A DNA stretch of 64,000 bases, taken from contig OZ241963.1 in assembly GCA_965204115.1 (NCBI GenBank), positions 532,622 to 596,621 of the forward strand, given 5' to 3'. Below are positions 1 to 64,000 of this stretch, one piece after another. This stretch comes from Minisyncoccota bacterium (GTDB lineage: Bacteria > Patescibacteriota > Minisyncoccia > Phycocordibacterales > JABAAK01). The translations under genes and the position numbers were made by a program. The notes beneath the pieces were generated by a model. It did not search any database and was not told the origin of the DNA. It was given only the letters and a program-made list of their open reading frames with translations. Positions within the stretch are counted from its first letter, which is position 1, and the number at the start of each line of letters is the position of its first letter.

Positions 1-1961
1 GTGTTACGGAAGGTTATGGTTTTGTTGGAGTTTGATCTGACGGCATCTCCGACTGAGAAGTAGCGGGGGTCAGAGATTGGTGGAAGCAGCTGTCCCGGTA
101 AGTTTGTTCGCCTCCGCTGCACATTCTCACACCAGTCACCGTACGACATACGCATATCACGCACATACAGGGAGAGTCCATCAAGCACCTCCCGAAACGG
201 TCTGTCTCGCAGGGTAATACTGAGGTGTCCATCAGGGGAGAGGAGCACCTCTTTGATGTGGTACCTCGTATCCGGATTAGAACCATTCCGCTCCAGGGTG
301 AAAGAGGTAGAACACTCCGTTACCGAGTTACACCCGATACTGCCATCTATCTCTCGGAGTGGTATCTCACCGGTCCAGGGGAAGGTGTAGAGATCCGAGA
401 GTGAAACCGGCTCAAAGACCGGGGTTGCCTGTCCGGTTGCCCATGGACTGTACACATAGACACCGTCTGCGGTAGAGCGAGCGCGTGCACGCACCTGCAC
501 ATCATAGGAGATAAGGTTACGTAATGAGCCGATGGTGGTGCGCATAGGAGCGTCCGCACCGTAAGATATCCCAAAAGATTGGGTTACCCACCCTTGAGCA
601 GGGTTACCGGCACCATCCGCATCAGGAGCGGTACTGCGCTTGTAACGCAGCGTATAGCTGAGTAGTTCTCGGTCGCCGAGTATGGGGGCACCCCAAGAAA
701 CGGCAAGCTTACTCTCTCCGGGGGTAAGCGTAAACGAGGTAGGCGCGGTAAACGGACTACCGTATGCTCTCGTGTCGGTCTGTGTGGCGGACTCTCGGGT
801 GACCGTAACCGTGTAGGTGTTGGTGGTGGTGCCATCCTGCGAGGTAACGACAACATCAATCACGGTATCACCGTCAGTAAGGGCAACACGAGTACTCTCT
901 GAGGAACTGGAATCGGCATCGGTGCGTGTTGCACCTCGCTTGCCTGACTCCGCCATAGGACACCAGCCGGTGTAGGTGAAGCCGTTCGGGCCTTCGTTCG
1001 TGTAGGCACAGGGTCCGGCAAGGGTAAATGACAGTTTCACCGAGGTGACTGAATGACCGACTGAGGTGGTGTATGTGGTGGTGTTTGCGTCAAATGCCGG
1101 TGCAAGCGTCAAAGCCGAAGAAGTACCACGCTTCGTGTAGCCCTGTGCTGATAGGGTGCTCAGACGAGCGTTTGAGGAGAGAGGTCTTCCTTGCACCTCC
1201 TGAGTCCAGGAGCCGTCAGCAGCACGAACGCGTACGGCATAGAGGTCGCCATTCCGCAAGCCGGTAATAGTGTGAGAGGGGGTGGTGCCGGTGTGTCCTG
1301 CATCTCGCCATGAGCGGTAGTTACTGTAGGCGGTACGATCGGTGTTCAAGAAAATCCTACTGTATGCCACATCCCAGTCGGTAGCAGTGCCTACTGCAGC
1401 CCAGGAAACAGCAAGAGAGGTACCGTCAGTACCGGGAGAGACAGAGAGACCGGTAGGTGCTTGCGCAACGGTTGCCGGTGTACTGTCAAGGGTAAGGGTG
1501 TCGCTGTGGGAATACAGTGCGGTGAGGGTATTACCCGCTTGGTCAGAGGCACCGTCAACAACCAATCTGAAGACACCGTTGGTGTTTGAGGCAGTCGTGT
1601 AGCGACAAGTGTACTCACTGGTATCGGTACTGCTCTTTGGTTTACATTCGCCACTTGAAAGGGTGGCATCGTGTGCAACAAGATTGTACCCCGTTGTCGT
1701 GAAGCCAATGAGGTGCCACAGTCGTGGGGTAACAACATTTTCTGAGAACTTCACCTTGGTGTAGATGTCCTGTCCTGCTTTTCGGGTAGAACCGTTAGCA
1801 AGTACCGTTGACAGCGTACTGTCAGCGTAGTACTTGGTTTCTGCGGCAATAACCGTAGGTGGGGTGGTGTCTGATTGTGCTATAGCATTGGCTGCTATGC
1901 CGAGCATAGAAACCGTTGCAATAATAAGTAGTATTGGTAATATAATTGATATTTTTTTCAT
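1..1961 (-). CDS. Secreted surface protein, 5'-partial in window (ATG at 1961..1959). Signal peptide followed by repeated FN3/Ig-like beta-sandwich modules
   Basis: Hand translation of the minus strand from 1961 runs open to the window edge, so it is absent from the ORF track. N-terminus MKKISIILPILLIIATVSMLGIAANAIA. FN3-like motifs include PTGLSVSPGTDGTSLAVSW...YAVRVRA and TYTVTVTR. The protein is T/S-rich. Confidence 0.6.
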   Translation of the reverse strand, partial: MKKISIILPILLIIATVSMLGIAANAIAQSDTTPPTVIAAETKYYADSTLSTVLANGSTRKAGQDIYTKVKFSENVVTPRLWHLIGFTTTGYNLVAHDATLSSGECKPKSSTDTSEYTCRYTTASNTNGVFRLVVDGASDQAGNTLTALYSHSDTLTLDSTPATVAQAPTGLSVSPGTDGTSLAVSWAAVGTATDWDVAYSRIFLNTDRTAYSNYRSWRDAGHTGTTPSHTITGLRNGDLYAVRVRAADGSWTQEVQGRPLSSNARLSTLSAQGYTKRGTSSALTLAPAFDANTTTYTTSVGHSVTSVKLSFTLAGPCAYTNEGPNGFTYTGWCPMAESGKRGATRTDADSSSSESTRVALTDGDTVIDVVVTSQDGTTTNTYTVTVTRESATQTDTRAYGSPFTAPTSFTLTPGESKLAVSWGAPILGDRELLSYTLRYKRSTAPDADGAGNPAQGWVTQSFGISYGADAPMRTTIGSLRNLISYDVQVRARARSTADGVYVYSPWATGQATPVFEPVSLSDLYTFPWTGEIPLREIDGSIGCNSVTECSTSFTLERNGSNPDTRYHIKEVLLSPDGHLSITLRDRPFREVLDGLSLYVRDMRMSYGDWCENVQRRRTNLPGQLLPPISDPRYFSVGDAVRSNSNKTITFRN

Positions 1962-2133
1962 ATGATGTATTTTTAGATACACCATATCCCCGTAACTTTA
2001 CGGATTATAGTATATTATCTACATCCCAATATGTCAAACAAAACAGGTACTATGCAAGGACATATGGCGCATTTTGCGATAAAAATACTCAGTAATGACC
2101 GTATATATGCCTAAAAATTCTTTATTTTGCCCT

Positions 2134-2172
2134 CCCGAAGAAAAAAGCCCGCACTTGTTAGGTGTCGGGCTT
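2134..2172 (-). terminator. Rho-independent terminator: hairpin AAGCCCGCAC/GTGTCGGGCTT followed by a TTTTTTCTTC run on the minus strand
   Basis: About 10-bp GC-rich stem with one bulge and a 7-nt loop, then a 6-U run read on the minus strand. Sits immediately 3' of the small ORF at 2187..2318. Confidence 0.5.
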
Positions 2173-2186
2173 GTTAGTGGTGGTTG

Positions 2187-2318
2187 TTAGTTTCCATCCT
2201 TAATACCTCTTTTTCTTCGTTTTTGCAGGTGCATTTGTAAGCACTTTGCTACAAAAACGACTGTTGCCACGGTGCAGGTGGCGATGACCAATAGTGGCAT
2301 TACTAGTTGCATTGACAT
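2187..2318 (-). CDS. Small 43-aa protein MSMQLVMPLLVIATCTVATVVFVAKCLQMHLQKRRKRGIKDGN: one predicted TM helix plus a basic tail, small membrane protein or type-I-toxin-like
   Basis: ATG at 2318..2316 is preceded by SD GGAGGTG at 2332..2326 with 7-nt spacing. A TACAAT -10-like box lies upstream. TAA stop is at 2189..2187 and an intrinsic terminator follows 15 nt downstream. Below the 60-aa cutoff of the ORF track. Confidence 0.45.
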   Translation of the reverse strand: MSMQLVMPLLVIATCTVATVVFVAKCLQMHLQKRRKRGIKDGN

Positions 2319-2428
2319 ACTATTTCACCTCCATTTGTATTGTACATCAATATTTGCTTTTTTAGGAGAGGTGGGGTATAGCTTTTTTCATTTTTTGCTG
2401 TTTTGCGTGCTGTATACTGTTTTTATGT

Positions 2429-5122
2429 ATGATTGCCGCTCTGAAGAAGAAGAAAATACCCAGCAGTGTGTCTAAGAAGCGGGGCGTTGGGGCAGTAAAA
2501 AAGAAAACTTCATCAAAATTTGCCGCCAAGGGAAAGGTCGGTGGTGATAGCGATTGGATACGGGTGCGCGGTGCGTCCACGCATAATTTGAAACAGATTG
2601 ATGTTGATATTCCGCGGAATACGATGACGGTGTGTACGGGGCTATCGGGTTCCGGGAAGTCGTCATTGGCGTTTGATACCATTTTTGCAGAGGGGCAGCG
2701 GCGGTATGTTGAGTCGTTGTCGGCGTATGCACGGCAGTTTTTGCGGCAGATGCAGAAGCCGGAAGTGCGGGAAATTACCGGATTGTCGCCTGCTATTTCT
2801 ATTGATCAAAAAAGCCGTTCTAATAATCCGCGGTCTACCGTCGCGACGATTACGGAGACCTACGATTACCTGCGGGTGTTGTTTTCTCGGGTTGGGGTGC
2901 CGTGTTGTCCGACCTGCGACACGGTGATTGAGCGAGTGTCGCAGGAGGAGATTGTGAAGCGGCTTGATAAGAAGATACAGCAGGAGAAGTGGTTTGAGAA
3001 GAACACGAAGGTAGTCGGTGTGCCGTATAATGATCGGGCGATTTCAATTTTTGCGCCGGTGGTGGTCGGGCGAAAGGGTGAGTACTATCAGCTGCTGTAT
3101 GATATGTTGCGTAAAGGGTACGAGCGGGCGCGGATTGACGGGGAAGAGTATAGTTTGCGGAATCGGATCACGCTTTCCAAAAACAAAAAGCACAATATTG
3201 ATATTTTCGTTGACTCGTTGTACCTGAGTGACTATGCGAAAGATCCGAAAGTGTTTCGTGAGCGAGTGTCTGATGCGGTTGAGCGGTCGCTGCATGAGGC
3301 GGACGGGCTGGTGCGGTTCGGGTATCCGGACGGTACTGATGCACTGGTGTCATCGCGGTTTTTGTGTCCGAAGTGCGGGTTTTCGTTTCCGGAGATTGAG
3401 CCGCGATTGTTTTCATTTAACTCACCGTACGGAGCATGTGAGGTGTGTAATGGGCTGGGACAGATTGATATGATTGATGACTCCGAGTGTTCTGCGTGTG
3501 AGGGCGGGCGTTTGCGGCCGGAGGCACTGCAGGTATTTTTACTGGACAAAAAAGGCGAGCGATTCAACATCAACACGATTATCGGGATGACCATTACCGA
3601 TGCATTAGCGTTTTTTGACGGGCTGCAGGTGACAAAGCAGCAGCAGGAGATTGTGGAGCCGCTGTTTAATGAGATTGTCGGGCGGATTTCATTTTTAGCG
3701 GATGTGGGGCTGGAGTACATGACGCTGGATCGGCGGGCAAACACGCTTTCCGGTGGAGAGGCGCAGCGGATACGGCTTGCCTCGCAGCTCGGGTCGGGGC
3801 TGGTCGGGGCGTTGTATGTGCTGGATGAGCCGACGATCGGCTTGCATCAGCGGGATAACGATCGGTTGATACAAACCCTGACGCGGCTGCGGGATTTGGG
3901 GAACACCATTATTGTCGTTGAGCATGATGAGGATACTATTTTTGCGTCTGACTACCTCGTTGACATCGGTCCCGGGGCGGGGAAGCATGGTGGCGAGGTG
4001 GTGGTGTCGGGCTTTCTTGAGTCGCTGCTGTCGGCGAAGCGGAATTCGTCCGGGTCACTGACTTTGTCGTACTTGCGGGGTGAGCGGCGGATTGAGGTTC
4101 CGGACAGGCGGCGGAATACGCAGGCGGGGCGGTTGGTGCTTACGGGTGCGTCGGCGAATAATATAAAAAATATGACGGTTGAGATTCCGCTCGGGCGTAT
4201 CACAACTATTACCGGCGTTTCCGGGTCGGGTAAATCAACACTGCTGTATGATTTGGTGTATAAGAATTTGCGGCATAAGCTGGAAAGGCGGCTGACGGTG
4301 GCGAAAGCATTTAACGCTAATCGATTCACAGGGTATGAGCATTTGAGTCGGGTGGTGTTGGTTGATCAATCGCCGATTGGGCGGACACCGCGCTCCACGC
4401 CGGTGACCTATGTCGGTGCGTTCACGCATATTCGGGACCTCTTTGCCTACACCGAGGAGGCGCGGTATCGCGGGTGGAAGCCGGGGCGGTTTTCGTTTAA
4501 TGTGTCAGGCGGGCGGTGTGAGAAGTGTCAGGGGAACGGGTCGGTGGCGGTTGAGATGCACTTTTTGCCGACCGTGCATGTGCTGTGTGATATGTGTTTC
4601 GGGAAGCGGTATACCAAGGAGGTGCTGGGTATACAGTATCGGGGGAAGAGTATTTATGATGTTTTGGCTATGCCGGTGGAAGAGTCCGTGCAATTTTTTC
4701 ACGACATACCGGCAATCCATGATCGATTGCGGACTTTGGAGGATGTGGGGCTCGGGTATTTGGAGCTCGGGCAGCCATCCACGACGCTTTCTGGCGGAGA
4801 AGCGCAGCGGGTGAAAATTGCCTCTGAGTTGTATCGCCCGAACACCTACAAGACGATATACCTGCTGGATGAGCCGACGGTCGGGCTGCATTATGAGGAT
4901 GTGGCGCGGTTGATAGCGATACTGAATCAGTTGGTTGATCGCGGGAACACGGTGTTGCTCATCGAGCATAACCTTGATGTGATTAAGTGCTCTGACTATG
5001 TTATTGATATCGGTCCGGAAGGGGGCTTGCGGGGCGGCACTGTCGTGGCGAAAGGCACGCCGGAGCAGGTGGCGAATGTCAAGGAGAGCCACACGGGGAA
5101 GTATTTGAAAAGGGTGTTGTAG
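2429..5122 (+). CDS. uvrA: Excinuclease ABC subunit A (UvrA) with a lysine-rich N-terminal extension of about 40 aa
   Basis: Two ABC ATPase modules: GLSGSGKSSLAFDTI and GVSGSGKSTL Walker A, plus LSGGE signatures. Zn-finger motifs CPTCD, CPKCG, CEVCNG and CEKCQGNG. 897 aa. Confidence 0.95.
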   Translation: MIAALKKKKIPSSVSKKRGVGAVKKKTSSKFAAKGKVGGDSDWIRVRGASTHNLKQIDVDIPRNTMTVCTGLSGSGKSSLAFDTIFAEGQRRYVESLSAYARQFLRQMQKPEVREITGLSPAISIDQKSRSNNPRSTVATITETYDYLRVLFSRVGVPCCPTCDTVIERVSQEEIVKRLDKKIQQEKWFEKNTKVVGVPYNDRAISIFAPVVVGRKGEYYQLLYDMLRKGYERARIDGEEYSLRNRITLSKNKKHNIDIFVDSLYLSDYAKDPKVFRERVSDAVERSLHEADGLVRFGYPDGTDALVSSRFLCPKCGFSFPEIEPRLFSFNSPYGACEVCNGLGQIDMIDDSECSACEGGRLRPEALQVFLLDKKGERFNINTIIGMTITDALAFFDGLQVTKQQQEIVEPLFNEIVGRISFLADVGLEYMTLDRRANTLSGGEAQRIRLASQLGSGLVGALYVLDEPTIGLHQRDNDRLIQTLTRLRDLGNTIIVVEHDEDTIFASDYLVDIGPGAGKHGGEVVVSGFLESLLSAKRNSSGSLTLSYLRGERRIEVPDRRRNTQAGRLVLTGASANNIKNMTVEIPLGRITTITGVSGSGKSTLLYDLVYKNLRHKLERRLTVAKAFNANRFTGYEHLSRVVLVDQSPIGRTPRSTPVTYVGAFTHIRDLFAYTEEARYRGWKPGRFSFNVSGGRCEKCQGNGSVAVEMHFLPTVHVLCDMCFGKRYTKEVLGIQYRGKSIYDVLAMPVEESVQFFHDIPAIHDRLRTLEDVGLGYLELGQPSTTLSGGEAQRVKIASELYRPNTYKTIYLLDEPTVGLHYEDVARLIAILNQLVDRGNTVLLIEHNLDVIKCSDYVIDIGPEGGLRGGTVVAKGTPEQVANVKESHTGKYLKRVL

Positions 5123-5249
5123 TTTTGTGGTACCGCTTTTTCATTGTCCTGTCGTGTTTTGTTGCGCTTGCGCAAAAAAGTTTTTCTTCACTTCGGTGTT
5201 TCTATTGTATTATACAGGTTAGACACTGTGTTCTAAGGAGGTGTGTGTG

Positions 5250-5519
5250 ATGGATGAGAATTCCGTTGCCGCTGCGGAAATATTTTTAATCGGGGAGCTG
5301 TCCCTGACCATACAGGATATTTCTCCCAGAAGTATCCCGAATGTTGTTGCTTCAGTGAAGAGTGCTGTTGCAAATTACCTGAAGGAGCACAATCTTTCTC
5401 TTCCTCTGAAAGTGCGTGGTGACTTGGAACGAGAGATCATCTTTGCTCTTATTGCCAGATCCGGACTTTCCCCCCGTGCTTTATCGGTAGTTGAGGACGC
5501 TGTGCTGGGTATTATATAG
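5250..5519 (+). CDS. Hypothetical 89-aa protein (MDENSVAAAEIFLIGELSL...)
   Basis: Strong SD AAGGAGG at 5235..5241, 8 nt before ATG 5250. Followed by an intrinsic terminator. No recognisable domain. Confidence 0.5.
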   Translation: MDENSVAAAEIFLIGELSLTIQDISPRSIPNVVASVKSAVANYLKEHNLSLPLKVRGDLEREIIFALIARSGLSPRALSVVEDAVLGII

Positions 5520-5546
5520 TAGTTTTCATTCACCCTGAGTTGTCGG

Positions 5547-5588
5547 GTGGCGGTGATACTTATTGTGTTGCCGCCGCTTTTTTATTTG
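5547..5588 (+). terminator. Rho-independent terminator after the small gene
   Basis: GTGGCGG...CCGCCGC 7-bp stem (one G.U) followed by CTTTTTTTATTTG. Confidence 0.45.
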
Positions 5589-5692
5589 TTACAGGGCGGT
5601 TCTCGTCTATGGCGGAGCAGTTTTTTGACACCTTCGTTCTACTGTTGTCTCATTCGCGCTGTTTTAGGAGGTGATTTTGTCCACGATTGTTC

Positions 5693-5721
5693 TTGACGAG
5701 GGAATATAAGCAGGTTACTAT
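5693..5721 (+). promoter_or_regulatory. Sigma70-like promoter for tuf: TTGACG, 17-nt spacer, TACTAT
   Basis: -35 TTGACG at 5693..5698, 17-nt spacer, -10 TACTAT at 5716..5721, about 175 nt upstream of the tuf ATG. Confidence 0.4.
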
Positions 5722-5895
5722 ATATAGTGTCGTGTGAACGACAGTAGTGCATCTGGCTCTTTTTTGCACATTGCTCCGTACTCGCAAAGCGAAATTCAAT
5801 TCGTTTTGCTCCTGTTGGTTGTTTGTGGAGCGGTGAGGTTATTGTGGCGGAAGGCGAAAAATCCCTGATTGCAGTTAATTATTCATATACAGAAA

Positions 5896-7095
5896 AGAAA
5901 TACTATGGCAGAAATGTTTGATAGAAGTAAACCCCATGTCAATGTGGGAACGATTGGTCATGTTGACCACGGAAAAACCACGCTGACCGCGGCTATTTTG
6001 AATGTGTTGGACAATGCGGAGGGGTACAGCGCGCGCGTGAAGAATGTTGAGGGTATTGATAACGCGCCTGAAGAAAAGGCGCGTGGTATCACCATTGCGC
6101 TATCGCACAACGAGTACGAGACTCCGAAGCGGCACTATGCCCATGTGGACGCACCCGGACACGCCGACTATATTAAGAACATGATTACCGGTGCAGCGCA
6201 GATGGACGGTGCGGTTATTGTGGTTGCGGCGACAGATGGGGCGATGCCGCAGACAAAGGAGCACATCCTGCTTGCGCGGCAGGTTGGTGTGCCGAGTTTG
6301 ATTGTGTTTATCAATAAATGTGATATGGTTGATGATGAGGAGATTATTGAGCTGGTTGAGGCAGAGATGCGGGAGTTGCTGAGCAAGTATGAGTTTGACG
6401 GTGATAATACACCGGTTATTCGCGGTTCCGCTCTGAAGGCGCTTGAGGATCCGAGTGGTGAGCACGGACAGAAGGTGTTGGAGCTGGTGAATACTATGGA
6501 CGAATACTTTCCGGAGCCGAAGCGAGAGATGGACAAGCCATTTCTCATGCCGATTGAGGACATCTTCTCTATTGAGGGACGAGGTTCTGTGGTGACCGGT
6601 AAGATTGAGCGCGGTATTGTGAAAGTGAACGAAGAGATTGAGATTGTCGGTATTAAAGAGACCGAAAAGACGACGGTTACCGGGGTGGAAATGTTTAACA
6701 AGCAGCTGGAAGAGGGGCAGGCGGGAGATAACGCCGGTATCCTTCTTCGTGGTGTGAAGAAAGAGGATATCCACCGCGGGCAAGTGCTTGCGAAGACGGG
6801 AACGGTAACGCCGCATAAGGAATTTGAGGCAGAGATTTATATTCTCTCCAAAGATGAAGGTGGAAGGCACACGCCGATTCTGAACGGCTACAAGCCGCAG
6901 TTTTACATCAGGACGACTGATGTGACCGGTGAGTTGAAATTGCCGGATGGTACTGAAATGGCAATGCCCGGCGACACCATTAAGTCGACTATCTCGCTGA
7001 TTAATGCGGTTGCCCTTGAAGAGCAGCAGCGGTTTGCTATTCGTGAGGGTGGGAAAACAGTTGGTGCGGGAGTGGTAACAAAAATACTATCCTAA
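5896..7095 (+). CDS. tuf: Elongation factor Tu
   Basis: [35 protein letters not shown] and NKCD motifs. ORF-track start 5869 is a TTG; ATG at 5896 matches the canonical EF-Tu N-terminus. Confidence 0.97.
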
Positions 7096-7133
7096 TCTCT
7101 GTTCTCTTATTATTAACATAGGATTATAATAGT

Positions 7134-7478
7134 ATGGCGAATACCAAAAAGCCCGCAAAAGGGTCGCATATTAACAAGTTACGCATTCGTGTACAGGCGT
7201 ACGAACCGAGGATATTGGATTCTTCTGTGAAGCAGATTATTGAGACGGCAACGCGGCTTGAGACAGAAATCGCCGGTCCCATTCCGCTTCCGACCAAGAT
7301 CAAGAAGCATTCGGTTAATCGGGCTTCATTCATCTACAAATCTTCTCAGGAACAATTTGAGATGCGTACACATACCCGTCTCATTGACATCAAGCACCCA
7401 TCACCACAGGTGATCGAGGCGCTCAGCAACCTTTCGTTGCCGGCCGGAGTGTCTATTGAGGCACAAATGCTTACCTAA
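7134..7478 (+). CDS. rpsJ: 30S ribosomal protein S10
   Basis: IRIRVQAYEP...ETATRLETEIAGPIPLPT is the S10 signature. Sits at the operon head after tuf. Confidence 0.95.
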   Translation: MANTKKPAKGSHINKLRIRVQAYEPRILDSSVKQIIETATRLETEIAGPIPLPTKIKKHSVNRASFIYKSSQEQFEMRTHTRLIDIKHPSPQVIEALSNLSLPAGVSIEAQMLT

Positions 7479-7509
7479 GCAACACCTCTTATTACCCACC
7501 ACTAACTAT

Positions 7510-8073
7510 ATGAAATTCGCATTAGGCAGAAAATTACAAATGACGCAGCTGTTTGATGAAGACGGTATGGTGCAGCCCGTGACGGTTGTCGCGCTTGAGC
7601 CGTTGGAGGTTTCGATGTGCCGCACCACTGACCGTGACGGGTATGAGGCGGTGCAGGTGCGGTACGGTGATGGGAAGCAGCAGCAGCGAAAAAAGGAGTT
7701 CAGAGGTGACTCCTCGGCGTATGAAGTCGGCAAGCCGGTGGATAGTGCTGAGGCGTTCAGCCCCGGTGATGTGGTGCGTGTGAGTGCCACCTCGAAAGGG
7801 AAGGGGTTTCAGGGTGTGGTGAAGCGGTACGGGTTTGCCGGCGGACCGCGGACACACGGACAGAAGCATAATGAGCGGTCACCCGGGTCTATCGGTTCCG
7901 GACTCCGTAACCGTGTGCCGAGAGGTACTAAAATGCCCGGCAGGGTGGGTAACGACCGGGTTACCATCCGCGGAACGCAGGTGGTTTCCATTGATAAGGA
8001 CCGTGGTTTGCTGTTGCTGCATGGCTCCATTCCCGGCAGACGAGGTACTCTCGTAGAAATTCAAGGCGTATGA
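7510..8073 (+). CDS. rplC: 50S ribosomal protein L3
   Basis: MKFALGRKLQMTQLFDEDG...SKGKGFQGVVKRYGF; start chosen at the internal ATG (ORF track 7456). Confidence 0.95.
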   Translation: MKFALGRKLQMTQLFDEDGMVQPVTVVALEPLEVSMCRTTDRDGYEAVQVRYGDGKQQQRKKEFRGDSSAYEVGKPVDSAEAFSPGDVVRVSATSKGKGFQGVVKRYGFAGGPRTHGQKHNERSPGSIGSGLRNRVPRGTKMPGRVGNDRVTIRGTQVVSIDKDRGLLLLHGSIPGRRGTLVEIQGV

Positions 8074-8768
8074 TAGAAGCACCACTCTACAAACAGGATG
8101 GGAGCAAAAAAGGCATGGTTCAGCTTCCGGAGCCGCTGTTTACGCTTGCGTGGTCTGACGCGCTGGTGCATCAGGTGGTGACCGGCATCGCGAGCAATCA
8201 GCGATCTGCGACGGCGCATGCAAAAATGCGGTCGGCGGTTCAGGGTGGCGGTCGGAAGCCGTGGCGGCAGAAGGGAACCGGTCGCGCGCGGCACGGCTCT
8301 ATCAGATCGCCGTTGTGGGTTGGTGGTGGTGTTACTTTTGGTCCGAGCAGGGACAAGAACTATACCAAGTCAATTAATAAAAAGGTGCGTGTGAAGGCGT
8401 TTTTCACCGTGTTGTCTCAGAAGTTGCGCGCTGATGCGATCGCCTTTATTGATGACCTCGCGGTGGAAAAGCCCTCCACGAAAGCTATGGCGGCTTGTGT
8501 TGAGAAAGTGTGCGGTGAATCGGCGGACAAACGGAAGAATGTCTGCACCATAGTGTTTTCAGAGCGTGATGAGGCATTACGGAAGAGTTTTGCGAATATA
8601 TCAGGTGTGGACACGGTCGCGCTGGAGGCGTTTAATACACAGGATGCACTGCGTGCCCGAAAGATTCTTTTTGTCGGCTCTGAAAAAACGATTGACTACC
8701 TGCAGGATCGCGGCAGTGCGGTCGGGAAGCAGGAGCAAAAGCAGGGTGGTATACCGGTAGGCGTATGA
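8070..8768 (+). CDS. rplD: 50S ribosomal protein L4
   Basis: ATGA overlap with rpl[16 protein letters not shown] motif. Confidence 0.9.
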
Positions 8769-9319
8769 TTTTAGGTAAACTATTCAAAAAAAAGCAGGAC
8801 ACCGCGGCGGATCAGCCGGACGAGACGCAAGATACTGCTGTGCAGGTGGATGCACTGCCGCAGGAGTATCGTGGTGATGTGCGACCACTTGCTGAAAAGG
8901 CCGTGAAGAAAACAAAGGCGGATAAAACGAATACTGTGCTGCGCAAGCAGTATAAGCAGCGCACAAACAGGAAAGTGCATACCAAGCGTTCGTTTCATCG
9001 TCCGCCCCGAAAGACGGTCGGAGAACAGGTGAACATTTATGATATTATTGATCGACCGCTTATTACCGAGAAAGCGGCGAATCAATCGGAGCGAGGTGTG
9101 TATGCGTTTCTTGTTCAGGATCGGGCGAATAAGTACAGCGTTGCTGATGCCATTGAGGCGTTGTACGGTGTGCGACCGAAAAAAGTGCGCATAGCGAAAC
9201 GACCGTCAAAGCGGAAGCGGCTTCGTGTTGCTGGTAAGGAACGGGAATATGGCATGACGGCGCAGAAGAAAAAGGCGTATGTATTTTTACGGGAGGGAGA
9301 TACTATTAAATTAAGTTAG
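8765..9319 (+). CDS. rplW: 50S ribosomal protein L23 with an unusual basic N-terminal extension of about 90 aa
   Basis: The L23 core (NIYDIIDRPLITEKA...) occupies only the C-terminal ~95 aa of a 184-aa ORF. ATGA overlap with rplD. Confidence 0.85.
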   Translation: MILGKLFKKKQDTAADQPDETQDTAVQVDALPQEYRGDVRPLAEKAVKKTKADKTNTVLRKQYKQRTNRKVHTKRSFHRPPRKTVGEQVNIYDIIDRPLITEKAANQSERGVYAFLVQDRANKYSVADAIEALYGVRPKKVRIAKRPSKRKRLRVAGKEREYGMTAQKKKAYVFLREGDTIKLS

Positions 9320-9324
9320 AGCGT

Positions 9325-10188
9325 ATGGCAGCAACAAGAGTAAAAAAGTATAAACCAAAGACACCTGGACTGCGCGGTACGATATTGCCGTTGTATCGGT
9401 CGTTGCTTTCGCAGGGCAATAAGCCGCATCGCAAGTTGACCCGAGGAAGGAGCCGTTCTGTCGGCAGGAACAGCAAGGGGCGTATTACCACTCGCCATAA
9501 AGGCGGCGGTCATAAGCGATTGCATCGTGATATTGATTTCCTGCGGAATAAGTTTGATATTCCCTCGAAGGTAGAGTCGGTGGAGTATGATCCGAATCGT
9601 TCGTCATTTATTTCGCTGGTGTGCTATCGGGACGGTGAGCGGCGGTATGTTTTGACGCCGGACGGTGTTGCGGTAGGAGATACCCTGGTGACGGCAGAGA
9701 AAGCGCCGCTGAAGCCGGGCAATAGGATGATGCTGCGGAACATTCCGGTCGGTACGCCTATTTATAATATTGAGATAAAGATGAACGGCGGCGGAAAGAT
9801 AGCGCGGTCTGCCGGGAATGCGGCAACCCTGCTCGGGTATGATGCATCTTTTGCGCACATTAAGCTGCCGTCTCAGGAGGTGCGTAAGGTGCCGGCCTCG
9901 TGCTTTGCGTCAATCGGTACTGCCGGTAATAAAGAGCACCACCTGCGGGTTGTCGGAAAAGCCGGACGGAGCCGCTGGATGGGGAAACGACCAACTGTTC
10001 GCGGGAGCGCTATGAATGCTGCTGATCACCCGTATGGTGGCGGTGAGGGAAAGCAAGGGCGGGGGCGAAGACGGGCGGTGACCAAGTGGGGTAAGCCGTC
10101 AGGAAAGGGGCAAAAAACAAGGAAACCCAAGCACTATTCAAATGCACACATTGTCAGAAGGCGGCAGTTGGTGAAACGAGGTGTTTGA
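9325..10188 (+). CDS. rplB: 50S ribosomal protein L2
   Basis: SARGVVTQ...GGGEGKQ, L2 core with a basic C-terminal tail. Confidence 0.95.
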   Translation: MAATRVKKYKPKTPGLRGTILPLYRSLLSQGNKPHRKLTRGRSRSVGRNSKGRITTRHKGGGHKRLHRDIDFLRNKFDIPSKVESVEYDPNRSSFISLVCYRDGERRYVLTPDGVAVGDTLVTAEKAPLKPGNRMMLRNIPVGTPIYNIEIKMNGGGKIARSAGNAATLLGYDASFAHIKLPSQEVRKVPASCFASIGTAGNKEHHLRVVGKAGRSRWMGKRPTVRGSAMNAADHPYGGGEGKQGRGRRRAVTKWGKPSGKGQKTRKPKHYSNAHIVRRRQLVKRGV

Positions 10189-10230
10189 CCTGTGTGAAAA
10201 ATGCGGGTACTATAGTATTACTACCAGTAT

Positions 10231-10572
10231 ATGACAAGATCAGTTAAAAAAGGTCCTTTTGTGGACGCAAAATTACTGAAGAAAATCGCCGGCAAAAAGC
10301 CGGAGGATGTTGGTGTTGTCAGGACTTGGGCGCGGCGGAGTCAAATATCTCCCGAGATGATCGGGTTTACTTTCGGTGTGCATAACGGGAAGGTTCACAG
10401 TGAAGTGTTTATCACAGAGGAAATGGTCGGTCATTGCCTCGGTGAGTTTGCGCCGTCAAAGCGATTTGTTCGGCATGGCGGCAGGATACAGAAAGATGCG
10501 GATGAGGCGAAGCGAAGCGCGGAGATAGAGGCAGCAAAGTCGGCGCGGGCAGAACCGGCCGCGGCTGCATAA
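10231..10572 (+). CDS. rpsS: 30S ribosomal protein S19 with a C-terminal extension of about 20 aa (Ala/Glu-rich)
   Basis: [12 protein letters not shown]...[18 protein letters not shown]. Confidence 0.95.
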
Positions 10573-10591
10573 TAGTATTACTTTTAAGCGT

Positions 10592-10912
10592 ATGAAAGCA
10601 ACTCTCAAAAATTTCAGACAGTCGCCCAGAAAGGTTCGCCTTGTTGCGCGTGCGCTGCGTGGTAAGCCGGCACAGCAGGCACTGGGGATGTTGCATATGG
10701 TTGACAAAAAGGTTTCCGACCCGATGCGCAAGCTTATTCTTTCTGCGGTGCATAATGCGCAACAGGCGGGAAAGCAGGACGCTGATCAGCTGGTGATCGG
10801 CGATGTCCGTGTTGACCAAGGGATGCTTTTGAAACGATGGCGACCGCGGGCGTTCGGTCGGGCGACACCGATTCGGCGGCGATCCAGCACTATACATATA
10901 GAATTACAATAG
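10592..10912 (+). CDS. rplV: 50S ribosomal protein L22
   Basis: Position in operon; SPRKVRLVARALRGK motif. Confidence 0.9.
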   Translation: MKATLKNFRQSPRKVRLVARALRGKPAQQALGMLHMVDKKVSDPMRKLILSAVHNAQQAGKQDADQLVIGDVRVDQGMLLKRWRPRAFGRATPIRRRSSTIHIELQ

Positions 10913-10915
10913 CGT

Positions 10916-11587
10916 ATGACACACTCTTCACATCCTTATGGCTTTCGATTAGGTATTACCCGGGACTGGCGTACCCAGTGGTTTGCCGCTGATCGTAAAA
11001 AGTATCAGGCACTATTGCGGGAGGATTACTATATCCGCACTTTTCTTGAAAAGGAGCTGAGCAACAAGATGGTTAGTAGTATTTTGTTTGAGCGCGAGCG
11101 GGATACTCTGGTGATCACTATCAAGACCGCGCGGCCGGGGCTGATTATCGGGCGGGAAGGTGCCGGTATTGAGGAGCTGATACAGCGTGTGAAGCAGTTT
11201 GCCCGTAAACGAGGGTTGAACGATTTAATAAAAATACGGGTTGAGGAGGTGCGTTATGCCGAGCAGGATGCCACATTGGTTGCTGAATCAATTGTTGAGT
11301 CGTTGAAGCGGCACATGCACCCGAGACGGCTGATCAAGCATACCGTTGAGAAAGTGATGGCGAATCGAAATGTTCGCGGATGTCGGATTACCATAGCGGG
11401 TCGGCTTGGCGGTGCTGATATTGCCCGCAGTGAGGAGGTGAAGAAGGGTAACATACCGCTGCAGACCCTGCGCGCTGATATTGACTATGCGCAAAAAGAG
11501 GTTCCTCTTTCGTACGGCACGCTCGGTATTAAGGTTTGGATATATAAGGGAGATATTGAGCAGGATAATCAAGAAGAAAGAAAATAG
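10916..11587 (+). CDS. rpsC: 30S ribosomal protein S3
   Basis: KH domain plus S3 C-terminal domain (ARPGLIIGREGAGIE). Confidence 0.95.
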   Translation: MTHSSHPYGFRLGITRDWRTQWFAADRKKYQALLREDYYIRTFLEKELSNKMVSSILFERERDTLVITIKTARPGLIIGREGAGIEELIQRVKQFARKRGLNDLIKIRVEEVRYAEQDATLVAESIVESLKRHMHPRRLIKHTVEKVMANRNVRGCRITIAGRLGGADIARSEEVKKGNIPLQTLRADIDYAQKEVPLSYGTLGIKVWIYKGDIEQDNQEERK

Positions 11588-11588
11588 T

Positions 11589-12005
11589 ATGTTGTTTCCT
11601 AAGAAAGTAAAATATCGTCGATTTCAGCGAATGCGCAGTATTCTCGGGAAGAGGAATGCTGTTCGTGGCGCTGCGGTTAATTTTGGCACCTATGGCATGA
11701 AAGCAATGTCTCAAAAGCGAATTCGTTCCAATCAAATAGAGGCGGCGCGAAAAGTTATTGCCCGCACACTCGGTAAGACCGGGCGAGTATGGATTCGTGT
11801 TTTTCCTGACCGACCATGGACGCAGAAGGCGGCGGAAACAGGTATGGGGAAAGGCAAGGGCGATCCGCAAGGGTTTGAAGTTGAAGTTCTTCCGGGTCGG
11901 GTTTTGTTTGAAGTATCCGGTGTGGAAGAGGATGTGGCGCGGAGTGCTATTGTGAAAGCAGGAAAAAAACTGCCGTTGAAGATAAGGTTTGTCGCTAAGG
12001 TGTAG
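11589..12005 (+). CDS. rplP: 50S ribosomal protein L16
   Basis: MLFPKKVKYRRFQRMR canonical L16 N-terminus; start at the internal ATG (ORF track 11481). Confidence 0.95.
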   Translation: MLFPKKVKYRRFQRMRSILGKRNAVRGAAVNFGTYGMKAMSQKRIRSNQIEAARKVIARTLGKTGRVWIRVFPDRPWTQKAAETGMGKGKGDPQGFEVEVLPGRVLFEVSGVEEDVARSAIVKAGKKLPLKIRFVAKV

Positions 12006-12040
12006 GTTTGTTGTGGCAGGCGGTTTGTATAAAAAGGAAT

Positions 12041-12073
12041 GTGCGGCTTTGTGGTGATTTTCCAAAGCCGCAC
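12041..12073. terminator. Bidirectional intrinsic terminator between rplP (+) and the convergent antisense gene
   Basis: Perfect 11-bp stem GTGCGGCTTTG/CAAAGCCGCAC with an 11-nt loop. T-rich on the plus side (CTTGTGTTATTTGG) and ATTCCTTTTTATAC when read on the minus strand. Confidence 0.5.
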
Positions 12074-12079
12074 CTTGTG

Positions 12080-12688
12080 TTATTTGGATCTGGGTAGTCC
12101 AATGTAGCTCAGCAGATTTGCTGCGTTCCTGAAGACATCTTCCGGCAAGGACGCTTTGTTGTTCAGTGCCTGTCTTCTGATTTCTCCAATTGTTTGCAGT
12201 CGGTCCGCTCGATGGTTATGCAGATGCACTGCGACGGATAGTGTGTGCCAGTCTTTGCCCTGCGGATGACTGTTGATTTTGTCAATGGCCTGCTGCCACC
12301 TCCTGAGTTTCTGGTCATTGCTGAGGCGGTGCAGGTATTGGTTCATGATCTGCTCATCTGTCAGCGCTATGCGTTCTCGACATTCTTCACCATAGTGGTT
12401 CCTTGTCGCTTTGGATACTGTGTCTTCTACTCCTGTTATTCTCGCAACCTCAAAAATTCTTATTGCGTTTGCCGCATGCAGTATGATATCGCTGGATGCG
12501 CCGCTGATGTCGTCCTGTTTGAATTTGAACAGGTCGGTTTCGCAGATCTGCTCTACCAAGTAACATTTCTTGGTAAGATATGGGAAACCGGGTACCTCCG
12601 CGCATTCCGATCGTATGATTTCCAGCAGGCATGCTATCTCGTAACTTCCGAATACTCCCGATAGGGAGTTTATATTTGCCAGTTTCAA
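12080..12688 (-). CDS. Hypothetical 202-aa protein on the opposite strand inside the ribosomal-protein operon, TTG start
   Basis: Long ORF with start TTG at 12688 and GGAGG 13 nt upstream. Own downstream terminator. GC content slightly lower than neighbours. No confident domain; a possible R..H HEPN-like motif is speculative. Confidence 0.55.
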   Translation of the reverse strand: MKLANINSLSGVFGSYEIACLLEIIRSECAEVPGFPYLTKKCYLVEQICETDLFKFKQDDISGASSDIILHAANAIRIFEVARITGVEDTVSKATRNHYGEECRERIALTDEQIMNQYLHRLSNDQKLRRWQQAIDKINSHPQGKDWHTLSVAVHLHNHRADRLQTIGEIRRQALNNKASLPEDVFRNAANLLSYIGLPRSK

Positions 12689-12822
12689 TGTTATGCGAGC
12701 CTCCTTAAGTGTAGAAAGTGCTCAATGTTGATTGAGTCCTTGTCAATTGTACCATAGGCGCTGATTTATAGGAATAGGGCTGGGTAGATATTTGCGGTCT
12801 TGGTGTGGTAGTATGGTGGTAT

Positions 12823-13080
12823 ATGGCGAAAAAGGAAGCTGTAAAAAAAGTGAAGGGCGGTGGCGCGAAGAAAAAGGCGTCCGGTGCGTCGGTGAAAAAG
12901 GTGAGCAAGGAGGATTTGGTTGGGCAGATGCGGAAGTATAAGAGGGAGATGCAGGAGGTGCGGTTTGGACTCTCCAAGGAGGCGCAAAAGGGTGGTTCAC
13001 GGAAAAATTTGCGAAAGCAGGCGGCTCAAGCGGCGGTGCAGTTGACCAAACTGCGGAAAAGTGGTGCTGTGCGCCCGTGA
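12823..13080 (+). CDS. rpmC: 50S ribosomal protein L29 with a Lys-rich N-terminal extension
   Basis: Operon position between L16 and S17; small basic helical protein; start at MAKKE. Confidence 0.8.
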   Translation: MAKKEAVKKVKGGGAKKKASGASVKKVSKEDLVGQMRKYKREMQEVRFGLSKEAQKGGSRKNLRKQAAQAAVQLTKLRKSGAVRP

Positions 13081-13136
13081 TTGTGGGTGTCGCACAAAAG
13101 CAGTATTTGTGTCATACTATATATACCTATTTTTAT

Positions 13137-13385
13137 ATGGAAGAGAAAAAGAGTAAAAAAACACTCCGTGGGACTGTGGTTTCAGTGAAGATGCAGGACA
13201 CCGTTGTGGTGGCGGTTGATCGGTATGTGAAGCATCCCCTCTATGGCAAGTATCGTCGGAAAACGAAACGGTATAAGGTGCACTGTCCGGGGAACACCGC
13301 TGCGGTGGGTGAGCAGGTGACGATAGAGTCGTGCCGTCCTGTTTCCAAGGAAAAGCATTTTCAGATACTCCCTCAAAGCGTATGA
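13137..13385 (+). CDS. rpsQ: 30S ribosomal protein S17
   Basis: LRGTVVSVKMQDTVVVAVDRYVKHPLYGKY, S17 OB fold. Confidence 0.9.
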   Translation: MEEKKSKKTLRGTVVSVKMQDTVVVAVDRYVKHPLYGKYRRKTKRYKVHCPGNTAAVGEQVTIESCRPVSKEKHFQILPQSV

Positions 13386-13753
13386 TACAACCACAAACTG
13401 TCGTAAAAGTAACTGATAACTCAGGCGCGAAAATCGCGCGGGTGTTTAAGGTGCTGAAGGGAAGTAAGCGGCGGTATGCCCATATCGGTGATGAGGTTGT
13501 GTGCGCGGTGCAGATTGCGGAGCCGCGGAAAGAGGTGAAGAAGAAGCAGGTGGTGCATGCGGTGGTGGTGCGGCAGAAGAAGCCGTTTCGTCGGGAGGAC
13601 GGCTCGTATGTTTCTTTTAGTGAGAATGCGGTGGTAGTGGTGGATAGTAAAAAGAAAGAGCCGCTGTCAACGCGTATTTTTGGTCCGGTGCCGCGCGAGC
13701 TTGAAAAGGCAGGGTATGGCAGGATAACTTCTATGGCGCCGGAGGTGGTGTAA
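13382..13753 (+). CDS. rplN: 50S ribosomal protein L14
   Basis: MIQPQTVVKVTDNSGAK canonical L14 start; ATGA overlap with rpsQ. Confidence 0.95.
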   Translation: MIQPQTVVKVTDNSGAKIARVFKVLKGSKRRYAHIGDEVVCAVQIAEPRKEVKKKQVVHAVVVRQKKPFRREDGSYVSFSENAVVVVDSKKKEPLSTRIFGPVPRELEKAGYGRITSMAPEVV

Positions 13754-13766
13754 TACAATATAGTAT

Positions 13767-14120
13767 ATGAAAATACATATCGGAGACACAGTAACTGTAT
13801 GCAAAGGTACCGACCGCGGTAAAGAGGGGGCGGTTTTGCGTGTGCTGCGGGAGCGCGGGAAGGTGGTGGTTGCCGGTGTGAATGTTCGCACCCTGCATAA
13901 GAAGCCGAAGACCACGGAAGAGAAGGGGAGTATTGAGAAGCAGGAAATGCCGATTGATTGTTCTAATGTGATGGTGGTTGATCCGTCAGACAAGAAGCGG
14001 ACGCGGGTTGGGTATACCGGTTCAGGGCGGGAGAAGAAGCGTATTGCCAAGCGCACCGGGACTGTGCTGAAAAATACCCCTAAGAAAAAGAAGAAAAGTG
14101 CTACACCAGAAAAAGCATAA
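13767..14120 (+). CDS. rplX: 50S ribosomal protein L24 with a Lys-rich C-terminal tail
   Basis: MKIHIGDTVTVCKGTDRGKEG, KOW motif. Confidence 0.9.
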   Translation: MKIHIGDTVTVCKGTDRGKEGAVLRVLRERGKVVVAGVNVRTLHKKPKTTEEKGSIEKQEMPIDCSNVMVVDPSDKKRTRVGYTGSGREKKRIAKRTGTVLKNTPKKKKKSATPEKA

Positions 14121-14122
14121 CT

Positions 14123-14671
14123 ATGACTATAACAGAGACAAAAATTAGCGGGGCGTTTGAGGCATTAAAATCTTCATTTCAGTGGAAGAATGCCTTTCAG
14201 GCACCGCAGGTGGAAAAGATTGTTATTTCAACCGGCACCGGGCGGGTGCGGAAGGAGAAGCAGCGGCTGGAGCTGATACAGGATCGGCTGGCGAAAATTA
14301 CCGGGCAGAAGGTTGTTCCCCGAAAGTCAAAGAAGTCCATTGCGTCGTTTAAGCTGCGGGATGGTGAAGATGTCGGATTTATGACTACCCTGCGCGGTAA
14401 GAAGATGCATGCTTTCCTGGATAAGTTGATTAATGTGGCTGTCCCCCGTATGCGTGACTTTCGCGGTATACCGGAGACTTCGGTTGATGAGATGGGTAAC
14501 CTGACTATCGGTGTTCCGGAACATACCATTTTTCCGGAGACCCCGGATGAAAACCTGCAGGATATTTTCGGGATGTCGGTAACCATTGTGACTACTGCGC
14601 GAAAAAAAGACGAAGCGCTGGCATTTTTGCGCCATATCGGCATACCTTTTACTATTGATGAGGAGGAGTAG
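14123..14671 (+). CDS. rplE: 50S ribosomal protein L5
   Basis: L5 N- and C-terminal domains (GMSVTIVTTA). Last ribosomal-protein gene before the operon breaks. Confidence 0.95.
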   Translation: MTITETKISGAFEALKSSFQWKNAFQAPQVEKIVISTGTGRVRKEKQRLELIQDRLAKITGQKVVPRKSKKSIASFKLRDGEDVGFMTTLRGKKMHAFLDKLINVAVPRMRDFRGIPETSVDEMGNLTIGVPEHTIFPETPDENLQDIFGMSVTIVTTARKKDEALAFLRHIGIPFTIDEEE

Positions 14672-14782
14672 GGTTTGTAGACCTGCAGCCTGCCATATTT
14701 TTGATTTTGTCCACAGTTTCCACAGGGGTTATGGTGGTGACGGATTTGTGGAGGTCGGAGGTGCGTGTATACTGGTTGTGTT

Positions 14783-15883
14783 ATGAATGACATCGTGTTG
14801 CCGTCGGGGTATCATTTTGGATCGGTCTCTCCGTCTGCTGCGACTGGCGGTGATGATCCCGCTGCCGACCGTACCGTCGCTGTTGCCGTTGATGATGAGC
14901 CATTGTTGGCGGAGAATAAGGATCGGTTTGTGCTGTTTCCGATTGAGCATAATGATATTTGGGAATTTTATCGGAACGGTGTGGCGAATTTTTGGGTGCC
15001 GGAGGAGGTGAATTTTTCTGATGACATCAGCCACTGGCGTGATCGGCTGAATGATGATGAGCGGCACTTTGTTAAGCATGTTTTGGCATTTTTTGCGGCG
15101 TCTGATGGGATTGTGAATGAGAACCTGGCGGAGGATTTTCTGGAGCGGGTGCAGTACACGGAGGCGAAGTTTTTTTACGGGTTTCAGATTGCGGTTGAGA
15201 ACATTCATTCACACACCTACTCACTCTTTATTGACACTTATATTCAGGATCGAGCGGAGCAGGATCATCTGTTGCACGCAGTTGAAACGGTGCCGTCGGT
15301 GAAGAAGAAGGCGGACTGGGCGCTGCGGTGGATTGAACAGGGGAGTTTTGTGGAGCGGTTGGTGGCGTTTGCGGTTGTGGAAGGGATTTTCTTTTCCGGG
15401 AGTTTTTGCTCTATCTTTTGGTTGAAGCACCGAGGGCTGATGCCGGGGCTTTCGTTCGCGAATCAGCTGATTTCACGAGATGAAGGACTGCATCGAGATT
15501 TTGCCTGCCTCCTGTATCGTGACCACATCGTGCAGAAGCTGCCGCAGGAAAAACTGACGGCTATGATACAGGAGGCGGTGGATCTTGAGAAGGAGTTTAT
15601 CACCGAATCGCTGCCGGTGCGGCTGATCGGGATGAATGCTGACAAGATGTCGCAATACATTGAGTATGTGACAGATCACCTGTTGGTGGAGATGGGGCTG
15701 GAGAAACTGTACGGTGCGACTAATCCGTTTGATTTTATGGACATGATTTCGTTGGAAGGGAAGACAAACTTTTTTGAGCGGCGGGTTTCTGAGTACCAAA
15801 AAGCAGGTGTGGCAACCGGCGATGAGCAGGGCGGCGGTGCCGGCACCGATCATCGGGAGTTTGACCTGGATCAGGATTTTTAG
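14783..15883 (+). CDS. nrdB: Ribonucleotide reductase small subunit (class Ia R2, eukaryote-like)
   Basis: [11 protein letters not shown] (radical Tyr) and [15 protein letters not shown] iron-ligand motifs. C-terminal FDLDQDF R1-binding tail. Confidence 0.9.
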
Positions 15884-16034
15884 GATGTGTTGCAGCTGCG
15901 ATGGATTTGCCGTAATTTGTTTTTATCATATTTTTTTATTTTGTAAAGTTTCCACAGATTTTGTTTTGTGATTGTGTAGAGTGCTGTTTTTGGCGTGGCG
16001 TGGGTGTGTATACTACGGGTGTTTGTTTGTCCAT

Positions 16035-18491
16035 ATGATGTATGTCCTTAAAAGAAGTGGAGAGCGAGAAGAGGTTCGGTTTGATGCTATCTTGGAGAGG
16101 ATTTCTTCTCTGATGGATGGTTTAGATACACGGTTTGTTGACCCCGCGGAGATTACGCAGCGGGTGGTTGATGGATTGTATGACGGTATTAAGACGACTG
16201 AGCTGGACGAGCTGGCGGCGACGGTGTGTGCCTCATTGGCGACGGTGCATTTTGACTTTGCGCGGTTGGCGGCGCGGATTGCTATCTCTAATTTACACAA
16301 GGAGACAGAGGCGTCTTTTACCGAGACAGTGAAGCGTCTGCATGCGTATATTGAGCCGCGGACCGGGCTGCACGCGCCGTTTGTGTCTGATGAACTGCTT
16401 AATCTGGTTACGCTGTATGGAGAGAAGATAGACGCGGCGATTGATCATAATCGGGACTATGAAATGTTTGATTACTTCGGTGTTAAGACCTTGGGGAAGG
16501 GGTACTTGATGTCGTTCGGCAGCACGCCGATTGAGCGGCCGCAGCACTTGTTTATGCGGGTTGCGCTCGGGATACATGGTGATGATCTGGATGCTGCGTT
16601 TGAGACCTACAATCACTTGTCCCTGAAGGACTTTACGCATGCAACGCCGACACTGTTTAACGCGGGGACGCCGTTGCCGCAGATGAGTTCGTGTTTTTTG
16701 ATGGCGATGTCGGATGACAGTATTCAGGGGATTTATAAAACACTTTCTGATGCGGCGTTGATTTCACAGCATGCGGGCGGTTTGGGCATCAATATTCATA
16801 ACATTCGGGCGAAAGGGAGTTTCATCGCAGGGTCGCGAGGATACTCTAACGGACTGGTGCCGATGTTGCGGAATTTTAATGAGACGGCGCGGTATGTTGA
16901 TCAGGGCGGCGGTAAGCGGAAGGGGGCGTTTTGTATTTACCTTGAGCCGTGGCACGCGGATGTGAAGGATTTTCTTGATTTGCGGAAGAATCATGGGGCG
17001 GAGGAGATGCGGACACGGGATTTGTTTTTGGCGTTGTGGATCCCTGATTTGTTTATGCGGCGTGTTGAGTCGGATGGCGACTGGACGCTGATGTGTCCGA
17101 AGGAGTGTCCGGAGCTCTACACCTCTCACGGGGAGGTGTTTGAGACGCTGTATCAGCAGTATGAGCGGGAGGGGCGCGGAAGGGAGACGATGAAGGCGCG
17201 GGATTTGTGGAGTCAGATTATTGATTCACAGATTGAGACCGGAACACCGTTTATGTTGTACAAGGATTCGGCGAATCGCAAGTCCAATCAGAAGAATTTG
17301 GGGACGATCCGCAGCAGTAATTTGTGTACCGAAATTATTCAGTATTCTGATGACAGGGAGACGGCAGTGTGTAATTTGGCTTCTATTTGTGTGAATAAGT
17401 TTGTGCGGGAGGATGGATCGTATGATTTTGAGCGGCTGCACGCTGTGGCGAAGGTGGTATGTCGTAATTTGAATAAGATTATTGACCGGAATTTTTATGT
17501 GGTGCCGGAGTCGTCGCATTCTAATTTTCGGCATCGCCCTATCGGTATTGGGGTGCAGGGGCTTGCCGACACCTTCGCACTTTTGCGATACTCGTTTGAT
17601 GAGCCGCGCGCGCGGGAGTTGAACAAAAATATTTTTGAAACGATTTATCATGGGGCGGTTGAGGCATCTATTGAGTTGGCGAAACAGAATGGAGCGTATG
17701 AAACTTTTAAGGGTTCGCCCGCGTCTGAGGGGAAGTTTCAGTTTGATCTGTGGGGGGTAATTCCTGATTCCGGGTTGTGGGACTGGGAGGCGACCCGCAA
17801 GGAGATGGTTGCGCACGGCTTGCGAAACTCGCTCTTTTTGGCGCCGATGCCGACGGCGACAACAGCGCAGATATTCAGTAACAATGAGTCGGTGGAGCCG
17901 TTCACCTCCAACCTGTATGTGCGGCGGGTTTTGTCCGGGGAGTTTATTGTGATTAATAAGCATCTGCTGCGGGATTTGCAGGAGTTGGGAATTTGGAATG
18001 AGGATATGCGGCAGCGATTGATCGCGTCACGGGGGTCGGTGCAGGGGATTGCGGAGATTCCTGTTGAGGTGCGGCAGCGATACCGCACGGTGTGGGAGAT
18101 ACCGCAGCGGCATATCGTTGACATGGCTGCTGATCGGGGTCCGTATATTTGTCAAAGTATGAGTTTGAATATTCATATGCGGGATGCGACTGCGGGGAAG
18201 TTGACTGCGCTGCATTTTCACACCTGGAAGCGGGGACTCAAAACGGGGATGTACTACTTGCGCAACACGCCGGCGGTTGAAGCAGTGCAATTTACCGTTG
18301 ACAAGACGAAGGTGGGTGACGGCGTGCCACAGCAAAAAGCGGGTACTGCTGATTCGCCTGCCGCAACGCCACCATCACCACCAGCCCCCGCTCCGGATCA
18401 GGTGAAAAAGGAGGCGGTTGCTCCGGTGACTGTTTCTACGCCTTCCGGGATTGATGAGGATGAAAATAAGTGCTTTTCCTGCGATAGTTGA
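16035..18491 (+). CDS. nrdA: Ribonucleotide reductase large subunit (class I R1)
   Basis: ATP-cone N-terminus ([17 protein letters not shown]). Catalytic region SNLCTEI. C-terminal Cys pair ...CFSCDS. Confidence 0.92.
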
Positions 18492-18643
18492 CCTGTTTTA
18501 TCGGTCTATACACATACGGCTGAGTCCAGCATTTTTAATGGTAGTATAGGAGTGTAGGGTATTACCCAATGCTCTACAGTAGTTTTTTACGAGAGGCGGT
18601 TCTGGTGCTTTATGGTGTAGGCACCAAGGGTATTCCGTCTCAG

Positions 18644-18673
18644 CAAAAGAGAGCTCCCCCCGAGCTCTCTTTT
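18644..18673. terminator. Bidirectional intrinsic terminator between convergent nrdA and recG
   Basis: Perfect 13-bp palindromic stem CAAAAGAGAGCTC-cccc-GAGCTCTCTTTTG with T-runs on both sides. Confidence 0.5.
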
Positions 18674-18714
18674 GCGTTGCTGTAGAGTCAACAAATTGGT
18701 CAAGTGGTTTTTTC

Positions 18715-20865
18715 TTACTCCTGGTGAATTTTCTTATAGGTGAGGTACTGTTTGAGCGGGTGGTGGTGTTTTTTCTTGAGTGTCGGGTCTGCTCTGAGCG
18801 TTTCGGCGGCCTCTTGCCGTGCGAGGGCGGTGAGTTTCGGATTTTTGAGCGCTTCCATCACCAGGTCCGGGATGCCGGATTGGCGGATGCCGGCGAGTTC
18901 GCCGCTGCCGCGGGCGTCAAGGTCTTTCTGGGCGAGGGTGAAGCCGTTGTGGACGCTTGCGAAGGTTTTGAGACGGTGCAGCGTCTGTTCATTTTTACTG
19001 TCGGTGACGGCATAGCAGTAGGGCTGGTGCTCACTGCGTATGACCCTGCCGCGGATTTGGTGCAGCTGAGCAAGTCCGAAGCGTTCAGCGTGCAGGATGG
19101 TGATGATGGTGGCGTTGGGGACGTTCATCCCGACTTCCACGACCGTGGTGCAGACGAGGATGTTGATGTCGCCGCTGCTGAACCGTTCCATCACTTTCTG
19201 TTTTTCATTCGGTTTCATTCTGCCGTGAAGGATGCCGCTCTCAAGGTCGGGAAAGATGCTTTCTGTGAGGTGTTTGTATTCTTCTTCCACTGAGCGTAGG
19301 GGAGATTCTTCGTCCTCATGAACGCGAGGGCAGAGGACGTATGCCTGGTGTCCTTTATCAACCTCTTCCCGGATATGGTCGTATGCTTTTTGCATTTTTT
19401 TTGTGGTGATGAGCTCTGTTTTAACCGGCTTGCGTCCTTTCGGCATTTCTTCAATGATGCTGATGTCCAGGTCGCCGTAGATGGTGAGTGCGAGGGTGCG
19501 TGGTATGGGGGTGGCGGTCATGGAGAGGAGGTGGGGGGTGTGCGTGTCGGTTGCGTTGGTGAGTTTTTGGCGTTGGGCGATGCCGAAGCGATGCTGTTCG
19601 TCTATGATGACGAGGGCGAGGCGTTTGAATTGTATATCTTTCTGTATGATCGCATGGGTGCCGACGATGATGGCGATTTCGCCGGACGCGATCCATTTTT
19701 TAAGCTGTGTTTTTGATACCTTTGCCGGTTCGTTGGGGTTTACCTTTGACGGGTACCTCAGGCACTCTTTGCCGCTGATGAAGCCGATTTTTAGCGGAAG
19801 GTGGCTGAAGAGTTGTATGAGTGCTTCGAATTGCTGTTTGGCAAGGACTTCAGTGGGAGCAAGGTAGGCACACTGCGGCTTGCCGCTTGTTTTTTCTTCA
19901 GGGGTTGCTGCTACAACGCCGTGCATCACCGCTGCCGCGACCGCTGTTTTTCCGGAGCCGACATCGCCCTCCAATAGGCGGGACATCGGTTGGTTGCTGT
20001 GAATGTCTTTGAGGATTTCCGTGACCGCGCTCTTTTGGTCTTTGGTAGGTGTGAAGGCGAAGCGATTTTTCATAAAGTCATCGGTTTTTTGTGTGTCTAC
20101 GGAGAGGTTGTATGCCTGTGCCGTGAGGCGGGTGTTTTTTGCTGTCTGTTGCGTGATCTGCAGTGCGAAGGTTTGCTCAAATGAGAAGCGTTTTTTTGCG
20201 GCTTCGTACTCATTTTGTGTTGTTGGCTTGTGCATGTAGATGAGCGCATCGTAGCGGTTGGGGAGGTTGAGGCGGGTGCGGGTGTCTTTAGGTATCGGAT
20301 CGTCTATAGCTTTGATGTCGTCTTCTGCGAGGATTTTTTCTATTGTTGTGCGGAGCCAAAGGGAGGATATACCCTTTGTCTCAGGGTAGATGGCGATGAG
20401 CTCTTTGCGGATATCTGTGTCTGTGTCGCTGTTGTCGGTAAAAATATTTTCCGGCTGTTTTGAGGAGTGTTTGATGACTGGGTTGGTGAGATACGGTTTT
20501 TTCTCTCCGGATATTTTGCCGACCACTTCCACAATGTCCCCCTGGTGGTACTGTTTCGCGATGTAGGGCTGGTTAAACCACACGGCGCGAATTTTTTCAC
20601 CGTCGGCGTGGAGTGTCGCTTCAGCTATCATCACCCTTCTTTTGCCCCCGGTTCGACGCATACTGATTTTTTCTATAGTGCCGATAAGGGCCATTTTTTT
20701 TCCTTTTTCCAGGGTGCCGGTGAATTCTTGTGCCGCATCGGTATAGCGGTTGGGGAAGTGGTAGAGCAGATCGTGGACGGTCTCTATATTGAGTTTTTTG
20801 AGGGCGGTTTGGTGGGGTTTTTTGATGAATGGGAGGTGGTCAGTGAGCGGGTCTGTTGCTTGCAT
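18715..20865 (-). CDS. recG: ATP-dependent DNA helicase RecG
   Basis: N-terminal wedge/OB domain. SF2 helicase motifs EGDVGSGKTAVA, VIIDEQHRFG and SMTATPIPRT. Confidence 0.9.
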   Translation of the reverse strand: MQATDPLTDHLPFIKKPHQTALKKLNIETVHDLLYHFPNRYTDAAQEFTGTLEKGKKMALIGTIEKISMRRTGGKRRVMIAEATLHADGEKIRAVWFNQPYIAKQYHQGDIVEVVGKISGEKKPYLTNPVIKHSSKQPENIFTDNSDTDTDIRKELIAIYPETKGISSLWLRTTIEKILAEDDIKAIDDPIPKDTRTRLNLPNRYDALIYMHKPTTQNEYEAAKKRFSFEQTFALQITQQTAKNTRLTAQAYNLSVDTQKTDDFMKNRFAFTPTKDQKSAVTEILKDIHSNQPMSRLLEGDVGSGKTAVAAAVMHGVVAATPEEKTSGKPQCAYLAPTEVLAKQQFEALIQLFSHLPLKIGFISGKECLRYPSKVNPNEPAKVSKTQLKKWIASGEIAIIVGTHAIIQKDIQFKRLALVIIDEQHRFGIAQRQKLTNATDTHTPHLLSMTATPIPRTLALTIYGDLDISIIEEMPKGRKPVKTELITTKKMQKAYDHIREEVDKGHQAYVLCPRVHEDEESPLRSVEEEYKHLTESIFPDLESGILHGRMKPNEKQKVMERFSSGDINILVCTTVVEVGMNVPNATIITILHAERFGLAQLHQIRGRVIRSEHQPYCYAVTDSKNEQTLHRLKTFASVHNGFTLAQKDLDARGSGELAGIRQSGIPDLVMEALKNPKLTALARQEAAETLRADPTLKKKHHHPLKQYLTYKKIHQE

Positions 20866-21006
20866 AATAGTACCAGTATACTGTGAATGCTTAGGTTAAA
20901 CGAGACAGTATTTTGTGGCTTTTGTCAACAGGTTGTGTTTATAGGGTTTTTGGGCGATAATGGTGTTGTGTGGTCTTACAATTACACGATATAATCGCAA
21001 AAGGAG

Positions 21007-21474
21007 GTGAATGCAATGCGTATTTTCGCACTTTTTGTTATAGTTCTGTTTGTCGCCGGTTGTGGTGTTGATAACCCCATTCAGTCAGGTCCCACGGATG
21101 CCCCTTCGCGTATTTCCCTTGATTCTGACGGGTCTGATTCTGTAGCCGAACATCAGCTGATGCCAGCTCAGTTTGATAACCCTCTGTCGTCTTTTGATTT
21201 TGACACCATTGATGGCGGGTTGAATCTTGAGCCGGATGAGGTTTATGATCCTGAGGGCACCGGAGATTCTCCCACTCCTGAGGATACGGATGTGGATGAT
21301 GATGCTCTTGAGCCGGAGGTTATCGAGCCGGAGGGTGACGATGAACCTGAACCCGATTCTGACAATGAGCCTGATTCCGACGACGATCTCGAGCCGGAGG
21401 TTGTTGGCGGTGGTGATCCTGATAGCGGTGCAGGCGGTGATGTGGACGAGTTTGGTATTGAGGTCGTTGAATGA
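21007..21474 (+). CDS. Lipoprotein with an acidic low-complexity (D/E/P) region
   Basis: SD AAAGGAGGTG 6 nt upstream. Lipobox VAGCG. (E/D)PE(P/V)DSD repeats. Confidence 0.55.
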   Translation: MNAMRIFALFVIVLFVAGCGVDNPIQSGPTDAPSRISLDSDGSDSVAEHQLMPAQFDNPLSSFDFDTIDGGLNLEPDEVYDPEGTGDSPTPEDTDVDDDALEPEVIEPEGDDEPEPDSDNEPDSDDDLEPEVVGGGDPDSGAGGDVDEFGIEVVE

Positions 21475-21651
21475 GGAAAGGGGTGGCGCTTGAGGAGGCG
21501 AAAGGGACAGTCCGGTTACAATCACCGATCAAAGCGAGGCGATCGAGATTCCCGCAAACAAAAAAAAGCGCGGAAGAATCCTTCCTCTGCGCTGATTGTT
21601 CGCGATCGCCACGGAAATCGTTTTAGTCGTACTGTTTGAGTTACGACAAAA

Positions 21652-21691
21652 GCCAGTTGTATTATTGCAATACAGCTGGCTTCTTTTTATT
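21652..21691. terminator. Bidirectional intrinsic terminator
   Basis: 12-bp stem GCCAGTTGTATT/AATACAGCTGGC with one G.U, followed by TTCTTTTTATT. On the minus strand it directly follows the stop of the ORF at 21687..21911. Confidence 0.55.
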
Positions 21692-21911
21692 GATTCAACA
21701 CACGAATGGTTTGTGAGTTGCTGAATATATCTTCACTCGGCTTTTTGCCGCTACTGTGGGTGACCATCGAGCTGATGCTGATGAACAGCAAGGTGGTCAT
21801 CAGGAGGCCGATTGTTGTTGTCTGCAATGGCGTTAACCGTTGCTTGATCGCCGCTTCTTTTTTTGTATCGTTTATTTTTTTATTCATACACTGCTGCTTC
21901 TTTGTATACAT
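21687..21911 (-). CDS. Possible small membrane protein (74 aa, one TM)
   Basis: ORF divergent from uvrD, ending at a bidirectional terminator. Weak RBS. Composition is K/T-rich. Confidence 0.3.
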   Translation of the reverse strand: MYTKKQQCMNKKINDTKKEAAIKQRLTPLQTTTIGLLMTTLLFISISSMVTHSSGKKPSEDIFSNSQTIRVLNQ

Positions 21912-21988
21912 ACATAGTATATCGTCCTATATTTTTTTTGTAGTAGTAATCCACAATGGTATTATGGTGGTGTTTTATTCTCTTGTTT

Positions 21989-23863
21989 ATGCTTAATACA
22001 GAACAAAAAGAAGCAGTGCAGAAAAATGACTGTTCACTCCTGATTGTCGCGGGTGCCGGGACAGGGAAGACGCGTGTGTTGGTTGAGAAGGTCGCGCACT
22101 TGCTGCAACAGGGTGCCGCAGGTCATCGCATCCTTGCGCTTACCTTCACGAACAAGGCGGCGGATGAGATGCTTTCCCGAGTGCGGGAACGGCAGCCGTC
22201 CGTGTCTTTGCCGTTTGTCGGCACCTTCCATTCGTTTTGTGTTTCGCTGCTGCGTGAGTTTTATGCGGAGGCCTCCGTTTCGGAACGGTTTGTTATTTTT
22301 GATCGTGATGCTTGCCGTCGGATTTTGAAGCGGTGCATGAAGCAGGAAGGGGTCACTGATATAACGCCGAGGGTTATGCAGCAGGCAATCGGTCAGCTGA
22401 AGACCGGGCTCGGCTCTTCTGTGCAGGATGTCTCTGCTGTTGCTGCTGAGCGGGTGCTGCCGCTCTATACTCTCGCTTTGGAGCGGGAGCGTGCGCTTGA
22501 TTTTGATGATTTACTGCTGCGGGCGATCACGCTGCTACAGAAACAGCATACTGTTCGAGAGCAGGTGCAATCCCGCTATGCGTATATTTTAATTGATGAG
22601 TTTCAGGATACTGATGGTATACAAAACAGTTTGGTTTCTCTGCTGAAAGGGCCGCAAACCCGTCTCGTTGCTGTGGGAGATACCGATCAGACGATTTATT
22701 CGTGGCGCGGTGCCAGTATTCACACCATGCTCTCTTTTGCCGAGCAGTATGATCCGGTCGCCACTATTTTTCTTACCCAGAATTACCGATCAAGCGGTAC
22801 TATTCTCGCCGCTGCGAATGCGGTTATTGCTGAGAATGTGTTTCGTCAGGAGAAGGATTTGGTTGCAACGCGGGGTGATGGTGAGCGGATTACTCTGCTT
22901 TCGTCCGGTGACGGGGAGGATGAGGCGCTGACTATTGCGCGGACGATCACTGATTTACATACGCGCGGTACTCCGTATCAAGATATTGCTATTTTGTTTC
23001 GCGCTAATTTTCAGGCGCGGGCGCTTGAGTCACAGATGCTTGCGCAGCGGATACCGTATATGGTGCTTGGCACCCGGTTTTTTGAGCGGTCTGAGGTGAA
23101 AGATTTACTCGCCTACCTTGAGCTGGTGCAGAATCCGAATTCGCAGGAGGCGTTTGCCCGCGCTGCCGGTGTGCCGCGCCGCGGTATCGGCGCGCGGACA
23201 CTTGAGCGGGTTTTTTCCGGTGAAGAGCACCTGCTTTCCGCCGCCACCGCCTCACGGGTGGCGAATTTGCGTTCCTGTGTCAGGCATATTGCCGCACTTG
23301 CGGAGACACAGTCCGTAACGACCGTGCTGCAGGAGTTGTTGGTGGCGTTAGAGTATCAAAAGTATCTTGCCGCGACTTATGACAACCCGGATGAGCGGAT
23401 GCGGGAAGTTGGGGAACTGGTTTCTTTTGCTGATCGTTTCTCCCATCTTTCCGGCGCTGACGGCATTGCGCAGATGCTTGCTGAGGTCGCGCTGAGCAGT
23501 GAGCAGGACTCTCTGCGCGCGAATACGCGGGACCGTGTTCGGCTTATGACGGTACACGCGGCAAAGGGTTTGGAGTTTCCGTGTGTGTTTATTGCCGGTA
23601 TGGAGGAAGGGCTGTTTCCGTTTTTTCATGATGAGGATGGTGTGCGTGATGGTGAGGAGGAGCGACGGTTGTGCTATGTCGCGATGACTCGGGCGAAAGA
23701 TCGGCTGTATTGCTCGTATGCGGAGCGGCGCAATATTTTCGGCTCCTGGCGCAGTATGCGTCCATCTTCGTTTTTATCCGCTATTCCGGAGCACCTTGTG
23801 ACGGCGGTTGGCAGAATGACTGCCGCAGATGATGAGGCATCGGAAGAATCCATTGCGTGGTAG
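21989..23863 (+). CDS. uvrD: UvrD/PcrA/Rep-family SF1 DNA helicase
   Basis: MLNTEQKEAVQ...AGAGTGKT Walker A. DEFQDT, QNYRS and VHAAKGLEF motifs. Confidence 0.9.
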   Translation: MLNTEQKEAVQKNDCSLLIVAGAGTGKTRVLVEKVAHLLQQGAAGHRILALTFTNKAADEMLSRVRERQPSVSLPFVGTFHSFCVSLLREFYAEASVSERFVIFDRDACRRILKRCMKQEGVTDITPRVMQQAIGQLKTGLGSSVQDVSAVAAERVLPLYTLALERERALDFDDLLLRAITLLQKQHTVREQVQSRYAYILIDEFQDTDGIQNSLVSLLKGPQTRLVAVGDTDQTIYSWRGASIHTMLSFAEQYDPVATIFLTQNYRSSGTILAAANAVIAENVFRQEKDLVATRGDGERITLLSSGDGEDEALTIARTITDLHTRGTPYQDIAILFRANFQARALESQMLAQRIPYMVLGTRFFERSEVKDLLAYLELVQNPNSQEAFARAAGVPRRGIGARTLERVFSGEEHLLSAATASRVANLRSCVRHIAALAETQSVTTVLQELLVALEYQKYLAATYDNPDERMREVGELVSFADRFSHLSGADGIAQMLAEVALSSEQDSLRANTRDRVRLMTVHAAKGLEFPCVFIAGMEEGLFPFFHDEDGVRDGEEERRLCYVAMTRAKDRLYCSYAERRNIFGSWRSMRPSSFLSAIPEHLVTAVGRMTAADDEASEESIAW

Positions 23864-23897
23864 TGAAACCCGGTGTCTGTGTTATAGTAAGTATGTT

Positions 23898-26800
23898 ATG
23901 TTGGTTTGTCGGCACTTTCTTTCTATCTCGCTGGTGTTTCTGTTAGGGGTGTTTATTTTTGGGTCGGTGGTGGCTCAGACACCGGAGCGACCCTCCTGGG
24001 ATTCATCTTACTCAGTGTATGCGGGTGTTGGCATCGGGTATCGGTCAGGCGTGCGATTTTTTCGGGATGTCTCTGCTGATTTGCGGAGTGGAGATCCTGC
24101 GCCGTCATTTTCTGTGAAAGCGGGAACCTTCCTCCCCGTGGGGCTGCAGCTCACCAGCGCCGGTCATCTTGTCGGTACTCCCACTGGCGTGGGGGAGTCA
24201 CGCTTCACCGTCGTGGCACAGAATACCGCCGGTGTCGCTGAGAAACAGATTATCCTCCGCCTCCGTGAGTCCTTCAGTGGTAGCTATGTTCAAGGAGGCG
24301 CCCATTCTGACATCCTTGATGTCCAGGTATTCCTCAATAGCACTGATTGTCCTGTTGCTGAGACCGGCCCCGGTTCCCCCGGACAGGAGACCTCCTACTT
24401 CGGCACTAAGACCCGACAGGCGCTTGCTTGCTACCAGCGACTCCATTCTCTTCCTGTCGTTAGCGTACTCACCCCGGCTTTGTTCCGACACTTCATCCAA
24501 ACCCACACCAATCGTCTCATTTCCGGAGTCCCCACCTTGTTGCCCGGTCTGGATGTGCAGGGGAGGGAGCACCCCTTTGGCTCCACCCACCCCGACATCC
24601 GTCAGGCGCAGGTATACCTCAACGGCACCCCGTGTCCTGTTGCTGAGACCGGCCCCGGTTCCCCCGGACAGGAGACCTCCTACTTCGGCACCAAGACCCA
24701 GCAGGCACTCAACTGCTACCAGCGGCTGCACAACCTTCCTGTTACGAACACTATCACCTCAGCACTTCTTGCCCGCCTTGCCGATATTTCACCATCGGGG
24801 GAGCGTGGTGTCTGCGACCTGACCATCTCACAAGGATGTGCGGTCGGCACCCCTGTTCAGCACGAGTCCTCCTACATCTCCCGAGGAGAACGCTGGCGCT
24901 GCCGCGGTGTCAACCAGGGATACAGCTCCGACTGGTGCGTTCGCTGTGACGATGGCTACTCCTTTGACGGAAGAAACTGCACCCGTAGCACCGTACAAGA
25001 GCCCTCTGCTCTCCGCTGCTCCGGCACCACCGTCTCCTTCTGTCGTCTCCCTCGATCCGCGCACGGCAACACCGTTACCGGCGCCTGCTCTGTCGGACGA
25101 ACCGGCGCCTGTCGATACACCTGCAGTAACGGCACTTGGCAGCTTGTTTCAAATACTTGTTCTCAGTTGAACATTCAAGGACACCTCCCCGGCTCCACCC
25201 ACCCCGACATCCGTCAGGCGCAGGTATACCTCAACGGCACCCCGTGTCCTGTTGCTGAGACCGGCCCCGGTTCCCCCGGACAGGAGACCTCCTACTTCGG
25301 CACCAAGACCCAGCAGGCACTCAACTGCTACCAGCGGCTGCACAACCTTCCTGTTACGAACACTATCACCTCAGCACTTCTTGCCCGCCTTTCAGAACAC
25401 TACACCCCTCCCGTCTGGAACACGCCGCAGGACATCCCTCCACCCCAACAGCAATCCGGTCCGCCTCCTGCCCCTCAGGTTGTTGTGCCCCAGAACGGTG
25501 TCTGTGACCTCACTGTTTCGCAGGGCTGCACCGTTGGCACTCCTATTTACCACGAACCCTCCTATCCCCGAGGAGAACGCTGGCGCTGCCGCGGTGTCAA
25601 CCAGGGATACAGCTCCGACTGGTGCGTTCGCTGTGACGATGGCTACTCCTTTGACGGAAGAAACTGCACCCGTAGCACCGTACAAGAGCCCTCTGCTCTC
25701 CGCTGCTCCGGCACCACCGTCTCCTTCTGTCGTCTCCCTCGATCCGCGCACGGCAACACCGTTACCGGCGCCTGCTCTGTCGGACGAACCGGCGCCTGTC
25801 GATACACCTGCAGTAACGGCACTTGGCAGCTTGTTTCAAATACTTGTTCTTTTGCACAGCCGGGTAATCCCGGTAATGCAGGTTTGCCCGATGGTGAATT
25901 GGCTCAACTGCGAGCGGAACAACCACAGCAGCAGGTTGGACAATCGTCGCAGTATGGTAATCACTTTGGGTATGCTGTAGATGTCGGTGGTAATGTGTCG
26001 CTGCGTCCGTGCAAGATGAAACGATGCTGTGATCCGTTCTGTGAAAGAGATTCCGGTTGCAAGGAGTGTGCTGTGTGTGAGCGGTCGTGGTGTCCTGCAG
26101 ATTCCGGTTGCAGCGGGACCTGTTCCGAAGGTTCCGGTTGTAGGTGGTGTGTTGAATGTGATGAATTGTGTACAGAGTGTGATTGGGTTAAATTGCGGTG
26201 TCGGAAGCGAGTTCAAACGGCGATGGTGGGGGCGCATAATGCGGGGGCCGGTTCGGTGTATTTTTATGTTCGGCATGAAGACCAATCGGGGCAGATACAG
26301 TGGCGGCTGCAGCAGAGAGTTGCTGCGAGTGACGGGCAGGCAGGTGATGCGTTCGGCTATTCTGTTGCCTTGGATGAAGATGTGGCGATTGTGGGGGCGC
26401 CGAGGGATGATACCAATACCGGTTCTGCCTATATCTTTATGCGGAGTGATGGTCCGCTGTGGGTTCAGAAGGCAAAGTTGACCGCGAGCGATCGTGAGAC
26501 ATCTGATTACTTTGGATCTTCTGTTGCGATAGATGGAGCGACTGCTGTTGTTGGTGCGTATGGCGAGGATCCCGGCGGTACTCAGAATGCCGGAGCGATA
26601 TATGTCTTTGTTCGATCCGGAGATAGGTGGAATTTTCAGGCAAAATTAATAGCGGAAGATGAGGGGTGGGCTGATAAGTTTGGCTATTCAGTTGCTGTTA
26701 CCGGTAATACCATTAGTGTTGGGGCATACCATGATGATCCCGGGTATAAGCCCCGCGCCGGTTCTATGTATACTTTTATTAGGTCCGGGGGTAGGTGGGT

Positions 26801-27773
26801 ACAGCAGCGGAAAGTGATTGCAGATGATCGTCAGCCGGATGATCAGTTTGGAAGTGCCGTTTCGATTATTGGGGAGAATTGTAGTGGTGGGAAGTGTTGC
26901 ATTCCGGTTGACGGTCGGTGGAGTACCGTGCCGATGCCGGATGAATTGCCGTGTGGCAAGATAGTGAAGGCGACCTGCACTAACCCCGCGCCTTCCTGCG
27001 GAGGCAGTCCATGTGTTGGTCCGCCGCCTAAGTCGTATGGGACGAAGTGTGATAGCGGGAGAGAGTGTGATATTGTTACCAATCAATGTAAGCAAGATGT
27101 GTGTTGTGGTCCTAATTGCATACTCGGTATTACTCACTGCGTTGTCATTCGTGGGGTGCGTTACTGTCCGCGATGCGTCTTCCGACCGGAGGAGTGGATA
27201 TCGCCGCAGTGTCAAGGTGCCTCTGAAATCCGCTGTGGCGCGAAGATACCGAATACTGACGGTATTTGTGTTATGGGTCAGACATGCGACTGCAAAGGTA
27301 TTTATTGCCGCTCTGAACGACCGGTTCGCAAATGTTCCGGTGTCGGCACCAACTGTCCGAGTGGCAGCAGGACAGTTGTCAGCGGGGTGCGTAATGATGG
27401 GTTTACCGGATCGGTATATATTGTGAGCAATGGCAAACAAAAGAGAGTTGTCGTGGGTGATGGAGGTCCTCAGGATCGTTTCGGTTCCGCTGTTGCTATC
27501 AGTGAATACGACTTGGTTGTCGGTGCGCGTGATGAGGATGTTGGTGGTATCGTCGATGCTGGTGCTGTATATGTGTTCGGCACGAGCGGAGGGCAGCGCC
27601 TTAAACTGAGTGCTCAGGATAAGCAGCAATATGATTACCTTGGTCAAGCTGCCTCAGTATATGACACTTTGATGATTGTTGGTGCGTATGGTAGGGATTC
27701 CTATGGAGGGGCGGCTTATATATTCACCTATCTTGATGGTTTGTGGGAGCAGGAGGTTCAGCTAAAAGAGTGA
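23898..27773 (+). CDS. Giant secreted cell-wall-binding/adhesin-like protein (about 1292 aa). Signal peptide, putative Ig domain, three peptidoglycan-binding-like modules, Cys-rich modules and FG-GAP-like beta-propeller repeats
   Basis: Start moved to the internal ATG (MLVCRHFLSISLVFLLGVFIFGSVVAQTP) to avoid a 35-nt overlap with uvrD. PG-binding-like module YLNGTPCPVAETGPGSPGQETSYFGTKTQQALNCYQRLHNLPV occurs three times. FG-GAP-like repeats DxFGxSVAxxGxxxxVGAxxDD...GAxYVF occur about six times. Confidence 0.8.
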   Translation: MLVCRHFLSISLVFLLGVFIFGSVVAQTPERPSWDSSYSVYAGVGIGYRSGVRFFRDVSADLRSGDPAPSFSVKAGTFLPVGLQLTSAGHLVGTPTGVGESRFTVVAQNTAGVAEKQIILRLRESFSGSYVQGGAHSDILDVQVFLNSTDCPVAETGPGSPGQETSYFGTKTRQALACYQRLHSLPVVSVLTPALFRHFIQTHTNRLISGVPTLLPGLDVQGREHPFGSTHPDIRQAQVYLNGTPCPVAETGPGSPGQETSYFGTKTQQALNCYQRLHNLPVTNTITSALLARLADISPSGERGVCDLTISQGCAVGTPVQHESSYISRGERWRCRGVNQGYSSDWCVRCDDGYSFDGRNCTRSTVQEPSALRCSGTTVSFCRLPRSAHGNTVTGACSVGRTGACRYTCSNGTWQLVSNTCSQLNIQGHLPGSTHPDIRQAQVYLNGTPCPVAETGPGSPGQETSYFGTKTQQALNCYQRLHNLPVTNTITSALLARLSEHYTPPVWNTPQDIPPPQQQSGPPPAPQVVVPQNGVCDLTVSQGCTVGTPIYHEPSYPRGERWRCRGVNQGYSSDWCVRCDDGYSFDGRNCTRSTVQEPSALRCSGTTVSFCRLPRSAHGNTVTGACSVGRTGACRYTCSNGTWQLVSNTCSFAQPGNPGNAGLPDGELAQLRAEQPQQQVGQSSQYGNHFGYAVDVGGNVSLRPCKMKRCCDPFCERDSGCKECAVCERSWCPADSGCSGTCSEGSGCRWCVECDELCTECDWVKLRCRKRVQTAMVGAHNAGAGSVYFYVRHEDQSGQIQWRLQQRVAASDGQAGDAFGYSVALDEDVAIVGAPRDDTNTGSAYIFMRSDGPLWVQKAKLTASDRETSDYFGSSVAIDGATAVVGAYGEDPGGTQNAGAIYVFVRSGDRWNFQAKLIAEDEGWADKFGYSVAVTGNTISVGAYHDDPGYKPRAGSMYTFIRSGGRWVQQRKVIADDRQPDDQFGSAVSIIGENCSGGKCCIPVDGRWSTVPMPDELPCGKIVKATCTNPAPSCGGSPCVGPPPKSYGTKCDSGRECDIVTNQCKQDVCCGPNCILGITHCVVIRGVRYCPRCVFRPEEWISPQCQGASEIRCGAKIPNTDGICVMGQTCDCKGIYCRSERPVRKCSGVGTNCPSGSRTVVSGVRNDGFTGSVYIVSNGKQKRVVVGDGGPQDRFGSAVAISEYDLVVGARDEDVGGIVDAGAVYVFGTSGGQRLKLSAQDKQQYDYLGQAASVYDTLMIVGAYGRDSYGGAAYIFTYLDGLWEQEVQLKE
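24579..24779 (+). repeat. Intragenic direct repeat B1, copy 1 (201 bp, 100% identical to 25191..25391)
   Basis: Exact match read directly from the sequence; encodes the PG-binding-like module. Confidence 0.85.
24880..25163 (+). repeat. Intragenic direct repeat B2, copy 1 (284 bp, 100% identical to 25567..25850)
   Basis: Exact match; encodes the Cys-rich module (CRGVNQGYSSDWCVRCDDGYSFDGRNCT...). Confidence 0.85.
25191..25391 (+). repeat. Intragenic direct repeat B1, copy 2
   Basis: Identical to 24579..24779 at an offset of 612 bp. Confidence 0.85.
25567..25850 (+). repeat. Intragenic direct repeat B2, copy 2
   Basis: Identical to 24880..25163 at an offset of 687 bp; the linkers between B1 and B2 differ (100 nt versus 175 nt). 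Confidence 0.85.
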
Positions 27774-27774
27774 A

Positions 27775-27793
27775 GCTCAGGTATCCACCGAAC
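27775..27793 (-). repeat. 19-bp exact inverted repeat copy A (GCTCAGGTATCCACCGAAC on plus; reverse complement identical to 48428..48446)
   Basis: Seen directly, immediately after the TGA of the giant gene. Confidence 0.8.
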
Positions 27794-28155
27794 ATCCTTA
27801 CTCACCCGCTTCCACACGCCACACCCCGTCACCCTGCGTTTCCTTATAGTTCACTTTGCACGGTGTTTGTCTAACAGCATAGCAAACTCGCTTCGCTCAG
27901 ACAGTGCTATTCGCTGTAGAAGCCAAACACCGCACAAAGCAAACGGAAACGCAAAAAGGTGCCGGTGTGTGGGTGTGTCCGCTCTCCGCTCATTGGTATG
28001 TTCGGTGTGTACCGTTCGCAGGAGGTAAAGGCGAAACTTTATCGTTATCTTGCTTTGCAGACCACCTATCGCCGTTAACGGTGTCGTGCTTTGTTGGCCG
28101 CACCCTCCGTCGGCGCTTGTTGGAAGGGTATGTGTTTATTTGTTAAAATGGAGGT

Positions 28156-28920
28156 ATGAGAAGGAAGCTCGGGCAGTATTTTTTGCGGTCGCGGAGGGTG
28201 TTGGATGCGGTTGTTGGTGCGATTGCTATTCCGTCGGAGACGGTTGTGGTTGAGGTCGGTCCGGGGAAGGGGGCGTTGACGGAACGGATTCTCACGCGGC
28301 ATACCGCTGTAGTTGCGGTTGAAAAGGACTCTGATCTTGTGATGGTGTTGCAGGAGCGATTTGCCGGGGCTGTCGCCGCAGGTCGGCTGATGCTTGTGGA
28401 AGGTGATGTGCGGGATGGTGCGTGGTCGGGTGCAGTGGCAGGTCAGTCGTATGCGGTTATCGCGAATATCCCGTATTATCTTACCGGGTCGCTTATTCGG
28501 GAGATGTTGACCAGAAGTCACCCGCCGGTTGCGATGTCTCTGGTGGTGCAGAAAGAGGTCGCGGAACGGATAGTGAGGCGAGGCAGTGTGAAAGAATCCT
28601 TGTTGTCGCTTTCGGTTCAGTTGTTTGGCACTGCGCGCTATGTGCAAACAGTACCACAGAGGGCATTTTCTCCGCAGCCGCGGGTTGATTCGGCGATTAT
28701 TGCTATTACCGACATACAAAAGCCGTCGTGGCAGGTGCAGGATGTTTTTTTTCGAGTATTGAAAACTGCTTTTCACGGGAAACGGAAGACCGTTTTGAAA
28801 AAATTTGCCGATATGCCGAATGTGCAGACCATCCTGGTCCAAAATAAGGTTTCCCCAACTGCTCGGGCGGAGGATGTGCCATTTACTGTTTGGCTTGCGG
28901 TGGCGCGGTCGCTTTCTTGA
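28156..28920 (+). CDS. rsmA: 16S rRNA (adenine1518/1519-N6) dimethyltransferase
   Basis: LGQYFL N-terminus and VEVGPGKGALTE SAM-binding motif. SD GGAGGT upstream. Confidence 0.92.
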   Translation: MRRKLGQYFLRSRRVLDAVVGAIAIPSETVVVEVGPGKGALTERILTRHTAVVAVEKDSDLVMVLQERFAGAVAAGRLMLVEGDVRDGAWSGAVAGQSYAVIANIPYYLTGSLIREMLTRSHPPVAMSLVVQKEVAERIVRRGSVKESLLSLSVQLFGTARYVQTVPQRAFSPQPRVDSAIIAITDIQKPSWQVQDVFFRVLKTAFHGKRKTVLKKFADMPNVQTILVQNKVSPTARAEDVPFTVWLAVARSLS

Positions 28921-28927
28921 TGCGCGA

Positions 28928-29293
28928 TTAGAATCCGAGGGCGGTGCCGTATAGAATGCTCAGCCTGCCGGTGAGGAGTGCTGGCGGGACGGTTGGGACG
29001 GTGCAATCAATTATCGTGCCGATCAATCCGAGTGTGGTTACACCGACTGATGGCGACAGGTAATTTTCTCGTATTGTCCAGCTTGGGTAGAGGTAGATGA
29101 TCGGTGTCGCACTATTTGCTTTTAGTGTCCAGAAGCCGGGACCCATTGATGAGACACATGGTATTGAAAATACTATTAATCCGCCTTCCGGACTGGTGAA
29201 AAAGGCACTTGCCACCGGGACGGTGATACTGCTGATTCCCACCATGAGTGGTATGAGTACTCTTGCGACTTTTATCGCCAGTTTTTGCTTCAT
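28928..29293 (-). CDS. Possible small hydrophobic membrane protein (about 122 aa), convergent with rsmA
   Basis: Distal part of minus-strand ORF 28928..29611, trimmed to the MKQKL start. Function unknown. Competes with plus-strand ORF 29097..30179 in part of the range. Confidence 0.3.
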   Translation of the reverse strand: MKQKLAIKVARVLIPLMVGISSITVPVASAFFTSPEGGLIVFSIPCVSSMGPGFWTLKANSATPIIYLYPSWTIRENYLSPSVGVTTLGLIGTIIDCTVPTVPPALLTGRLSILYGTALGF

Positions 29294-29315
29294 AACTGTC
29301 AGATATGATACCATG

Positions 29316-30179
29316 TATACAGTGAGGCGAGTTTTTTTAATTATCATTGCGGTGTTTTTTGTGGTATTGCTTGCACTTTCTTTGTTTTTACTGTTTCGCT
29401 CTGATGACGATGAGGCGGTCCTTTTCCTTGAGACCCATACCGTATTATCCGGCGAGGCAGACAGCGACGGTGATGGTGTTCCGAATTGGCTTGAAGAGAT
29501 TACCAACTCTGATGCGCTGAATGCGGAATCTTTTCCGTACAATAAAGATGTTGTGCGAGCGCGGAAGAACACTGCTGATGCGCTGCTGTATGCAGGTCCG
29601 GGCGATTTCACCGAGGAGATTATTCAGCGGTTTCTTTTTGATGTGAGCGGGTCTGCTTCTGTTACGTCGGAGGAGCGGACTCGGTTTGTTGACGAGTCGT
29701 CCGCTTATTTCCTGCAGATTGTTGAAGAGAAGGGCTTGCCTGATGTTGTTTTGTCTGTTGATGACACGGTTTCTCGGCAGGCAGTTTTGCACAGTTTTGC
29801 TTCAGCGATGCGGCGGTTTTCCGGTGCGAAGAAGCCCATTGATGTTTTGGTTTTTGATGTTTTTTCAAAAAACGCTTCAGTAACAGAGGATGCTCGTCAG
29901 GCGCGTCTGTCCTGTGATTACACCCTGCAAATCTTACCTCGGAAGGTTCCGCAGGATGTGTACACGCCGTATTACCTTGTGCTTGAGCGGGTTACCTATC
30001 TGTGTGAGGCACTGACGGTCGCACTTACTTCTATTACCGCTGAAAATTTCTTTTATGCCCTGCGATTGGTGGGGGTAGGGAAGCTGTTTGAGCGGGCTGA
30101 TGAGGGCGCTGATGATTCTACTAATCAGTTTGTTCTTGCGGTTGAGCAGGTTGTTCAATTATTAGAGCAATCGCCGTAA
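29316..30179 (+). CDS. Membrane-anchored protein with a thrombospondin-type-3-like Ca-binding motif (DSDGDGVPN)
   Basis: N-terminal TM at the ATG (MYTVRRVFLIIIAVFFVVLLALSLFLLF). Start chosen at the internal ATG of ORF 29097..30179. Confidence 0.5.
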   Translation, partial: YTVRRVFLIIIAVFFVVLLALSLFLLFRSDDDEAVLFLETHTVLSGEADSDGDGVPNWLEEITNSDALNAESFPYNKDVVRARKNTADALLYAGPGDFTEEIIQRFLFDVSGSASVTSEERTRFVDESSAYFLQIVEEKGLPDVVLSVDDTVSRQAVLHSFASAMRRFSGAKKPIDVLVFDVFSKNASVTEDARQARLSCDYTLQILPRKVPQDVYTPYYLVLERVTYLCEALTVALTSITAENFFYALRLVGVGKLFERADEGADDSTNQFVLAVEQVVQLLEQSP

Positions 30180-30209
30180 AAATAGTAAAATCTTGGTTAT
30201 ACTAAAGGT

Positions 30210-33200
30210 ATGTTTTCTTTTAATGACCAGCGTGGCGGTTTTGCCACCATCGCCATTGTCGGGGGTGTTGCTGTTGCGGTTGTTGCCGGGGGTGTGTTTT
30301 ACTTTTTGCGCAGTAGCCCGCCTGAAGTTGATACTGTTTTGAAGGATGATTCGGCTACTGTTTTCGGTGAGGAGACCGTTTTGTCTGTTGATGCGGAGGA
30401 TGCGCTGCTTCGGAGTTTGCCTCGCGGGCGTACCAATGACTATTGCTCGTTACTCGGATTGGAGCGGGAGGCCTGTGCGGGTGGTGCCGAGGGTGTGTGC
30501 CGGGACTTGTTTGGCAGCTGTAGTATTGACGTCTCCCGTGACTCCTCTGACACTATTCGGCAGTTTGCCGAGGCCTGCTTGGTTTTGCGAACTGCGGAAG
30601 GGCGGTCGCAGTATTTTGCATGGCTTGATAGCGGTGATCCGAAGCCGTTTCCGCTTTATTACGCCATATTCGGACTGGAGGAAGGTGCGTTTAACCAGAA
30701 ACAACTCACTGATGCGTACCAGGTACTATTGGATTCATACTTTTCCACTGCTTCCTGCGACAATCGTGAGGCACTTCGTCTTTTGTCTGAGGGGTATCTT
30801 TTGCTGAGCGATGCTGCCGGTCGGTCTGAATACGATGTGTGGCTGAATGGCACCGGCAGTGATCCGTTTCCCTTATACTACGCGCTTCTTGGGCTGCGTA
30901 GAGACACTTTTACGCAACAAGATTCTGCTGATGCATACAAGAAAACCTTGGATCAATATCTTTCCGGATACTACGGCAACAATACTGAGGTCTTGCGCCT
31001 CTTGACCGAAGCGCATATGATATTGTACGATCCGTCATCGCAGTCCGCCTACAGCACACTTCTTGATGGCGGTCTGTCATCTTCTTTTTCCGATATTTCT
31101 CTTGATTTGGGTGGGGACAATCTGTTTTCTGCCCTCAGTGATCTTAACCTTTCACCCACTCATCTCGGTACTGTTTTCGGCTCCTTAGACCTGTCTTCTG
31201 CTGAGCTTGTAAGTGCTGCTGCCACGCTTGATTTCTCCTCCACTGATTTAGGCGGCTTTGTTGGCGGACTCAATCTTTCTCCGGGCAATCTCAGTGCCGT
31301 TCTGAGCGATTTTAGTATCTCTCCGGATAATCTTGGCGCTGCTCTTAACGGTCTTAATCCTTCCACTGATGACCTGAGTAACATTCTGAGTGACCTTGAT
31401 CTTTCTGCCGCTGAGCTGAGTATTGTTTTGAGTGACCTTGCTCTCCCCGCCGATGAGCTGAGTACCGTTCTGGGGGATCTTACTATACCTCCAACTGACC
31501 TGCAGACCTTATTTACCAATTTCGATATCCCTTTTCTTGGTGAGGGTACTCCGTTTCCCGGTGTTGCCGTGCCGCCCGATGATTTGCCGGATGATGCTGA
31601 TGATTTACCGGCGGTTGCTATTTCTCCGAAGCTTGTTCAGATTGGTGTTAAGAATGACGGTGTTCAGCCATCATTTCTCGTGGAGGTTACGAAAGGTGGT
31701 TCTCCGTACGCCCCTGATACGCCGATTACAGTTGCTCTGGAGTGTGAGGATGCCGTTCGTCCGGCTAGTCAGCCGACCACTTCTTTGATTTTAAGCGATT
31801 TGCCGGAATCTGTCCTGCTCTCTGCCAGCAAAGGTACGACCGGGGATTTAGTTCGAGCCCCTGGTGTTACCGGGTATGTTGTATGTGCTGTTGTTGCTGA
31901 CACTAATACAGATCCGACTTACATACTTGGCTCACCCTCCTCTGCAAGAGTTACTATTGTTGGAGGTTCGTCCGGTCCGCCTTGTGATAGGCCGTCGTGC
32001 CCCGGTGATCCGACCAGCGGTCCGTTGCCTACTGTTTCCATTGCCGCTGTTGAGCCGCGTGTTGCCAGCGGTGATGATGCGGTGTTTCGTGTTTCTTCCA
32101 GTTCCGATATTGTCGGGTCGTTGCATGTGCAGTATTCATGCAGTGCCAATACCAGTGTCGATAACACTTATCTCGGCGAGAATGATGTTACGATTCAGGG
32201 TGGTTCCGGGCAGTTTGCTACTACCATCACCCTGCCGACGAATGAGGATGTTTCTGATACCGTTACATGTGAACTACTTGATAGTGTAAAAAATGCGTAT
32301 AGGATTTTAGGTCGTGATGCTTCTGTCGGAGTCGGGTTGTTGGGATCAGGGGACATTGAAGGGTATGATCCTGCATTGCCGACCGTCTCCCTGATAGCGT
32401 ATCGCACGACACCGGGCAATTCTGGTAAGTTTTCAGAGAAGGTTAGCAGTACCGTTGTTGGTGATACGGACACTTATATTGGACTGGTGATTGATGACCC
32501 TGAATCAGATTCTTTTGGTGATGAGGATCCGGACTCCCGGAAGGAGGTTTCTGACGGTGAGTTGTATGTGCTGTATGTGACAGATTTTGGTAATACCATT
32601 TCTGTGCTGCCGGGCGATGGAGGGACTGTCACTGTTGGCATTAGTAAGGATAGGGAGGTTCCGGACTCGGAGCCGCTGTTTAATGCTGTCGCCGATACCG
32701 TTGTTGCCAAGCATTCAGGGTATGGGAGTCCTCCCACCGCTCTGCATCACAGTGCTGGGGGTGGTAGTCGTTGGAGAGGTAATTTTGCCGAGGGCAGTAT
32801 CTTTATTGAAATAACCGCAGATCATCGCGTTATTATGCGGAATGATGTCGAGGGAAATGTGATTGTTTGTGGCTATGATCGCGGTGTTCTGTATTGTGCG
32901 ACTTATGAGGATGCAGATAGATTTGCCCCGAGAAATATCTTTGTTACCGCGGAGTGTCGTAAAGAATTTTCGGATCGTGAGAGAAGTCGGGAGGACTCCG
33001 GTCTTATCACAGGCGGTCGGCGCGTGGTTGATCGCGGTAGTGAGCCGTCGTATGCGTTGCCGGTGTTCGGGTATGCTCCTGTTCGTCGCGGTGATCCCGA
33101 GGGTGACTTATACACCTTTATTCGTTCTGACGGGACTTACGATGCCCTTGATGAAGATGCAGGTCCTGATTCGGTGTTTAGTTCGATCCGTATCGATCCT

Positions 33201-36200
33201 TTTCTTGAGCCGGATACGACTTTTTCCTGTAGGATTTCCGGTGGCGGGGCAGAGGATGGGTATAATGTCGGCACTCCTTATGCGGAAGTGCAGGTGCGAC
33301 CGCGTGCGACGATATCTCTCGGTGTGCATGGTGCGCAGCGTGTTGCTGATGAGTCAGGGCTTCTCGGTGAGCCGGTTGCGCATCTTGATCGTCGTCAAGC
33401 GGAGTATAATTTTGATTCTGACAACTCTGACTTTTCTGATTTTCCCACCGGCCCAACCGGAGGTAGAGAGATTCCTGGTGTTGATGCATCGTTTCGTGAT
33501 GTGTCCGCCAGTTTAGGGGCGTCTCTTAGTGTTGGGTTTCTCACTTCTTTTGGTGCGTGTGCCGGTTCCTCTCTCTTGAATCGAGGAATCAGTGAGCTTG
33601 CTAATAGAATTGGTCTTGGCGGTTTTGGTGCTGTTCCGGTTAGATCTGCAAAACTTGAACTCAAGGAGTGTGTTTTGGATTCCGCTGTTTCCGGCGCTGT
33701 TTTGGAGGTGCTTACTGCTGTTGCGAGAGATTATATCACCTGGGCATCTGAGGGATTTGAGGACAAGCCGCTGTTTGTGAAGAATCCGACCACTTTTTAT
33801 AAGAACCTGCGCGATGATGCAATCGGTCGTGTTATTGATCGGAGTGGTCTTGGGTTTCTCTGCGATATCGGCGTTCCTAATTTTGAAGCGTACGAGGCAA
33901 CGCTTAAGATTAATTTGCAGCAGCAATATCTCGGCATCGCTACTGATCGACCGAGGTGTACCTATAGTGATTTGGCAAATAACCTTGAGGATTTTTATGA
34001 TGATGCTTCAGATGTTTTGCGTGATCTTGATCCGGAGTATTTGAGAAGCTTTGGTTTTACTATTGACGGCTCTGTCAGAACGCAGAACGCAGGCACTTTT
34101 CAGTTTCCGCCGTCTGATGGATTTACCGGCAATCAGCTTGATGCGTTCTCGGCGAACCTTGATCGCGCTATGAAGAAGACGGAGAATAGTAGTAATTTTC
34201 TCCTGGCTGTTTCCCAGGTGGATAGTGATATTCGCGAGGCGCGGCAGGAGTTTGATGCCGCTGTGAAGCCGGTTTCTCAGATTTTTAATCCGAATGACCC
34301 GACATCAATTGGTGCGTTTCGGGAGTGTAATGAGACAGAGAATCCGGAAGGTGATGTTGACTGTTTTTCATTGAATGTATCCGGTTCTAAGATTACTGAA
34401 ATGACCGGTAAGGGGATTAGCTCGCTTTCCGACCGATTGTTGCAGGTTGATGAGTTTGGGGAGTTTGGTCAGTTGGTTGGTCTGGCGGTGAACGCGACTT
34501 CTGCCGGCTTGATGAAGAAGTATTTAAGCAGGGGCTTTGGGCATTCAGTAGACAGAGAGACCGCGGATCTGTTGAGTAATATTGAAAAAGATATTGATGC
34601 CTCTCTCAGGCCGTCAAGTGCTCGTAAAGTTAGTTTGAGTGAGAACTGGTGGTCGGTGTTTTTTGAAAGAAACGCGTTTTATAATGACTTGCTGAATGCT
34701 GAGATGTATGCGAATGATGTCTTTACCTTATTGCAGTATATTGGGTCCGGTTTGTACCGGGATCCGAAGCGAATTGGTGATAAGGCATATATCCCTCCTG
34801 TCCGTCCTTATACCGCCTTTGATACTTTGCGCCATGCGAGTACGAGTGGTACACCAGGGCAATTTCCCATATTTTCGTATGGCAATTTGATTGGTTTTTC
34901 TTCCGCACAACTTACGAGGAATTATGCTAATTTTTATCACGCTCCAGATATTAAGAGTGCTGTTGAGGAGCGTGCTTTTGAGCAGCTTAATGGTAATAAT
35001 GGATGGGCGAAGGAGCGACTCCAGCATATTTTTAACGGCTGGGTCAGTGATGAATCCGGAGAGGAGCAAGGGTATCGAAAGATGGTGGCGATTGAGCGGT
35101 TTGATGATGCGCATCGTTTTTTGTCTAATGGTGAGGCGCGTTCAGCGTACAATGCTTTTCTCGGCAAGATGGGGGACTTTATTGAGAATACGCCGTATGA
35201 TCGGCAAGGCACGAGTAATTGGTGGAAGAAGAGTATGAAGAATATGCCAGACGATGTGAGAGAAGATATAGCCGGCCCTGGTCCTTCTTTGCCGGGACAT
35301 TTAGCAGGACTTAAGGATACAGATTCGCTCACCGACGATCAGAGTGTTCACTATCCCGAGGACCACACCGATTTTTCAAAACGTGTTTTCGGCGTCGGCT
35401 CTTCGGAGGAAAGGACTTGTGGTAATACACCCTGTGCTGATTGCCTGTTTCGTCGTTCAAGAGCGGCGTCAGGGAGTGCCGCGACGTGTACAACGGAAGG
35501 AGGAACAACATACCCTTGCATCAATGATATTGCGGGAAATATAGGACAGTGTATATATTTTAAGGGCGGTACTTCTGATCTTAGTGCTGGTGTTTGTGGT
35601 CTTTCGCTTACGGATCCGAGGTTTGAAACCCATTGCGGGGTCTGCTGGCCTCACAATCTCAATGGCAATACCGATCAAAATAAGTTTACTGCGTTTACGG
35701 GTGAGGTTGAGTACTATTGTCCTGCGGGAGGGACTTCCGAAAAGTTGCTGGATGCTCAGGGGGACCTTGTTACCATCAAACAATTGCGTAAGATTTACGA
35801 AGCAACATTGGCGGTGCATATTCGTTTAGTTGGAACGCTTGATGAGTATCGAGGCGCTCCACTGCTCAGCTCGCCTATTCATACTTACCGCAGAGAGATT
35901 TTGGATGCTTATCGGGCAGATCCTGATTCTGATGATCTTGATAGTGGCGGCGGGTGGGCAGTTGTGCAGCAGGAAACTTTAAAAAAGTTTCGTGACGGCA
36001 CAATGCAGGTGTATATTCCTCTTGACGATGACGAGTTTGGTGAGCAGGAGTATTTGACTCTTTTGAGTAGTGTTGGGTGTGTGAAAGCGGATGCGATTAC
36101 TTTTCAGGACGGTGCTTTTATCAGAAGTTATCAGGAGATGAGTTGTGTTTTAGGAACAGTTTTTCAGGATCAGGCGTACTTTGTACTTCGTCGAGAGAAT

Positions 36201-37031
36201 GATGATCTCAATAAGCGGCGTGTTGTGTATCTTGCTTGCGGGTATGATGATGATTCTGATGATGATTCTGTCGCTCCCGGCCAGCAGTCAGATGCAGACA
36301 AGCGTTTCCGGTTCAAGAAGGGCGTGGAAGGAAACCCAAGACCACTTCCGCCGGTGACCCTGGAGAAGGGGGAGGATTCGGTTATCTTTCCGGTGCCGAA
36401 ACCGATTTGGTCGCCGTTTGATCTTGGTGACCGCACTCCTTATAATAAGGATGACACTCCTCCTAACTACACTCCATTAACCGGTCAACGGATTCGTTGC
36501 TCTATAGATTTGAAGAGGACTCAGGTGAGTGCTGATGTTGCTGTGGATACGCTTACCCAAGTTGTCACTGTCTCGGAGCATCTGTCAAATGATGGTTCTC
36601 CCGTCACTTTTCACTCTCTGGTTCGGAATACTTTGGGGGGTATTGTTACCTCTCGTCTTGAGGATCGAAAGGATATGGTTGCTGAAGCACTGTTTTATAC
36701 CTATGTTTGGGGGTGGTATACCGGATTTATAGAGATGCCGTATTACTCTATTCAAGGACTGTTATCTAACCCGCCGGTAATTTTGACGGATAGCAAGGTG
36801 GCGGTGACGGCGAATATTCAGGGTAATCAGGAGGCGTTGCGACGGTATCGTTTTTTGAGTTCGCTGTTTGCCAATGAGAGTGATTCGCGGTTTTCGTCAA
36901 AAAACTTTGGTTTTCTTACTCCTGCTGAGGCGCGTGCTGAGTACGAGCATTCTTTTGACGATCGGTTTAATGGATATTTTGGACGCGCGCTCGGAGAATT
37001 TTTTGAGCTGCTCCCCAATATGCATCAGTAA
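30210..37031 (+). CDS. Giant (2273 aa) membrane-anchored surface protein. One N-terminal TM, three degenerate J-domain-like repeats lacking HPD, about nine 14-aa tandem repeats, then a large Cys-containing domain of unknown function
   Basis: Single uninterrupted 6.8-kb ORF. TM GFATIAIVGGVAVAVVAGGVFYF. J-like repeats PLYYALLGL...DAYKKTLDQY...LRLLTEAHMILYD span nt ~30432-31065. 14-aa period xxVLSDLxLSxxEL spans nt ~31092-31530. Confidence 0.75.
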   Translation: MFSFNDQRGGFATIAIVGGVAVAVVAGGVFYFLRSSPPEVDTVLKDDSATVFGEETVLSVDAEDALLRSLPRGRTNDYCSLLGLEREACAGGAEGVCRDLFGSCSIDVSRDSSDTIRQFAEACLVLRTAEGRSQYFAWLDSGDPKPFPLYYAIFGLEEGAFNQKQLTDAYQVLLDSYFSTASCDNREALRLLSEGYLLLSDAAGRSEYDVWLNGTGSDPFPLYYALLGLRRDTFTQQDSADAYKKTLDQYLSGYYGNNTEVLRLLTEAHMILYDPSSQSAYSTLLDGGLSSSFSDISLDLGGDNLFSALSDLNLSPTHLGTVFGSLDLSSAELVSAAATLDFSSTDLGGFVGGLNLSPGNLSAVLSDFSISPDNLGAALNGLNPSTDDLSNILSDLDLSAAELSIVLSDLALPADELSTVLGDLTIPPTDLQTLFTNFDIPFLGEGTPFPGVAVPPDDLPDDADDLPAVAISPKLVQIGVKNDGVQPSFLVEVTKGGSPYAPDTPITVALECEDAVRPASQPTTSLILSDLPESVLLSASKGTTGDLVRAPGVTGYVVCAVVADTNTDPTYILGSPSSARVTIVGGSSGPPCDRPSCPGDPTSGPLPTVSIAAVEPRVASGDDAVFRVSSSSDIVGSLHVQYSCSANTSVDNTYLGENDVTIQGGSGQFATTITLPTNEDVSDTVTCELLDSVKNAYRILGRDASVGVGLLGSGDIEGYDPALPTVSLIAYRTTPGNSGKFSEKVSSTVVGDTDTYIGLVIDDPESDSFGDEDPDSRKEVSDGELYVLYVTDFGNTISVLPGDGGTVTVGISKDREVPDSEPLFNAVADTVVAKHSGYGSPPTALHHSAGGGSRWRGNFAEGSIFIEITADHRVIMRNDVEGNVIVCGYDRGVLYCATYEDADRFAPRNIFVTAECRKEFSDRERSREDSGLITGGRRVVDRGSEPSYALPVFGYAPVRRGDPEGDLYTFIRSDGTYDALDEDAGPDSVFSSIRIDPFLEPDTTFSCRISGGGAEDGYNVGTPYAEVQVRPRATISLGVHGAQRVADESGLLGEPVAHLDRRQAEYNFDSDNSDFSDFPTGPTGGREIPGVDASFRDVSASLGASLSVGFLTSFGACAGSSLLNRGISELANRIGLGGFGAVPVRSAKLELKECVLDSAVSGAVLEVLTAVARDYITWASEGFEDKPLFVKNPTTFYKNLRDDAIGRVIDRSGLGFLCDIGVPNFEAYEATLKINLQQQYLGIATDRPRCTYSDLANNLEDFYDDASDVLRDLDPEYLRSFGFTIDGSVRTQNAGTFQFPPSDGFTGNQLDAFSANLDRAMKKTENSSNFLLAVSQVDSDIREARQEFDAAVKPVSQIFNPNDPTSIGAFRECNETENPEGDVDCFSLNVSGSKITEMTGKGISSLSDRLLQVDEFGEFGQLVGLAVNATSAGLMKKYLSRGFGHSVDRETADLLSNIEKDIDASLRPSSARKVSLSENWWSVFFERNAFYNDLLNAEMYANDVFTLLQYIGSGLYRDPKRIGDKAYIPPVRPYTAFDTLRHASTSGTPGQFPIFSYGNLIGFSSAQLTRNYANFYHAPDIKSAVEERAFEQLNGNNGWAKERLQHIFNGWVSDESGEEQGYRKMVAIERFDDAHRFLSNGEARSAYNAFLGKMGDFIENTPYDRQGTSNWWKKSMKNMPDDVREDIAGPGPSLPGHLAGLKDTDSLTDDQSVHYPEDHTDFSKRVFGVGSSEERTCGNTPCADCLFRRSRAASGSAATCTTEGGTTYPCINDIAGNIGQCIYFKGGTSDLSAGVCGLSLTDPRFETHCGVCWPHNLNGNTDQNKFTAFTGEVEYYCPAGGTSEKLLDAQGDLVTIKQLRKIYEATLAVHIRLVGTLDEYRGAPLLSSPIHTYRREILDAYRADPDSDDLDSGGGWAVVQQETLKKFRDGTMQVYIPLDDDEFGEQEYLTLLSSVGCVKADAITFQDGAFIRSYQEMSCVLGTVFQDQAYFVLRRENDDLNKRRVVYLACGYDDDSDDDSVAPGQQSDADKRFRFKKGVEGNPRPLPPVTLEKGEDSVIFPVPKPIWSPFDLGDRTPYNKDDTPPNYTPLTGQRIRCSIDLKRTQVSADVAVDTLTQVVTVSEHLSNDGSPVTFHSLVRNTLGGIVTSRLEDRKDMVAEALFYTYVWGWYTGFIEMPYYSIQGLLSNPPVILTDSKVAVTANIQGNQEALRRYRFLSSLFANESDSRFSSKNFGFLTPAEARAEYEHSFDDRFNGYFGRALGEFFELLPNMHQ

Positions 37032-37079
37032 GTATGAAAAATGCGCGACGGATGTCGCGCATTAAGTTTTGTGCGGAGG

Positions 37080-37766
37080 TTAGGGAAGGATTTTGGCACA
37101 GGCGAATGCCGTGTCTAGGCTGAAGTTCCTGTCGACTATCTTTTCCCTGGATATTTGATATCCTTCTCCAACAAAATCCAGCCCGAGATATCTTCCTATA
37201 ATGAGTGTCCATTCACTTTTTTCCCACCCCATGAACATCCCGTCTTCCTGTGAAAGCAGGGCGAAGAATCTGGACATTTTTTTATTCGCGGTCTCTGTCT
37301 TTCCCGGCTGATCGGTGAAATCTAATCTTATCATCACCGCCTCTTCCAGGGTTAGCGGCCTATACCCCTCTGCCCCGAAGTGGCTTCTTATCTTTTCTAT
37401 TGTGGGCGTCCCTGTCATTCCCGCCTCACGGAGCGTTAGGACAGTGATCTCAGTTTCGCCCGGAATTTTGGACATTGGCATATCTATTATTCTCATTCGC
37501 AGTGATACGCTGTAGGCATGGAAGTTTTCTCGGTTCCATAGGGTGTCTACTATATCTTCCCCCGTTTCATACACACCTGTCCTCACTATTATGGTTCCAT
37601 CCATCCAGTGCGGTACCCAATCCGGCCACTCAGACGATGGGGCTTGCTCTTCTGTCACCATTGTCTCAGCCACTATGGACCCGTCCTCTTCAATGTCGGG
37701 TGAGCATCCGACCAGGGAAAACATTGATACCATTGTTAGCAGTGCTACTGTCGTTGCAACTCTCAT
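37080..37766 (-). CDS. Lipoprotein of unknown function
   Basis: Signal peptide with lipobox LVGCS. 228 aa. Confidence 0.6.
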   Translation of the reverse strand: MRVATTVALLTMVSMFSLVGCSPDIEEDGSIVAETMVTEEQAPSSEWPDWVPHWMDGTIIVRTGVYETGEDIVDTLWNRENFHAYSVSLRMRIIDMPMSKIPGETEITVLTLREAGMTGTPTIEKIRSHFGAEGYRPLTLEEAVMIRLDFTDQPGKTETANKKMSRFFALLSQEDGMFMGWEKSEWTLIIGRYLGLDFVGEGYQISREKIVDRNFSLDTAFACAKILP

Positions 37767-37957
37767 TTTTTGACCTCCTTAATTGTTGTGATTGTGTGGA
37801 CTATGCTGTCCGCTGATACTATACCATACTTGAACTCTTGAGTCCAGCATCCCTCCTCGTGATGGGTAAGGTTGCATTGCGGGTGTTGGGGGGTTGGAGT
37901 GCAGCACATGCTCTCCGACGGAGATGCGTCGGATTCCTCTCTCTTTGAGGGTATACT

Positions 37958-40900
37958 GTGTATATGATGTTTGCTTTTATCAGGCGGCGGTGGGTTGTGT
38001 TCGGCACACTTTGTTTATTGTTGCTGTGTTTGGTTTTTGTGCCGCAGTTTGTGTTTGCTAATGTTGCTGATGGAATTACCAGCGTTATTAATGCCGTGGT
38101 CGGAGGTTTGATGAAGGGGCTTGAGTGGCTGGTCTCGCTGTTTCAATTCTTGTTTTTGCAGGTTATTCAATTTACCATTCTTGATTTTGCAAATCACTGG
38201 AAGGATAAGGGACTTCTTTCTGATTTTCGGGTGGTGTGGCAGGTCCTGCGGGATTTTGTGAACCTGTCCATTGTTGTGCTTTTCGTTCTTACCGCCATGA
38301 TGACTGTTCTTGACGCGAAAGGGCAATTCGGCTTTCACCGGAAGGGGTTGTTGTATTTGATTGCTGCTGCTGTTTTTGTGAATTTCAGTGCTTTCTTTAC
38401 TTTGCTTGTTATTGATGTTTCGCATATTCTGTTTATGTTGTTTTTTAATGCACTTGATGTGTCAACATTAGGATCGTTCTCGCCGTTCTCCGGGTATAGT
38501 GAGGTTTTGGGTAGTACTGCTGATGGCATTTTCAACATCATTCTCGGCGTTATTGCGATTGTGGTGAATTGGTTTATCATACTCGGCATTCTCTATTTCT
38601 GTATCATGTTGATTGAGCGGTATATTATTGCCATGTTTCTTGTACTTTTTTCGCCGTTCGCGGCACTCGGGTTTTTTACCAACATGTCCGGCGGTGGTAA
38701 CCCTCTTGCCGACAAGTTTTCCGGTGTGTATAAGATATGGAGTGAGCGGCTTGGCTATGTGTTCACCATGCCGGTCATACTTATCGTTGGGTTTGCGCTT
38801 CTGTTGGTTTTGTTCCGCGGGGCGTTGGGTCAGATGGTTGATCCTGATAACTTTGTTAAGTTGATTGGTGTTAACACTCCGGAGGGGCGGGGTATTCTCC
38901 TGCAGCTTATGCTTGCGAGCGTTGTGTTGATACTTGGCATTTTCAAGGTCGGTGAGTTTGCGAAGAATGCGAATATTCATCCCGCTATTGCTAATAAGTT
39001 TAAGTTTGGGGAACTGGCGTCCAAGCTGGTTCCAAAAGCGTCATCTGCTCCGAAAGCGGTACTTGGTGCTGTTCGGTCGATTAAGAACCCTGCCGGTCGG
39101 GGTGTCTTTGGTTATAAGCAAAAGATCTATGATCAGCGGAAGGAGTGGCAGCAGGCGCAGGATAGGGGGGAGAAGACGCCTTGGATCGCAAAGGTGCCCG
39201 GCGTCGGGAAGTCGCTTGATGTGGGGGGTAAAGTGCGGCGAGGCAGGCAGCGTGCTCAATCTATTGTTCGCGGCGCTCAGGTAGTTGCGGGCGGGCAGTC
39301 AGGTCGTAATGTTGACTGGCAGAATGCTGAGGCAAATGAGGACGCGAGAATCTGGGACATCATTCGTAACCCCACCAGCACTAGAGAGCAAAAGGAAGAT
39401 CTTTTGACGCAGGCGCTTGATGATAAGAGCAATGTTACGCTTAATGAGCAGCAGACCGCTGAGCTTGCGAGGAACATTGAGTTGCACCCACTGATTTCAT
39501 CATTGAAGAAGGGGGTTTCTCAGGGTACTTTCAGGCAGATACGAGGGGATGCGGAAGTACGGGCAAAGGAGCTTGCTGTTGAGAAGGATGCTATTGCCGC
39601 TGAGAAGGGCACCCCTCCTCCTGAGTATGAGAAGAGACAGCAGGAGCTTCACACTGCTGAGATAGATTATAAGGGCGCAGAGCTGGCGTATGATGATTTG
39701 ATGCGGCAAAAAAATTTTGCACAGGATGAGTTTAATGCCGCGAAGGAGGCATTTGAACAGACGGATGCGTATAAGAAGTTTAATCGAGATCTTGACAGTA
39801 AAATGCAGGACTTTGAGTCCGGCAAGATAGCTTGGGAGGATGTTGAAAATTTTGAGACCACTTTTTATGAGGATGCTGCAACTCGAACGCAAGCCGGTTC
39901 TGTCCGGCAGCAGAAGCTTGCTGTATTGGAGAAGATGAAGGATTCATTGCGTACGGCAAAAGATACAAAGAAGTCCGCGGACAATGTACAGCAGGGTGCC
40001 AAGAAAGCCTTTGAGGTTGAGGAGAGCAAGCATTATAATGCTATACGGCAAAAGGAAGACGCTAATACCAGTGCGCGAGGGGTGGTTACGCAGACATTTT
40101 CTAACCTTGCGACGAATACTGCCGCAGGTACCTCTGTTTCAAGAAATGCAGCAGCGGTGTTTGACCCTGATGCATTGAAGGATGCGCGTGCGGAGCGGGA
40201 GTCCGTTGCTGCTCCTATTGATAAGCAATTTCAGAATATGAAAAATGATTATGCGAAGTCGTCCGCAGTCGCTTTGGAGGACCTTAAGGCAGAAGAGAAA
40301 ACTATTGCGGAGAAAAACGCTGAGGAGAATGCGGATCTTCTTGAGAAGCGGGAGGAGTATGCTGATGAGGAGATGCAGAATCCTAACCCCAATGTTCTTA
40401 CGAGTCGCATGTTTGAGCTTCAGGAGGAGATTGATGCTTTGGAGCAGGAGTCCGCCGCGCGTCGTGAGCGATCTTTGGCGATTAATGCGGAGAGAGGTCG
40501 TATTAGGTCTATCAGAAAAAATCTTGAGAAGCAGGATGTTTCTGATTCTGAGAAGCTTGCCGTTCTTGGTGAATCTGTCAAGAGTGCGAAGTCATTTGTG
40601 CAGGGTGGGACGCAGTATCTTACTGCTCAGCTGAAGGCTGTTGATGATAAAATGACTGCGCTTGAATCTGTGGCGAAGCAGCGGGGTACTGATGTGAATA
40701 GCAATAGTGAGTACACAGATCTGCGGGATGAGCAAGAGCGCATCACCAATCGTATTGGGTATATCGGTCGTGTCGGTGGCAGTATTGCGGAGGTGGGTGA
40801 GGCCTTAGATGAGCAGAAGGAGATCCTTGAGAGTCCGGAATATACCGACGCTCTTGGTCAGGAACAGTATCTCTCGCTGTTCAGTGTGAAGACCTTACTG

Positions 40901-41188
40901 CGTGATATTGAGTCGGCTCTGGAAAGGCGTAAGAAGGCCTTTACTGAGAAGGAAGAGAAGAAGCTGGCGAAGAAGATGAAAGAGCAAGGGAAGAAGGGCG
41001 CTCCGAAGGTTCCGAAGAACGCTCATAAGGAGGATCCTGAGTGGAAGGTTCTTGACCAGCAGAAGAAGAATCTCAAGAAGATACAGGCGGAAGGTGGTGC
41101 CTCTGCTGAGCTGCAGCAGGCGGCCGTTAAGGCGGCAGAGCAGCTGGCAAAGCAGCAAGCGCAGAAGAAAAAACAGAAACAAAAATAG
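37958..41188 (+). CDS. VirB6/TrbL-like polytopic membrane protein with a long K/E-rich coiled-coil C-terminal extension (1076 aa)
   Basis: N-terminal signal-like helix, then at least six TM helices over about 330 aa, then about 700 aa of charged coiled coil. Sits immediately upstream of the VirB3/VirB4-like genes. Confidence 0.6.
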   Translation: MYMMFAFIRRRWVVFGTLCLLLLCLVFVPQFVFANVADGITSVINAVVGGLMKGLEWLVSLFQFLFLQVIQFTILDFANHWKDKGLLSDFRVVWQVLRDFVNLSIVVLFVLTAMMTVLDAKGQFGFHRKGLLYLIAAAVFVNFSAFFTLLVIDVSHILFMLFFNALDVSTLGSFSPFSGYSEVLGSTADGIFNIILGVIAIVVNWFIILGILYFCIMLIERYIIAMFLVLFSPFAALGFFTNMSGGGNPLADKFSGVYKIWSERLGYVFTMPVILIVGFALLLVLFRGALGQMVDPDNFVKLIGVNTPEGRGILLQLMLASVVLILGIFKVGEFAKNANIHPAIANKFKFGELASKLVPKASSAPKAVLGAVRSIKNPAGRGVFGYKQKIYDQRKEWQQAQDRGEKTPWIAKVPGVGKSLDVGGKVRRGRQRAQSIVRGAQVVAGGQSGRNVDWQNAEANEDARIWDIIRNPTSTREQKEDLLTQALDDKSNVTLNEQQTAELARNIELHPLISSLKKGVSQGTFRQIRGDAEVRAKELAVEKDAIAAEKGTPPPEYEKRQQELHTAEIDYKGAELAYDDLMRQKNFAQDEFNAAKEAFEQTDAYKKFNRDLDSKMQDFESGKIAWEDVENFETTFYEDAATRTQAGSVRQQKLAVLEKMKDSLRTAKDTKKSADNVQQGAKKAFEVEESKHYNAIRQKEDANTSARGVVTQTFSNLATNTAAGTSVSRNAAAVFDPDALKDARAERESVAAPIDKQFQNMKNDYAKSSAVALEDLKAEEKTIAEKNAEENADLLEKREEYADEEMQNPNPNVLTSRMFELQEEIDALEQESAARRERSLAINAERGRIRSIRKNLEKQDVSDSEKLAVLGESVKSAKSFVQGGTQYLTAQLKAVDDKMTALESVAKQRGTDVNSNSEYTDLRDEQERITNRIGYIGRVGGSIAEVGEALDEQKEILESPEYTDALGQEQYLSLFSVKTLLRDIESALERRKKAFTEKEEKKLAKKMKEQGKKGAPKVPKNAHKEDPEWKVLDQQKKNLKKIQAEGGASAELQQAAVKAAEQLAKQQAQKKKQKQK

Positions 41189-41201
41189 CGAGGGTAGTGG
41201 G

Positions 41202-41230
41202 TTGACAGTATATATTTTTTATGGTATAAT
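41202..41230 (+). promoter_or_regulatory. Consensus sigma70 promoter: TTGACA, 17-nt spacer, TATAAT
   Basis: -35 TTGACA at 41202..41207, exact 17-nt spacer, -10 TATAAT at 41225..41230. Confidence 0.55.
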
Positions 41231-41236
41231 TATATT

Positions 41237-41440
41237 GGACTTCAATAGTCCCTGTCCTGCCGTGCGGTCAGTTTACTGACCACAAAAATGGACATACTGA
41301 AGTTCTTTAAAAGTGACCTTCCTTATTAGTGCCCGCAAGGGGTAGCTGCTTCGGCGGCATGGGAGGTCCATAACTATCTGATAGAGTTACGCTTGCCCAA
41401 CCGGTTTCCATAAGACTGGTTGGGCATTTGTTATTTTTAT
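41237..41440 (+). ncRNA. Structured leader or small RNA of about 200 nt between the consensus promoter and an intrinsic terminator, immediately upstream of the VirB3/VirB4-like genes (candidate attenuator, riboswitch or sRNA)
   Basis: Four hairpins: GGACT-tcaat-AGTCC, GGTCAG-TTTA-CTGACC, CCC-GCAA-GGG (GNRA tetraloop) and GCTGC-UUCG-GCGGC (UUCG tetraloop). Terminator GCCCAACCGGT/ACTGGTTGGGC at 41395..41425 followed by ATTTGTTATTTTTAT. No ORF inside. Confidence 0.4.
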
Positions 41441-41458
41441 ACGCTATACTGTGTTTGT

Positions 41459-41914
41459 ATGCGCTTTCAGGTTCCGCAAAATTTAGATGTGCCGGATACT
41501 ATTCTTTTGGGTTTGGATTTTAGGCAGCTGATTTACCTTGGTGGTGCTGCCGGACTTTTGGTGTTTTTGTTTCTGTTTTTTGGTATTTTGCCGACGGTCT
41601 TTATTGGTGGTCCGGTTGCTATTCTTGCGGGTTTTTTGTCGTTTTTTACCTATAATAACCAGAAGTTTGTCACGCTTTTTCAATCGTTGATACGGTTTTT
41701 TTCCCGGAAGAAGATGTATGTGTGGCGGCGTGGTACTATTGACGCAGCAGTGCGGCGCACAGCTAAGGAGGATGACTCCGTTGACGGGGAATTTGTGCAC
41801 CCGGACTCTTATTCGCAACGACAGCGGCTGGATAAGGTTCGTGAAGTGAGTGCCAATCTTGTTTTTTCTGATGATGGGGGTGACTCGTATGATGAGCTTG
41901 ATATTGTTCTATGA
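41459..41914 (+). CDS. VirB3/PrgI-like small 2-TM protein of T4SS-type systems
   Basis: About 150 aa with a two-TM hairpin (LIYLGGAAGLLVFLFLFFGILPTVFIGGPVAILAGFLSFFTY), directly before the VirB4 ATPase. Start chosen at the ATG downstream of the terminator; track start 41420 overlaps the terminator. Confidence 0.55.
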   Translation: MRFQVPQNLDVPDTILLGLDFRQLIYLGGAAGLLVFLFLFFGILPTVFIGGPVAILAGFLSFFTYNNQKFVTLFQSLIRFFSRKKMYVWRRGTIDAAVRRTAKEDDSVDGEFVHPDSYSQRQRLDKVREVSANLVFSDDGGDSYDELDIVL

Positions 41915-42531
41915 CTGCAAACACCACCACACAATCATTTGTTCCTTTGAAGGATATTCAAAATGGTATTGTTACCCGGGATGACGGTGTTTTGTGTGCC
42001 GTGTTGTTGGTTTCGTCTGTCAATTTTAACCTGAAGTCGGAAGATGAGCGGCAGGCCATTCTCTATCAGTTTCAATCTATCTTGAATTCGCTTGAGGTCG
42101 GTGTTCAGATTATTGTCCAGTCGCGACGGCTCAATATTAAGCCCTATCTGCAGTACCTTGAGGAGGTGTATGAAAAACAGACCATTGAATTGTTGCGTTT
42201 GCAGACGCGGGAGTATATTAACTTTATTTCTGATTTTACGGAGCGCAATGAGATTATGACAAAACAGTTTTTTGTTGTTGTTTCGTATTCCCCTGTTTCG
42301 TCCGGCGGTCTTGCCGGCGGACTGCCTTTTTTAGGCAAGAAGGAGGCGACATCGGAGCAAAAAATGACCGAGGAGCATGTTACGCAGTTGCTGCAGCGAG
42401 TTTCTTTTATCCAGAATAATATACGGGCATTAGGATTGCGAGCGGTGCAGCTCGGTACTGAGGAGGTGACTGAGTTGCTGTACAAGACCTTCAATCCGGG
42501 TGATACGCAGACGCCTCCTCCTGCAACTTAA
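41911..42531 (+). CDS. VirB4/TrbE/CagE-like ATPase, N-terminal domain fragment (206 aa) of a split gene
   Basis: VPLKDIQNGIVTRDDGVLCAVLLVSSVNFNLKSEDERQAILYQFQSILNSL matches the N-terminal CagE_TrbE_VirB region of Gram-positive-type VirB4 (PrgJ/TcpF-like). ATGA overlap with the upstream gene. Confidence 0.7.
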   Translation: MTANTTTQSFVPLKDIQNGIVTRDDGVLCAVLLVSSVNFNLKSEDERQAILYQFQSILNSLEVGVQIIVQSRRLNIKPYLQYLEEVYEKQTIELLRLQTREYINFISDFTERNEIMTKQFFVVVSYSPVSSGGLAGGLPFLGKKEATSEQKMTEEHVTQLLQRVSFIQNNIRALGLRAVQLGTEEVTELLYKTFNPGDTQTPPPAT

Positions 42532-42580
42532 TACATTTGTTTTGCCTCCGTGATGTTTATCTGGTGTATTATATTGGTAT

Positions 42581-44413
42581 ATGGGTATTTTTGATGCGTT
42601 TGGTGGCAAGAAGCAGGGGGATTCCTCAGTGCGTGCTGTTACTGAGGAGGATTTTATTCCTGAAGCTGCGTTCAGTCCGGCAACTATCGGCTTGCGGGAT
42701 GTTATCGCGCCGCCGGCTATACAAATAACTTCACGACATGTTGCTTTAGGGAGTAAGTTCGCCCGATCTTTTGCGGTGGTGTCATACCCGCGGTTTTTGA
42801 ACGAAGGATGGTTTTCTCCGGTTATTAACTTGAGCAAGGAATTTGATATCGCCATCTTTGTGCATCCGATGAATTCAAAAGATGTGTTGCGGAAGTTTCG
42901 GCGAAAAGTGGCGCAGGTTGAGAGTCAGATTATTGAACGGGAGAGCAAGGGGATGGTGCGTGATCCGAAGCTTGATACCGCACACCAAGATCTTGAGGAT
43001 TTGCGTATGAATATTCAGCAGGCGACTGAGCGGATGTTTGAGGTTGGGGTGTACATCACTATTTACGGTGAGACGGTTGAGGAAATCAATGAAGTTGAGA
43101 AAGATATGCGGTCGCTGCTCGAAGGGAAACTTATTTTTGTGAAGCCGACTGTCTTTCAGCAGGAGCAGGGGTTTCGGAGCACAAGCCCGTTCGGCACTGA
43201 TTTGCTTTCTATTCACACAAAGCTGAACTCTGAGCCGTTGTCAAGCTTGTTTCCGTTTATCTCTTTTGATTTGTCCGCTGAGAAGGGGATACTGTACGGT
43301 ATCAATCAGCACAATGCCTCACTTATTCTGTTTGACCGTTTTTCTCTGCCGAACTATAACTCAGTCACCTTCGCGACCTCCGGTGCAGGGAAGTCGTACG
43401 CCATGAAGCTTGAGGTGCTGCGATCGTTGATGGTCGGTGTTGATGTTATCGTGATAGACCCGGAGCGGGAGTTTGAGCGATTAGCGCAGGCAACGGGCGG
43501 TCGTTACTTTAATGTTTCATTGAATTCGGAACACCATGTTAATCCGTTTGATTTGCCACCGGTCGGTGAGGATGAGAATCCGTCCGATGTATTGCGCAGC
43601 ACGGTTATTAACCTTGTCGGTTTTTTTCGGGTGCTGCTCGGCGATTTGTCGCAGGAGGAAGAGTCAATTATTGATCACGCGATTCGTGAAACATATGCAT
43701 TGAAGGACATCACGATGGAAGGGGGTTTTGAGCATATTGATCCTCCGCTTATTTCTGACTTTGCGCTTGTGCTCGCGGGAATTGAGGGCGGTGAGCAGCT
43801 TGCTGAGCGACTCAGTCGGTATACAACCGGTTCGTGGGCCGGATTTTTGAATCAGCCGACCAACATTGATATCGGTCGGCGGTTTGTTGTTTTTTCTATA
43901 CGGGATATGGAGGATGATTTGAAGACCGCTGCTATGTATATCATTACGCGGTTTATTTGGAATAATATTCGGAAAAAATTGAAGAAGCGGCTGTTAGTGG
44001 TTGATGAGGCGTGGATTATGATGCAGTCGGGCGACACCGCTTCTTTTTTGTTCGGTTTGGTAAAACGCGGTCGGAAGTATTACCTCGGTGTGGGTACTAT
44101 TACGCAGGATGTCGGAGATTTTTTGCGGTCGGATTATGGTAAGCCGATATTGAATAACTCTTCTTTGATTTTGCTGTTGCGGCAGTCGGCGACTTCCATT
44201 GACCTGGTGCAGCAGACCTTTAACCTGACTGACAGTGAGAAGTACCTCCTCCTTGAGGCAGCGGTCGGTGAAGGGCTTTTTATTGCCGGTTTGAAGCGGG
44301 TTGCTATAAAAATCATCGCCTCTTTCACTGAGGATAAAATTATTACCACCGATCCGTCTCAGCTCCTTAATCAGCAGCGGGTTGTGCAGCAGCAGCCACT
44401 TGATGCGGTATGA
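42581..44413 (+). CDS. virB4: VirB4/TrbE-like T4SS ATPase, C-terminal ATPase part (610 aa)
   Basis: Walker A FATSGAGKSYAMK, Walker B LLVVDEAW. The TcpF/PrgJ-like middle region IAPPAIQITSRHVALGSKFARSFAVVSYPRF is also present. Confidence 0.9.
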   Translation: MGIFDAFGGKKQGDSSVRAVTEEDFIPEAAFSPATIGLRDVIAPPAIQITSRHVALGSKFARSFAVVSYPRFLNEGWFSPVINLSKEFDIAIFVHPMNSKDVLRKFRRKVAQVESQIIERESKGMVRDPKLDTAHQDLEDLRMNIQQATERMFEVGVYITIYGETVEEINEVEKDMRSLLEGKLIFVKPTVFQQEQGFRSTSPFGTDLLSIHTKLNSEPLSSLFPFISFDLSAEKGILYGINQHNASLILFDRFSLPNYNSVTFATSGAGKSYAMKLEVLRSLMVGVDVIVIDPEREFERLAQATGGRYFNVSLNSEHHVNPFDLPPVGEDENPSDVLRSTVINLVGFFRVLLGDLSQEEESIIDHAIRETYALKDITMEGGFEHIDPPLISDFALVLAGIEGGEQLAERLSRYTTGSWAGFLNQPTNIDIGRRFVVFSIRDMEDDLKTAAMYIITRFIWNNIRKKLKKRLLVVDEAWIMMQSGDTASFLFGLVKRGRKYYLGVGTITQDVGDFLRSDYGKPILNNSSLILLLRQSATSIDLVQQTFNLTDSEKYLLLEAAVGEGLFIAGLKRVAIKIIASFTEDKIITTDPSQLLNQQRVVQQQPLDAV

Positions 44414-44916
44414 GTATAGAGAACACAGCAAAATCTTTCGGGGCGGCATTTGCCTTTACCGGTGTGGCATGGCTTTCTGAGGTGATCAGTGGAGCATTGG
44501 GTTCTCTGCAGAGCTCTTCCGTTACCTTTCTTCTTGATGGCGGCATCACCGTCGGTATCCTGGCAATTACTGCCGGTCTTGTTGATTTTTTTCTCGGCAC
44601 TGATATTATTGCGACAGCTGCTGGGATTCTCGCGGTTTTTTTCGGTCTTCAAGCGTTTGTTTCTTTGCTGACGCTGTGTGTTTTTTATGCTATTGTTCGC
44701 ATGTCTCCGAAAGGCACCTACACGCTTCTTGATTGCATCATTGCTGCCGGTGTTTGCCTGCTTGAGGCGTTGCCATTTGTCTCCACTTTTGTTTTTTGGG
44801 GGATGTTTGCAGCTTACTTACGGCGACAGCAGATTTCACAGGTTGCTTCGATACTTCCTCAGACGCGTGCGTTTGGTGTTGTGGCAAAAGGTGTTCAGGC
44901 GTTGGGGAAGTCGTAA
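44410..44916 (+). CDS. Integral membrane protein (168 aa, about four TM) translationally coupled to virB4
   Basis: ATGA overlap with the virB4 stop. Hydrophobic; no known domain. Confidence 0.6.
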   Translation: MSIENTAKSFGAAFAFTGVAWLSEVISGALGSLQSSSVTFLLDGGITVGILAITAGLVDFFLGTDIIATAAGILAVFFGLQAFVSLLTLCVFYAIVRMSPKGTYTLLDCIIAAGVCLLEALPFVSTFVFWGMFAAYLRRQQISQVASILPQTRAFGVVAKGVQALGKS

Positions 44917-44975
44917 GAGCGATGGAGCGTTAGGGAAAGTTGGAGGTCTTCCGGATAAATAATTCGGGCACCTTT

Positions 44976-45710
44976 TTATTCCCCCTTTTTGTTACTTTGG
45001 AGGATGTTTGCTACATAACTTTCCAGTTGGGCAGTGGTGAGGGAGCCGACGCTTTCAAAGAGCAGTTCGCCGTTACCGGAGATGAATTGGATGTAGGGTG
45101 TTTCGTCAATATTGAGTTCACGGACATCCTGTATTGCTTGTAGTGTTTGGGGAGCAATCTCTCTTCCTTCTTTTCTGCATTGCTCAACTTTGTCAAAAGG
45201 GATGTTGAGGCGTTTCATCAGCATTTTGTAGCGGTCGTTGGGGTACTCAATTTCCATTACGCCGCCGATGAGGGACTCCTCTATGAATTTCCATGCGGTT
45301 ATGCGTGCTTGTTCGCCGGCATGGAGACGGATGCATTCAAGTGTTTGTGCTTTTTTGACGGAGGTTTCGTTGATGTGAAACCCATTTCTCCACACCCATG
45401 CCACTCTGCCGGACACCCCCCAGTCGCTTTTGATGAGTGTCTTTGCATGCGGGTGAAATTCTTTGCAGTACGGACATTCCAGATCGCCGTACTCCACGAT
45501 GAAGAGGTCTGCTTTCGGATTGCCGAATATGAGATCAATTTTTTTGTTTACTGGCCTGAAGTAGCGGTCATCACGGGTGTCTATCATCACTTCTACGGCG
45601 TTGCTATGCTGTACAAGAAGTACGGCACTCACGAGCAGGGCGATTGTGATGATGAGCACATCAACAGCGATTTTGTATCCACCTCTCTTTTGTGCTTGTG
45701 TTGCTTCCAT
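44976..45710 (-). CDS. DsbA-like thiol:disulfide oxidoreductase (thioredoxin fold), membrane-anchored
   Basis: CPYC active site (DLECPYCKEF). N-terminal TM anchor. Start at the internal ATG (MEATQ...). Confidence 0.8.
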   Translation of the reverse strand: MEATQAQKRGGYKIAVDVLIITIALLVSAVLLVQHSNAVEVMIDTRDDRYFRPVNKKIDLIFGNPKADLFIVEYGDLECPYCKEFHPHAKTLIKSDWGVSGRVAWVWRNGFHINETSVKKAQTLECIRLHAGEQARITAWKFIEESLIGGVMEIEYPNDRYKMLMKRLNIPFDKVEQCRKEGREIAPQTLQAIQDVRELNIDETPYIQFISGNGELLFESVGSLTTAQLESYVANILQSNKKGE

Positions 45711-45733
45711 ACAGTGTTCATTATATCGTGAAA

Positions 45734-46309
45734 CTAGAATAAGCTGACGGATGCATCTTCCACATTCTCTTCTCTTTTCCACTGTGAGGTGTCTATCGGT
45801 ATGGTGTGTATTGATCCGAGGTCGTTGTACAGGAGCTCCTCATTTTTCAGCGCGTAATCAAAGATGTCTTTTGTGATACGCACATCATCAATGCAGTACT
45901 GTTTCACCTCTTCAACCTTTCCTTGCTTCCACCATTCCACTGCCTGCAGTCCGTCGCCGCTTTTATTGATGCCGAGTGTTCCTTCGGCGATCCAGTCAAG
46001 GCGTATTCGTCTGCCGAGTGATTGACGGACACTTTCCAGGAGGTCAATGCTGTCGTACTCTTTTGTTAAATCCATCGGTGCGTATTTGTTCAGCAGAGGG
46101 GTGTCAAAATGGTTGTTGTTGAATCCGATGAGTGTGTCAATGTTGCGCATCACTTCCCAGAGATCCGGCAGTGTTTCCTGTGTGTATGCGGTGTATGCGT
46201 CGTCGGTGTAGCTGTATACCGCGATGACGGCGAGTGTAAGGTCCTCGGGGTTGCGTTTCTCGTTGTTAAACACATCTGAGGTTTCTATGTCAAAAACAAG
46301 TCCTTTCAT
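45734..46309 (-). CDS. DEDD-family 3'-5' exonuclease (RNase T/DnaQ-like)
   Basis: FDIETS Exo I motif. Later HFD and D motifs. Confidence 0.7.
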   Translation of the reverse strand: MKGLVFDIETSDVFNNEKRNPEDLTLAVIAVYSYTDDAYTAYTQETLPDLWEVMRNIDTLIGFNNNHFDTPLLNKYAPMDLTKEYDSIDLLESVRQSLGRRIRLDWIAEGTLGINKSGDGLQAVEWWKQGKVEEVKQYCIDDVRITKDIFDYALKNEELLYNDLGSIHTIPIDTSQWKREENVEDASVSLF

Positions 46310-46316
46310 AGTGGGA

Positions 46317-47543
46317 TTATGGTTTCTTAGTAATAAAGGTTACCACATCATCTATTGTGGTGAGTGTTTCGGTCTTTCTGTCCGCGAGTGCGCGTACGGC
46401 GAATGAGCCGTTTTCCAATCCGATGACATAGCGTATTCCCAGCTGTTCGTAGTGTTTATAGGTATCAGTGGTTTTTTTCTGTGGGATGGCGCCGATGAAT
46501 GTTGTTGTTGTGTGCTGCCGTAGTGCCGCCGCCGCGCGCATGCCTTTCGCAGTGTCCTGTTCGTCGGTTACATAGAGGGCTATAACGGCATTTGTTGTCG
46601 GGGTTGGGAGATTGTATGCTTCAAGGCAGTCAAGGAGCACGACATCACCCATGCCGAAGCCGACTGCCGGCAGCGGATTACCGCCGTATGCGGTGATGAG
46701 TGTATTGTAGCGACCGCCGCCGGCAACGGAACGCGGTGCTATTTTTTGGTCTTTTGCGTAGAGCTCAAAGACGATGCCGGTGTAGTAGTCAAAGCCGCGG
46801 ATAATTTTTTGGTCATACTCTGCGGTGATGGTTTTCGGGAGGAGTTCCATAACGGTGCGAACGCGTTCCGGTGTTTCGTTGAGCGCGTCGTCCAGCGCGA
46901 CAGCGGTTATGTCGTATGCGGACAACTGTTCGTCAAACTCCTTTTGACTCATTTTTTCCCGTTTATCTAACAGGCGCAAAGTATCCCGGAGCCGGTTTTT
47001 TGCTAATCCCAGATTGATGAGGGTGTGTTCCATAGTCGCGCGGTCATTCAGGCGGACAATGAAATCATCTTTTTGAAACCCGATTTTTTCCAGTGCGGCG
47101 AAAGCGACCATTATGACTTCTGCATCTGCCCATGCGGTGTCGTCACCGAAGAGATCAACATTGAGCTGTATGTGTTCCCGTGAGCGACCCTTTTGTGTGT
47201 TTTCATAGCGGAAGACACTGCCGATGGAGAATACTTTGAACGGTGTTTTGAATGCTCTTTTTTTTTGGAGATCAACTACCATGGTGCTGACACCGGGGGT
47301 GATTTCCGGCCGCAACAGCACATCGCGTCCGCCTCGGTCGGTGAATCGGTAGGTTTGCTCCCGCATAATTTCTTCGCTGGTTTTGTCGGTATAGATGTCT
47401 GTGGATTCAAGCACAGAGGTTTTGTATTGCTGAAAGCCGTATGCTGCTGCCGCACTGACCCATCCGTTGAGTACCTGCGCCAGTTTTTCGTGTTCTTTTG
47501 GAGGGAATATTCGCATTCCTTTCATATGTACACAGCATACCAC
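46317..47543 (-). CDS. hisS: Histidyl-tRNA synthetase
   Basis: Class II aaRS motifs: LRPEITPGV, FRYENTQKGRSREHIQ and GGGRYNTL. Confidence 0.92.
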   Translation of the reverse strand: MVCCVHMKGMRIFPPKEHEKLAQVLNGWVSAAAAYGFQQYKTSVLESTDIYTDKTSEEIMREQTYRFTDRGGRDVLLRPEITPGVSTMVVDLQKKRAFKTPFKVFSIGSVFRYENTQKGRSREHIQLNVDLFGDDTAWADAEVIMVAFAALEKIGFQKDDFIVRLNDRATMEHTLINLGLAKNRLRDTLRLLDKREKMSQKEFDEQLSAYDITAVALDDALNETPERVRTVMELLPKTITAEYDQKIIRGFDYYTGIVFELYAKDQKIAPRSVAGGGRYNTLITAYGGNPLPAVGFGMGDVVLLDCLEAYNLPTPTTNAVIALYVTDEQDTAKGMRAAAALRQHTTTTFIGAIPQKKTTDTYKHYEQLGIRYVIGLENGSFAVRALADRKTETLTTIDDVVTFITKKP

Positions 47544-47782
47544 ATTGCTGGCACTGCTTTGGCGGGGAAAGATGTATATACATAGGGGATTTTGGTGAAA
47601 TCCACACAGTTGCTCGAGGCGCTGTGAGTGTCCTGTATACTATTAGTATGATATTTGGGTTTGGAAAAAATAAAAAACAGCAACAAGTTAAGAACCAGGA
47701 GGGCGGGGATGCTGCTGATAAGCAAAATATGGAAGAAGGTGCGGCAACGCCGGAGCAGGAAGGTCAACCTTCTTAATGTTGT

Positions 47783-48235
47783 ATGCTGCTTGACACCTTG
47801 CGAAACGATATGCGTACAGCAATGAAGGCGAAAGATGCGGTTCCGTTGGGAACCTTGCGGATGGTGTTGACTGCTTGTACGAATGCTTTAGTCGCGCAAG
47901 GTAAGAAGCCGGATGAATCTCTGGATGATGCTGCGGTTGTGGCGGTTTTGAAGCAGTTGGTCAAGCAGCGGAAAGAGTCCGCTGAGCAGTATCGTGTTGC
48001 CAATCAGGAGGAGCGGGCAGCGGCAGAGGATGCGGAACGAGCGGTGCTTGAGCAGTACTTGCCGCCGGAAATGTCCGAGGAGGATATTCGGGCGATAGTA
48101 ATGAAGAAACAGCAGGAATTGGGAGTGACTGAAAAAAAGGATACCGGCACTTTGATGAAGGCGGTGATGGGTGAGCTGAATGGGCAGGCAGATGGTGCGA
48201 CGGTCTCCCGAATTGTCGGTGAGGTTCTTGCTTAG
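47783..48235 (+). CDS. GatB/YqeY-domain protein
   Basis: 150-aa helical protein with the YqeY-like pattern (VLKQLVKQRKESAEQY...). Confidence 0.8.
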   Translation: MLLDTLRNDMRTAMKAKDAVPLGTLRMVLTACTNALVAQGKKPDESLDDAAVVAVLKQLVKQRKESAEQYRVANQEERAAAEDAERAVLEQYLPPEMSEEDIRAIVMKKQQELGVTEKKDTGTLMKAVMGELNGQADGATVSRIVGEVLA

Positions 48236-48307
48236 TGTAAAGGTTGTTTCTTGCCTTACCCACAGCGAACGGTACACACCGAACACTACACAGAGAAATC
48301 GCGACGC

Positions 48308-48407
48308 GGAGTATAGTCCGTTCCGAGCAACTTAACTATGGGGAAATGTCCACCATCTTTTACAAGGCAGTGCCATCATTGTTGCGAGGAACGGAGCTAT
48401 ACGGAGG
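48308..48407. other. Long imperfect hairpin with a roughly 19-bp stem enclosing about 50 nt
   Basis: GTATAGTCCGTTCC at 48311..48324 pairs with GGAACGGA(G)CTATAC at 48388..48402 with one bulge; extended by GAGCAAC/GTTGCGA. Confidence 0.4.
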
Positions 48408-48427
48408 GTTGCCCCTGAAGCAGAAGC

Positions 48428-48446
48428 GTTCGGTGGATACCTGAGC
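48428..48446 (+). repeat. 19-bp exact inverted repeat copy B (GTTCGGTGGATACCTGAGC), 4 nt from the 3' end of tRNA-Thr
   Basis: Reverse complement of 27775..27793; seen directly. Confidence 0.8.
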
Positions 48447-48450
48447 CAAG

Positions 48451-48523
48451 AGCCACCTGTCGGACTTGAACCGACGACCTACGCATTACAAGTGCGTTGC
48501 TCTACCAACTGAGCTAAGGTGGC
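48451..48523 (-). tRNA. tRNA-Thr (anticodon UGU)
   Basis: Hand fold gives a 7-bp acceptor stem GCCACCT/AGGTGGC, a D arm, anticodon loop CTTGTAA and T loop GGTTCAAGTCC. No encoded CCA. Confidence 0.85.
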
Positions 48524-48580
48524 GATATTGGTATTATAGTACCATTTGTGTGTGTGAGTAGGCGTGATACACTGAGGTGT

Positions 48581-49735
48581 ATGAAAATAGTGTTTGTCGG
48601 AGGTGGTACGGGAGGGCATTTTTATCCGTTGATTGCGGTGGCGGAGGAGATTGAGCGGTATGCGCAGGAGCATCAGTTGGTGCAGCCGAAGAAGTACTAT
48701 TTGGGTCCGTCTCGTTATGATGAGAAGGCGTTGTATGACGCAGGTATTAAGTTTGTGTATTGTCCGGCGGGGAAGTTGCGGCGAACGAAGGATGTTGTGT
48801 CCCGTATTAAAAATTTTTTCTCCCTGTTTTCTATTTTTTTCGGCGCGTTGAAGGCGGTGTTCACCTTATTTGTGATTTTTCCGGATGTGGTGTTCAGTAA
48901 GGGGGGGTATGCGAGTTTTCCGGTGCTGTTTGCTGCGCGATTATTGCGAATTCCGGTGGTCATACATGATTCTGACTCAACACTCGGGCGGGTGTCCCGC
49001 TGGTCGGCGTCGTTCGCAACCCATATCGCTATTGCATATCCGGAGGCGGAAAATGATCTGCAAGAAAAACAGCGGAAGAAAGCTGCGCTCATTGGCATAC
49101 CGATTCGTCGGGAGCTGCGGTATAACCCGCAGTCCGATGCATATGCGCTCTTGCGCCTTGATTCCTCTCTGCCGACCGTTGCGGTTTTGGGTGGTTCCAG
49201 TGGGGCTCATTTTTTGAATGAGAATGTGGTTGATGCGCTGCCGGTTATGCTGCGGAAATATCAAGTGGTACACCAGACCGGGAAGGATATGTTTGATACT
49301 GTTAAGAAGGAGACCGAGAGCTTTTTGCGCACCCTGTCGGATGATGTGCATACCTATCACCCGTTACCGTTTTTGAGTGCGTACTATATGCGCGCATTGT
49401 ATAGCGTTGCGGATGTGATTATTACCCGAGCAGGGTCCGGTACGCTGTATGAGATTGCGGAGTGGGGGATACCGGCGATTATTGTGCCGATACGGGAGGA
49501 AGTGTCGCATGATCAAACAAAGAATGCATACGCATATGCGCGTTCCGCGGGCGGGGTGGTGGTGGAGGAACAAAACCTTTCACCGCACCTATTGGTGTCG
49601 CAGGTTGACGGCATTTTGCAGGATGGGAAGGTGTGCACTGAGATGCAGCAGAAAGCAAAGGCATTTGCGTCGCCGGATGCTTCTGAGAAAGTGGCGAAAC
49701 TGTTAGTAGATATACTGAAATCACATGAAAGATAG
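48581..49735 (+). CDS. murG: MurG-type glycosyltransferase (UDP-GlcNAc:lipid I GlcNAc transferase)
   Basis: MKIVFVGGGTGGHFYPLIAVAEE N-terminal motif; GT28 C-terminal domain (ITRAGSGTLYEIAEWGIPAIIVP). Confidence 0.85.
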   Translation: MKIVFVGGGTGGHFYPLIAVAEEIERYAQEHQLVQPKKYYLGPSRYDEKALYDAGIKFVYCPAGKLRRTKDVVSRIKNFFSLFSIFFGALKAVFTLFVIFPDVVFSKGGYASFPVLFAARLLRIPVVIHDSDSTLGRVSRWSASFATHIAIAYPEAENDLQEKQRKKAALIGIPIRRELRYNPQSDAYALLRLDSSLPTVAVLGGSSGAHFLNENVVDALPVMLRKYQVVHQTGKDMFDTVKKETESFLRTLSDDVHTYHPLPFLSAYYMRALYSVADVIITRAGSGTLYEIAEWGIPAIIVPIREEVSHDQTKNAYAYARSAGGVVVEEQNLSPHLLVSQVDGILQDGKVCTEMQQKAKAFASPDASEKVAKLLVDILKSHER

Positions 49736-51125
49736 TCACCATAAAACCTCTCCGGACACTCGTCCGCCGATTACGCGCATCGCGCCGAGTCCGACCGGCG
49801 CTCTGCATGTCGGCACTGCCCGCGCAGCATTGTTTAACTTTCTGTTTGCGAGGCGGTATGGCGGGGAGTTTATTCTGCGATTTGAGGATACTGATCGGGA
49901 GCGGAGTGAGAAGCGGTATGAGGAGGACATACTCAGTGCGCTGCGGTGGCTTTCACTTACGCCGGATCGGATTGTACGGCAGTCAGACCGTACTGCGGTG
50001 TACCGGCGGTATATACAGCGTCTCTTGGCGGATGACCGGGCGTATGTGTCACGAGAACCGTCAAAGAAAGATCCGTCTCAGGAGGTGGAGATTGTGCGCT
50101 TTCGGAATCGTGAGCCGATTGTTTCGTTTACTGATACGGTGCGCGGGGACATCACCGTTGACATCAGTGATTTGGGTGATTTTGTGATTGCGCGGTCGGT
50201 GGATGATCCGTTGTATCACCTTGCGGTCGTGGTGGATGATATGGAGATGGGGGTAACCCATATTTTGCGCGGGGATGATCATATTATTAACACACCGCGA
50301 CAGATTGTCCTGCTTGAGGCGTTGGGCGGCACGCGACCGCTCTATACGCATATGCCGCTGATTCACTCACCAAGCGGCGGCAAGTTGTCAAAGCGTAAGG
50401 ATGCCACCGCAGTGACAGCATTTCGTGATCGTGGGTATTTGCCGGAGGCAATGGTGAATGCTCTTGCCTTGATGGGATGGAGTCCGAAGCGGGACGATGA
50501 GATTTTTTCGTTGGAGGAGTTAGTCACTCTTTTTTCTCCGGAAGGAATACAGAAGAAAGAAGCGGTGTTTAACGAGAAGAAGCTGTTGTGGTTCCAAAAG
50601 CAGCATATGCAGCAGCTGCCGGAGCATCGCTTGCGTAAAATATTGGTGCCTTCGCTGGTGCGGCGGTTTCCGCTGCGATCGCGGATAGCGCCCCGGTCGG
50701 TGAAAATGATTCTGCACGCAGCGCGAGAGAAAGGATCGTTACTTGCGGAAGAGAGGATGCTTATTGACGGTGGAGCGTATGATTTTTATTTCACTGAGCC
50801 GAAGTATGCGGCGCGGTTGCTGCTGCCGAAGAGCACTCTGCCGCAGGACGATCTCTCTCGGGAAGTGCTTTCCGGACTGTGGGAAACGCATACGCTCTTG
50901 CAGCAGCTGAGCGCTTACACTTCGTGGCAGGAAGAGCGTATACAGCAGCAGGTGTGGGAGCATGCGGAGCGGCAGGGGAAGTCGCTGATTTTGTGGCCGT
51001 TGCGCGTTGCGTTGTCCGGGCGGGATAAGAGCCCCGGACCGTTTGTTATCGCGCAGGCGATCGGCAAGCGGCAGTCGTTGCGGAGAATACGGCGTGCGTG
51101 TGCGCTCTTAGAGGGTATACTATAG
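49725..51125 (+). CDS. gltX: Glutamyl-tRNA synthetase
   Basis: RIAPSPTGALHVGTARAALFN (HIGH region) and KLSKR. Confidence 0.93.
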   Translation: MKDSHHKTSPDTRPPITRIAPSPTGALHVGTARAALFNFLFARRYGGEFILRFEDTDRERSEKRYEEDILSALRWLSLTPDRIVRQSDRTAVYRRYIQRLLADDRAYVSREPSKKDPSQEVEIVRFRNREPIVSFTDTVRGDITVDISDLGDFVIARSVDDPLYHLAVVVDDMEMGVTHILRGDDHIINTPRQIVLLEALGGTRPLYTHMPLIHSPSGGKLSKRKDATAVTAFRDRGYLPEAMVNALALMGWSPKRDDEIFSLEELVTLFSPEGIQKKEAVFNEKKLLWFQKQHMQQLPEHRLRKILVPSLVRRFPLRSRIAPRSVKMILHAAREKGSLLAEERMLIDGGAYDFYFTEPKYAARLLLPKSTLPQDDLSREVLSGLWETHTLLQQLSAYTSWQEERIQQQVWEHAERQGKSLILWPLRVALSGRDKSPGPFVIAQAIGKRQSLRRIRRACALLEGIL

Positions 51126-51130
51126 TGATT

Positions 51131-52549
51131 ATGCTTAAGCGATGTACAGGCGTTCTTGCATTCTGCGTGTCTATATGTGCGGGGTTTTTGTTTGTGGTCG
51201 GTGGTGCTGTGCTGCCGAGGTCTGCGCTTTCTGACAGCGCGACCATCACCTCTTCATCGCAGATGTCCGGTTCCTATGTCCCGGTAGATGGTGGTGCGGC
51301 GGCGGATGGTGAGGTTGTGCTGCTGCGTGAGAATTCGGAGATTGCGAATTTGCGGGGTCAGATTGGGGAAAGAGCGTCCCGCATTCGTGCTGTTGAGGAG
51401 GAGATTCGGACTATTAACACGCAACTGGGTGAGATTTACAAAAAGAAGGACTCATTGGAGAGTAAGTTGAACGGATTGACGCTCACGCAGCGACGGAATG
51501 AGGCGCAGATACGCAAGACCGAGGACGGTATTCAGCAGGGGCAGCTGAAGATGAAGGCGTTGAACACTTCCATTGTTGATAATACTGAGAATCTCGAGGT
51601 TTTGTATGCTGTGTTGCGGCGGAATTTTCAGCAGGCAAATGAATTTGAGCTGCATGGGAAAACGCTGATTCTTCTGCATACTTCGTTTTCTGATGTGCTG
51701 CAGCGGATAGAAGAGATTGAGCGGTATTCAAAAGCATTGCATACGCATTTGCAGTTTTTAGAGGATCAGACGGAGGAATTGGAGCAGAACAAGGAAGGAA
51801 TTGTCGCGGAGCGATTGGCGCTGGAGCGACAGCAGAAAGAGTTGGCGGATCGGAAAAAGATTTATGAATTTTCCATTAAGCAGCAGGAGTCACTGGTAAG
51901 AAAAACACGGAATGATGAGGCGGTGTATCAGAAATTGCTGCAGAACAAGCAAGAGGAGCGATTGCAGCTGCAGCAGGATATTTATGAGTATGAGTCGCGC
52001 ATAGAGTATCTGCGTGACTCGACGACGGTTCCCGGGCCGAAGAAGGGGTTGCTTCGGATGCCGTTTTCTGTTCCGGTGCGGTTGACCCAACGGTTTGGTG
52101 AGACGGCGTTTGCGCGGGCAAATGCACTGCGATATGGAAAGCCGTTTCACGATGGTATGGACTTCGGTCTGCCGACCGGGACACAACTGTTTGCCAGTGC
52201 TGATGGGGTTGTTATCGGTACGGGCAATACTGACATTGTGTCAAGCTGTTATTCGTGGGGGAAGTGGGTTGTGATTAAGCATGGGTTTGGTCTGTCAACG
52301 CTCTATGCCCACCTGTCATTGATTAAAGTGCGGCTTGGGCAAAAGGTGCAGGCGGGTGAGCTTATCGGCTACAGCGGCAATACCGGCTTCAGCACCGGAC
52401 CGCACCTGCATTTTGGGGTGTATGATTCGAGCGGCTTGCGCGTTGTGCCGTATGCGCAGGTGTCAAGCAATGCGCGGTGTCGAGGGTTGATTTTGCCGGT
52501 TGCCGCACAGGATGCGAAGCTGGACCCGTCAAAGTATTTACCGCTGTAA
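51131..52549 (+). CDS. M23-family peptidoglycan metalloendopeptidase with an N-terminal coiled coil (EnvC-like)
   Basis: HDGMDF...YAHLS...GNTGFSTGPHLHFGVY M23 motifs; long coiled coil. Confidence 0.85.
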   Translation: MLKRCTGVLAFCVSICAGFLFVVGGAVLPRSALSDSATITSSSQMSGSYVPVDGGAAADGEVVLLRENSEIANLRGQIGERASRIRAVEEEIRTINTQLGEIYKKKDSLESKLNGLTLTQRRNEAQIRKTEDGIQQGQLKMKALNTSIVDNTENLEVLYAVLRRNFQQANEFELHGKTLILLHTSFSDVLQRIEEIERYSKALHTHLQFLEDQTEELEQNKEGIVAERLALERQQKELADRKKIYEFSIKQQESLVRKTRNDEAVYQKLLQNKQEERLQLQQDIYEYESRIEYLRDSTTVPGPKKGLLRMPFSVPVRLTQRFGETAFARANALRYGKPFHDGMDFGLPTGTQLFASADGVVIGTGNTDIVSSCYSWGKWVVIKHGFGLSTLYAHLSLIKVRLGQKVQAGELIGYSGNTGFSTGPHLHFGVYDSSGLRVVPYAQVSSNARCRGLILPVAAQDAKLDPSKYLPL

Positions 52550-52640
52550 AGGTTTGTTTTGAAGTTATACACACGACCTGTTCTGCCTGTGTTTTTTTGT
52601 AGGATACTGTGTTTATAATCATTAATGTTTACAATAACTA

Positions 52641-53087
52641 TTGCATATGAGTCTTATATCTTATAAAAAATTACCTCTTCTTACAGTCGGTGCTTCGCTG
52701 CTCTTTTTCGTTTCCGGTTTTGCTCAGAGTGTTTTGGCGCAGAGCGAAACTTTTTTTCCGCAGGGGAGCGATCGTTTATCTGTTGCCGTCAGTGGTGTTG
52801 GTAGGGGAGCTGAAACATTCGGCACCTTGGTGAGTTTGGGGACTACTATTGCGGTTTCTTTGGCGTTTTTCTTCTTCTTTTGGAATTTGTTTAAGTTTAT
52901 TAGAGCCGCTGATCCTGACAGTAAAGAGGAGGCGCAGGGGAAGATGGTGTGGTCTCTCGTGGCGATTATTGTAATCGTCTCTTTGTGGGGTATTATTGCG
53001 TTTGTTCGTTCGGTCTTCGGTTTTGGTTCCGGAGTGGGGGAGGAGAATGATGTTTTCTTCCCGAGAGCGCGTGTGCTTGATAGTTAA
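52641..53087 (+). CDS. Small secreted protein with two hydrophobic helices: VirB2/TrbC-type pilin-like candidate
   Basis: Signal peptide (…GFAQSVLAQS), then two TM-length hydrophobic segments separated by a short charged loop. 148 aa. Confidence 0.5.
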   Translation: MHMSLISYKKLPLLTVGASLLFFVSGFAQSVLAQSETFFPQGSDRLSVAVSGVGRGAETFGTLVSLGTTIAVSLAFFFFFWNLFKFIRAADPDSKEEAQGKMVWSLVAIIVIVSLWGIIAFVRSVFGFGSGVGEENDVFFPRARVLDS

Positions 53088-53217
53088 TGATGGGTAGTGC
53101 TGTTGGCTGTGTGGAATATGCAGTCCGTGCGATTGGCGCGGGCTGTGTGTTTTTGTCCTGATACACCGAACTCCGGTTATCTAAGAATACCTCAAAAATG
53201 TTTGTTGTGAATTTCGC

Positions 53218-54054
53218 CTACTCTTCAATCTCGTAGGTGATGATAGCGGTTTTTTGTATTTGTCGTTCACCTTCGTGTATCGGTATTGCTATTGATTGCG
53301 GTCCATCATCCAATGCAACTGCGGCGGATTCTACTCTTCGATAGGGATATGGGTTGTCTTCATAGAGGTTAATGCGGGCAATTTTTTTGAGGCGGAAGCC
53401 GGACAGGCGGGCAATTTTATGTGCCCGTCTTTTTGCGTCGTGTATTGCTTGTATTGACGCGATGTTTTCCGCATGTTTTTTGTCGTCATCACACGGGGTA
53501 AATATCGGTCCGTCTATTGTTTCCGGGTTGAGGTCGGTGAGGTCGGCGAGTATGACGCTGACATCTTCAGTGTTTCTGATTGTTATGGTGGTGGTGTGGG
53601 ATACGCGATAGCCGATGAGATCAGGTATTTCGTTACTGATGAATTGGGATGTTTTCGGGTTATTGCGTCGATATTCCGGGCGGACGGTGTAGGCGATTGT
53701 TTGTATGTCTTTATCGGCGATGCTGTGTTGGGTGAGTGCCGTGTAGGTGTTTTGTGCCTGTGTGGCTACTGCGTCGCGTGCTGTGGCGACATCTTCCTGT
53801 ACGGAAGAGAACGAAATGGTGATTTCTGCGACACTGTTTGTGATGAAATATTCTCCGGTTCCGGCGAATGAAAGCGTTGGTCGTTCCTGGGTGGTTTCCA
53901 GGTACTTATGGATGCCCCATGCCCCGGTGAGGAGAAATAGTGCGAGTGCGATACACACTCCCATACGCATGGTAATTTGCATTGCTTCACACGCTGATAT
54001 TGTTGTGTTTGTTTGTGTGCTGTGCTTCGCGACACTCTTTTTTTTGGTGGTCAT
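53218..54054 (-). CDS. SIMPL/DUF541-like secreted or membrane-anchored protein
   Basis: N-terminal TM or signal anchor; two-domain alpha/beta pattern resembling SIMPL-domain proteins. Weak assignment. Confidence 0.5.
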   Translation of the reverse strand: MTTKKKSVAKHSTQTNTTISACEAMQITMRMGVCIALALFLLTGAWGIHKYLETTQERPTLSFAGTGEYFITNSVAEITISFSSVQEDVATARDAVATQAQNTYTALTQHSIADKDIQTIAYTVRPEYRRNNPKTSQFISNEIPDLIGYRVSHTTTITIRNTEDVSVILADLTDLNPETIDGPIFTPCDDDKKHAENIASIQAIHDAKRRAHKIARLSGFRLKKIARINLYEDNPYPYRRVESAAVALDDGPQSIAIPIHEGERQIQKTAIITYEIEE

Positions 54055-54070
54055 ATACTGTTACTATACA

Positions 54071-54517
54071 CTACTTTCTTCCGAACATGCCCAGGTATGT
54101 TGTTTCTTTGAGGATGTGTTTTTTCATTGCTTGAGTGAGCTGCTCTCCGGTCGGTGATTTCTTGAAGGTGAGTTCGGTGTCCAGTGCGTAGAGTTTGAAA
54201 TTGTAGCGGTGCGGGTCGTCTCCCGGTGGTGGGCAGGGGCCGCCATAGCTTTCTTTGCCCCAGCTGTTGAGTCCGCTCTGAAATGTGTCTATGTTTTTTG
54301 TATGTATCTCTTTTGTTTCCGGCGGGATGTTGTATAGCACACAGTGATCCCACACACCGCCACCTGTTGCATCCGGGTCGTCTATGATGAGTGCTAAGGA
54401 TACTGTCTTCGGCGGTGCGTTTTTTATTACTATGGTGGGGATGGTGTCTTTTCCGTCGCATGAGTGCTTTTTCGGTATGTCTCCTCTCTCTTTGAACTCC
54501 TGTATTTTTATTTCCAT
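54071..54517 (-). CDS. YbhB/YbcL-family Raf-kinase-inhibitor-like protein (PEBP family)
   Basis: DDPDATGGGVWDHCVLYNIP matches the PEBP DPDAP...W.HW motif. 148 aa. Confidence 0.8.
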   Translation of the reverse strand: MEIKIQEFKERGDIPKKHSCDGKDTIPTIVIKNAPPKTVSLALIIDDPDATGGGVWDHCVLYNIPPETKEIHTKNIDTFQSGLNSWGKESYGGPCPPPGDDPHRYNFKLYALDTELTFKKSPTGEQLTQAMKKHILKETTYLGMFGRK

Positions 54518-54655
54518 ATAGTCATGATAGCATACCCCGTTTTTCTTTTGTGTATATCCTCTTGCGTATTACAGCAACTGTGGCATACTAATTATTGTTT
54601 GATTGTGCGAGGGCGCATGACACACATATTTTTTGTATTAGCGTATAGAATTATA

Positions 54656-56053
54656 ATGAATATAGAGAACACACAAGTATCCGACAGTATGCACTTCGGG
54701 AAGATTGTGGCAACAGTCGGTCCCGCTTCTGAATCGCAGGAGGGTGTTATCGGTCTCGCTGAGGCGGGTGTTGATGTATTTCGCCTGAATTTCAGTCATG
54801 GCTCACATGAGGAACAAGGGCAGCGCATTGTTCATATTCGTGATTTTGAGAAGAAGTCCGGTAAGTCGTTCGGTATCATTGCTGATTTGCAAGGTCCGAA
54901 ACTGCGTACCGGCACTTTTGCCGGAGATGAGGATGATACGGGGGTTGTGTTGCAGGCAGGGCAGCCATTTGTGTTTCATCTGGAAGAATATCCCGGGGAT
55001 GAGCGCGGGGTTTCTTTGAAGCATCCTGAGATTTTTAATGTGGCGGAGGTCGGTATGGATATATTGGTGAATGACGGGCGACTGCAATTTCGGGTTGATA
55101 CCGTTACTGACACCACTTTAGAGACGACCGTAGTTACCGGTGGCAAGTTGACACAAAAGAAAGGGGTGAATATACCACGGCTTGAGCTGCCGATCAGTGC
55201 GGTTACAGAGAAAGATAAGAAGGATATGGCGTTTGCACTCTCGAAGGGAGTTGATTGGATTGCACTTTCATTTGTTCAGCGAGCGGAAGATGTGCGGCAG
55301 GCACGGGAGATGGTTGGTGACGCTGCAGGTATTATCGCGAAGATTGAGAAACCGTCTGCGGTTACGCACATTGAAGAGATTGTCGCTGAGGTTGATGCGA
55401 TTATGGTGGCGCGAGGTGATTTGGGTGTTGAAATACCGCCGGAGGAGGTGCCGAGTGCGCAGAAGCGTATGATTAAGCTGTGCCGTCAGGCAGGGAAGCC
55501 GGTGATTGTTGCGACGCACATGCTTGATTCTATGATTGATTCACCGTATCCGACCCGCGCGGAGGTGTCGGATGTTGCGAATGCTATTTACGACGGTTCT
55601 GATGCGGTAATGCTCTCTGCGGAGACAGCTGCCGGAGACCACCCGAATGAATCTGTTGCTATGATGCGGCGGATTGTTCGACGGGCGGTTGCTGACTCTG
55701 AGTTCTTCATTGCTGACAAGCAGGTTGATTTTACGGCATTTCAGTGTGAGTCCGATGCTGCTATTGCTGCCGCACAAAAAGCAGTACAGGGCAAGAAGCC
55801 AACCGCAGTTGTTGTTGCCACCTCCTCGTTTGAGCATGTTTTGTGCTATGCGCGTGAGCGTTATCGGCATCCGCTGATTGCGGTGACGGCGGATCAGCAT
55901 CTTGCGAGGCAGCTCACATTGGTTTGGGGGGTTTATCCGGTGCATGTTCAGGATGCCGCTATTTTGCAGGGTGGTCAGGAGGCACTCACTGCTGTCGTGG
56001 ATGAGTTAGGTGTTGCCGCAGGTATGGATGTGCAGGTTATTGCAGTGGTGTAG
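54656..56053 (+). CDS. pyk: Pyruvate kinase
   Basis: KIVATVGPAS, MVARGDLGVEIP and GKPVIVATHMLDSM motifs. Start at the internal ATG (MNIENTQ). Confidence 0.92.
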   Translation: MNIENTQVSDSMHFGKIVATVGPASESQEGVIGLAEAGVDVFRLNFSHGSHEEQGQRIVHIRDFEKKSGKSFGIIADLQGPKLRTGTFAGDEDDTGVVLQAGQPFVFHLEEYPGDERGVSLKHPEIFNVAEVGMDILVNDGRLQFRVDTVTDTTLETTVVTGGKLTQKKGVNIPRLELPISAVTEKDKKDMAFALSKGVDWIALSFVQRAEDVRQAREMVGDAAGIIAKIEKPSAVTHIEEIVAEVDAIMVARGDLGVEIPPEEVPSAQKRMIKLCRQAGKPVIVATHMLDSMIDSPYPTRAEVSDVANAIYDGSDAVMLSAETAAGDHPNESVAMMRRIVRRAVADSEFFIADKQVDFTAFQCESDAAIAAAQKAVQGKKPTAVVVATSSFEHVLCYARERYRHPLIAVTADQHLARQLTLVWGVYPVHVQDAAILQGGQEALTAVVDELGVAAGMDVQVIAVV

Positions 56054-56133
56054 TGTATCTCTGTTTGTTTACGCACAGGGCGTGTTCTGTGTTTATTTGG
56101 AGCGGTATACTGTAGATAGTGGGGTAGAGAAAT

Positions 56134-56775
56134 ATGACACTTCCTGATTTTTCAAAAAATTTTGCAGATCGGATACCACCCGGTGCTGTTGATAGCGGTA
56201 AAGATGTTGCGCAGCCCGAAAAAGAGGCGCCGCAACAATCGCCCGCGAAAAAGATAGATATTCGGTATATATTTGCTGTGCTACTGCTTGTCATTACTAT
56301 TGTCAGTGCCGGTTTGATGTTCGGTCTCAATGTCTATTTAGACAGAGAGATTGTCGGCATTGAAGGGGGTATTGAAGCGCTGGAGGATGCTGTTAAGGTG
56401 AATGATATTCTCGGTTATGCTACTTTTGACAAGCAGGTGCGGACTCTGAAAGGTCTTACCGTGTCTCGCGGCGGATATTCGTTACTTCTTAGTGAGGTTT
56501 CGCGGCTGGTTGTGCCTGGTGTGTATTACAGTTCTATTTCTATAGATTCACAAGATGGGGAATATATTTTGGTAGTGAGGGGGGTTGCTGACTCCTTGAG
56601 AGAATATCACCAGCAAATACAGCGGGTTGAGACGACCGAAGGTTTGCTGGAGAATGGCAGCTTTGACGGCTACGCATTGCAGCGCGATGAGGGCGGGGCG
56701 TCGTCGGTTTCGTTTACGGTGAGTTTTGTTATTCCTGTGGCGTCGGTGAGTGAGGTGCTCAATAGTTTATCATAG
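56134..56775 (+). CDS. PilN-like type IV pilus assembly protein (bitopic)
   Basis: Single TM (IFAVLLLVITIVSAGLMFGL) followed by a periplasmic domain. Position next to the PilO-like and PilB genes. Confidence 0.5.
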   Translation: MTLPDFSKNFADRIPPGAVDSGKDVAQPEKEAPQQSPAKKIDIRYIFAVLLLVITIVSAGLMFGLNVYLDREIVGIEGGIEALEDAVKVNDILGYATFDKQVRTLKGLTVSRGGYSLLLSEVSRLVVPGVYYSSISIDSQDGEYILVVRGVADSLREYHQQIQRVETTEGLLENGSFDGYALQRDEGGASSVSFTVSFVIPVASVSEVLNSLS

Positions 56776-56778
56776 TGT

Positions 56779-57345
56779 ATGAGAAATGCTTTTTTATTTT
56801 CAGTGATTTTTGTTCTTATTGCCGTCGGTCTGTATTCGCAGGTTGTCAGCCCCTGGCTTGGTGGTGCGCTTGCGAAATATGAGTATATTGAAAACTTACA
56901 GATGGTGTTTGCGCAGGGGCAGGATTTGCAGGCACGGAGTGATGCCTTGCGATCCGAAAAGAATGCTATTCCGCAGTCACAGCAGTCCCTTATTAAAAAT
57001 GCGATTCCTGAGTATTCGCCCGGGAATGTTGCTCTGTTTCTTTTGGCGCTTGACACACTTATCAAGGAGCGAAGCGGATTGCCGCTCGACACGAGGTATA
57101 CCCTCGGAACAGAGCGAGAGGGTGATGATGGAGTTGTGTTGCTGCCAATCTCATTTAATTTCGGAGAGGTTTCGTATGACATTTTGCGCAGGTTCATCAC
57201 TTATTTACAGCGATGGGATCGAGGGGTGCGTATTCAATCAATGCAGATAGGGTTGCCTGCTGATGCGGATTTGGCGGAGCAGGGTTTTGTTCGGGCGACT
57301 ATTGCCATTGAGGCACTGTTTTCGGCGATGCCTGATACCTTATAA
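56779..57345 (+). CDS. PilO-like type IV pilus assembly protein (bitopic)
   Basis: N-terminal TM plus a coiled segment plus a ferredoxin-like domain; synteny. Confidence 0.45.
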   Translation: MRNAFLFSVIFVLIAVGLYSQVVSPWLGGALAKYEYIENLQMVFAQGQDLQARSDALRSEKNAIPQSQQSLIKNAIPEYSPGNVALFLLALDTLIKERSGLPLDTRYTLGTEREGDDGVVLLPISFNFGEVSYDILRRFITYLQRWDRGVRIQSMQIGLPADADLAEQGFVRATIAIEALFSAMPDTL

Positions 57346-57357
57346 TAACGATGTACT

Positions 57358-57879
57358 ATGGACCCACAGAAAATAAAATCTCTATTCCTTTTTCTTGTTC
57401 TGACCGCCTTCCTTTTTTATTTCGGTCATTCGATTGCCCGGGAGCCGGGGTCTTCGGTTGTTCAAAGTGAACAATCAACGCGGTTTCTTGATGTTATTGC
57501 TGTTTTGGATAGTATCCAGTTTGATTTTGATTTCATTAATTCACTCAGTGATACTTCTATTAAAACTGAGGTGTATGTTCCGCCGCTGTCACCGTCTGAT
57601 TCAGGGCGGGATAATCCGTTTATGCGGTCAAATCCATCCACACCTTTCTCAAGTTTGCCCGGCGTATCGACTGATGCCGCTGTGCTTGATGATTCGGCGT
57701 TTGTGCGTGAGGAGGTTTTTGGATCACCCTCTGATGATGCTGTTCAACAGCCATTAGATGGTGTGGTGCCGCCGCAGGATTCCGCTTTGGTTTTTCCGGA
57801 GGATTCCTCCCCTGAGCAACAGGAAGGAGATCAATCGGTCTCACCTTCGTCTTCTTCATCGGCAACTTTGACGCGGTAA
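57358..57879 (+). CDS. Hypothetical secreted S/P-rich protein (PilP-like position)
   Basis: Signal anchor followed by a low-complexity C-terminus. Confidence 0.4.
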   Translation: MDPQKIKSLFLFLVLTAFLFYFGHSIAREPGSSVVQSEQSTRFLDVIAVLDSIQFDFDFINSLSDTSIKTEVYVPPLSPSDSGRDNPFMRSNPSTPFSSLPGVSTDAAVLDDSAFVREEVFGSPSDDAVQQPLDGVVPPQDSALVFPEDSSPEQQEGDQSVSPSSSSSATLTR

Positions 57880-57901
57880 TGCGTTGCCATTTTAATACTG
57901 T

Positions 57902-59680
57902 ATGCCTGCAACAAAAGAAATACACACTCAATCAGCCGGACAAGCGGAACCTGCCGTTCCGAAGGGTTCAGGTGATACGGCTTCGGGAGGCACGATTCCT
58001 GCGTCTGAGCGGCGTGGTGCGGCTCGAAAGAAATCCGGCGATGGTCAGCAGAAGGATGCCGATGGAGCGTTCAAGGTTATCGCGAGTTACCGTATTCCGG
58101 GTAAGTTGTTTAGATTTATTCCCAAGGACTCTGCCGAGCTGTATAAAATTATTCCTTTAAAATTGGAGGATGGTGTTTTGTATGTCGGGGCAGTTAAGCC
58201 GGATGATCTGGACGCGCGGGATGCCCTGAATTTTATTACGACCGGGCAGGATTTGGAGTATAAGATTCAAAAAATTGATGAGAAACTTTTTCAGACCCTG
58301 TTGCGGCAGTATGATAGCGCTGACTTCAGTATGGATGAGACCTTGGAGCAGTTAGCGGAAGCGGGTGAAGAGAGTGTTTTGCTTGATATTGAGTCCGAAG
58401 AAGACGAGCTGGGTAGCGATATGATTCGCGAAGAGGCGCCGGTTATTAAGTTGGTCAGTACTATCTTGGCGCAGGCCGTTTCCAGAGGGGTGTCTGACAT
58501 ACATGTTGAACCAAGCGAAAAGGCGGCAGTGGTTCGATATCGGCTGGACGGCATTTTGCAGAATCAGATGAAGTTTTCCAGAAAAATACTTGATTCCTTT
58601 GTTGCGCGAATCAAAATTTTAGCCAACCTGCGTATTGATGAGCGGCGACGACCTCAGGATGGGCGATTTTCAAGTCGTATACGGGACAATCGTGTTGACT
58701 TTCGTGTTGCTGTTCTGCCGACGGTCAATGGTGAGAAGGTCATTCTTCGTGTGCTTGATAAGGAGAAAGGTCTGCGTGACTTGGCTTCAGTTGGTTTGGA
58801 GGAGGGAGCTTATGAGAGTGTCCTTCGGGTTCTCAAACGACCGTATGGTCTGATACTTGCGACCGGTCCGACCGGTGCCGGTAAGACGACCACGCTATAT
58901 TCTATTTTGAGCATGACGGATCGTATCAATCAGAGCATTGTCTCATTGGAAGATCCGGTTGAGTATCGTCTGGAGGGGGTCAATCAGTCAAATATCCGTC
59001 CTGAGATCGGCTATACCTTCGCGACAGGGCTACGGTCGGTGTTGCGTGCTGACCCGGATCAGATATTCGTCGGTGAGATTCGCGATAAGGAGACGGCGAA
59101 CCTGGCGGTGCAGGCAGCGCTTACCGGGCACCTTGTGTATTCAACATTGCATACGAATAGCGCTATTGGTGCGGTGTCACGACTAATCAATTTTGGCATT
59201 GATCCGTTTCTGCTTGCGCCGACCTTGTCGTTGGTGATTGGGCAGCGGATGGTGCGTCGGCTTGATGGGGAGGGGAAGGAAAAGCCGATTAATGAAAATA
59301 TGCGAGCACATCTGGAAAAGCGGTTTGCTGATTTGCCGCAGCGGTATAAGAGTCGGATTCCGGAGTTCACCTCTTTTCGTGAGCCGGTGCCGAATGCAGA
59401 CAATCCTTCCGGTATGCGCGGGCGGATTGGTGTGTTTGAAGTGTTTGAGGTTGATGATGAGGTTCGTTCAATTATTCTTGGTGGACCATCGGAGGCGAAA
59501 ATACGTGAAGCGGCGCGGAAGAAAGGTTTTATGACGATGGGAGAGGATGCCATTGTGAAAAGTTTGAAGGGAATTATTCCGATCTCTGAAGCAATTAAGG
59601 TGGGTAGTGAGGGGGCATTTGCTGCAGAGAGAGAAGAAGAAGGCGAAGAAGAGGGGGGAGAAGAGCAGTCATTTGCATAG
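57902..59680 (+). CDS. pilB: Type IV pilus assembly ATPase PilB (GspE family)
   Basis: Walker A LATGPTGAGKTTT, GEIRD and TGHLVYSTLHTN motifs. N1 domain IPLKLEDGVLYVG. Acidic C-terminal tail. Confidence 0.9.
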   Translation: MPATKEIHTQSAGQAEPAVPKGSGDTASGGTIPASERRGAARKKSGDGQQKDADGAFKVIASYRIPGKLFRFIPKDSAELYKIIPLKLEDGVLYVGAVKPDDLDARDALNFITTGQDLEYKIQKIDEKLFQTLLRQYDSADFSMDETLEQLAEAGEESVLLDIESEEDELGSDMIREEAPVIKLVSTILAQAVSRGVSDIHVEPSEKAAVVRYRLDGILQNQMKFSRKILDSFVARIKILANLRIDERRRPQDGRFSSRIRDNRVDFRVAVLPTVNGEKVILRVLDKEKGLRDLASVGLEEGAYESVLRVLKRPYGLILATGPTGAGKTTTLYSILSMTDRINQSIVSLEDPVEYRLEGVNQSNIRPEIGYTFATGLRSVLRADPDQIFVGEIRDKETANLAVQAALTGHLVYSTLHTNSAIGAVSRLINFGIDPFLLAPTLSLVIGQRMVRRLDGEGKEKPINENMRAHLEKRFADLPQRYKSRIPEFTSFREPVPNADNPSGMRGRIGVFEVFEVDDEVRSIILGGPSEAKIREAARKKGFMTMGEDAIVKSLKGIIPISEAIKVGSEGAFAAEREEEGEEEGGEEQSFA

Positions 59681-59708
59681 TTCCTGTTCCGTTTGTATAC
59701 TGTACGCT

Positions 59709-60377
59709 ATGAACACCAAGAAACTTGCAGAACGAAAAGCGCGGGTGCGGAAACTGATTCGTAAACTAAAAACAGTGTTTCCCGACGCGAAACTTGCGCT
59801 GAAGTACCGGACACATTGGCAGTTGATGGTGGCGGTGCAGCTGTCTGCTCAGTCAACAGACAAAAAAGTGAATGAAATTGTTCCTGAGCTGTTTGAGCGA
59901 TATAGGACAGTGCATGATTTTGCGGATGCGGATTTGGCTGAATTGCAGGAGGCGATTAGTTCGGTGCTGTACTACAAAAATAAAGGGAAGAACATCAGGG
60001 CTGCGGCTCAAAAAGTGGTCGCCGATTTTGGCGGACGATTGCCGCGAACTATGGAGGAAATGCTGACCCTACCCGGGGTTGCACGGAAGACGGCGAATGT
60101 GGTGCTCGGCACGCTGTTTCAGATATATGAGGGGATTGTCGTTGATACCCACATGATCCGGTTTGCGCGGCGGTTTGCTCTGTCTGACTTTAAAGACGCG
60201 GTGCGGATAGAGCGGGATTTAATGGAAATTGTGCCGAAAAAAGATTGGTATCAGTTTTCTTACTGGGTGGTTGATTACGGTCGGCTCTACGGTAATCCGC
60301 GTGGGAAGCGGGAATTGCACGAGCAGGATCCGCTTATAGCTATCTACCCAAAAGCAAAAAACTACTGGCCTTCGTAG
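59709..60377 (+). CDS. nth: Endonuclease III-like HhH-GPD DNA glycosylase without the C-terminal Fe-S cysteine cluster
   Basis: HhH-GPD motif LPGVARKTANVV...VVDTHMIR. No Cys-X6-C-X2-C-X5-C in the C-terminus. Confidence 0.85.
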   Translation: MNTKKLAERKARVRKLIRKLKTVFPDAKLALKYRTHWQLMVAVQLSAQSTDKKVNEIVPELFERYRTVHDFADADLAELQEAISSVLYYKNKGKNIRAAAQKVVADFGGRLPRTMEEMLTLPGVARKTANVVLGTLFQIYEGIVVDTHMIRFARRFALSDFKDAVRIERDLMEIVPKKDWYQFSYWVVDYGRLYGNPRGKRELHEQDPLIAIYPKAKNYWPS

Positions 60378-61096
60378 AACCCCGTTCTCGTCCACTCGCC
60401 GATTGCGGTGCGTTTGATGTGTGTGGTGACGGTCGGATAGTTGATGCAGTTGCCGATTTCATGGACGATGGCGCGGATGTAGGTGCCGCCGGATGTGGTG
60501 ATGTTCGCTGTGTAGTGTTGCACGACTTGATCGGGGAGTGCTTGCCATTGCTGTATGATTTTTTTCTGCCGGAAATCGCCGGTTACTTTTTGTATGCTGT
60601 CAATAATTTTTGTTTTGAGAGCATTGATGGTGGTTGTTTGTGTTTCAAGCAAGGTGTGCTTTTTTATCTGTACGGTTTTAGTCGGGCGATCAATAGTGTG
60701 CAGGGTATTCTCCCGTGCGTATGCAAACAACGGTTTGCCGTTCACTGTTTTTGATGCGTAGGGCGGGTAGGGGAGCGTGAGTGTATCGGCGATGGACTCG
60801 ATGATCTGTTGTATTTTTTTGTCAAGAGGTTTTTGTGGGTAGTGTGTGTTGGTGATTTTACCCAGTCCGTCGTATGAGTCGGTGCTGATGCCGACGATGA
60901 ATGAGTACTCGTAGGCCTTGGTGAGATTGTGATACCGCTTCGCATTTTTACACTCTTCATTTTTGAGAATGAGCAGCAAACCCTCTGCCATAGGGTCCAG
61001 ACGACCGGCGTAGGTATAGGTGTCAGCTGTGGTGTCGAATAGCCGCTGCATACACTGCAGCGGTGTTTCGCCGATGTGTTTGTGTACGATATGCAT
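60362..61096 (-). CDS. truB: tRNA pseudouridine(55) synthase TruB-like
   Basis: AGRLDPMAEGLLLIL catalytic-Asp motif and GTYIRAI motif. Confidence 0.8.
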   Translation of the reverse strand: MHIVHKHIGETPLQCMQRLFDTTADTYTYAGRLDPMAEGLLLILKNEECKNAKRYHNLTKAYEYSFIVGISTDSYDGLGKITNTHYPQKPLDKKIQQIIESIADTLTLPYPPYASKTVNGKPLFAYARENTLHTIDRPTKTVQIKKHTLLETQTTTINALKTKIIDSIQKVTGDFRQKKIIQQWQALPDQVVQHYTANITTSGGTYIRAIVHEIGNCINYPTVTTHIKRTAIGEWTRTGFYEGQ

Positions 61097-61218
61097 TGTT
61101 GTCGTTATACACTATAAAATGTTTGTACACACATATACACAGGTTGGGTTATAGGTATTTTTTTATGGTATGCTACTGGTAATAGGGACCTTATTCAATA
61201 GGACGTCACCCTAGGAGC

Positions 61219-61250
61219 AAAAACCGCTGATCTTTCAATCAGCGGTTTTT
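61219..61250. other. Palindromic terminator-like hairpin with an A-run on the 5' side and a T-run on the 3' side, between divergent truB and tRNA-Gln
   Basis: AAAAACCGCTGAT-ctttca-ATCAGCGGTTTTT, 13 bp. Confidence 0.35.
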
Positions 61251-61331
61251 GTGTTCTGGGGCTTTACGGTTCGGCTGCTCGGGGGATGATTTTCTTCGCG
61301 GATGCATGTTGTATAGTAGAAGTGGTGGGAT

Positions 61332-61402
61332 TGCCGGGTCGTCTAATGGTAGGACGCTTGGTTCTGGCCCAAGTAATCTAGGTTCGAATCCTAGCCCGGC
61401 AG
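61332..61402 (+). tRNA. tRNA-Gln (anticodon CUG) with a U1:A72 first pair
   Basis: Hand fold gives acceptor TGCCGGG/CCCGGCA, anticodon loop TTCTGGC and T loop TTCGAAT. No encoded CCA. Confidence 0.8.
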
Positions 61403-61456
61403 CACACCCTCGGTGTTGAAGTTTACTGAGGTGGTTGATGCTTGTGAGGATATAAA

Positions 61457-61493
61457 AATATCCGCGATGTGGCGTGTGCCTATCGCGGATATT
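61457..61493 (-). terminator. Intrinsic terminator for the lipoprotein gene
   Basis: 12-bp stem AATATCCGCGAT/ATCGCGGATATT followed by TTTATATCC on the minus strand. Confidence 0.5.
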
Positions 61494-61496
61494 CGT

Positions 61497-62279
61497 TTAC
61501 TTGTGTGGGATGAGGTGCGTTCTGCCCGCTCGCGCGAGCATACGGAACCGCTTGAGTGTTTCTTCTTCCGATATCTCCGGGAATAGTTCCCGGCCGATAC
61601 CGAAAATGAAGACAAGGTCAGCGTATCCGTAGAAGGTGCGCAACACAATCCTGGAATTATCCGGCTTTTCTTCCAGATGGATTCTCAAGAGCGTGTTGTG
61701 GGCAAAGTTGAAGGTTGTCTTAAATTCTTCTCTGAAGAGGGCGTCCATCCCTTTTTGGATAGCGGGCAGATCATCGTTGTTACGGCGGACGATATCTCGC
61801 TCTGCCTCAATGAACTTGGTGTATCGATTCATCGCCTCCTCCTCTTTGATGAAGCCAATGACCCGCTTCAGGTCTTCCGCGGCTTCCGCCGCGACCTGCC
61901 GGACAATGTCCTCTTGGACGCCAGTCTTCACTCGGACCCTCTCAATGAGCCATTCTTCCTCGAACGCGCCCATGGGGTGCTGCACCAGTTCTGCGAGAGC
62001 GATATCTCTCGGCTCATTGAATTCAAAGGCTATCAAAGCCGTTAGACCAGCCGGTACAGTGCCGTACAAGACCGTGTTGCCCACTGTTTCATCAGCTGCT
62101 TCGGCGGTCACCAGCGTGGTTTCTTCCTCTATCTCCATGGCCACCGGCTCCGTCTCTTCTTCGGGGAGTATGTCTCCTGACAGGTGTGCGTCATCGGAGC
62201 TGCACCCGGCAAGTATCACGGCTGTTGCCAAAAAAATCCCTAATAGTACTGAAAAAATGTTGTGATGTGTCATCATCAC
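61497..62279 (-). CDS. Lipoprotein of unknown function
   Basis: Signal peptide with lipobox LAGCS; acidic N-terminal region. Confidence 0.6.
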   Translation of the reverse strand: MMMTHHNIFSVLLGIFLATAVILAGCSSDDAHLSGDILPEEETEPVAMEIEEETTLVTAEAADETVGNTVLYGTVPAGLTALIAFEFNEPRDIALAELVQHPMGAFEEEWLIERVRVKTGVQEDIVRQVAAEAAEDLKRVIGFIKEEEAMNRYTKFIEAERDIVRRNNDDLPAIQKGMDALFREEFKTTFNFAHNTLLRIHLEEKPDNSRIVLRTFYGYADLVFIFGIGRELFPEISEEETLKRFRMLARAGRTHLIPHK

Positions 62280-62413
62280 ACCTCCTTAGGTTATTTCTGT
62301 GTATAGTTATGCCATAAAATCAATAAAAAGTCAAAATGTACAGTACGCTTGTCAATAGTGGGGTGGTGTGGTATATTATGTAGCAACGATAGTAAAGAAA
62401 AGGAGGTTCCAAG

Positions 62414-62548
62414 ATGTCTGCGATGTCTTTATTGGCGCTTGCGCTTCTTCCCGTACTTTTTGTTGTACACAAGATTGGTTGCCGGATGCGTAGAATCCGT
62501 CTCCACGATCGGGTTTGGAAGCGAGGAGTGATTAGAGGAGTGTTTTAA
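62414..62548 (+). CDS. Small 44-aa protein MSAMSLLALALLPVLFVVHKIGCRMRRIRLHDRVWKRGVIRGVF: one TM plus an Arg-rich tail
   Basis: Strong SD AAGGAGG 7 nt upstream of the ATG. Intrinsic terminator 28 nt downstream of the TAA. Below the ORF-track size cutoff. Confidence 0.45.
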   Translation: MSAMSLLALALLPVLFVVHKIGCRMRRIRLHDRVWKRGVIRGVF

Positions 62549-62575
62549 TTTGTTCAATTTACATCACCGTTAATA

Positions 62576-62606
62576 AGACCTGGCTGTTTAATGCCGGGTC
62601 TTTTTT
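62576..62606 (+). terminator. Rho-independent terminator
   Basis: AGACCTGGC-tgtttaat-GCCGGGTCT followed by TTTTTTG. Confidence 0.5.
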
Positions 62607-62642
62607 GTTGGTGTATGGTCGCCACCTCGGTGGCGGAATCTG

Positions 62643-62726
62643 TGCTCAGGAGAGGACTTGAACCTCCATGGGATTGCTCCCACACGCCCCTCAAGCGTGC
62701 GCGTCTACCAGTTCCGCCACCTGAGC
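62643..62726 (-). tRNA. tRNA-Leu (anticodon GAG), class II with a long variable arm
   Basis: Acceptor GCTCAGG/CCTGAGC, anticodon loop TTGAGGG, variable arm GGGAGCAATCCC, T loop TTCAAGT. No encoded CCA. Confidence 0.85.
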
Positions 62727-62966
62727 TGTATTGTCAGTATACTGCATGTGGTGTAGGTGTGGTATAGTGGTGGTAATGAGTTTATTTTCTCGCGGTGTGT
62801 TGTTTTTTTGGTATCGGGTGGTGTATTGTTTCGCGCGGCTGCGCGGTTCGGGCGCTGCTGATGCGGATGTTTCGGCGCGGTGTGTCGCGTTGCGTCGGGT
62901 CGGGCGGGTGATTGATGCGCGAACGCAGGTGTTGGCGAGGCAGATTTTTGCTAACAGTTCATAGGT

Positions 62967-64000
62967 ATGCGGGCAACACAGGAACAAGTACAGGCATTGT
63001 TTGAGCGGAAGACGATTGCTGATGTTATTCCGTCAAAAGCGGATCTTGAGAAACGATTATTGTCTGATGAGCCGTTTCATATCTATCTGGGGATAGACCC
63101 GACGGCGAAGCAGGTGCATTTGGGGCATATTCAAAACATTTTACTGCTTGAGGATTTGCGAAAGATGGGGGCGAAAGTTACTTTGTTGTTCGGTTCGTTC
63201 ACCGGACTGATCGGTGATCCGACCGGTAAGGAAAAAGCGCGGTCGCAGCTGACGCGGGAGCAGGTGCGGGAGAACATGCACTCGTGGAAGCGGCAGGTGT
63301 CGCAGGTGCTCGGGTTGTCAGCATTCAGCGGCGCGCGTATTGATTACAATCATCGGTGGTTTGATCGGGTTTCTTTGGAGCAGTTTTTGGAGTTGCTGCG
63401 AGGGGTGACGGTGCAGCACCTCCTGGAACGGGATATGTTTCAGAAGCGGTTGGACAGCGGCAAGCCGCTGTATGCGCACGAGATGATGTATCCGATGCTG
63501 CAAGGGTATGATTCGGTGGCGATGGAGGTTGATGCGGAGTTGTGCGGAACGGATCAGACTTTTAATGCGCTGATGGGGCGGACCATGGCGCGGCGGCATC
63601 TTAACAAAGAGAAATTTGTGCTGACAATGGAGTTGGTGCAGGCGGATGGCGTGATGATGTCTAAGAGCGCAGGTACCGGGGTGTTTGTTGATGTTGAGCA
63701 GGGAGGTAACCATCGGATGTTCGGGGCGATCATGGCATTGCCGGACGGATTTATTGATCCGCTGTTTCGCGGATGTACACGGGTGCCGATGAAGGATATC
63801 GCTCAGCTTGACTTAGGTGGTGGTGTGGCAACTCGGGACGCGAAGATGCAGTTGGCGCGGGAGATTGTCGGGATGTTTTGGAGCGTGGAGCAGGCGCAGG
63901 AGGCCGAGCAGGACTATATCAAACAGTTTCGTCAGAAAGCAGTGCCGGATGCCGCGCCGACTATCACGCTGCAGGAGGGGGAGGCCCTGCTTGACGTGGT
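62967..64000 (+). CDS. tyrS: Tyrosyl-tRNA synthetase (3'-truncated by window end)
   Basis: YLGIDPTAKQVHLGHI (HIGH) and KMSKS-like MMSKSAG motifs. Confidence 0.9.
   Translation, partial: MRATQEQVQALFERKTIADVIPSKADLEKRLLSDEPFHIYLGIDPTAKQVHLGHIQNILLLEDLRKMGAKVTLLFGSFTGLIGDPTGKEKARSQLTREQVRENMHSWKRQVSQVLGLSAFSGARIDYNHRWFDRVSLEQFLELLRGVTVQHLLERDMFQKRLDSGKPLYAHEMMYPMLQGYDSVAMEVDAELCGTDQTFNALMGRTMARRHLNKEKFVLTMELVQADGVMMSKSAGTGVFVDVEQGGNHRMFGAIMALPDGFIDPLFRGCTRVPMKDIAQLDLGGGVATRDAKMQLAREIVGMFWSVEQAQEAEQDYIKQFRQKAVPDAAPTITLQEGEALLDV

Follow-up and report, generated by a model that had tools for sequence, protein, structure and literature searches.

The DNA analysed here, a stretch of 64,000 nucleotides (hereafter, the window), encodes a VirB4-type ATPase as two consecutive ORFs in different reading frames, ORF1 and ORF2, which raises the question of whether these are two genuine genes, the remains of a single gene or an artefact. 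A sequence-only reading of the window had described the break, left the choice between a genuinely split gene and one with multiple lesions, and rated a truly split VirB4 as unusual.

Organisation of the locus

The following features were located around the break:

37958-41188, + strand: gene of a polytopic membrane protein of 1076 aa, with about 8-10 hydrophobic segments within residues 7-336 in a hydropathy scan and a large C-terminal part
41202-41230, + strand: sigma-70 promoter-like site (TTGACA, 17 nt spacer, TG-TATAAT), ahead of the row of PrgI, TrsD-like and VirB4 genes
41459-41914, + strand: gene of a PrgI-family (VirB3-like) small membrane protein (Pfam PF12666 PrgI, E 1.1e-07, 32.8 bits against a cut-off of 27)
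41911-42531, + strand: ORF1, ATG start, TAA at 42529-42531, 206 aa
42532-42580, strandless: spacer between ORF1 and ORF2, 49 nt, with a TGA at 42551-42553 that closes the ORF2 frame upstream
42581-44413, + strand: ORF2, ATG start, 610 aa
44410-44916, + strand: gene of a polytopic membrane protein of 168 aa, its ATG overlapping the ORF2 stop

The coordinates, stops and frames previously assigned to the two ORFs agreed with the sequence, the ORF list and a stop scan. The start frames are unlike (41911 mod 3 = 1 for ORF1; 42581 mod 3 = 2 for ORF2), and between 42500 and 42600 the scan returned a TAA at 42529 in the ORF1 frame, a TGA at 42551 in the ORF2 frame and a TGA at 42501 in the third frame. 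Since the ORF2 frame is open only from 42554, past the ORF1 stop, a fusion would take two indels or more, which bears out the earlier statement that a single one cannot merge the ORFs. In the spacer, neither a promoter-like nor a terminator-like site was called.

For comparison, 80 related loci were used, each from a different species; those most closely related carry the labels Candidatus Kaiserbacteria or Paceibacterota, and at several loci so labelled ORF1 homologues occupy the same position before virB4. The order PrgI, small gene, virB4 on one strand was found in the window, in 77-80 of the 80 loci and in the staphylococcal plasmid pSK41; in 77-79 of the 80 loci the ORF1 homologue is directly preceded by a homologue of PrgI. 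The mechanical ORF of the PrgI gene in the window begins at TTG 41420, its probable start being ATG 41459 (MRFQVPQNLD...); the product has one long hydrophobic stretch (residues 34-78), and the stop overlaps the ORF1 start (ATGA). The promoter-like site agrees with the consensus at 12 of 12 positions and has an extended -10, and is a consensus match only. The region upstream of the PrgI gene yielded no Rfam family and no similar DNA in the 80 loci.

The 1076-aa protein, for which no Pfam or NCBIfam match was obtained, is, by position and topology, a candidate VirB6-like channel subunit; 58 of the 80 loci have a homologue of it upstream in the same orientation. The 168-aa gene downstream is probably in the same operon as ORF2. 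Its product matched no Pfam or NCBIfam family, and homologues in the same position were detectable only in the three closest of the 80 loci (L001-L003); in another locus (L087) virB4 is followed by a gene of about this size. Between 18.7 and 52.5 kb of the window, the scanned ORFs encode housekeeping proteins (RecG, UvrD, KsgA, HisRS, GluRS, MurG) or have no family match, and no relaxase or VirD4 match was found among them. A thiol-disulfide oxidoreductase (TlpA / thioredoxin-like) is encoded nearby.

Products of ORF1 and ORF2

ORF2 scored above the curated cut-off of NF045971, the CD1110-family VirB4 (345.9 bits against 325, E 4.5e-103, positions 184-734 of 752). The TIGR00929, TraC-F-type and Mbov_0397 VirB4 models were also matched strongly, yet below their full-length cut-offs, as expected because ORF2 is without the N-terminal segment. 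Further matches were to P-loop_TraG, AAA_10 and DUF87 in Pfam, and to the VirB4 C-terminal domain 4AG5 (E 8e-42) and TrwK (E 1e-06) in the PDB. Walker A (GAGKS, residues 268-272, nt 43382-43396) and Walker B (VVDEAW, residues 473-478, nt 43997-44014) both fall in invariant columns of a 63-sequence alignment. The structure model of ORF2 (pLDDT 62) was too poor for inspection of docking surfaces or a fold search. The 120 homologues listed share 64-99% identity with ORF2, and those with names almost all carry labels of Patescibacteria lineages, so that on these labels ORF2 very likely belongs to the Patescibacteria VirB4 clade, reported as monophyletic by Quiñonero-Coronel et al. (2025, Microb Genom 11:001409; PMC12102498).

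The product of ORF1 is a soluble, TrsD-like or 'TraC-like' protein. It matched three full-length VirB4 families of NCBIfam in their first part, and also the stand-alone TrsD/TraD family NF041427 at 26.1 bits (E 6.4e-06), below the curated cut-off of 200; judged by these profile scores, it is a remote relative of that family and no member in NCBI's strict sense. Alignment with pSK41 TrsD by hhalign gave E 0.0014 and a probability of 17%. Our own Pfam-A scan of ORF1 with a local library gave no match; the precomputed annotation lists PF26593.2 (PF26593 being the Pfam family 'TraC-like') for P0001, identical to the ORF1 protein, and for all 120 listed homologues. The homologues number 1,048, the 120 listed all being 174-224 aa long, and the small gene is present in at least 572 species genomes. 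Among 86 aligned homologues with identities down to 47%, 20 columns are invariant and 45 nearly so. A PDB profile search with the ORF1 alignment returned nothing meaningful (best E 0.29). The AF2 model of ORF1 (pLDDT 83.6) had R388 TrwK/VirB4 chains as all of its 14 best PDB matches, with E from 6.5e-4 to 1e-2, probability 1.00 and about 200 aligned columns; TrwK was thus recovered for ORF1 by fold comparison only. From profiles and predicted fold taken together, ORF1 is the apparent equivalent of the first subdomain of the VirB4 N-terminal domain.

Both ORFs were aligned to full-length VirB4 families, in which ORF1 covers the first part and ORF2 the remainder, tiling without overlap: 5-119 and 184-734 of 752, 101-234 and 293-893 of 894, and 19-183 and 237-726 of 792 positions, respectively. 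A complete N-terminal domain is therefore absent from the ORF2 polypeptide, the missing segment being ORF1. As ORF2 residues 1-245 correspond to the VirB4 N-terminal half, the break falls within the N-terminal domain and not before the ATPase. ORF1 had been called the N-terminal CagE/TrbE region: its assignment to the N-terminal part of VirB4 stands, but the Pfam CagE_TrbE_VirB domain itself does not apply (no Pfam-A match), ORF1 being the segment N-terminal to it. The same order is seen in two natural fusions, a 942-aa protein of Vescimonas (pMM35_02, WP_212822118; ORF1 matches 132-247, ORF2 333-925) and a 797-aa patescibacterial protein with the same neighbour genes (P0319; ORF1 matches 4-214, ORF2 230-789). 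By these alignments, ORF1 and ORF2 are colinear complements of full-length VirB4. An origin of ORF1 as an internal duplicate (paralogue) of the ORF2 N-terminal part was also considered and rejected, hhalign of the two alignments showing no similarity. The only hints of kinship between ORF1 and the ORF2 N-terminus were a weak secondary BLAST match (E 0.21) and a similar order of strands and helices in both models.

Conservation of the two-gene state

In all 80 species the two genes are neighbours, and each has a stop and a start of its own. The small gene was next to virB4 at every locus examined, so that relatives without the N-terminal segment, which the sequence-only reading would have counted as a refutation, did not turn up. 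The ORF1 homologues stop about 10 aa past an invariant FNPG motif, after which the ATPase gene has its own ATG. The spacer, with a median length of 5 nt and extremes of -4 and 538 nt, places the two genes in each of the three relative frames, and neither its length nor its frame nor its sequence is conserved among the relatives. An unrelated gene of 114-134 aa sits between both genes in five loci (L005, L012, L028, L070, L071). Measured against the locus L001, at dS of about 1, dN/dS was 0.068 for ORF1 and 0.040 for ORF2; both genes are intact and under strong purifying selection.

These data bear on three explanations that treat the break as something other than a border between two genes. 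According to the first, a once continuous virB4 has acquired at least two lesions, a stop and a frameshift, in this genome and is a decaying pseudogene. Only the local picture, two frames with the TAA at 42529 and the TGA at 42551, speaks for such a history; the same two-gene state with varied spacers and frames in 80 of 80 species, the low dN/dS of both genes and the conservation of the ORF1 C-terminus and ORF2 N-terminus right to their own stop and start speak against it, as do the intact Walker motifs and the ORF2 score above a curated VirB4-family cut-off. Decay is exceedingly improbable and already refuted by the comparative sequence data; the proposal of multiple lesions falls with it, also in view of the stand-alone homologues about 200 aa long, which number more than 1,000.

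The second explanation is an artificial break produced by a sequencing or assembly error. In its favour, the source genome is evidently metagenome-derived and the relatives are all metagenome-assembled genomes. Against it, at least two errors would be required, and the break recurs at the same protein position in independent assemblies from many studies and technologies, including the records OZ244939 and OZ253947, designated 'genome assembly, chromosome: 1'. Moreover, plasmids of cultured bacteria (pSK41 and Bacillus cereus pJ7_3) have the same layout. We regard the chance of an error at this point as negligible.

Programmed recoding, that is, frameshifting, stop read-through or bypassing that joins ORF1 and ORF2 into a full-length VirB4, is the third. 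It could be suspected from the adjacency of the ORFs and from P0319, which is one continuous protein in a relative. Against it, two events would be needed, since the TGA closes the ORF2 frame after the ORF1 stop, the spacers of relatives, variable in length and occurring in all frames, have no conserved sequence, a whole gene intervenes in five loci, and the alignment of ORF2 homologues begins at the first ATG of each. Recoding is extremely unlikely.

The arrangement is very probably a genuine and conserved pair of a TrsD-like and a VirB4 gene, as judged from sequence comparison, and the genuinely split gene of the sequence-only reading has strong support in the 80 loci. The supposed rarity of a split VirB4 was not supported: Patescibacteria as a whole and the pGO1/pSK41 class of conjugation systems in Gram-positive bacteria have it as their standard layout, and it is published as such (PMC12102498; pSK41 annotation).

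A proposed two-polypeptide VirB4 motor

The locus is very probably the core of a chromosomal type IV secretion system (T4SS) typical of Patescibacteria, a group of ultrasmall bacteria, in which the VirB4 motor consists of two polypeptides from adjacent, independently translated genes, as in staphylococcal pGO1/pSK41. The soluble protein of about 200 aa would constitute the first N-terminal subdomain, and the protein of about 600 aa the other N-terminal part together with the RecA-like ATPase domain. PrgI, ORF1 and ORF2 are presumably transcribed together, PrgI and ORF1 being translationally coupled through the ATGA overlap. In the R388 machine, the N-terminal part of VirB4 touches VirB3 and membrane components. 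The small protein may dock non-covalently on the ATPase subunit and so rebuild a complete VirB4 N-terminal domain, which could anchor the hexameric motor to the membrane channel. We consider this putative completion in trans reasonably probable.

Alternatively, the small protein may be an independent accessory or regulatory factor derived from a VirB4 N-terminal fragment, such as an adaptor or a factor in assembly control. An additional 100-230 C-terminal residues are present in about one quarter of the ORF1 cluster representatives (261-450 aa in 39 of the best 150), these extensions being of low complexity in both cases inspected, and such long tails hint at roles past mere completion of VirB4; the Firmicutes versions measure 300-318 aa. 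TrsD has no assigned function, and its Gracilibacteria homologues are reported to lie away from virB4 (PMC12102498), so the linkage of the two genes is not universal. On the other hand, what the ATPase partner lacks is always exactly the part contributed by the small protein, the natural fusions have the expected order, and the synteny with the VirB3-like gene is tight, with probable translational coupling. VirB3 is the known membrane partner of VirB4. An independent factor is, on balance, unlikely.

A further reading would be that fission of VirB4 at this point, common to plasmids of the pGO1 type, to several plasmids of Firmicutes and to almost all Patescibacteria, is ancient and has been kept as a control point through a detachable N-terminal subdomain. 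Produced together with VirB3, the small protein would give the signal for assembly or membrane docking of the ATPase hexamer, or would allow it to change partners. This is very unlikely; if true, the split would serve regulation, in a T4SS on which the epibiotic lifestyle depends, as opposed to being a neutral gene fission.

Implications for annotation

The two-gene VirB4 is functional, ordinary for the phylum and already published, showing neither decay nor novelty, and the present analysis is an incremental refinement rather than a discovery; models of the small protein or its relatives already exist in NCBIfam (TrsD/TraD family) and Pfam (TraC-like). Annotators should not take the pair for a virB4 pseudogene with a frameshift, since thousands of Patescibacteria genomes would then be wrongly credited with a defective T4SS. 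The only patescibacterium so far amenable to genetics needs its T4SS for epibiotic growth; the essentiality of the T4SS in Ca. Southlakia epibionticum ML1 is documented in PMC10633639, and the TrsD homologue of this strain is listed as essential in PMC12102498. The exact complementarity, the break point shared with pSK41 TrsD/TrsE and the rare fusions make trans-completion a testable hypothesis.

Comparison with known systems

Full-length VirB4 proteins (R388 TrwK, PDB 7O41/8RTB; the CD1110 and Mbov_0397 families) share fold and segment order with the pair described here, TrwK being matched by ORF2 over residues 286-736 and by the ORF1 model. They are, however, one polypeptide, or even fused to VirB3 (Vescimonas WP_212822118), where the window has three separate genes.

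Staphylococcus aureus pSK41/pGO1 (MPF_FATA, pGO1 subclass) has the order trsC-trsD-trsE, equivalent to PrgI-ORF1-ORF2, encoding in pSK41 the VirB3-like TrsC (135 aa), TrsD (227 aa) and the DUF87/VirB4 ATPase TrsE (672 aa). The break point is the same, ORF2 residue 40 aligning with TrsE residue 36, whereas the similarity of TrsD to ORF1 is remote. These plasmids conjugate with a relaxase and a coupling protein; the locus here is chromosomal, neither component having been found among the ORFs scanned. TrsD is not mentioned in the main text of Guglielmini et al. 2014, and a literature search on TrsD together with TrsE returned unrelated papers only.

The three-gene order is also found in the Firmicutes plasmids pGspE55-1 (Geobacillus), pJFP838A (Clostridium perfringens), pDMT04 (Terribacillus) and pJ7_3 (B. 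cereus), annotated as PrgI, TraC-family/hypothetical and DUF87. Their small proteins are 22-30% identical to ORF1 in alignments that cover 55-97% of it, and two of the plasmids have a thiol-disulfide oxidoreductase gene nearby, like the window. They differ in that the small protein is usually longer and the hosts are ordinary Gram-positive bacteria.

The closest counterpart is the Patescibacteria T4SS of PMC12102498, where the TrsD and VirB4 pair is described. TrsD is there the most abundant T4SS component of the phylum, with 2,272 homologues, defined by the CONJScan MPF_FATA TrsD profile, 1,664 of them beside virB4; it is called a remote homologue of the N-terminal portion of VirB4, and KsgA is listed as frequent near virB4. 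The available part of the article does not spell out that patescibacterial VirB4 is without its N-terminal portion; the complementarity and the common break point are presented here. The phylum-level group, the row PrgI/VirB3, TrsD-like, VirB4 and the chromosomal site amid housekeeping genes including KsgA are the same, nothing of substance differs from what is described there, and the window is one more instance of this system.

Two adjacent genes cover consecutive parts of VirB4

The sequence-only reading had described VirB4 as encoded by two ORFs that a single indel is insufficient to merge, and this is correct according to the sequence, the ORF list and a stop scan of 42500–42600.

41911–42531, + strand: ORF1, 206 aa, stop TAA at 42529–42531 (sequence and ORF list)
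42581–44413, + strand: ORF2, 610 aa, in a frame other than that of ORF1 (sequence and ORF list)

Stops were located at 42529 (TAA, ORF1 frame), 42551 (TGA, ORF2 frame) and 42501 (TGA, third frame); the ORF2 frame is open only beyond the ORF1 stop, and therefore one indel cannot fuse the two. The ORF1 ATG and the stop codon of the preceding ORF overlap (ATGA, 41911–41914), and the ORF2 stop is overlapped by the ATG of a downstream 168-aa ORF (44410–44413). No promoter-like or terminator-like site was called in the 49-nt spacer between ORF1 and ORF2. By eye, within 30 nt upstream, a TATAnT-like box was seen approximately 1–12 nt before the starts at 42581 (ORF2), 37958, 30210, 48548 and 49725, with no obvious Shine-Dalgarno sequence; these boxes could reflect leaderless or near-leaderless transcripts, and ORF2 possibly has its own separate transcription start.

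ORF2 belongs to the VirB4 family of ATPases. Against the CD1110-family VirB4 model it reaches 345.9 bits (cut-off 325) over profile positions 184–734 of 752; it has Pfam matches to P-loop_TraG, AAA_10 and DUF87, and possesses intact nucleotide-binding motifs (Walker A GAGKS, 268–272; Walker B VVDEAW, 473–478). The crystallised VirB4 C-terminal domain (4AG5) matches residues 246–585 (E 8e-42), and residues 286–736 of R388 TrwK align with ORF2 116–557. ORF1 had no match in the Pfam-A scan; its matches lie at the N-termini of three families of full-length VirB4 (101–234 of 894, 5–119 of 752 and 19–183 of 792), and it also hits the model of the stand-alone ‘TrsD/TraD family conjugative transfer protein’ (E 6.4e-06). 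The alignment to full-length VirB4 families proposed in the earlier reading thus placed ORF1 and ORF2 on consecutive, non-overlapping stretches of each family, making them complements and not duplicates. In these alignments the break falls inside the N-terminal half of VirB4; ORF2 residues 1–245 precede the part aligned with 4AG5, which places the break away from the ATPase-domain boundary.

An AlphaFold2 model of ORF1, built from an 86-sequence alignment (mean pLDDT 83.6), is predicted to fold like the VirB4 N-terminus. In a Foldseek comparison with the PDB, the 14 top-ranking structures are all R388 TrwK/VirB4 chains (E 6.5e-4 to 1e-2, probability 1.00, 177–201 aligned columns), and the matches that follow have probabilities of ≤0.25. 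The fold comparison rests on the ORF1 model, that of ORF2 being poor (pLDDT 62).

ORF1 and ORF2 have similar-looking strand motifs near their N-termini (TQSFVPLKDIQNG..., window 41926–42027, and LRDVIAPPAIQITS..., window 42686–42790), the order of strands and helices is similar in both models (pLDDT 62 for ORF2), and a weak secondary BLAST match (E 0.21) links ORF1 6–39 to the segment of a Vescimonas fusion protein matched by ORF2 36–70. This likeness may go back to an ancient tandem duplication inside the N-terminal domain of VirB4; profile–profile comparison of ORF1 with ORF2 did not support it.

Conservation in related genomes

A 90%-clustered protein collection contains 1,048 ORF1 homologues at E ≤ 1e-3; all 120 that were listed have lengths of 174–224 aa, with identities down to 49%, and the ORF2 homologues among the matches listed span 581–704 aa. 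Among genomes scanned at one per species, at least 572 encode an ORF1 relative, and 80 loci were taken from these. The comparison of orthologous loci, likewise proposed earlier, found the N-terminal gene adjoining virB4 in 80/80: an ORF1 homologue with its own stop, followed by a same-strand ATPase gene with its own ATG. The spacer ranges from −4 to 538 nt (median 5 nt, 78 measurable loci), and all three relative frames are represented. In five loci, from five different species, an unrelated gene separates the two.

Inserted gene of 114–134 aa, between the TrsD-like gene and virB4:
L005, 5683–6027
L012, 4351–4752
L028, 5671–6075
L070, 5662–6024
L071, 5741–6112

The motifs of its product (VWQK, SNIAEG) appear to resemble those of four-helix-bundle/23S rRNA intervening-sequence proteins, which suggests a small mobile gene repeatedly landing in, or kept at, this junction.

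In comparison with L001, the closest locus, ORF1 shows a dN/dS of 0.068 and ORF2 one of 0.040 (dS ~1), and the C-terminal ORF1 motif T-E-E-x-x-E-L-x-Y-x-x-F-N-P-G is near-invariant until about 10 residues before the stop. These comparative data therefore exclude a pseudogene (split state in 80/80 loci, varied spacers and frames, low dN/dS), an assembly error (80/80 loci) and programmed recoding (variable spacers, all frames, intervening gene in five loci). All comparative evidence agrees that ORF1 and ORF2 are two real genes; of the two options left by the sequence-only reading, the genuine split is right, and multiple lesions are contradicted by the separate stops and starts and by selection on both genes.

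Natural fusions and other unusual forms

A wider search with ORF1 (1.84 billion proteins) gave 3,777 matches at E ≤ 1e-3. Among the best 150 cluster representatives, 110 are ≤260 aa, 39 are 261–450 aa and one, P0319, has 797 aa, the sole fused form in this set. The two longer forms inspected carry low-complexity C-terminal tails. Long C-terminal tails on many ORF1 homologues leave some room for the main rival explanation, in which the ORF1 product would serve as a separate accessory or regulatory protein, as do the TrsD genes of Gracilibacteria, unlinked from virB4 according to PMC12102498.

P0319 is a genuine in-frame TrsD-like–VirB4 fusion, encoded in a patescibacterial MAG with dnaA approximately 2.4 kb away.

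L087, 544–2937: P0319 fusion gene, 797 aa, flanked by a PrgI gene and a 163-aa gene
L061, 5663–9508: VirB4 homologue, 1282 aa, with a ~670-aa insert directly after Walker A GAGKS, ending ...VHN|S

The ORF1 profile matches P0319 residues 4–214, and residues 230–789 share 54% identity with ORF2 38–596. A 942-aa Vescimonas plasmid protein joins a PrgI-annotated N-terminus to ORF1-like (132–247) and ORF2-like (333–925) parts. Both fusions reveal how the pieces are ordered and, by ‘Rosetta stone’ reasoning, suggest that they act together. The insert in the P-loop of the L061 protein resembles an intein and is long enough to contain a homing endonuclease.

Genomic context

The gene upstream of ORF1 (probable start ATG 41459) encodes a PrgI-family, VirB3-like membrane protein (Pfam), and a PrgI homologue precedes the ORF1 homologue in 77–79 of the 80 loci. 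Further upstream, a 1076-aa polytopic membrane protein, conserved in position in 58/80 loci, is a candidate VirB6-like protein by topology only. Co-transcription of the T4SS genes around ORF1 and ORF2 is plausible. Housekeeping genes (RecG, UvrD, KsgA, HisRS, GluRS, MurG) flank them, and the T4SS is therefore chromosomal. Other features of the window are:

23829–27773, + strand: very large gene, 1314 aa, FG-GAP repeats and peptidoglycan-binding domains
30210–37031, + strand: very large gene, 2273 aa, N-terminal hydrophobic segment, weak DnaJ match
41202–41440, + strand: ~200 nt without ORF between a perfect sigma-70 consensus promoter site (41202–41230) and a strong terminator-like hairpin (41394–41426; 14-bp stem, then T-rich tail)
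44976–45782, − strand: thioredoxin-like/TlpA-type thiol-disulfide oxidoreductase with N-terminal membrane anchor, adjoining the T4SS genes

The ~200-nt region is predicted to fold much more stably than shuffled versions (−80.2 kcal/mol, z = −5.6) and might represent either a small RNA or a leader that attenuates the T4SS operon; it had no Rfam family match and no similar DNA in the 80 related loci, and the equivalent spacer in L001 has just 27 nt. A similar oxidoreductase also lies beside PrgI/TrsD-like/VirB4 rows on Geobacillus (L081, 2577–3206) and C. perfringens (L082, 1–214) plasmids, an association that may be conserved. Both very large genes lie upstream of the T4SS core and may encode surface proteins or adhesins associated with an epibiotic lifestyle; the 2273-aa protein had no family match beyond the weak DnaJ one.

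Proposed function and comparison with known systems

The two genes are intact, selected and syntenic, and their products tile full-length VirB4. In R388 structures the N-terminal part of VirB4 faces VirB3 and the membrane. We propose that the ORF1 protein would bind the ATPase subunit in trans and complete its N-terminal domain, and translation of ORF1 may be coupled to that of the VirB3-like gene, which would keep the amounts matched.

Quiñonero-Coronel et al. 2025 (PMC12102498) report 2,272 TrsD homologues in 2,221 assemblies of Patescibacteria, 1,664 of them associated with virB4, and list that of Ca. Southlakia epibionticum ML1 as essential; this strain requires its T4SS cluster for epibiotic growth (Wang et al. 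2023, PMC10633639). The TrsD-like plus VirB4 layout is thus the already known, published norm for the phylum (PMC12102498), and a split VirB4 is not unusual, contrary to what had been thought from the sequence. Our increment is small: explicit complementarity, a break point common with pSK41 TrsD/TrsE and rare natural fusions, which together make trans-completion a testable hypothesis for TrsD.

Staphylococcus aureus pSK41 has the same order, trsC (135 aa), trsD (227 aa, ‘TrsD/TraD family’) and a 672-aa DUF87 ATPase, whose residue 36 aligns with ORF2 residue 40; the break point is therefore common to both systems. Several Firmicutes plasmids likewise encode PrgI, then a 210–318-aa ORF1-like protein and then a DUF87 ATPase.
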